A stretch of 32,285 bases of DNA from Jimgerdemannia flammicorona (lineage: Eukaryota): positions 1-32,285 of the forward strand of contig RBNJ01000356.1 of NCBI GenBank assembly GCA_003990765.1, in the 5' to 3' direction. Below are positions 1 to 32,285 of this stretch, in pieces. The position numbers were made by a program, and so were the translations under genes. How positions within the stretch are numbered: position 1 is the first letter of the stretch; each line of letters starts with the position of its first letter. The notes under the pieces were generated by a model. The model was not told the origin of the DNA. It saw only the letters and a program-made list of their open reading frames with translations, and did no database searches.

Positions 1-3000
1 CCAACCAGAACTTGGGGGGCAGCCACTGCCTCACCCTTTTGCTCCAAAGCCAGAGCCCATTCCAATCCCACTCTTCCCCGATTCCAACCCTCTGCCAGGC
101 TTCAGGCCACAGGTCTCCACCTAGGCCTCACAGGCACTCCAGACCCTCGCCAAGCTGAAAGTCCTCCACCGGAACACCACCCAAAAGAAGCCTGTCCCAT
201 CTCCACATCTGCGGTCCCCAAACCTCCTCGGCCTCATCACCTCGCCACCGAAGGCCGATTTTCCTAGCTCCATCCACCGCTCCCCACCAAAAGCCTGTAA
301 ACCGTATCCTCCGGCTCCCATCCATGGCCACCATTGCAAGCAGGTCGCCGGAGCCACCACGTGGGGAGTATTGAACCTCCCACAACCTCTGCATGAGCAG
401 CACCCACTCCCGACCTCTAAGCTCACCCGCCCTCCTTAGCTACCAGGCTCTCAGATACAAAAGCCACTTAGTAAAGTCCACTAAGCCCAGTCCACCTCTT
501 TCCAAGGGCAGTGTGAGCACCTCCCAACTAACCTGGCTCCGCCACCCTCCCCAAATCCATGACCTCGCCATCTTCAACAACCCCTTAACCACCCACAGTG
601 GGAAATCCAAATGATATCCAATATACCACAGCTTTGGCATCCAGTACACATTCAACACCATCACTCTACCAGCAAGGGACATATGCCGACCTCCCCACCA
701 TATCAAGACATCGCCCCACTCCAGTAGTTTACAGTCCCACTATGCCCGGGGAAGAAGAGATCCAAACACTGAGAAGTAGATCCCCAAGTAGCGCACTGGT
801 TCACCAGCTGGAACCACCATCCCAATAACATCACCTCCTACAATTCCAGTATCCAGCACCAGTGTCTCGCATTTGTGCCAGTTCAGTTTAGCACCAGAAC
901 CCCGCTCATACCATTCCACTGTCCTCTGCAACTCCCCAACATCCCCCAAGGAACCCAGTCCAACCACCATGTCATCGGCAAAGGCCCCCACCTTCCAGTT
1001 CACCTCCAAAATGTCCAAACCTCCAATCCTATGCCGAATCCTGTCCAGTAGTGGCTCTAGGGAAAGGGCATACAATATGGGTGACAAGGGGTCCCCTTGT
1101 GGCACCCCATGGCCCAGGGGGAAGGTCACTCCCCAGTGGCCATTGATGACCAATGCCACCTGACTGTCCTCCAAGAGTCTGATCAATGAACCTCAGAACC
1201 CTGGGGGGATACCAATCCACTTCAGCACTCCATCCAGCCATATTCTCCGCACTCTATCATAAGCCTTCTCCTGGTCCAGAAACACCAATCTGCTGTCCAC
1301 CCCTGTAGCCCGGGCCCCCTCAATCACTCCATGAACCCAGGCCGTTCCATCACAAATCAACCGACCACCGACAAATCCACATTGCTCCAAACCAAGCACT
1401 TGCTATGCAATCCCTTGCAACTGCAACACCAAGATTTTCGTCACTAGTTTGCGGTCCATGTCCAGAAGCATGATCGGCCGCCAGTTCTTCCAATCCTCCC
1501 TCCTGCCCTTATTCTTATATAGCAAGGAGACCAGCCCCAAGCACTGACCCCCAATCCAGGCACCAGACCGAAGAACTTCATCACACATAGCCATCATTTC
1601 CTCTAGTACCTCATGCACCCCTGTCATCTTCTGCCAAAAATCCCAGGGGAGTCCATCTTCTCCTGGGGCTGTCCCTTTACTCGAAGAAGCCACCACCTTG
1701 CAAATCTCCTCACCGCTCACCGGGTCCCCCAATGCCCCAAGTCCCATGGCAGGGTCTGGGTGCCAACCCCCCAGCTGCCTGTCAATGTCCTGAGCATCCA
1801 GTCCCCCTTCATCCTCACTCCAAAGGTTCCCCCACTGGGAATGCAAAAGGCCCAAAATCGCCAGAGTCCCCACCACCAGCTCACCATTCTCATCCAAAAC
1901 TCCTTCCCACTGCTGCCTCGTTTGTCGTGCTTGTAACAACCACAACAGGAACCTGGTAGGTCTCTCCCCTTCCTCTGGCCCCTGCCAGTGCAGGCAGGCC
2001 ACCATCCCCTGCAACTGCTCCTCTTCCTCCCTCCGAAGCACCCCTTTGAGCTCCTCCACCTCCTGCCGGATCCTCGCAATATGCCAATCAGTCTCGGCCC
2101 TATCCTCCAGCACACCCACCCATCTCTCCATGAGCACTGCCAAACGCCGTGAGGCCCACATCACCTGCTGCCTTCACTGAGCACACTTCCCTTTCCCCGC
2201 TTCCCTCCAATACCCCTGAGCCTTCACCTTCAACCTTCTCCAGCGGTCTCTAATCGCTGGTCCTTGATCCCACCACCTGCTGATAACACCAACCACCTCT
2301 GCTTTCCAACCCTCCCACAATGCCCTATCCTCCAAAAAGGAAGAATTTAGCTGCCAATGTCCAGGCCCATCCTCATTTCCCCCAAACCTCCCCCCTCCAA
2401 GCAACCCCCAGTGATCAGACCATGGACACCATACGACTCCCAGTACCATCCAGACATCTGCTCCCCAACACTCTGCTGTTAGAACCCAGTCAATCCTAGA
2501 GCCCAGTCCTGCTGCCCAATGGGTATACACCCACCGATCAGCCCAAAAATGTCTCCCTGAGTCCACTAAAGAATACAACCTTTCCATCTCCAACCAGTCT
2601 GCCAACCCACCACTTTCACCTCACATGCCTCTCCCTCCATCAGTCCTGTCCAGCTCCTTATCCCGTACCATGTTGAAGTCCCCTCCCATACAGTCTAACC
2701 CAACTTCTCCCAATAAACCAGCCTCTTTCAACCGGCAAATCCAATCCACTCTCTCCCCTCTCTCAGCCAGGCAGTAACAAGACCCAACCATCAGTGAGCC
2801 CCATCCAGGCCTCTTCCATACTCCCCACACCACCCATGACCCCCAATGTCCAATGTCCCCAATGTCCCCCATCCCTTTCCGAACAAGAATACCCACTTTC
2901 CCCCGCCAAACTGCCATACCCCCCATTCCTTAGTCCAATCCTGTAAATTCACATCTGCATCATACCGAACATCCTGTAACAAGAAGAGGTCCACATCCAA

Positions 3001-3090
3001 ACCCCGAAGCCAACCAAAGATGAACTTCCTCCTAGCCGCCCCCTGTAACCCATTAATGTTCAATGAGAATATTCTAGTTATACTGTTCAT
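1..3090 (-). pseudogene. LINE-A ORF2 (APE endonuclease + reverse transcriptase), broken by stops and frameshifts
   Basis: APE motifs: SLNINGL, LLQD, GGDFN, SRIDWVL, SDH. RT motifs: APGEDGLP, NWRPIMLL, QCGFVGGR, DQEKAYDRV, GVPQGDPLSP, FADD, LNWHKC, RYLG. Downstream LPLERGGLG. Confidence 0.95.
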
Positions 3091-3121
3091 ATTGAATAGA
3101 TATTGTAGAAGAGACCCCAGC

Positions 3122-5038
3122 CTATAACTCCATACTCATCTCATCCCTTGCCACGTCCAAGCGCCGCTCAGCTTCCAACTCATCCTCTGCAATATCCTGA
3201 GCATCCAATGCCCCTAAGATTTCCTGACACTCCACCCTGTCCACCTCCTCCATATCTACCCTATAATCCAAGCAGACAGCGTGCCACTTCTCTAGTCCCT
3301 TCCTCGAGTTCCACAAGAAAAGCGCCCTGTCACTCGCAATCCTTCTAAGCTCCTCCTCCCACTGATCATCCACCTGATACTCAACAGACTCCAGGAGGAC
3401 AGCCAGAATCTCATTCCTCATCTTCCTCGGCACCTCTTCCCCATGTAGAATCTCCTCCCAATACCTCTCCTCCATCACCCTAAAGTCCTCACCCCCCAGC
3501 TCTTCAGCCACCACCCCTTCCAGGGTCTTCCACATCTACTTCTCCTCATCCACTGCCTCTGCCGCCCCCTGGGCGATTTGTCTGCCATCCACCTCAGAGT
3601 CCACCAGCGCACTTCTCCTCACCGACTCATCCCACTCCTCATCCGGCACATCTATCAGCTCCTCCTCACCCTCTGCTCCATCCGGAACACTATACTAAGG
3701 GTGCACACCCTCACCCATTTCGGCATCCACCTCCAAATTGCCCTCCCTCCTCTCCCCACCTCCAATCTGATTGCCACCCTGGGCCAACCCTCCCCCTTCA
3801 GCCCAGGCACTCTCCTGTGACCCTGCAACTCCCTCCCTTGAGCTTCCTCCAATCTCATCCCCTCCCAACTTCGCCAACAACTCCTTCTGGATCCTCCTCC
3901 CCTGCATCTTCTCCCAGGCCCCCTTTTCCATCCTGACCCTCTTCCCATCCACTTCTCCCACAACCGTCCTGGCCTCAAACTCCTTCCAGGCCAATCTCCT
4001 TCTCGCCACTGCCCCTTCCAGGTCCTCCAGAGCCTCCAACAGGTCTTCCTCCTCCTCCAGAGTCCCCTTCACCCTGGTGACCTTACACTCTACCTGCCCC
4101 CACCTCAGTGCTGCCGGCCAGTCCCTCAACTTCCCCATATTCTCCTTCCCAGCCAGCCTCACCCTGACATCGACATCACCCATCCTGAGCTCCGTGCCCT
4201 CCCAGACCTTGAATCCGACATCCACAATCTCGCCATACTCCTTGATCGCCTCCACAACCAGTTCCCTTGTCCACTCCTTCAATACAGTGGGGAGATCCAA
4301 GACCATCAACTGCACCACTCGGGGGTCCCACCATATGCACCGGGCCATAGGGACCACAACCCCACCAACTGTCACCCCCTTCTCCATGGCCGCCAACAAG
4401 GCATCTTCCTCCTCAAACCCTACCTCCACCCCTTCTTTTCCCCTCAAAAACTTCACCGACGCAGCTTCTTTAGCCTCCTGCACCACAAGCCCCAAGATCA
4501 TTCTTGCTGTCACCACCAAGCCCCGGAAGCACATCATGACCGCAAATTCCGACCTCGACTTCTTGAGTAACGGGGCTGACACCATGCCCATCATACCATC
4601 TGCCAGGTCCCCAGGCCTCGTGCCCACTCCTCGACCCAAACCGTCAACCGCCATCATATCTGGATTTTTTGCCAGATCCCCAGTCACAACCTCATCAGCA
4701 GTCACATTGCCGGCCCCTACTCCCGCCCCTCCCCTACCACCAGAGACACCCCTGGGTACACCTCTTGAGCCTCCAGCGGCCGCCGTCGATGCCTTCCCTA
4801 AGCCCAGCCAACCATCCAAGCCTGAGGCCATCTGCCCCATCCTGACCTTATCAGCGAAGGTCGACCTCTCCCCACCATGCTGCCTCAGCCCATCTCTCCC
4901 TCCACCACCAGGATCTCGGCCTGCCATCGAGGCCCCTGGTATCCCCAAACCATCTTCCCTCCTCCCCACCTGCTGCCAGCCAAAGGCACCAGCACTCCCC
5001 TGGCCAGTATACTCACCAGTTTGAACATCACTATCTAT
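3122..5038 (-). pseudogene. LINE-A ORF1 (RRM-like region, acidic C-terminus, no CCHC knuckle seen)
   Basis: Track ORFs 3695-4969 and 3122-3535 are in one frame, separated by two TAG codons (3695, 3536). The probable start is ATA at 5038. The ORF lies immediately upstream of ORF2. Confidence 0.8.
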
Positions 5039-5104
5039 GTTGATAGTCGCTGAACACCAAAAACATTGTGAAAAGTGTTGTCGAAGTCTTGTGTCACCTG
5101 AATG

Positions 5105-5946
5105 TTACTGGTGAAAGGTGTGCTCCACTACTATCACTATAGACACTCCTTTTACTAGCAGTTGGACTACCCTCAGATCCCACTTCAGGCAATGCGCCAT
5201 TAGAATACACACCTCCCCAACTACCAATCCAACCTTCAGCACCTCCTCCAGTGGCCCAGCCTCCTCAAAACCCACCTCCACTCCCTCCAGTCCCTTCAAA
5301 AACTTCACTGATGCAGCTCCTGCCACCTGCTTAGCAATAAGCCCTAGCACCATTTTCACCATCACTGCTAAGCCCCAGAAGTACAGTGTAACCATAAATA
5401 CCAAGATTGATTTTTTGAGTAATAGGGCCACTGTCAGGCCCATCATGCCATCTACCAAATCTCCTTGTCTTCTAAGCCTCAGCCACTCAACCTTGCCATC
5501 AGCCATCATATCTGGATTTTTTTCCAGATTTGCAGTCCCAATACCATCAGCAGTCACACTCCCCCCAGCCACTACTCCCCCAGCTCCATTGCCCCCCCTT
5601 CTAAGGGCTACTCCCCCATGTACTGCTGCCTTCTCGGTCTCCTTGCCCCTCCTCAGCCAGTCCTCCAGCCCTGATGCCTGCTGTCTCCCCTTTACCATCT
5701 CTGCAAAGCTCACCCTCCCAGACCCTTGACCTCCACCATTACCTCCACCCCTTCCACATCCATCCACCAGCAGCCCCCTCATGCCCCCCCCCAGGCCCAG
5801 GCCCCTCCCCACCTGCTGTCAGTCAAAAGTACTTGGGCCACCCTGCCTAGTACATATCTCATATTGCCTATTAGTCACTATGTTGTTAGTCTCTTTTCTC
5901 CAAAAACGATGTTGTAGTATCTTCCAAAGATTGTGTAACCTGAATG
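5105..5946 (-). mobile_element. LINE-B: 5' UTR and N-terminal ORF1 of a related LINE, interrupted or truncated at ~5105
   Basis: ORF 5105-5812 parallels LINE-A ORF1 (SFAEMV..GQQASGL, KNPDMMA, ASVKFL.G.EGVEVGFEE, VVQL.V). Its 5' end is CATTCAGGTTACACAA. Confidence 0.88.
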
Positions 5947-7006
5947 GTATGCACAATTGGCCCTTCTATCAGTCAGCCTCAGAGGACCTACCAGAGATAA
6001 GTTCAATATAGTCACTATTGCTGATAATAGTGTAGCCAAACTTGCCAACATGAAGGCCTTCCTCAGAATAACATACTATACTGAAGAGATCAAACAAGCT
6101 CTCAAGAATCAACACAACACTATCTGCCAGGGACTCAGTGAAGATCCCAACTCATTCTATATCCAAATTTGCTACCAGATTGTCTTGGCTAACTATGATG
6201 ATGTTTTTAAGGAACAAATAGTAGATTCAACCTTCCTTAAAGGAGTTCACTCTGAAATTGCCCTAGCAATCTAGTCTACCCCAGCTGCACTGACTCTTGA
6301 TCAGAAAGTAGTCTTTGTATAGAGATATTGGACTGCCAGATATCCTGCTGAACACTCAATAGAGAAAATAACTGGCATCAAGATAGAGCCATCAAAGCCA
6401 ACTATTATTATACCTGCTACAGTTGTAAACAGACAACCAACCTCACCTACTCCCAAGACAGCCAAAGTCAACCCAGTAGAGGAACTCACCAAGCAGTTCA
6501 CTGAGATGACTGTACACCTTAGTGATGTTGTTAGAGAAGTCTGAAGTTTCAACAGGAGATCAGTACAGAGATTTGCAGCTACTATAGAAGAATGTAATAT
6601 CATATGCTTCAGATGTAGAGAAGGCCACTATGCAAAGAATTGCATGACCAAAACAAGATGCAAAGCCCAACTAAGTAATGCTAGTAGAACCAGAGAACAA
6701 ACCAATGCAGTAGTCATTGAGGAGATTGATAATACTGATGATGAAGAATACTATGAGGAGCTCAAATTCTACCCTACTACTGAAGGTACCAGAATCTGGT
6801 CCAAGCTCTATGACAAGAAGAGTAATACCAAGCCAGTTGGAAGACCAAAGAAGACTCTGGCTATCACTATTCAAAGCAAGACACAACCCAAGGAGATTGA
6901 TCAAGACATGGAGTTAGATGAAGCTGTCTGCCAAATCATTGAAGACATGAGAAAGCAAAAGCAAGAAGGAATAGAAGCTGTGCAAGACCAAGATCCATTA
7001 GTATAA
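5947..7006 (+). pseudogene. gag: Gypsy-1 gag remnant with Zn knuckle
   Basis: Capsid-like QGLSEDPNSFY...FLKGV. CFRCREGHYAKNC at 6605-6643. Confidence 0.75.
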
Positions 7007-7229
7007 TATCTATAAAGATCTCAAGGAATAGAAGGTCAATGCTACTTTTGGACAGCTAGCCAAAGTCCCTGCCTTCAGACAGCAGTTGAGAGTAGGACTT
7101 ACAACTACTACCAAGAATCAAGAGTACAAGATTGTAGAAGCTCACAATGTACAGGAAGAATCAGAAGACTCAGGTAAAGAATCTGAAGACCAGCATAAGA
7201 TATCAGCTTATACCCTATATCAGATCAAA

Positions 7230-7570
7230 GATTGTATCTTTGATGTCATCATTGATACTGGTGCTGGAGGATGCCTCATGAGCAAGAAGACAATTGACTG
7301 CCTAGGCTGGGACATTGAAGAGTCTACCAAGATGGTCTATGTTATAGCAGATGGTATATGAGCTATCCTCCTTGGCAAAATCTGAGAAGTCCCCATCAAG
7401 ATAGAAGAAGCTACCATCCCAGTAGATGTGATTGTTACAAGCATCACCAACTATGATATTCTCATTGGCAACCAATGGCTTCACAAGGCCAAGGCCATCA
7501 TTGACCTCAATGCTCAGAAGATGCAGATCAACTATAGAGGAAGAAAGGTATGAGTCCCTATTAATATCTA
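7230..7570 (+). pseudogene. pol: Gypsy-1 aspartic protease domain
   Basis: VIIDTGAGGCLMS, IADG, YDILIGNQWL. Confidence 0.88.
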
Positions 7571-7917
7571 CAAAGAAGTTCTACCAGACATGGAGGAAGG
7601 AGATGAAGAGGATACAGAAGTCTTCATGCACTTGGTGAACAAGAACAAGAACAAAAACAAGACACCCAAGCTCACAGATAAGCAGTGGTACAATAAGATC
7701 ATTGATGGCTATGCCCCTCAAGGAAGATACCCCCATGGTAAATGTACTGCTCTGAACACCTGAATAACTACTGGTCCTATATCAGTGAAGTCAGAAAAAT
7801 CTGCCAACAGAAATATGAGCAAGAAGCCACTAAAGCAAAAAGGAAAGCCAAAGAAGATGACCAGCCCCCTGAGCTTCAAGCTGACAGTGATGATGAGGAG
7901 GAATAAGAATCAGACAT

Positions 7918-8340
7918 CACCCTCAAGGTCAAGAAGTTTCACCCTGAAGCCAAGATCCCAGAATACAAGACTGAAGGAACCATAGAAATGGACCTTGCCA
8001 GCATTCAAGATGCTATCCTTAAACCATAGACCACCACCCTACTTGGCACTGGAATTGGAGTCAAGCTGTCAGAGAACTATACTAGAATTATCAAGATCAG
8101 GAACAGTCTGGCCAAAAGTGAAATCTCAGTTAAAGGAGGAGTAATTGACCCTGATTATACTTGTGATATCTTCCTTATAGTCAGAAATCACAACCCCACC
8201 ACCCCATTTGAAGTCAAGAAGCATGACAGGATTGGCCAAATATTGATCCATGAAATCAAGAAGCCCAAGATCACTGAAGCCATCAAACTTATCAAGACTA
8301 AGAGAGGAGAACAAGGCTTTAGATCTACTGGAAGAGGAGC
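7918..8340 (+). pseudogene. dut: Gypsy-1 dUTPase domain
   Basis: AKIPEYKTEG..EMDL, RNSLAK, GGVIDPDY, DRIGQI, RGEQGFRSTG (motifs I-V, eroded, one internal stop). Confidence 0.88.
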
Positions 8341-8519
8341 TTATGCCACTACCAAGATTACCAAACTTGAGCACAAGAAAGACAGGGACCAGAATAAGCA
8401 CACATATACCATTGGAGAAAGCTTTCCTCTAGAAGAACAACTTCTCAAGATCCTGCACCAGAATGAAGAAGTACTTACTACAGACTTCAGGGATATCCAC
8501 AATCAAGAACCCAAGTACT

Positions 8520-9810
8520 ACTATAAAGTTGATACTGGTGATACCAAGCCCATCTACCAGAAAGCCAGATCTATACCACCTGTCTACAGAGAATGGCTGC
8601 AAGCAGAACTCAAGGAAATGAAAGAAGTCAGAATCATCAAGTAAGCTATTAGTCTCTGAGCTTCACCCATTGTCCTTGCCCCAAAGAAAGGAAGTAAGCC
8701 TGGAGAGTTTGCACCAAAACTCTGCATTGACTACAGGAAGCTCAATGCAATCACCAAGAAGGATAGACAGCCCTTGCCAAATATTCAAGAAATTCTTACC
8801 ACTCTTGGAAGTGAAGCCAAATACTACACTATCTTAGATCTATTCTCAGGCTTCTATCAGATTGATCTCACTCAAGATGCCAGTGAGAAATCAGTCTTCA
8901 TTATATCTAATGCCACCTATATCTACCTGTGAATGACATTTGGAATATGCAATGCCCCAGTAAGTTTCAGCAAATGATGAACAGAGTCTTCAGCAACAAG
9001 ATTGGAAAATGGCTCTTTGTCTATGTTGATAATGTGATCATCTTCAGCAACATTATACAGGAATATGTCAACTATATACAGCTAGCCCTCAAGAAGCTCA
9101 AGGAGCATAGCCTCTACATCAAGCCCAAGAAATGCAAGTTTGTAGCTCAGGAAATTGCCTACCTAGGACACCTCATCAACCAGACCAGAATCCATACAGA
9201 TCCCACAAAGATTGAGACTGTTGCAGCCTACCCAAGACCTAGAACAACTACAGAAGTTCATGCCTTTCTTGGACTGGCCAGCTATTATAAAAGATTCATC
9301 AAAGGATACTCCAACATTGCAGCACCTATCTATGAGCTACTGAAGAAGGAAACCAAATTCAAATGGACCAAGAAACCTTCAATAAACTCAAGACTAGGTT
9401 GATCCAAGTACCTATTCTCAGAAGACCAGATTGGAACCTAGAATTCATCCTGCAGACAGATGTAAGTGCTATAGATCTTGGAGCAGTCCTAGCTCAGAAG
9501 AAAGATGGACATAAATATGTCATCACCTATGCAAGCCAAGGTACCTATAGAGTAGAACAGAACTACAAGTCATGTAAGCTCAAATGCTTAGTAGTAGTTT
9601 GGGTAGTAGACAAGTTCCACTACTACTTAGCTGGGAAACACTTCACTGTTCAAACAGACCATTCTGCTCTTATCTGGCTATTCTACACTCTGAACCCTAA
9701 AGGAATATATGCTAGATAGATCTACAGACTGCAAGAGTATGACTGTACTGTTAAGCACTACTCAGGAAGAACCAATACCAATACTGATGTACTCTCAAGG
9801 ATACCCTGAA
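8520..9810 (+). pseudogene. pol: Gypsy-1 reverse transcriptase + RNase H
   Basis: ASPIVL, LCIDYRKLN, DLFSGFYQI, YVDN (eroded YVDD), YLGH, FLGLASYY, FILQTDVS, TDHSAL. Confidence 0.93.
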
Positions 9811-9834
9811 ATATCCCCATCAAGACTATTCAAT

Positions 9835-10576
9835 ATGAATAAGGAGTTATACTATGGATTAATCAGCTATCTTAGGCAGCAGAAGGTGCCCAACCATCTC
9901 AAACTCTAGACAATCACTATCATCAACCAGACTTGGAAACAGTTTAAACTAGACAATACTATACTTAGAAAAGAATGAAAGCTAGTAATATCCAAACACA
10001 AGAAGTATCAAGTAATGAAGGAAGTATATGAGCAAGGATACCTAGGAGGAACCAATACATATAATAAGGTAAGAAGAACTATGTATTAATCCAAAATAGA
10101 AGAAGACCTGTGCCAATATGTCAAAGAGTGTGACAAGTATCAAAAACAGAAATAAGATCAGTAAGACCAGGTACCCAGGTCATCAAGAATTGAGCCTATT
10201 CCCTTCCACCACATCATAATAGATATTATTAGGCCACTATTAGTAATACTATCAGGAAACCACTATATTATAGTTATTGTAGACCTCTTTACCAAATAGA
10301 TAGAAGCAGGAGTATTACAAGAAGCCAATGCTCTCTCTATAGCCAACTTCCTGCACTGAAAATCATCTGCCACTACAAGACACTGAAGCAAATCACAACA
10401 GACCATAGCATAGAATTTGTCAATGGATTCCATGAGATAATGTATCAGAAATACAAGATTCAGCACATCAAGACTACTATGTACCACTCTCAAGAAAATG
10501 GACAGATAGAAAGAACCAACAAGACCCTCAAGAATATCCTGGTAAAGATCTCAGAGATATATGAGAATTGGGATAA

Positions 10577-10612
<36 letters not shown>

Positions 10613-11065
10613 ATTAGGATAACTACCTCCCAACTGCCCTCTCTGTCCTATGAGATATATGGTCACAAAGCACACACTTTACCCCAAAAGAACTGCTCTT
10701 TGGAGAAGAAGATTCTGATAGAACCTCAGCTACAAATCTAGATCTAACTTAGAGACAGGTCAATGCAGAAATCTGGAGACTACACCAAATCAGGAAGAAG
10801 GCTGAAGATTACATCATCAAGTCACAAGAACTGATAAGAAAAAATGCAGAGAAGAATCACAAGACCCTAGAACTCATCCAAATTGAAGAAAAGGTCCTAC
10901 TATATTGAAATATGGTAGAAGCCTTATAGTTGTAAAAACTGGAGCCCAAATAGGAAGGACCTTTCTATATACAAGATATCAAGAGAACTACCTTCTGGCT
11001 TAGAAAAATCTCAGAGACCATACTGCCTACCATGGTATATAGGAACAGACTCAAGAAGTACTATG
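9835..11065 (+). pseudogene. pol: Gypsy-1 integrase, with GPF motif and no chromodomain, interrupted by a polyA insertion
   Basis: VKECDK(Y)QK, IDII.PL, VDLFTK, ITTD...EF, YH.QENGQ.ERTNKTLK, KLEPK*EGPF. Confidence 0.88.
10565..10624 (+). mobile_element. PolyA-only TPRT insertion with 14 bp target-site duplication
   Basis: GAATTGGGATAACT - A32 (10579-10610) - GAATTAGGATAACT. Confidence 0.85.
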
Positions 11066-11430
11066 AACCTATACAAGAGAAGCAAAATATGATGACTGCC
11101 CATGAGGTTCTAGTTTGCAAATTGTAACAGCATGTTCTGTGACCAGCAGACTATCTGTCTGGACCATTCTCTAAGGGATATAGCACCAGCAACTACTCAT
11201 CCATGAGACTTTCAAAGCTAGAGGAGTTCAAATCATCAACTGATTGGTCAAGATCAGAATCAGGCCCTTGCTCTATATGAAGGGAGCAACTTTTCATCAT
11301 TATGCCAAAATACAAAGAGAAGACATCAGCCCATAAATACCACTTTTTGACTCCTTGCCAGAGGTTATGGGATCAGCAAATTTTTCAGGACTGGACCAAT
11401 GAATAAGGACATTCAAGAAGATCCTTATTT

Positions 11431-11440
11431 AGGAGGAAGA
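11431..11440 (+). promoter_or_regulatory. Polypurine tract of Gypsy-1
   Basis: AGGAGGAAGA directly precedes the LTR start (TATAATGG, eroded TG). Homology to the copy at 21448-23008 stops exactly here. Confidence 0.7.
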
Positions 11441-11682
11441 TATAATGGTAACTTCAGAATGATGACATTAGTACAGGAGACAGCCTTTTCTTATAAGCCA
11501 CCAGATCAGAACACAAAAAGATCATATGGTATATAAGATGAGCAATAATGACCAACTATGAGTCATTGTGACCATAGTATAAGTATCTTGAGAAATATAA
11601 AAGAAGGATCAAGGAACTGCAGTAGCAGCAATCAACAAGACCCACCAATCCCAAAATAGCTCAAAGACTTACTACAAATAAA

Positions 11683-12524
11683 ATGCCTGCTACTCACCAA
11701 ACCTCAAGGTCAAGAAACTACCAAGATACCTCAGTTGAAGAAAGGATATTCCAAGATATCAGAAGAGCCATGAGGACCCACTCAAGAGGACTCCTAGTGT
11801 CAACCTGGGTACTGGTGACTCTTATCATTATATTCTCTATCACTATGAAATGGAAACAAGAATCACCATTGCTACTGAATGTCTCCAAATGTAGCAGGAG
11901 TATGAAATAGAAAACCTCCTCTACCAGAAGTTCCCACAGGCCAGCACTCAAGAGCTATAAGATACTACTCCCATAGATATATATGAAACAAAGATAGCTA
12001 AGAAGATCCATCAGATCTTCAGGCATGCACTATGGTTGATCTCCAACTTTGAGTATATTAGAGTCTCAGACTTCAGAGACCTATCAGCCTGATGTATCAA
12101 TGCACTAGAAGCCAGAGTGGTTATAGAAGCCCAGTCCACTATCACTCTTGACAGCAACAAAGTAGAAGACTTCTGGCATCCCATCCTCCAGAACAACCCA
12201 GACCAATTCCTGCAAGAATTGATCTCAGTATTCCAAGGCCCAAGCATCCAGATTAGACCTCCCCAAGACCCCACATTTGTCCCCTATTTTGTGGAAGAGA
12301 ACCTCATAGACTGGAGAGCTCCAGACCTCCTTATTCCCACCACTACTAAATGTGATGACATCATTGGTGATAACATCATCCCATGTAACATACATGAAAC
12401 ATGTGATATATACAAAACACATAATCTACACAATGATAACAAATTCACAGACCTTATCTCCTTCAAAGATATTCTGACCTCTGATGAGGATGAAGCCCCT
12501 ATAGTCTTGAACATTCTACTCTAA
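11683..12524 (+). pseudogene. LTR-encoded uncharacterised protein (~280 aa reconstructed)
   Basis: Starts MPATHQ. A 1 nt frameshift near 11785 is repaired in the copy at 21942-22766. Contains KIHQIFRHALW, homologous to the Gypsy-2 LTR ORF. Confidence 0.75.
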
Positions 12525-12537
12525 GGTCCTTTGGTGG

Positions 12538-12630
12538 TACTGAATTATGCTAGCACCAGCATTCTGATATGATACTGAATTATGCCAGCACTGGCATTCT
12601 GATGTGACACTAAATTATACCAGTATCCTG
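12538..12630 (+). repeat. ~35 bp tandem repeat (2.6 copies) in the LTR, candidate enhancer
   Basis: TACTGAATTATGCYAGCACYRGCATTCTGATRTGA units. Related short repeats occur at 21810-21925 and 19610-19680. Confidence 0.7.
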
Positions 12631-12752
12631 AATCTATATAACTATCAGTGCTGACCCTGGAACTTAGCAGTTTTTTCTGTTCTGGCATTTTATTTTAGTT
12701 ATTGAAATTTATATTTAGCTTTATATCTTAGCAACCATTGAATTATATTTTG

Positions 12753-12785
12753 TATAAATACCCCTCTTATTTCTTTTGAAATAAA
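12753..12785 (+). promoter_or_regulatory. Candidate LTR TATA box (12753) and polyadenylation signal (12780)
   Basis: TATAAATA then AATAAA. Both are retained in the LTR copies near 21655-21685 and 19450-19482. Confidence 0.55.
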
Positions 12786-14406
12786 GTTAGTCCACTCAGT
12801 TCCTCTCAGTGCAATATATACAATTCCTTGCAAGCAATCTAAGAGATAACAAGACAGTTTAAAGATAAGAAGTTTGAGGACTATAAGATCTTGAGAAGGC
12901 ACTCTAATAAGAACTTGCTTATAACAAACTTGAGTTAGTCTAAGAGATATACCTTGAAGAGAATCTGACATATTTGAAGGACTCAGCAATCACTATGTGA
13001 CAATACTCAGTAGTTACCAATTCTGAAGAATAGATTGTAGACTTTCTTGTTAATAATATGTAAGGTTCTATCAGCAGTAGTAACTACTTAGGTTTGTTAT
13101 ACTAAAGAGGTCAGAACTTTAAGTCTGTTGGCTATTTTCTCATTAATGAAATTACCCAAGACACTACTATCTAGTATAATCTTGACAGAAGCTTAATTAA
13201 TAAAAGCTTATAAAATAAGTAGTTTATCTGATCCAATAGTAGTAATTTCAATTATAGGAGATTTCCTTCTATTGACTCTTCATTAGATTAACTTATTAAT
13301 ACATGAGAAATAATTATTAATTATTTGAGAAGAGTATATTCTAATACTATGAGAGTATTGACCATTAGATATAAATCCATCTTCAATTTTTCTATAGAAT
13401 TGTTTCTCCTTATTTACAGTAGATTGAGCTAGAGCTTTGTTTGATAAGCCAAATATCTTAGATCCTCAAATAGTAGATAGTAGTTCAGAAACTTCCTTGA
13501 CTGTCAGAGTTAATTCAATTTTCTCAAATAGGATCTAGGTAATATAGTAATCAATAGAGATCTTAAATAATGTCTAACTATAGTTCCTAATAAGAATAAT
13601 AATTTTACCTGTATAATCTTCATTAATGACTCCTCTTTCTAATAAGAGTTCTTTTAATGCTAGACTGCTACAATAGCATATCCTTCTAATATATCCTTCA
13701 GGAATTTAAATACTAATTTCTATGTAGACTTACTTGACTTCTTGATTGAAAACTATAACTTCTTTAGCTACATATAGATTATATCTAACTGCCTCTTAGC
13801 TACCTTTGGTAGGAGTCATAGCTATTGTCCTTAACTTGATAAAGTCTAGTTTTTTAGTAGTCAGATTATTGAGATAATACAGAATAGTGATAGTTGCTTA
13901 TATTATAGTTTAAGATTTTTAATTAGGGTAGATACTGACTATGTATTCTGTCTTTTAGCAATAGAAGCATACTCTACTTCTTTTGAGTTTATTTCTTTCT
14001 CCTTCAGTGAGTTTCTTAAAGATACTTAGCTGAGTAAGTTCAGTATTTCAGATTATCCAAGAAGTAGATATAAAGGGAGCTTTAAATGATTTATACTTGG
14101 GTTCTTCATTTTTAGTCTATAATTTTTCCTTGTTATGAAATTGTTTTCAAGGTAGAATTGGCCCAGCTATTAGAATTTACTTAACCATGGTCTTGATTTT
14201 AGCCAGGTACTATTGTTGGTAATCACAATCAACTGAGTGTTCTTGTTCTTAGATCTTTCTTATGAGCTATTCTGGTAGTATATCAAATAAATAGTCTATT
14301 TTTATATTATTTCATACTTTATTATTAGTAATATATTCTAGACCAATAGTGTTCAGAAGTGACTCAAGTTTTGTACAAAAGGTTCTAAATTCTTTCTTAC
14401 TATATA

Positions 14407-14625
14407 CGTGAAGGACAAAAATGGACTAATGTTATATTATTATTATTTTAAAAATTTATTATAATTTAAATATAAATATTATTTAATTTATATTTTAACC
14501 AATAATAAAGTATTCTTATATCTTCAAGAAAAAATATAGTTTATCTATATTTGATTAATTAATCATAAAGTTATTACTATTTAAAGTTAAATTAATCATT
14601 GGTCCATTTTTGTCCCTCACCATTG
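14407..14625. repeat. Tc1 left TIR
   Basis: Reverse complement of 15799-16017. Confidence 0.92.
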
Positions 14626-14649
14626 ATTTAGTCAATTTATTTTTATTAT

Positions 14650-15681
14650 TTAATATTTTACATAACCACCCTTTGCTTTAAATACTGCTACAACTCTCCT
14701 AGGCATACTCTCTATCAATTTAATATAAACATCCTTTGAAATTTCATTCCATTCCTCTCTCACCCTCTTCCAAAGCTCTTCAATTCCTTTGGGTGCTTCC
14801 TCATAAGTATTCAGCTTACTCTTCAAGTGCCACCAAAGATGTTCAATAGGGTTAAGGTCAGGTGATTGTGCTGGCCAATCCAGTAGTTTAAATCTGTTAT
14901 CTTTAAGCCAACCTTTTGCCATTTTGGATATATGCTTAGAGTCACCATCTTGCTGAAATATCGTTTTTTTTTTATCTATACCATAAAATTCAATAGTTTC
15001 TTGCAATTCTTTGCGAAGAATGCTGGTGTACAGCTCCGCATTCATTTTGTTGATGATTCGGCACCTGTATCTGACTCTGTGGCTTGTCATACATCCCCAA
15101 AATATCAATGACCCACCTCCGAATTTGACAGTGCCACTCACGTGATGTGGCTCAAGCATCTTTGCCCCTTTTTTTTTCCACACCCACGATCGTCTGTCGG
15201 AGCCCAAACGGTTAATCTTTGTCTCGTCTGAGAATATAACCCATTTCCAGTTATCAACGGTCCAATCCTTATGTCGGACGGCAAATTGATAGCGAGCCTT
15301 AATATGTCATGGGAGCAAACATGGTTTCTTTGTCTTCGGCACCAACCTCAGGCCCGCTTTTTTCAGCATTCGGTATATCGTCTTAGGGCTAACATATGTT
15401 TTGCCATCTCCTTGAAGCACTTTTGCAATGTTAGTAGCATTTTCTGCCTTCCCAGTCATCACTTGACAAATGACCCATACCTCATTATGACCAGAAAGCC
15501 TACGCGGGCAGCCTCTTTTTGTAATATTCATAAACGTCTCATTGCTGGTGCATAACTCCATTCATATATGTTTCACGGTCATTGTACCAATACCCATTTG
15601 CTGTGCAATCTTGCTGGTTATCTTACCAGACTTTAATTTACTTATGATAGAGTTGCGGATGGTGGTTGACAGCTTTTTCAT
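14650..15681 (-). pseudogene. Tc1 transposase (343 codons, two in-frame TGA stops)
   Basis: HTH N-terminus, FSDETK, QQDGD, WPAQSPDLNPIEHLW with D-34-E spacing. TGA at 15562 and 15307 with the frame preserved. Confidence 0.95.
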
Positions 15682-15798
15682 TTTTAAAAAGGGTAAAAAT
15701 GGTATGGAGAGGTAGAGAATATTCAAATGAATGAGTGTGTGAAGTTTCATATGTCTAGTATAATTATTAAATGAGTTATAATAAAAAGATAGTCAAGA

Positions 15799-16017
15799 CA
15801 ATGGTGAGAGACAAAAATGGACCAATGATTAATTTAACTTTAAATAGTAATAACTTTATGATTAATTAACCAAATATAGATAAACTATATATTTTCTAAA
15901 AGATATAAGAATACTTTATTATTGGTTAAAATATAAATTAAATAATATTTATATTTAAATTATAATAAATTTTTAAAAATATAACAATATAATATTGGTC
16001 CATTTTTGTCCCTCACT
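15799..16017. repeat. Tc1 right TIR
   Basis: Reverse complement of 14407-14625. Confidence 0.92.
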
Positions 16018-16443
16018 TATATTAAATTTGAGGTTATAGAGTTTGACTCAGGATTCAGCAATCAGAATTTCACTATGATATTGAGTAATTATAAGTTATT
16101 TGAGCTCAGGAGCTATAGGGTGATCTTTATATTCAGGAATATTATTTGCTGTATTTTGAGTAATAACTATATATAGATTGGGTTTTCTATGTGAGAGATT
16201 TTTCAGAAAAAGTTTATTACTATTCTTCAGCAGGTTCTTAGAAGAATATAATAACTTGATAAATATAAGCTATAGTAGTAGCAAAGAGTTGTTTGATAGT
16301 GTAGTCTTAGTTATTTGTTAGGAGATAGTTAGTAACTTACTTATTAGTCTATTGATTGGCTTCAAAATTAGTATCTACTATACTAATGAAGCTTTAAACT
16401 TCTCATATAGTGCTATTGAAGATAGGTAGACTCAGGCTTTTAG

Positions 16444-16475
<32 letters not shown>

Positions 16476-16478
16476 TTT

Positions 16479-16529
<51 letters not shown>

Positions 16530-17700
16530 GGACTCAATGTTCTGTAGATTTTTATTAGAAGGGAACCTAGACTATATAGGCCAAAACCCTCCCCCACCAC
16601 CCATCAAGCACTGCCCCCCCATTAATCTAGGCTAGCTATTGTCCAGCAGCTCAACCATGCCAGATGCAGCAGGGCCTATAGCAGCCCATATCTTATTCTG
16701 TATACTATGCTCTCCCTACCATCAGAAGAAATCCAGCCATACACTAATAACTGAAAGCGCATTTCCAAAAACCCAACATATATATAAGGCTATGCCCAAG
16801 CCAAATAGAATAGCCCCTACCACCCTAAAGAGAATGACAGGTAAAGAAAAAACCCTTATCAAAGCACAACATAGTGGGTAGGGCCTGGTTCTCTCAGTTG
16901 AGATGAGTAAATAACTTATATATGAGGCAGGAGGAGACCCCCAATACCCCACTACTCAAGCCTGTGGGCCTCAATCACATTACTATGTCAGCTCCTGATT
17001 CTAGTTAAGTGTAGTCAAGATGCCTAAAATGGGTAGCCTCAGGCCCCCCAACCCCCCCTGATGACCAGGGCCCAACCTGCTAAATCGCCAAAAGAAGCCA
17101 AGAGTGATACCTACTATCTAACTATGCCACATCAATCAAAAGGCCCCACTGAAGCAGCACCTGCCCCAGCCCTGATGATCACCCCCAGCCTGGCACCCTA
17201 CTGGTTCACCATTATCACCCTTCCTCCTATCTGTGACAGCCATCTCTCCTCTCATTCTGATAACACCCAAAAAGCAGTCACCTATGCCAGAACTGCACTC
17301 ACCAGGAAGCTTGCCAAAGTCAGAGGGCCCCACCACAAGCACCAAGGACCTGTAGATAACCTACACTGAGTACTTAATGCCCAAGGTCAGCTGACTCCCT
17401 ACATAGCCCAAGACACACCAAGACAGTACCTTGTTGGTGATGGCAAAAGGAAGAAGGTGCTGTACCAAAACAGATATACTCCAGATATAGCCGAAGGTAT
17501 CAGAAACTGTAAAAAAGTAGAGAAGACACCGATCTGATATTGATAAAGGGGCAACTCATCACCATTGCCTCTCTCCCACTACCCTGCAATAGGTACAGCA
17601 AACCAACCTAAGGTAGAGGGGGTAATAATTGTGGAAAGTGGACTCAGAAGATTGTCTACTAAACTATTGTGACCAGTAAGGTAGCAGAGAAAGAGACATG
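16444..17700 (-). mobile_element. 1.26 kb polyadenylated retroposed element (non-autonomous LINE-mobilised or retrocopy), no recognisable ORF
   Basis: ~80 nt polyT at 16444-16526 and a minus-strand AATAAA ~25 nt from the tail. TSD CTCAGGCTTTTAG(TT) at 16431 and 17701. GC-richer than its flanks. Confidence 0.85.
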
Positions 17701-17845
17701 CTCAGGCTTTTAGTTAGTTGGGTTTGTTTAACTAAGACAGTAATAGTTACTTCTATTATAACTATCTAGACTATAAGGTCTTAAATTTATTGATTTATTA
17801 TATTATTTATAGAAGATAGTTGAACTACTAGTAGGGAGTTACTGG

Positions 17846-17908
17846 TATGATTTAAGATACTGTTTTTTTTTTTTTTTTTTTTTATAGTCAGATATGATTT
17901 AAGATACT
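17846..17908 (-). mobile_element. Ultra-truncated TPRT insertion with 16 bp TSD
   Basis: TATGATTTAAGATACT - G - T21 - ATAGTCAGA - TATGATTTAAGATACT. Confidence 0.85.
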
Positions 17909-19147
17909 AGTATAGAGTATAATAGTATTCTCTGAGTTTATATGAGTTGCTAGAGTAACTATTGTAGGTCTAATATAAGGGTCTGATAGATAATTGTCTA
18001 TTGTTCTATAGGTGTATTTTGTTCTAAGATAGATATATCTCCTTTAGCAATATATTCAGAATTGAATTTATGAGATACTCCTCTTCTTCTTCACTTTGAT
18101 CTTAATATAACTGGGTTTATTCAATATTAAAGTAAATGATATCTATTATATACTAGAGTTCTAGCTAAGCCTGCTTCTAGCTCAGAGTCTAATTGTTAAT
18201 AAAGGGTTTCTCTGGCTTCTTTTTTGAGAACATGGCAGGTCTTGAAATTCTGGAAATAGTAGTATAGAGTAGTCTTGGTTCTGATATGGTAATAGTTAGT
18301 AGAGTTGAGCTACTTGACTATAGAGACTTGGCTTTATAAGAAACTAAGACTAGGAAGATAGCTACTAGTTATCCTAGATTACTCAGATTTATAGAGCTTA
18401 TAAAACTCTTATTGAGAAGAATAAAAAAGACTTCTATAAGACCTTCTTTATCTTGACTTATGGAGTATAGAGCAAGAAGTTCAGTAAATAAAGTTTCACC
18501 TATCTGCTGATTTAATTGGAGTATTTATATATATATATAAAGCTTATCTCACTTGTTGTAAGTATGAAGGTCTAATTGTCCTTATACATTAGGTTCAATT
18601 TACTCCAGATTGTCAAATAGTTTGAGATAAATTCTAGTTCAGTAGTTGGGCTCTATACCAACTTATTGAAATTTCTACAGAGGGTTGTAGCTGAGTAAGG
18701 AAGCATTTTGAAGTAGAATTGGATTATAAACTGCTATAATTAAGTTGTAAGAGATTAAGTTATAAGAGAGTACTTTATTAGAGTACTATTATATAGTTCT
18801 AAAAGAGTTTTCAGGAAGTTCTGAATATTCTAAAAGACTGTTTTCTTAAGATCAAGATCAATTTTATATAGAGTATATTCTCTATACTTATTGATTTCAA
18901 GATTAGATTAATGTCTCAATCAAAGTTCTTTCTTGGACTTATTATAGATATTTAGAATTTTCTTTATTTCAGAAAGTTTAAGAAACTAAGACCAGCTGAG
19001 TTGATTTGGCATATTACTATAAAAATACCCAATTAGAAAATTTCTAGATCTAGTTAAGAGTAGAACCTAAATATAGTATAGATTTATTTACTATTCATAA
19101 TATTGCTATTGGCTAATACTAGGAGTAGTATGTAAAGAGATATTTAT

Positions 19148-20957
19148 TATCACATAGTGGGCACTAAGTTCTCCAAGTATGTCAGATTCTCTTCAAGGTG
19201 TATCTCTTAGATCAACCATAAGTTTCTTATAAGTAAGTTCTATTGGAATATCTTCTCAAGGTCTTATAGTCTTCAAACTTCTTATCTTTAAACTATTCTG
19301 TTATCTCTTGAATTTGCTTACTTGGAATTAAGTAGAGGACTGGAACTTCTGTACTTCTTAAGTAGTTGAGAACTTGAATACTTGAGTGTTTGAATACTTA
19401 AGTATTTTAATACTTGAGTGTTTTAATATTTGAGTATTTTAATACTGACTTTATTTCAAAGAAAATGAGAGAGGTATTTATATAAAATATAATTCAATGG
19501 TTGCTAAGTTATAAAACTAAATATAAATTCTAATAACCAAATAGATAAGGTACTTGAACATAGAAAACTTCAGATTATAAGTATAAATTTAAGTGTCTGT
19601 ACAATTGGTTGTACAAGATCAGAATGCTGAAATAATTTCTGACAATTACACAAGATCAGAATGTCAGAATAATTTCAACAGTTATATACAGAACTTAGAG
19701 CAAAATGTTCTGAATTCTGTAGACTTCATCTTCATCACTATTATCAAGGCTAGAGGTTAGAAATAGGATATCTTTGAAGGAAATAAGATCAGTAAATATT
19801 TCTGTAAGTATCTTGTCCATTTTATGCATTTTGTATATTTTGCACATTTTATGCATTTCATATATATCAATTAGTGAGATGACATCATTGCCAATAATAT
19901 CATCATGTTAGTAGTAGGGAGAGCAAGGAGATCAGGGGCTCTCTAGTCTATGATATTTTTCTCCACAAAGTAGAGAATAAAGGTAGGATCTTGAGAAGGT
20001 CTAATCTGGATACTGAGATCTTAGAATACTGAGATTAATTCTTACAGGAATTGATCTGGATTGTTCTGAAGGATGGAATTTCAGAACTCTTCTACCTTAT
20101 CACTCACTATTGATGATATTATCTCTGATAAAGTAGTTATCTAGAAAGAGTGGTTCTTGGATTATATCTCTCTATTTATTCATATAGTTGTATATTAGAA
20201 TAAAGTTATTATTTTACAGAATAGTGACATCTGTTTTATATACTGGATAGTGTATTGGTAGATAGAGAAGAAGTATATCATCTTCAATTTTATTAAATTT
20301 ACTATCAGCATATCTTTGGTAGATTATACATATATTATAGAGTTATAATAGACTGATAGTTGTTATTTATATTACTCATACTTAGAAGATAGAGTTATTA
20401 ATTCTATTTTAAGAGTTATCTGAAGATATAGATTATATTCTCCTATTTTTTCATTATAGTTGAAGTAGTTAGATATGAATGCAGATTAGTATTTATATCA
20501 GTAGTCATTATCTCAATAGATCTCATAAATAGTTATAAACTATTGTAAGTTCTTCAGTAAGATTGGCAGAGTAATCAGAGTTGGCAGAGATCCTTGGTTG
20601 AAAGTTATCTTAGTATCAGAGAGATTGTTGTCTTCTACTTCATTATTATTAAATTGGATTATATTGTAAATATCCTTTATGATATATCCTACTTGAGGCA
20701 TTTGTAGAATATGATAATTTGGGTATAGAAAGGATCTGTCTGTAGTTTAGATATACTTGATATATTTCTAGTTGAGTTCTTATACTATATTATCAATTTG
20801 ACTATAGATCAGAGTGACAACTATTTTAGTAATAGTGACTCAGAGGTAGAGAATAAAAGTACTATACTTATAGAAGAGTTCTTAGAGTTTATATATAATA
20901 AGTTTCTAGTATTGAGATATTTTAATAATATCTATATTATAGTGGTAGTTAACTATA
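19148..20957 (-). repeat. Divergent LTR related to Gypsy-1 (LTR-3); right boundary tentative
   Basis: 19148-~20105 matches the reverse complement of ~12150-13002. ATGCCT at 20701 and a GGAAGA|TATAG junction at 20957 mirror the Gypsy-1 PPT/LTR junction. Confidence 0.7.
19373..19444. repeat. 8 bp minisatellite, 9 units (YTTRARTR-like)
   Basis: cttgaata cttgagtg tttgaata cttaagta ttttaata cttgagtg ttttaata tttgagta ttttaata. Confidence 0.8.
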
Positions 20958-21447
20958 TCTTCCAGGAGGCAGCCAATCTGGTAGTAGCTTAAAATTTGTC
21001 TAATTTGATAGATCTCACTAAGTATGTTCAGAGTATTTCATCAGATTTCCATAAAGTAGAAAAGTGTTAAGTTATGGATATTCATAAGAGGCAGAGGTAC
21101 TGTAGCTCTGTTGATAATAGCATTCCAAATATTAGTATAAATATAGTTATAAACTTTAGTAGTTATAGCTAGGTATATGTTTGAAAGTTATGGTTTTTTT
21201 GTTTTATTATAGTTCTCTATTTTGACATACTATATATTTAGTATATATACTTTTGGTCTTGATTAGTAAGGTTTTATATTTATATATCTTATATTCTATG
21301 ACTTAAAATTAACTCAGCTTTGTGATCTATAACTTCAGTTTGACTTAGCTTTATAATCTTATATATAGTTTCCAGATTTGTTCTAATTGTAATATGTGAT
21401 TTTAGTAGCTTAGAGGTTATATACTTATATAAGAAGTCTATATATAT

Positions 21448-23008
21448 TATTACATAGTGGTCACTGAGTCCTTTAAATATATCAGATTCTCTTTAAGGTA
21501 TATCTCTTAAACTAACTCAAGTTTGTTATAAGCAAGTTCTTATTGGAGTACCTTTCCAAGATCTTATAGTTCTCAAACTTATTATCTTTAAACTATCTTG
21601 TTATCTCTTAGATTGCTTGCAAGAGATTATGTGTAAGTGAACCAGAACTGACTTTATTTCAGAGGAAATAAGAAGAGTATTTATACAAAATATAATTCAA
21701 TGATTGCTAAGATATAAAGCTAAATATAAATTCCAATAACCAAATAAAAATACCAGGACATGGAAAACTGCTAAGTCCCAGGGTCAGTACATATGGTTGC
21801 ATAGATTCAGAATGCTGGTATAATTCTGGTGATACAGGAAAATAGTGCTGGAATAATTCTGAGTCATATCAGAATACTGGTAGAGGAACAGCTGTTATAT
21901 AGGAAAAGAGTACTGGTATAATTCAGTGTAACTAAGAGACTTTAGAGCAGAATGTTTAGGACCATAGAGGCTTCATCTTTATCAGAGGTCAGGATGTCTT
22001 TGAAGGAGATGAGATCCATAAATATCTCATCTGTCTTGTCATCATCACATAGGTCATGTGTTTTGTATATGTCATGTGAGATGACATCATCACCAATGAC
22101 ATCATCATGTTCAGTAGAGAAATCAGAGACTCTCCAATCTATGAGATTCTCTTCCACAAAATAGAGAACAAATGTAGGGTCTTGGAGAGGTCTAACCTAG
22201 ATACTTGGGTCTTGGAATACTGAGATCAATCCTTGCAGAAATTGATCTGAGTTGTCCTTGAGGATAGGATGCTAGAAGTCTTCTACTTTATCACTATTGA
22301 GGGTGATAGTGGACTGGGCTTCTGTAGCCACTCTGGCTTCTAGTACATTGATACAGCAGGCTGACAGATCTCTGAAGTCTGAGACTCTAACATACTTCAA
22401 GTTGGGGATCAACTATGGTATATGCCTAAAGATCTGATGAATCTTCTTAACTGTCCTTACTTTATATATATCTATAGGAGTGGTATCTTATAACTCTTGA
22501 GGGCTGGCCTGTGGGAACTCTTGGCAGAGGAGATTTCTTATTTCATATTCCTACCATATTTGGAGGTATTTGGTAGTAATGATGACCCTTGTTTTCATTT
22601 TACAATAGTAGAGAATATAATGATAAGGGTCACCAGTATCTAGGTTGACACTAGGAATCCTTCTTGTGTGGGTCCTCATGGCTCTTCTGATGTCTTAGAA
22701 CATTCTTTCTTCAACTGAGGTACCTTGGTAGTTCCTTGACCTTGAGGTTTGGCAAGCAGCAGGCATTTTATTTGTAGTAAATCTTTGAGCTATTTTGGAA
22801 TTAGTGGGTCTTATTGGTTACTGCTACTACAGTTTCTTGATCCTTCTTTTATATTTCTCAAGATACCCATACTGTGGTTACAATGACTCACAGTTGGTCA
22901 TCATTGCTCATCTTGTATGCTATATGATCTTCTTGTACTCCAATCTGATAGCTTGTAAGGAAAGGCTATCTTCTGTACTGATATTATCATTCTGGGGTCA
23001 CCATTATA
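21448..23008 (-). repeat. Isolated full-length copy of the Gypsy-1 LTR (solo-LTR-like)
   Basis: Colinear reverse complement of 11441-13002. Termini are eroded to TAT...ATA. No PPT or internal sequence adjoins it. Confidence 0.9.
21942..22766 (-). pseudogene. Second copy of the LTR-encoded protein (825 nt, premature stops)
   Basis: ATGCCT at 22766 and C-terminus DLISFKDILTSDKDEASMVLNILL, matching 12117-12524. Confidence 0.72.
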
Positions 23009-24700
23009 ATGTTATTGATATTATGGAATCAGAGTGAGATTATCATAGTTGAATAAGCAAAGAAGGCTAATTAGGTACTAAAGGGTGCTAAGATTGATGG
23101 AAAGATAAGGTCAAGTAGACCAGATATCTAACTAATATTTGATACTATAGATAATATATGATAGCTGTCATAGACCAAGAAATGAATTGTTGAAACTAGT
23201 GTCAATATAGAGAGAATAGACTGTAAAGAGATATTATTTGATAGTCAATAGTTGGAGCTATTTAAGAGTGAGATAATAAATCAAATATATTAGTACTATT
23301 TTAAATGTAGATAGGGAGCTTCTGGAGATATTATTGCTGCTATAGATAATGCAGAACTGGAGAAAGCTCTATTGTCCTGAAGAATATATGTGATATGTAA
23401 ATTTTACCAGATTAAATTATAGAAGAAAGTAATAATAAGAGGAAGTTCCATATGGAGATTATACTAATCACTATTAGATACATCAGAGTTAATTATCTCA
23501 ATAATAGCCTAGTTATCAATATAGAGTAAAATCTGCTAAAAACATTAGTAGTTACTCTATATAGTAGAGATAACAATAATAATATATAGTTCTTTGAATT
23601 GAATATTAAGAGAAAAAGAACAGGAGGTAATAATTTAAAGAACTATTGATTATCAAAGAAAGCACCTAAGCTAAGTTTACTACTTATGTCTATCTAGAGA
23701 TAAGTATTGAAGAAGTGGGACTATATAACCAGATAAATAACTAAGATACTATTCCAGTATAGAAGAAAGGTGATCCACTATCAAATATTAATATAACTAA
23801 CCTTATCTATAATGATATAGAAGAAAGAATTATTGGTAAGTAGGTTAATGAAATAGCATAGAAATGGGTAGCCAGGTGGGATAATCTTATATATAAAGAT
23901 AAGAGAGCTGATGAGATATTTTAGCTATGAGGTGTGTAATAACTATTAATATGAGCTAATATATATTATGATATCTAGTTTGTTGGAAGAAAGGTAAGCT
24001 TATATAGCAATAGAGTCTAGTTCAATATCTAGGAAGACTAGAGAGATGATAGGACCTTCTATCTTATATATCTAGATAGACTAGCCAAGGTCATAACAGA
24101 GGAATAGGAACTGATATAGATTATGAGAGATATCAATTAGGGTGAAAATAATGAGGAAGTCATCAATATAGTCTATAAGAAAGTGAATACTATGATGGCT
24201 GGTAATTCAAGCTAGTAGTTTAGTAAAGAGATTGAAGAGAAAGAGAGAGGATAAAGTATCAAAAGATATAAAGTAATTGAAGTAGAAGTAGCTGGTCCAT
24301 TTGAAGCCTAATAATTCCCAGTTAGCTAGATAGATAAGAATATATTGATAGATATTAGTGAGATCTACCTTTAATAAGAGACAATTTTTACTAATATAAC
24401 AGATGAGATCAAGAGCTTTATTGAAGCATATATAAGAGAGGTGGAAGATAATGGAGTCAATATTATTATTATTAGAGCTGTCTTAATAGAGTTAGAAAAG
24501 ATCATAGATATGGTACTAGACTGACATAGAGTTCTTTTTAGCAACAGTGTCAAGGGGGAATAAGTAGAAGTTGGTAAAGGAGAGAGATAAGAAGAGACCT
24601 TAGACTCTGTTAGTATATATCTTATAGATAATATTAGCTGAAATGACTTTAGAGTATCAAAGGTGAAATAATAATTATGACTGAGGAGATATCAATAAGG
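23009..24700 (-). mobile_element. Decayed tyrosine-recombinase retrotransposon (Ngaro/DIRS-like): RT, RNase H, possible start of YR
   Basis: The minus strand reads KVDLTNIYQYILIYLANWELLGFKW..., DYIDDFLII, VFLDIELDS, L*IDISSKLSLGAFF, NIQFKELY, LYIDN*AI. These are C-to-T/G-to-A eroded DIRS-class motifs. Confidence 0.8.
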
Positions 24701-25055
24701 ACCTAAAAATCTGAAAAGAATATCTTATATAATAGTAATAATAGTAGTTTGAGAGAGAAATTGATTGAAATATATTTATAGTTTCCAGTACTATACTGTA
24801 GAGTAGAGTACAATGAGTAGAGATGAGAAGTATTACATAATATCAAGATTAGAGATAGTATGAGAAGCAGTTTAAAGTAGTTTTGTGGTATTTTCAGTAT
24901 GGAAAAAATCATATAATACATATATATCAATTTTTGAAGATAATAAAAAAAGGTAGATATTATATATAAAATCCAAAATAATTAATTTTTATTTTATTAG
25001 AGAATACTATATATGTCTAGTTACCTAATATCACTTTATTCTATATAGTATCTAT

Positions 25056-26655
25056 TGTGGCGTTCATTATGTATAATGAACTTCGACTGCATGGCTCAAT
25101 GTGTGCCACTTGGTGAAGCACGCGATATATATAACTGAGTGCGTTGGTGACATTCGTGGCAGTTATGGGTCGATGGTCACGTGACAGGTCGTTCGATTTG
25201 TGCGGTAATAATAGCGGGAGGTCGTTCGATGATAGTGGGCTCAGGACGTCGATGGCTCAATTGTTTAGTGGAAAAGGGTGTTGTTGCTAACAGAGGGCGG
25301 TTACTTGAATTTATGCGGTGACGACGGGCTTGCTCTTTATGCGGTCAATTAAAGCGGGCGACGGTTTTGACTTTAAGCCGTTCGTGGCGCAGTAGGTTGG
25401 GAATCGGAGAAGCGGAGGTTGACGGCTCGCTCCTCCATCTTGGTTTAACTTGAAAGGTTCCTGGCAGTCGTTCGGGTCTTTGGTAGCGGTCTTGTATCCT
25501 TTGGCTGGGTAACTTGGGTTCCTTGGGTCTTTTAGCTGTGGTGCCGGGGTCTTGAATCTCGAATGGCGGTCGAATTGTGCGGTCCGAATGGCGGCTTTCC
25601 TTAGCGGCGGGTCTTGAACGTTTTCTTTCCATGGCAAGAGAAAATTCTTTAACTCAAACTTCCGAGCGATCCATTGCTCTAGGTTGTTATCTTGTTCTCA
25701 GAATTTATCCAGTCTCTTGGAGGCAGTGTGTTTTCTCTTTAAAGATAGGGACCTCTTGGGCTTCTTCTTGATTTGGTTCCCAAATGATGAGATGTGAATT
25801 GTGGCTGACAGAGTGGTGGGTGGTTGGGGTAGCTCCAATGAGTGCTTCTATGGTAATGGGCGGTCCTTCAAATATCTCCATAAGACTCATTAGATGACCT
25901 TGATGGTTGTCTCGGAGTGGGGTGGTATGGAAACCTGGTTGAGTAGGTTCGGTTTGTTGACTTCCTACAGTGACACGGTTGCTGCCAATAGAGTTGGCTA
26001 CTTCAGATTCTATCCAGTCTGCATCTTCAGTTGAGAGACGAGCAAGACTTCCAGCGGTTACTCCTTGTAAGTGTGCTATAGCCCAGGGGATATGGCGGAA
26101 GATTTGGTGGACACGGAGGGCTCTCTTGATTAGCTGGCTAGTGGTTAACAACTTGGTAATGAGGCCTTCCCAGTCATCTTCTTGGGTTTCATTACGAAGA
26201 TGGTGTCCAATTTCATAGTCATACCAGAGGGTCATTTGTTCAGTAGTGTCTTTGAGCTGTTGGGTCATTATATACCGGTAGTTGATGAAGTATCCAAGGT
26301 CCTCGGTATAGAAGTTCAAGTGTTCGGAAGTATCTGGGCGCCAGATGGCCTTCTTGATAGCTTCAAAGATCAGAGTCTTTGGGCCGGGCAAAGGGGTAGA
26401 GCAGCAGGAGGTCTGGTTGGATTGGCGAATGGGAGGCATTGTGTGGTGGGTACTTGGTTCTTTGGTGCTGATCCCTGAGGCAGAGTATGGTTCCTTAAAT
26501 AACATGGTCTTCATTTTGGCTCGGATTATCTTGTCTTCTTTTGGTGAAATCACTTGATGGATTAGGCTGGTCACCAGTTATCGCACCATAATGTCGTCTG
26601 ATCTTATAGTCACAGGGTACTCCGAATTTGGATAGGGTCAATTGTAGATGTCACA
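25056..26655 (-). repeat. Gypsy-2 3' LTR (~1.6 kb, inferred from a single copy)
   Basis: Starts TGTGACAT after the PPT-like AAGGGGCAGA and ends ACGCCACA (imperfect terminal IR) at the compositional boundary. Confidence 0.72.
25705..26439 (-). CDS. LTR-encoded uncharacterised protein (244 aa from MPPIRQ; open frame extends to 26574)
   Basis: Uninterrupted ORF, homologous to the Gypsy-1 LTR ORF (IFEAIKKA, WYDYEI, RVHQIFRH.PW, LMEIFEGP). Confidence 0.78.
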   Translation of the reverse strand: MPPIRQSNQTSCCSTPLPGPKTLIFEAIKKAIWRPDTSEHLNFYTEDLGYFINYRYIMTQQLKDTTEQMTLWYDYEIGHHLRNETQEDDWEGLITKLLTTSQLIKRALRVHQIFRHIPWAIAHLQGVTAGSLARLSTEDADWIESEVANSIGSNRVTVGSQQTEPTQPGFHTTPLRDNHQGHLMSLMEIFEGPPITIEALIGATPTTHHSVSHNSHLIIWEPNQEEAQEVPIFKEKTHCLQETG

Positions 26656-26980
26656 TCTGCCCCTTGCAAAATTAGAGCCGTTCTTGGCAGTGAGGGTTAC
26701 ACAGAGTTGGGTGGTCTTAACTCCAGAGATGAGCAGAATGCTGGCGCATTTGTGAGGACTGGCCATCCTTGTCTAGGGCGAGGGCTCCCATAGTCGCGGC
26801 TGGGGGTTCGAACCCATCAGAAATAGTATTACTTGTAATCTGAGGCAATTTCTTAGTAACAATATCTGTCACGTAGATGGGCTTGAGTCTGGTTCCAACG
26901 TTGTTGGCTTTCTTGAGTTCCAAGTGAAACATCCGTCGTATCTCCAGCGGAGGCGACACAGACAGAGTGAATAGAATTGT

Positions 26981-28201
26981 TCAAATGCATTTTGCTTCTC
27001 TTGAGTAGTAGAGTCTTATGCAGTTGTGATGTATCTTGGTCTTGAGTATAGCTCCATCCAAGGTCTTGAGTTGATAAGTGTGGTTCGAGGATACTTGGTG
27101 TATGAGATAGGGGCCTTCCCATTTTGGTTCAAGCTTGGCACTCCAATTTCCTTCTATGATGGTATGGTACACCAGAACCTTTTGCCCAATGAGCAGGGGT
27201 TCGAGGTCGGCTTTGCAGTCATAGTACTTCTTTTGGTGTTCTTGTGCCTTGGCGATAAATCCTTGTGCTTGCTGGCGTATGTCATGTAACCAGGTGATCT
27301 CTTCTGTAACTCATTTTGACAAATCTAGCTGGACTGGTTCAGTAGGATCTTGTGCTTCTCAGCCATACACCAAGTAGAAGGGGGTCTGTTGGATAGCGGT
27401 TGCCTTAGAGGTACGGATGCTGAACAGAATTGCTGGTAGATAGATATCCCAGTTTAGTTGATCTCTGGTTCTACTGAGACCTTGCTTGATGGTCTGGTTC
27501 ATTTGTTCAGTGAGTCCATTCGCCTGTGGGTGATAGGCTGTTGTTGGTCGTAGCTTGATCTTGAAGTTGCTTGCAAAGGTCTTCATGGCTTGGTTGACGA
27601 ATTCTCGGCCTTGGTCTGTAATGATTTCCTTGGGCACACCATGGCGGCTGAAAACTTCATCATACAGGATCCCAATAATTGTCTGAGCATCAGCAGTCTC
27701 AATGGCAAAGGCTTCGGGCCATTTTGTCAAGTGGTCTTCAATAGTGAGAATGTAGCATCTTCCTCAGCTGGTTACTGGTAGGGGTCCAATAATGTCTATT
27801 CCCAGTCTTTGAAAGGCTCTGACTGATGCTGCGATCGGTATCAATGGTGCTCTGTCGGTAGGCTTTTGTTGGTATCTTTGGCAGGTATCACATTGTTGAA
27901 TGTGCGTTGAAATTTGTTTTCTCATCTTGGGCCACCAGTATCACTTCTTGATTCTTGCAATTGTGGCACCAATTCCTCGGTGTGCATTTTGGTCATGATT
28001 TGTTATCAGGATCTTCAATATTTCTTCTTCTCTTGGAACTCGGGTGTACTGCTCTCCTTCTACTCTCCAAAGTTCGCCATTGCCTTCTTGGAATTTCTTG
28101 AAATTCCTTTGGATAAACAACTTGTGGGCTGGTTGGATTCCTTTCTTGAAGCTTCTATGGTGCAGGCTCCAGGTGAGGGCAAGGTGCAATTCTTGGTTCA
28201 T
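26981..28201 (-). pseudogene. pol: Gypsy-2 integrase with GPY motif
   Basis: HDQNAHRG...CDTCQ, LGIDIIGPLP, TKWPEAF, ITDQGREF, YHPQANGLTE, KLEPKWEGPY. Confidence 0.93.
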
Positions 28202-28269
28202 TTGGGTGAGCAGGAAGCAGCCTTCTCTTGTGGGGGCTCCTTCCCTTCTTGTTGGTTTCGCAGGGTTCT

Positions 28270-29560
28270 TAACAGGGTATCGACATTGGAATTCTTAGCA
28301 CCTTTCTTGTAGACAATAGTGAACTGATATTCTTGCAGAGACATAATTCATCTAGCAAAGATTCCTGAGGGCTCCGGCTTATTGAACAACCATTATAGAG
28401 CTTGATGATCAGTGATGAGGGCAAATCTCTTTCCTAAGAGATAGTGTCGGAAGTGGTCCACAGCCCAAACTACAGCTAGGCATTCCAACTTAGTGGCTCC
28501 ATAGTTCGCTTGTGTTTCATTTGTGGCCTTGCTAGCATATTCGATAACATGCTCCCTCTTCTGGTCATCTTGCTGAGACAGAATTGATCCAAGTCCTAAG
28601 GCTGAGGCATCAGTTGCCAGGATGAATGGTTTGCCAAAGTCTGGTCGCACCAGGACAGGGGCTTCGGTAAGGGCCTTCTTGAGTAGGTCGAAAGACTTTT
28701 ATTGTTCTTCTTTCCAGTAGAATGGTTGGTCCTTCTTGGAGATATCTTGGAGAGGTACTGCCTTATCGGAAAACCTTGGGATGAATCGTCGATAGTAGGA
28801 TGCCAGCATAAGGAAAGATAGAGTCTCCTTTGCTGAGGTCGGGGTTGGGTAGTTCTTGACTTTCTCTACCTTGCGGGGGTCAGCATGTGTTCCTTGAGCT
28901 GAGACAACATATCCCAGATATTCGACTTGATGTTTTTCGAAGAAGCACTTGGCATTGAGTCTGAGTTCTGAATTTCAAATGGTATTGAATACTTCATGGA
29001 GGTCTTGCAAATGCTGCTTGAATGTCTCAGAGTAGATGATTACATCATCTATGTACACCAGTACATTTCTTCCAATGAGGTCTCGGTAGACATAGTTCAT
29101 CATTCATTGGAATGAGGCAGGTGTATTGCAGAGTCCAAAGGGCATTCGTAGGTATTCGTACTGTCCTCGTCTGGTGATGAAGGCCATCTTGCAGATATCT
29201 TCTTTGGCAATGGGTATTACTTGGAATTCTTGGAACTGGTCAGTAGTGGTCATGTACTTGGCTTTTCCGAGGGCATTGATGAGGTCATCAATTCTTGGCA
29301 GTGGGTAGGCGTCTTCTGTGGTGACTTTGTTGAGTTTTCTGAAATCCACAACCAATCTCCATCCTCCTTTCTTTGGTACTATGATTGCTGGTGAAGCCCA
29401 GGGGCTTGATGATGGTCTAATGACTCCATTTCATAGCATTTCATCTATGTGTTGTTGTTCGAATTCAATCAGATGATGTGGTGTTTGGTAGGGTCGTTGT
29501 CGGATTGGTCTTGCATCTCCAGTATGTATAGGGTGTTCTCCATATTGATATGGTGGGAAG
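28270..29560 (-). pseudogene. pol: Gypsy-2 reverse transcriptase + RNase H
   Basis: SSPWASP, VDFRKLN, DAYPLPRID, RMPFGLCN, VYIDD, YLGY, LATDASALG, TKLECLAV, TDHQAL. Confidence 0.95.
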
Positions 29561-30095
29561 TTATTATATGTGGTGGTAAATATATCTTTGTACTCCTCTA
29601 TCAACTCCTGTATTTGTTGTTGCTGGTCTTTGGTTAGAGTTGTCTCAATGTCGACAGCTTTGATTGCTGAATTTGCTGAGTCTTCCTCCCTGGTACCATC
29701 AGTCTCACCGGAGAGGGCTTGCCATTTCCCAAGAATTCGAAGACTTCTTCTTCGTAGGTGTCTATCAGTGGTTCAAAATATCCCAGTGTTGTTCCCTTGG
29801 GGATAGTTATCACTTCGAAGCCCAAGTTTCTGATAGGGATGTGGATCGGTGACATCTGGTCATGAATTCATTCTTCAGCCAGGAGGATGTGGTATTCCTT
29901 TTGAAGCTCCAGTGATGGTGCAAATATCAAGTTGTTTGCTTCTACTGGTAGGTGCACATCTAGGCCTTTTTGCTGGTAGGGCTGCAGGAGGATGTCTTCT
30001 CTTGCTTGGATTGGGTGGCAGATATGGGGTCTCATTTGTCGAAATTGAGCAACTGTTGCCAAATGAGCCTCGATAGGTGGTGTCCGTAGATTTCT

Positions 30096-30510
30096 ATTGG
30101 TGCTTCCAAAGTCTCCTTGTCCTCTGTTGGTATCTTCTAGTTGGTCTACCTCTTGAATGGTTGGCTGTGATGTCTTGATAAACAGGATTTGGCAGATGGC
30201 TTCCATAGGACTGAAGAATCGGCTGGTTCTACTAGAATTGCGGATAATGACCTTCAAGGGACCTTGGTAGTCCTGATCGATGACTCCTCCTTCTACTGTG
30301 ACTCCTTTGGTTGCCAATGAGGATCTTGAGGCCAATTGTCCATAATGCCCAGGTGGTATAGCGAGTGTGATCTGTAGGTCAAAAGTCCTGGTACTTCTGG
30401 GTCGGATTCTTGCTTGGTAGGGGAGGCAGAGGTCATAGCCAACTGATCCTTCTGTTTGTGCAAGAGGTGGCTGTGCCCAGGGGGAAAGCAGCTTAATCTG
30501 GATAATTGGT
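30096..30510 (-). CDS. dut: Gypsy-2 dUTPase domain (all five motifs, uninterrupted)
   Basis: GSVGYDL, ASRSSLA, GGVIDQDYQG, AICQI, RGQGDFGST. Confidence 0.93.
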
Positions 30511-30569
30511 TGGGCTTTGAGAAATGGCACTTCAGCTGTTGCCATTGCAGGTGAGAAGTCCATGCGCTC

Positions 30570-31560
30570 TGGTTTGAAGAAAGGTCAGTAAGCTCCTGTC
30601 TTTGAGTTTCTTGTGTAATTGAATCCAGTCTTTCCTAGAGGGTCCAGAGCTTCCATAAGGATGAAGGTAAGGTTGACACCTTCTTTTCCTTGATGAGGCA
30701 ACAGTACCAGCAGATGATGGCAAGAACCTCTAATGGTAGGTCCCAGATAGAGGTCTTGCTCTTGAACTTGCAATCTCCTTCATGGTTGATTTCTTTGCAC
30801 TTCCGACAGGCCCAGCGAATTCGAGGTTCTTGCAGGGTGGGATCCTTTCTCTTGACTCGGCTCTTGTAGGCATCTTCGCTGAGGTGAACATCTCGATGTT
30901 CATACCAGTAGCAGGTAAAGGTTTTTCCACAATCACAATGTCCCTTCTTGACAAAGTCTTCATTTCGCTGATTGATCTCCTTACTGGTAGGGAATCTCTT
31001 CCAATACTTGTCATAGGTGGGCTGTGTGATCTGAAGGGCCCGAGTGATAGTGTAAGAGCTGTTGCCTTCTCCTTCGATGGTGAGGGACTCGAATGTTTGG
31101 CGGCCAAGGATCTTCTGTCCTTCCTTATAGGTCTTCTTGAAGGTCTTCGGGGTTGGAGGTTATATTCGGCTGTGGGATGGTGCTTGCTTCAATTCGTCCT
31201 TGTCATCAATTTCTGGCATTGGAACCTTCTTGAGATCCAGGATTCAGCAATTGCTACAATCATCTCTTGGTGAGTGGAAGCTGATGAAATGTTCACATAT
31301 GCCTCGACGAAAGGCTCGCATGATCCGATTTTCTACCAGTGGTGGTGGTGGTTGAGCAGAAGGTCCTGCAAACTCAAGTGCTGCCCTTGCATTAATGGCT
31401 CTATCAATGCTTTCTTCCAGGCCTTCAACACCAATAACTCCAATGAAAGAGTCTTCTTGTTTGCTTTCTTGATCCCTTGGGGCATCGAAATTACTTCCTA
31501 GTTCTTGCAGGAAATTGGCCTCGCTTTCATCCTCAGTAGTAGTGGAGGTGTCACCATGTC
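30570..31560 (-). other. Pol insert between protease and dUTPase with three Cys/His motifs and an F-box-like motif
   Basis: In the protease frame: CEH-x10-CSNC, CDCGKTF..EHRDVH, CRKCKEINHEGDC, SIWDLPLEVLAIIC.Y. Confidence 0.55.
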
Positions 31561-31619
31561 CTTGCTATTCTGTTTCTGAGGCTTGATTCGTCTTTTTGGA
31601 TAATCCTTTCGAGTCAATG

Positions 31620-31970
31620 GGCACCTTGTGCTTCTGTCCGTGAATGGAGAAGACCAGGAGTTGTTTCTTGATATCTACATTGGCTCCAACTCGGCTTAAC
31701 CAGTCAGTTTCCAGGATCAGGTCATAAGAGGTTGCGGGGGTCACGACGGCTTTGGGTACATTGAGGCAGGCCTTTCCAACTTGAATGGGGATGTCTCTGA
31801 CAAGTCCAAGGGGTGTGGAAGCTGATCCGTCGGTCATGATAACTCTTGCTTTGGTTCCTTCATCTATTCCCCATCCGATTTGCTCCAACATCCTTTAGGT
31901 GATGATGCATACTACTGCTCCAGTATCGATGAGAATTCTAGCATTTTCACCATGCACTTTTCCATTGGCG
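31620..31970 (-). pseudogene. pol: Gypsy-2 aspartic protease domain
   Basis: ILIDTGAVVCII, one TAA, then MTDG and YDLILETDWL. Confidence 0.9.
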
Positions 31971-32285
31971 AGTCTTGTAGATTGATGTTCATGTCGCTGG
32001 CTCTCATGGACCATGTGGATAGTGCTAGATTCTTGAGTGTGTAGTCCTTGGACTGGAAGTCTCTTGGTATCTTCCTTGGCTTCTTTCAGGAATTTTCGCC
32101 TGACCTCTGGTGCATTCTTGAGGACTTGCTCAACTGTAAGACCAGCATTCTGTAGGCGGATATGTTCCCAAAGTGAGGCTGCTGCATGGGGCTTGCTGCT
32201 TCTTCGGTGTCTTGGTCCCTTGGGGTGTAGTCTCTCATTCCTGATGGGCATTTCATCAGCTGAAGATTCTATGCTCATATGCTCA

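Follow-up and report, generated by a model that had tools for sequence, protein, structure and literature searches.

The DNA analysed here, referred to below as the window, comprises positions 1 to 32,285 of contig RBNJ01000356.1 (forward strand, 32,285 nucleotides) from Jimgerdemannia flammicorona (GenBank assembly GCA_003990765.1), an AT-rich eukaryote. It holds the remains of two LTR retrotransposons, Gypsy-1 and Gypsy-2, with additional copies of the Gypsy-1 LTR, and an open reading frame (ORF) of a common family accompanies both LTR types. The relevant features are as follows, L001 being a related locus on a metagenome contig:

5940..11270, plus strand: Gypsy-1 internal region (gag zinc knuckle, PR, dUTPase, RT, RNase H, integrase), degenerate
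11441..13002, plus strand: Gypsy-1 3' LTR, copy A, 1562 bp, delimited by repeat families and by alignment with copy B
11596..11603, plus strand: TATAAAAG box (TATA-1), candidate promoter of the ORF, 87 nt upstream of its ATG
11683..12524, plus strand: Gypsy-1 ORF remnant of copy A, interrupted by 3 in-frame stops and by a single 1-nt frameshift near codon 35
12753..12785, plus strand: TATAAATA (12753) followed by AATAAA (12780), candidate core promoter and poly(A) signal, which would mark the U3/R border
19140..20104, minus strand: Gypsy-1 LTR copy C, 5'-truncated within the ORF, its 3' end as in copies A and B
21445..23008, minus strand: Gypsy-1 LTR copy B, about 85% identical to copy A and solo-LTR-like (both ends, no pol upstream)
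21942..22766, minus strand: Gypsy-1 ORF remnant of copy B, a single frame with 6 in-frame stops
25056..26676, minus strand: putative Gypsy-2 3' LTR, about 1.6 kb, laid out by analogy with Gypsy-1
26439..25705, minus strand: Gypsy-2-type LTR ORF (ATG 26439, stop 25705), 244 aa
26740..26800, minus strand: block DNA-conserved with bases 1-60 of L001, probably where the pol frame reaches its C-terminal end, shortly ahead of the polypurine tract (PPT)
26981..32285, minus strand: Gypsy-2 pol (PR, dUTPase, RT, RNase H, integrase), in many short frames, running off the window

The two elements are colinear by tblastx, and the order PR-RT-RNase H-integrase is that of Ty3/Gypsy. In Gypsy-2 the Pfam matches follow one another in pol order as RVP_2, dUTPase (E 1.5e-29), RVT_1, RT_RNaseH_2 (8.8e-35) and rve (8.9e-13), with the dUTPase domain (PF00692) at 29868-30584, between PR and RT; PF00692 is likewise matched in Gypsy-1, at 8030-8644 (E 1.7e-14). 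On these domain matches, both are classed as LTR retrotransposons of the Ty3/Gypsy group (Metaviridae) that carry a dUTPase between PR and RT. A comparison of the dUTPase ORF with longer proteins gave a single match among 710 candidates, a product of the springtail Allacma fusca at 42% identity, too remote a match to point to a host.

Only one LTR per element lies within the window (the 5' end of Gypsy-1 has been removed by a GC-rich LINE at about 5850 and no 5' LTR is present, while the paired 5' LTR of Gypsy-2 falls outside), and therefore a position inside the LTR cannot be read from paired LTRs. The first-pass annotation of this DNA had placed the ORF entirely inside the LTR of both families, which is now supported independently for Gypsy-1 and is extended to Gypsy-2 by analogy. 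The ranges 11683-12524 and 21942-22766, formerly called the Gypsy-1 LTRs, proved to be the ORF remnants, the repeat unit spanning 11441-13002 and 23008-21445. This unit appears to behave as a true LTR, as several sequence features suggest. Specifically, copies A and B resemble each other only across 11441-13002 of copy A, a PPT-like purine run (AGGAGGAAGA, 11431-11440) directly abuts the start of copy A, and copy B has both ends of the unit with no pol. Public contigs from four sequencing runs (X1-X3 among them), the runs having been chosen with the Gypsy-2 LTR, contain copies with unrelated left flanks, two X3 contigs departing from the window at 23010 into different, non-purine flanks, and seven X1 contigs extend past 13003 with one identical PBS-like sequence that starts with TGG. 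The unit does not begin with TG; no target-site duplication was recognisable around copy B, and the PBS-like motif showed no excess over chance in the window (5 matches at up to 3 mismatches, 7.2 expected).

The same DNA could be divided differently, which would make the ORF an ordinary internal ORF3 that follows pol and precedes a true LTR of shorter length. In Gypsy-1 that LTR would run from about 12535 to 13002 (TG...CA), and the 1.56-kb unit would be the 3' end of the element plus its LTR. According to the accessible text of PMC5408684, an ORF3 placed between pol and the 3' LTR is the usual arrangement in LTR retrotransposons. Repeats around the ORF also fit this division: in L001 a 33-nt direct repeat with a purine run stands before and after the ORF (170-202 and 1481-1513, 82% identical), has weaker counterparts in Gypsy-2 and Gypsy-1, and could have the real PPT in its downstream copy. 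Gypsy-2 has a 13-nt repeat at a spacing of 1300 nt (1311 nt in L001), which is at chance level alone, and the Gypsy-1 segment after the stop begins with TGGTAC..., like the TGGTAAC... from 11446 (5 nt inside 11441), and ends in ...GTGACA. We nonetheless rate an internal ORF3 as unlikely. Copy B and two independent contigs start at the purine-tract boundary base of copy A but have unrelated flanks, and a common left end with unrelated flanks argues against random truncation. Moreover, no purine run precedes 12535, no 468-bp solo copy occurs in the window, and copy C is cut within the ORF, not at 12535.

For Gypsy-2 the limits are set by composition and similarity. Its LTR would start either at 26655 (TGTGACA..., after a purine run at 26665-26656) or, by similarity to the start of the Gypsy-1 LTR, at about 26676, and would end with ...GCCACA at 25056, where the composition steps to AT-rich DNA and where one X2 contig links to an unrelated repeat. 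The ATGCCT start of the ORF, which had been put at 216-256 nt into each LTR, does lie in that range: 242 nt inside the repeat unit 11441-13002 in Gypsy-1, and 216 or 237 nt in Gypsy-2, depending on the boundary. The pol frame of L001 runs open from the edge of the contig to a stop at 150-152, which leaves about 220 nt to the ATG of the ORF, itself in a different frame; for L001, as for Gypsy-2, we only infer the LTR start. With the ORF downstream of the PPT and inside an LTR of about 1.56-1.6 kb, it would be duplicated at each transposition and retained in solo LTRs, as had been proposed, and the presence of the ORF in the solo-LTR-like copy B supports this.

The ORFs of the two families are homologous. 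A tblastn search of the window with the Gypsy-2 ORF gave two matches interrupted by in-frame stops, one at 22649-22185 (E 1.2e-11; 160 aa aligned at 28% identity) and the other at 11799-12254 (E 6.8e-10; 157 aa at 27%). In Smith-Waterman comparisons with 500 shuffles each, the Gypsy-2 ORF scored 151 against the copy-B read-through, in which X was placed at stops (shuffle maximum 55, z 25), and 201 against P0008, an intact Gypsy-1-type protein of 247 aa (shuffle maximum 56, z 37); none of the 500 shuffles reached either score. The alignment with shuffling statistics that had been proposed as a check is thus significant, and the homologue reported earlier in the Gypsy-1 LTRs, along with every colinear protein block quoted between the two ORFs, was recovered. 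The earlier remark that the two LTR types have no obvious DNA similarity also held, blastn finding none between the Gypsy-1 and Gypsy-2 LTRs. The ORF stands at the corresponding place in the two colinear elements, with an identity of about 32% in the ORF and 30-49% in pol. These comparisons support the ORF as a real, conserved protein-coding gene common to two lineages with pol 30-49% identical. Long-term constraint is implied, since protein similarity persists where LTR DNA similarity does not, and since several full-length members are intact.

All copies of the ORF in the window are nevertheless dead or truncated. The Gypsy-2 ORF, described at first as an intact frame of 244 aa, is present on the minus strand (290 codons when counted from stop to stop in the ORF listing of the window) but is truncated at its C-terminus: full-length relatives have 324-331 aa, so about 80 C-terminal residues are missing, and P0002 aligns with it over residues 1-245 at 78% and not beyond. 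Public contigs that diverge from the window at 25735 (two in X1, one in X3) run on into the family tail. Between the window ORF and P0012 there are 50 amino acid differences, half of them (25/50) single C>T or G>A changes in the window copy, and the Gypsy-2 ORF here is best described as a truncated, deaminated, dead copy that has lost its acidic tail.

The Gypsy-1 ORFs of the window are pseudogenes with 3-6 stops, decaying neutrally. Copy A retains 68% identity to P0008, and its frameshift near codon 35 is absent from most other copies in the public contigs; of copy C, 20140-19922 still matches residues 125-197 of P0008. Copies A and B diverge by 17.5% within the ORF and by 14-17% in the flanks, their differences are distributed over codon positions as 52/34/58, and 90% are transitions. 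The earlier proposal of a selected accessory gene is supported by implication for the family, which is conserved across lineages with intact environmental members, and fails for the window copies, which the divergence of the ORF relative to its flanks shows not to be under selection. Neutral decay here, together with the short direct repeats around the ORF, as after a cassette insertion, would also suit a passenger, i.e. a captured fragment of a host gene that has no role in the element and is decaying everywhere. That explanation is very unlikely. The position of the ORF is kept across lineages at 30-49% pol identity while the non-coding LTR DNA has diverged past alignment, intact ORFs of 247-342 aa occur in several lineages in environmental data, and a search of 1.84 billion representatives brought up no homologous host gene.

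Contig depth in X1 varies along both elements. Bins in the Gypsy-1 LTR reach 715-745 as against 520 in a bin that is two-thirds internal, and bins in the Gypsy-2 ORF reach 144-183 as against 26-63 for pol, a pattern compatible with LTR copy number, although contig depth cannot rank the parts of a gene and the runs had been selected with the Gypsy-2 LTR; we give this pattern no evidential weight.

All 20 proteins of the family derive from environmental assemblies of JGI/IMG or ENA. NCBI and UniRef contribute none, and the suggested link to an expanded family of hypothetical proteins in arbuscular mycorrhizal fungi accordingly found no backing (0/20). A scan of metagenome contigs with the Gypsy-1-type alignment produced 196 pattern matches and one locus, L001, and the same scan with the Gypsy-2-type alignment produced 64 pattern matches and no relatives; viral contigs (two scans) and a collection of genome contigs yielded no relatives. 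At the protein level, 0 of 13 family members matched any Pfam-A model at E<=1, the Sag, Nef and foamy-virus Bel families included, and a PDB sequence search returned no match at E<=10. Judged by these searches, the family is a small and previously undescribed orphan.

Structure prediction points to a helical domain followed by a disordered tail. The AlphaFold2 model of the L001 protein is all-helical over residues 21-160, with 10-residue block means of pLDDT between 69 and 96, is disordered from residue 219 (pLDDT 27-36) and has no predicted membrane segment; the model of the Gypsy-2 window ORF is poor (pLDDT 47.5). The tails contain 19-28% D/E and have a net charge of -11 to -26 in six of the seven proteins examined, the window copy retaining a 49-aa stub. 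Being acidic, disordered and furnished with bulky hydrophobic residues, the tail is activator-like by composition only, and its motifs may be akin to those of SUMO interaction or of activation domains. With a pI of 5.7-6.5 the helical domain is not basic, which argues against a simple DNA-binding transactivator. The Foldseek comparison that had been suggested for an AlphaFold model found no fold relative of the L001 model: the best E was 0.57 against the PDB and 0.056 (TM 0.15) against BFVD, and with VIA-align none of 48161 chains reached Z>=5, the highest Z being 3.6. In the ESM Atlas, P0016 is present with a poor model (pLDDT 0.36), which gave no usable feature match and a structural TM of at most 0.26. 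On the predicted models, the helical domain of about 150 aa is therefore confidently modelled and has no detectable match in these fold collections.

Three weak VIA-align rows over residues 67-156 (Z 2.9-3.3) are the DNA-bound SopB and VirB domains and sigma-F. They lie far below the noise level of the method for helical models and offer no more than a lead towards a helix-turn-helix.

Candidate signals in the LTR bear on where the ORF lies relative to the transcript. The Gypsy-1 LTR has just two TATAAA, at 11596 and at 12753, respectively 87 nt before the ATG and 229 nt after the stop at 12524; besides that at 11596, the TATAAA at 12753 and the AATAAA at 12780 are the only others of their kind. 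By these DNA landmarks the whole Gypsy-1 ORF falls after the LTR start set by the PPT and before the candidate core promoter, and TATA followed by AATAAA is the classic arrangement of the U3/R border in retroviral LTRs. The assignment to U3 made in the first-pass annotation is favoured by the position of the stop ahead of the downstream TATAAA, but it is not proven, because a second TATAAA lies upstream of the ORF. The ORF of Gypsy-1 is most likely in U3, upstream of what would be the TATA/AATAAA pair of the LTR core.

If the upstream TATA were instead the main promoter, the ORF would be in the LTR but in R, genomic RNA would carry it at both ends, and each LTR would in addition yield a short LTR-only mRNA ending at the AATAAA. 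A canonical TATAAAAG does precede the ATG by 80-87 nt in Gypsy-1 (it is kept in copy B, at 22853) and in L001, where it is the sole TATAAA and sits 80 nt before the ATG; in Gypsy-2, TATTTAA is found at 26501, 62 nt before the ATG. Many family proteins are on contigs of 1.0-1.6 kb, a weak point in favour, as metagenome contigs often have such lengths anyway; P0014 and P0006 are encoded on longer environmental contigs (19.4 kb and 4.8 kb). However, R would have to be about 1.1 kb long, an exceptional length, TATAAATA then AATAAA after the ORF (12753, 12780) has the classic U3/R layout, and L001 begins in pol and so is not an LTR-only transcript. A location in R is therefore improbable.

The account we favour, and hold to be somewhat better than an even bet, is that the ORF is an accessory ('ORF3-type') gene residing in the LTR of a dUTPase-bearing Ty3/Gypsy clade, most likely in U3, with a presumed expression and regulatory role and with dead copies in the window. 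Under this account, reverse transcription would copy the ORF to both ends of each new insertion, and solo LTRs would keep it. Transcription of the ORF could start from the TATA box that precedes the ATG by 60-90 nt and end at the poly(A) signal of the LTR, or the ORF might alternatively be expressed from a subgenomic RNA. In the product, a short, conserved linker rich in proline joins the new helical domain of about 150 aa to the strongly acidic, disordered tail. The protein is probably neither an enzyme nor a structural protein, and we tentatively suggest, as a possibility short of even chances, a protein-binding regulatory adaptor, e.g. one that serves its own LTR as an acidic transcriptional activator or that counteracts silencing by the host.

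A more far-reaching version, which we consider distinctly unlikely, would make each LTR a self-contained gene with TATA promoter, ORF and poly(A) signal. Its product would act as a feed-forward activator in the manner of Tas, or else as a silencing antagonist; recruited via the short motif that recurs before and after the ORF, it would drive both the ORF and the genomic promoters, so that hundreds of full and solo LTRs together would form a dispersed family of trans-acting helpers scaling with dosage. If true, a regulatory circuit of the complex-retrovirus kind would have arisen independently in a Gypsy element that lacks env.

If the favoured account of an LTR-resident accessory gene is confirmed, a gene is doubled with each insertion, outlives its element in solo LTRs and seeds the genome with promoter-plus-gene units. 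These would be raw material for (i) dosage-dependent self-regulation, (ii) interference between related elements and (iii) domestication by the host. The family would also offer a concrete, testable case of simple retroelements gaining regulatory accessory genes.

Coding sequence within LTRs is chiefly a trait of the complex retroviruses (sag, nef, bel/tas). A literature search, with subscription journals largely outside its scope, did not find an LTR-internal ORF as a conserved feature of Ty3/Gypsy elements in the accessible texts, and almost all of the literature retrieved on an 'LTR ORF', as far as its accessible text goes, concerns MMTV sag. Sag resembles the Gypsy ORF, on the account favoured here, in being a complete ORF within the LTR, so that both LTRs carry it. 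Expression of sag does not depend on gag-pol, and its product is a membrane glycoprotein of a vertebrate retrovirus that acts on T cells, whereas the Gypsy ORF family has no match to it in Pfam, its model contains no membrane segment, and the element is env-less. The nef gene of HIV/SIV, likewise accessory and 3' in position, extends with its coding sequence into U3, but only part of it lies there, no Pfam match connects it with the Gypsy ORF, and its biology is unrelated.

Also comparable are the bdelloid-rotifer retrotransposons Vesta, Juno and TelKA, described in the accessible text of PMC5408684 as dUTPase-bearing LTR retrotransposons with lineage-specific ORFs 3' of pol, many of which have no known function and form separate expression units. 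Furthermore, a figure legend in PMC2864245 marks an 'add. ORF' and a dUTPase between PR and RT in a basidiomycete element. Among the ORF3 types named in the accessible texts for bdelloid and fungal elements (env-like, GDSL, DEDDy, TM, coiled-coil), none matches the Gypsy ORF by Pfam or PDB sequence. The bdelloid ORF3s are extra ORFs beside gag and pol, for which the accessible text of PMC5408684 gives no position relative to the LTR, whereas the Gypsy ORF lies after the candidate PPT.

The foamy viruses offer a comparison of layout. No sequence or fold match links Tas to the Gypsy ORF, and Tas binds DNA whereas the Gypsy helical domain is slightly acidic. The bel genes overlap U3, and Tas has an acidic C-terminal activation domain. 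In the accessible parts of PMC13220597 and PMC4929722, tas/bel1 and bet are 3' accessory genes with an internal promoter, and Tas activates both that promoter and the LTR. The Gypsy ORF family is like Tas in that it, too, combines an acidic tail with a candidate TATA box of its own.

The LTR ORF, an open frame in Gypsy-2, is an unusually placed accessory gene of an LTR retroelement and represents a new protein family. It runs on the minus strand from an ATG at 26439 to a stop at 25705, encoding 244 aa (290 codons from stop to stop). When used as a tblastn query against the window, it finds two homologous frames in Gypsy-1 terminal units at 27-28% identity (22649-22185, E 1.2e-11; 11799-12254, E 6.8e-10), so that a homologous ORF is present in both LTR types, as the first-pass annotation had claimed, together with every one of the colinear blocks listed there. 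The shuffling statistics proposed for this comparison gave z-scores of 25 against the read-through of copy B (with X at stops), 37 against P0008, 42 against P0006 and 23 against P0019 (the last three being environmental proteins), and in no comparison did any of 500 shuffles reach the observed local score. Judged by these alignments, the homology across the two LTR types is real and far above chance. Between the LTRs themselves blastn finds no DNA similarity, in agreement with the initial impression.

The window is eukaryotic repeat DNA with a background of ~28% GC, and contains the following elements.

Elements in the window (coordinates, strand or orientation, identity)
1-5850, minus: GC-rich LINE-like element, RT motifs at 740-1192
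about 5940-13002, plus: Gypsy-1, degenerate Gypsy element (Pfam domains)
14402-16022, -: Tc1/mariner-like DNA transposon (DDE_3 domain)
20104-19140, inverted relative to copy A (11441-13002): Gypsy-1 terminal unit, copy C (repeat and alignment)
23008-21445, inverted relative to copy A: Gypsy-1 terminal unit, copy B (repeat and alignment)
32285 down to about 25056, minus: Gypsy-2, second degenerate Gypsy element, extending beyond the window edge

Both Gypsy elements have the order PR, dUTPase, RT, RNase H, integrase (Pfam) and are colinear; by tblastx their pol regions share 30-49% identity, and the pol of Gypsy-2 is split into many frames. For the dUTPase ORF, the sole named relative is a product from a springtail (42% identity). 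Gypsy elements with a dUTPase are described from basidiomycetes and bdelloid rotifers (PMC5408684, PMC2864245), and in Entomophthora, according to a preprint, dUTPase domains are enriched alongside TE-related retroviral protease domains (10.1101/2023.09.13.557621). The LINE-like element, a non-LTR retrotransposon of 50-60% GC with strong strand skew and long upstream ORFs containing internal repeats (4645-4729 / 5497-5581), adjoins Gypsy-1 and cuts it short at its 5′ end, in 28% GC surroundings. The Tc1/mariner-like transposon is bounded by terminal inverted repeats of 245 bp (14402-14646 / 15778-16022, 91% complementary) and carries a minus-strand DDE_3 transposase frame (14650-15306) and an additional frame (15307-15561). 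Two unidentified repeats, 16337-17670 (34-42% GC, with a long T run at its start) and 18338-19004, have the highest summed contig depth from sequencing run X1 within 11001-31000 (800-950; ~390); neither yielded a relative of the LTR ORF. The stretch 23010-25000 is AT-rich (28% GC) with an unusually strong GC skew (+0.34 to +0.42), and the long degenerate minus-strand frames at 24207-24981 resemble a heavily decayed coding element.

The window contains just the 3′ repeat of each Gypsy element, and the LTR boundaries were therefore set without paired LTRs; contigs of four public runs, X1, X2 and X3 among them, were aligned to the window. Copies A and B can be aligned from 11441 to 13002 and nowhere else, and the right end of copy C coincides with theirs. 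The ORF lies 3′ of the candidate polypurine tract (PPT): in copy A a purine run occupies the ten bases before 11441, as expected of a PPT. Copy B has no pol upstream and an unrelated left flank. Two X3 contigs depart from the window at 23010, the left end of copy B, into flanks that are not the window's, not purine-rich and mutually different (agreement 0.65), and seven X1 contigs run beyond 13003 into the same 15-nt sequence, which contains TGG and is a candidate primer-binding site, as would be expected after a 5′ LTR. By definition, any DNA 3′ of the PPT ends up in both LTRs. The Gypsy-1 ORF (11683-12524) begins 242 nt inside the terminal unit, and in Gypsy-2 a purine run (26665-26656) is followed by TGTGACA..., which places the ATG 216 nt from the LTR start, both distances falling in the 216-256 nt first estimated. 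An alternative Gypsy-2 boundary ~20 nt further upstream is a better fit to the Gypsy-1 LTR start; the other end of Gypsy-2 is ...CACA at 25056, where AT-rich DNA starts and one X2 contig crosses into an unrelated repeat. Counting against an ORF inside the LTR, no target-site duplication is visible in the flanks of copy B. On balance this location is likely for Gypsy-1, and somewhat less so for Gypsy-2. At 26742 in the minus-strand element, six contigs (five from X1, one from X3) keep the pol-end block and then switch to another sequence with a long A run, an indication of a sister subfamily whose 3′ end or LTR is different.

The left boundary common to three independent Gypsy-1 copies also bears on a different placement, in which the true PPT could be a repeat copy downstream of the ORF, leaving an ordinary internal ORF3 (an extra ORF 3′ of pol). 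That boundary argues against it; what favours it is L001, the sole related DNA locus retrieved, a metagenome contig of 1535 nt whose ORF (376-1251, 291 aa) is intact and is flanked on each side by one copy of a 33-nt direct repeat containing a purine run (170-202 and 1481-1513, 82% identical). In Gypsy-2 a 13-nt repeat (26688-26676 / 25388-25376), at chance level taken alone, has nearly the spacing of L001, and in Gypsy-1 a similar short motif occurs just inside the LTR start (11453-11468) and 70-85 nt past the ORF stop (12597-12610), the latter adjoining 35-bp tandem repeats. All three lineages have a short direct repeat on either side of the ORF, spaced ~1.1-1.3 kb apart and weaker in the window than in L001. 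This flanking repeat could be a duplicated polypurine/LTR-start segment left by ORF capture, or a regulatory site placed before two promoters. The 35-bp units, two to three in tandem (12535-12604), directly follow the Gypsy-1 ORF stop and vary in length in one X1 contig (joint 12525-12574). Just 5′ of the PPT, 26800-26740 (minus) and L001 1-60 share ~47 nt at the DNA level (roughly 80%), in lineages with accessory proteins of about 31% identity; this block can be read as the last part of the pol frame, with a His/Cys-containing peptide.

Within the LTR, promoter and poly(A) landmarks suggest a more precise position. The Gypsy-1 LTR has exactly two TATAAA and two AATAAA. The upstream box, TATAAAAG, is 87 nt before the ATG and kept in copy B; L001 has a single TATAAA 80 nt before its ATG, and Gypsy-2 a TATTTAA at 62 nt. 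The downstream box, TATAAATA at 12753, lies 229 nt past the ORF stop (the ORF indeed ends upstream of the candidate TATA, as originally described), with AATAAA 27 nt later at 12780. A TATA box followed by AATAAA is the layout typical of the U3/R border in retroviral LTRs. If this downstream pair, a candidate genomic promoter and poly(A) signal, is read in that way, the ORF would be in U3.

Three kinds of search yielded 20 related proteins in total: a word-indexed search of 5.8 billion clusters, phmmer against 1.84 billion representatives (8 matches at E<=0.001) and a profile search (6 matches). Every one of them derives from an environmental assembly in JGI/IMG or ENA; NCBI and UniRef contribute none, which leaves the suggested link to a family of hypothetical proteins in arbuscular mycorrhizal fungi unsupported. 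The 20 form at least four lineages: a Gypsy-2 type (P0002, P0012, P0016; full length 324-331 aa), a Gypsy-1 type (P0008, P0018; 247 aa, 68-69% identity to the window remnants), the L001/P0005/P0017 type and P0006 (342 aa), and a distant P0011/P0019/P0020 type. No Pfam family was matched by any of 13 members at E<=1, and no PDB sequence by the family profile. In the AlphaFold2 model of the L001 protein (mean pLDDT 63, pTM 0.53), residues 21-160 are predicted to be an all-helical domain (10-residue block means of pLDDT 69-96), and the tail is disordered from residue 219 (27-36). Fold matches to this model are at noise level (PDB by Foldseek, E 0.57; BFVD, E 0.056; VIA-align best Z 3.6, none of 48161 chains at Z>=5). 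A near-neutral N-terminal part (pI 5.7-6.5) precedes a tail that, in 6 of 7 proteins examined, has 19-28% Asp+Glu and a net charge of -11 to -26, with interspersed Trp/Phe/Leu/Ile.

The ORF copies in the window are dead. Copy A has one frameshift, absent from most other X1 copies, and 3 in-frame stops, and copy B has 6; the divergence between the two is 17.5% in the ORF and 14-17% in the LTR sequence around it, with ORF differences of 52/34/58 by codon position and transitions at 129 of 144 (90%). This is neutral decay, mostly through deamination-type changes. Only residues 1-245 of the full-length relatives are matched by the Gypsy-2 ORF, and the remaining ~80 aa are encoded nowhere in the window, in any frame; at 25735 two X1 contigs and one X3 contig depart from the window and carry on with the family tail. 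The frame described as intact is thus open, but lacks its C-terminus. It differs from P0012 at 50 amino acids: one C>T or G>A change in the window copy accounts for 25 of these, a change in the opposite direction for 9, and neither for the other 16. Because the ORF is truncated and C>T/G>A-biased and pol is broken, the open frame is largely luck and no evidence of selection in this copy. Between lineages, RT and RNase H are 40-49% identical and non-coding LTR DNA is unalignable, yet the ORF retains about 30% identity in one frame, of the same order as PR and dUTPase, and intact ORFs are kept in at least four lineages. A similarity outlasting that of the LTR DNA points, indirectly but soundly, to long-term constraint; the proposed selected gene is supported in this sense, and not for the neutrally decaying window copies. 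Related copies in the runs have less A/T than the window copies across 11001-31000 (X1 against the window: A>G at 448 and T>C at 355 places, versus C>T at 212 and G>A at 249). Together with the 90% transitions, this bias suggests that the host has a RIP-like process or deamination linked to methylation.

As to function, the upstream TATA box may be the ORF's own promoter, driving its expression from within U3, and each LTR could yield a 1.1-1.2 kb mRNA. Acidic activators typically combine a folded domain that binds protein with a disordered acidic tail dotted with hydrophobic residues. The product may have a regulatory role, for which that of an adaptor is a tentative prediction, and the short motif repeated 5′ and 3′ of the ORF might be its docking site; an antagonist of host silencing is an equally possible prediction. 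By sequence the family belongs to none of the systems compared (sag, nef, bel, ORF3s; Pfam), and no description of a conserved gene embedded in a Gypsy LTR was found in literature whose coverage mostly excluded subscription journals. The closest working analogue is foamy-virus Tas, which is the product of an internal promoter and activates both that promoter and the LTR (PMC13220597, PMC4929722). By position, the LTR ORF is closest to MMTV sag, described as an ORF within the 3′ LTR (PMC2118998), to nef and to the foamy-virus bel genes. By host element, its closest counterparts are the varied ORF3s of dUTPase-carrying bdelloid LTR retrotransposons (PMC5408684) and also the 'additional ORFs' of fungal Gypsy elements (PMC2864245).
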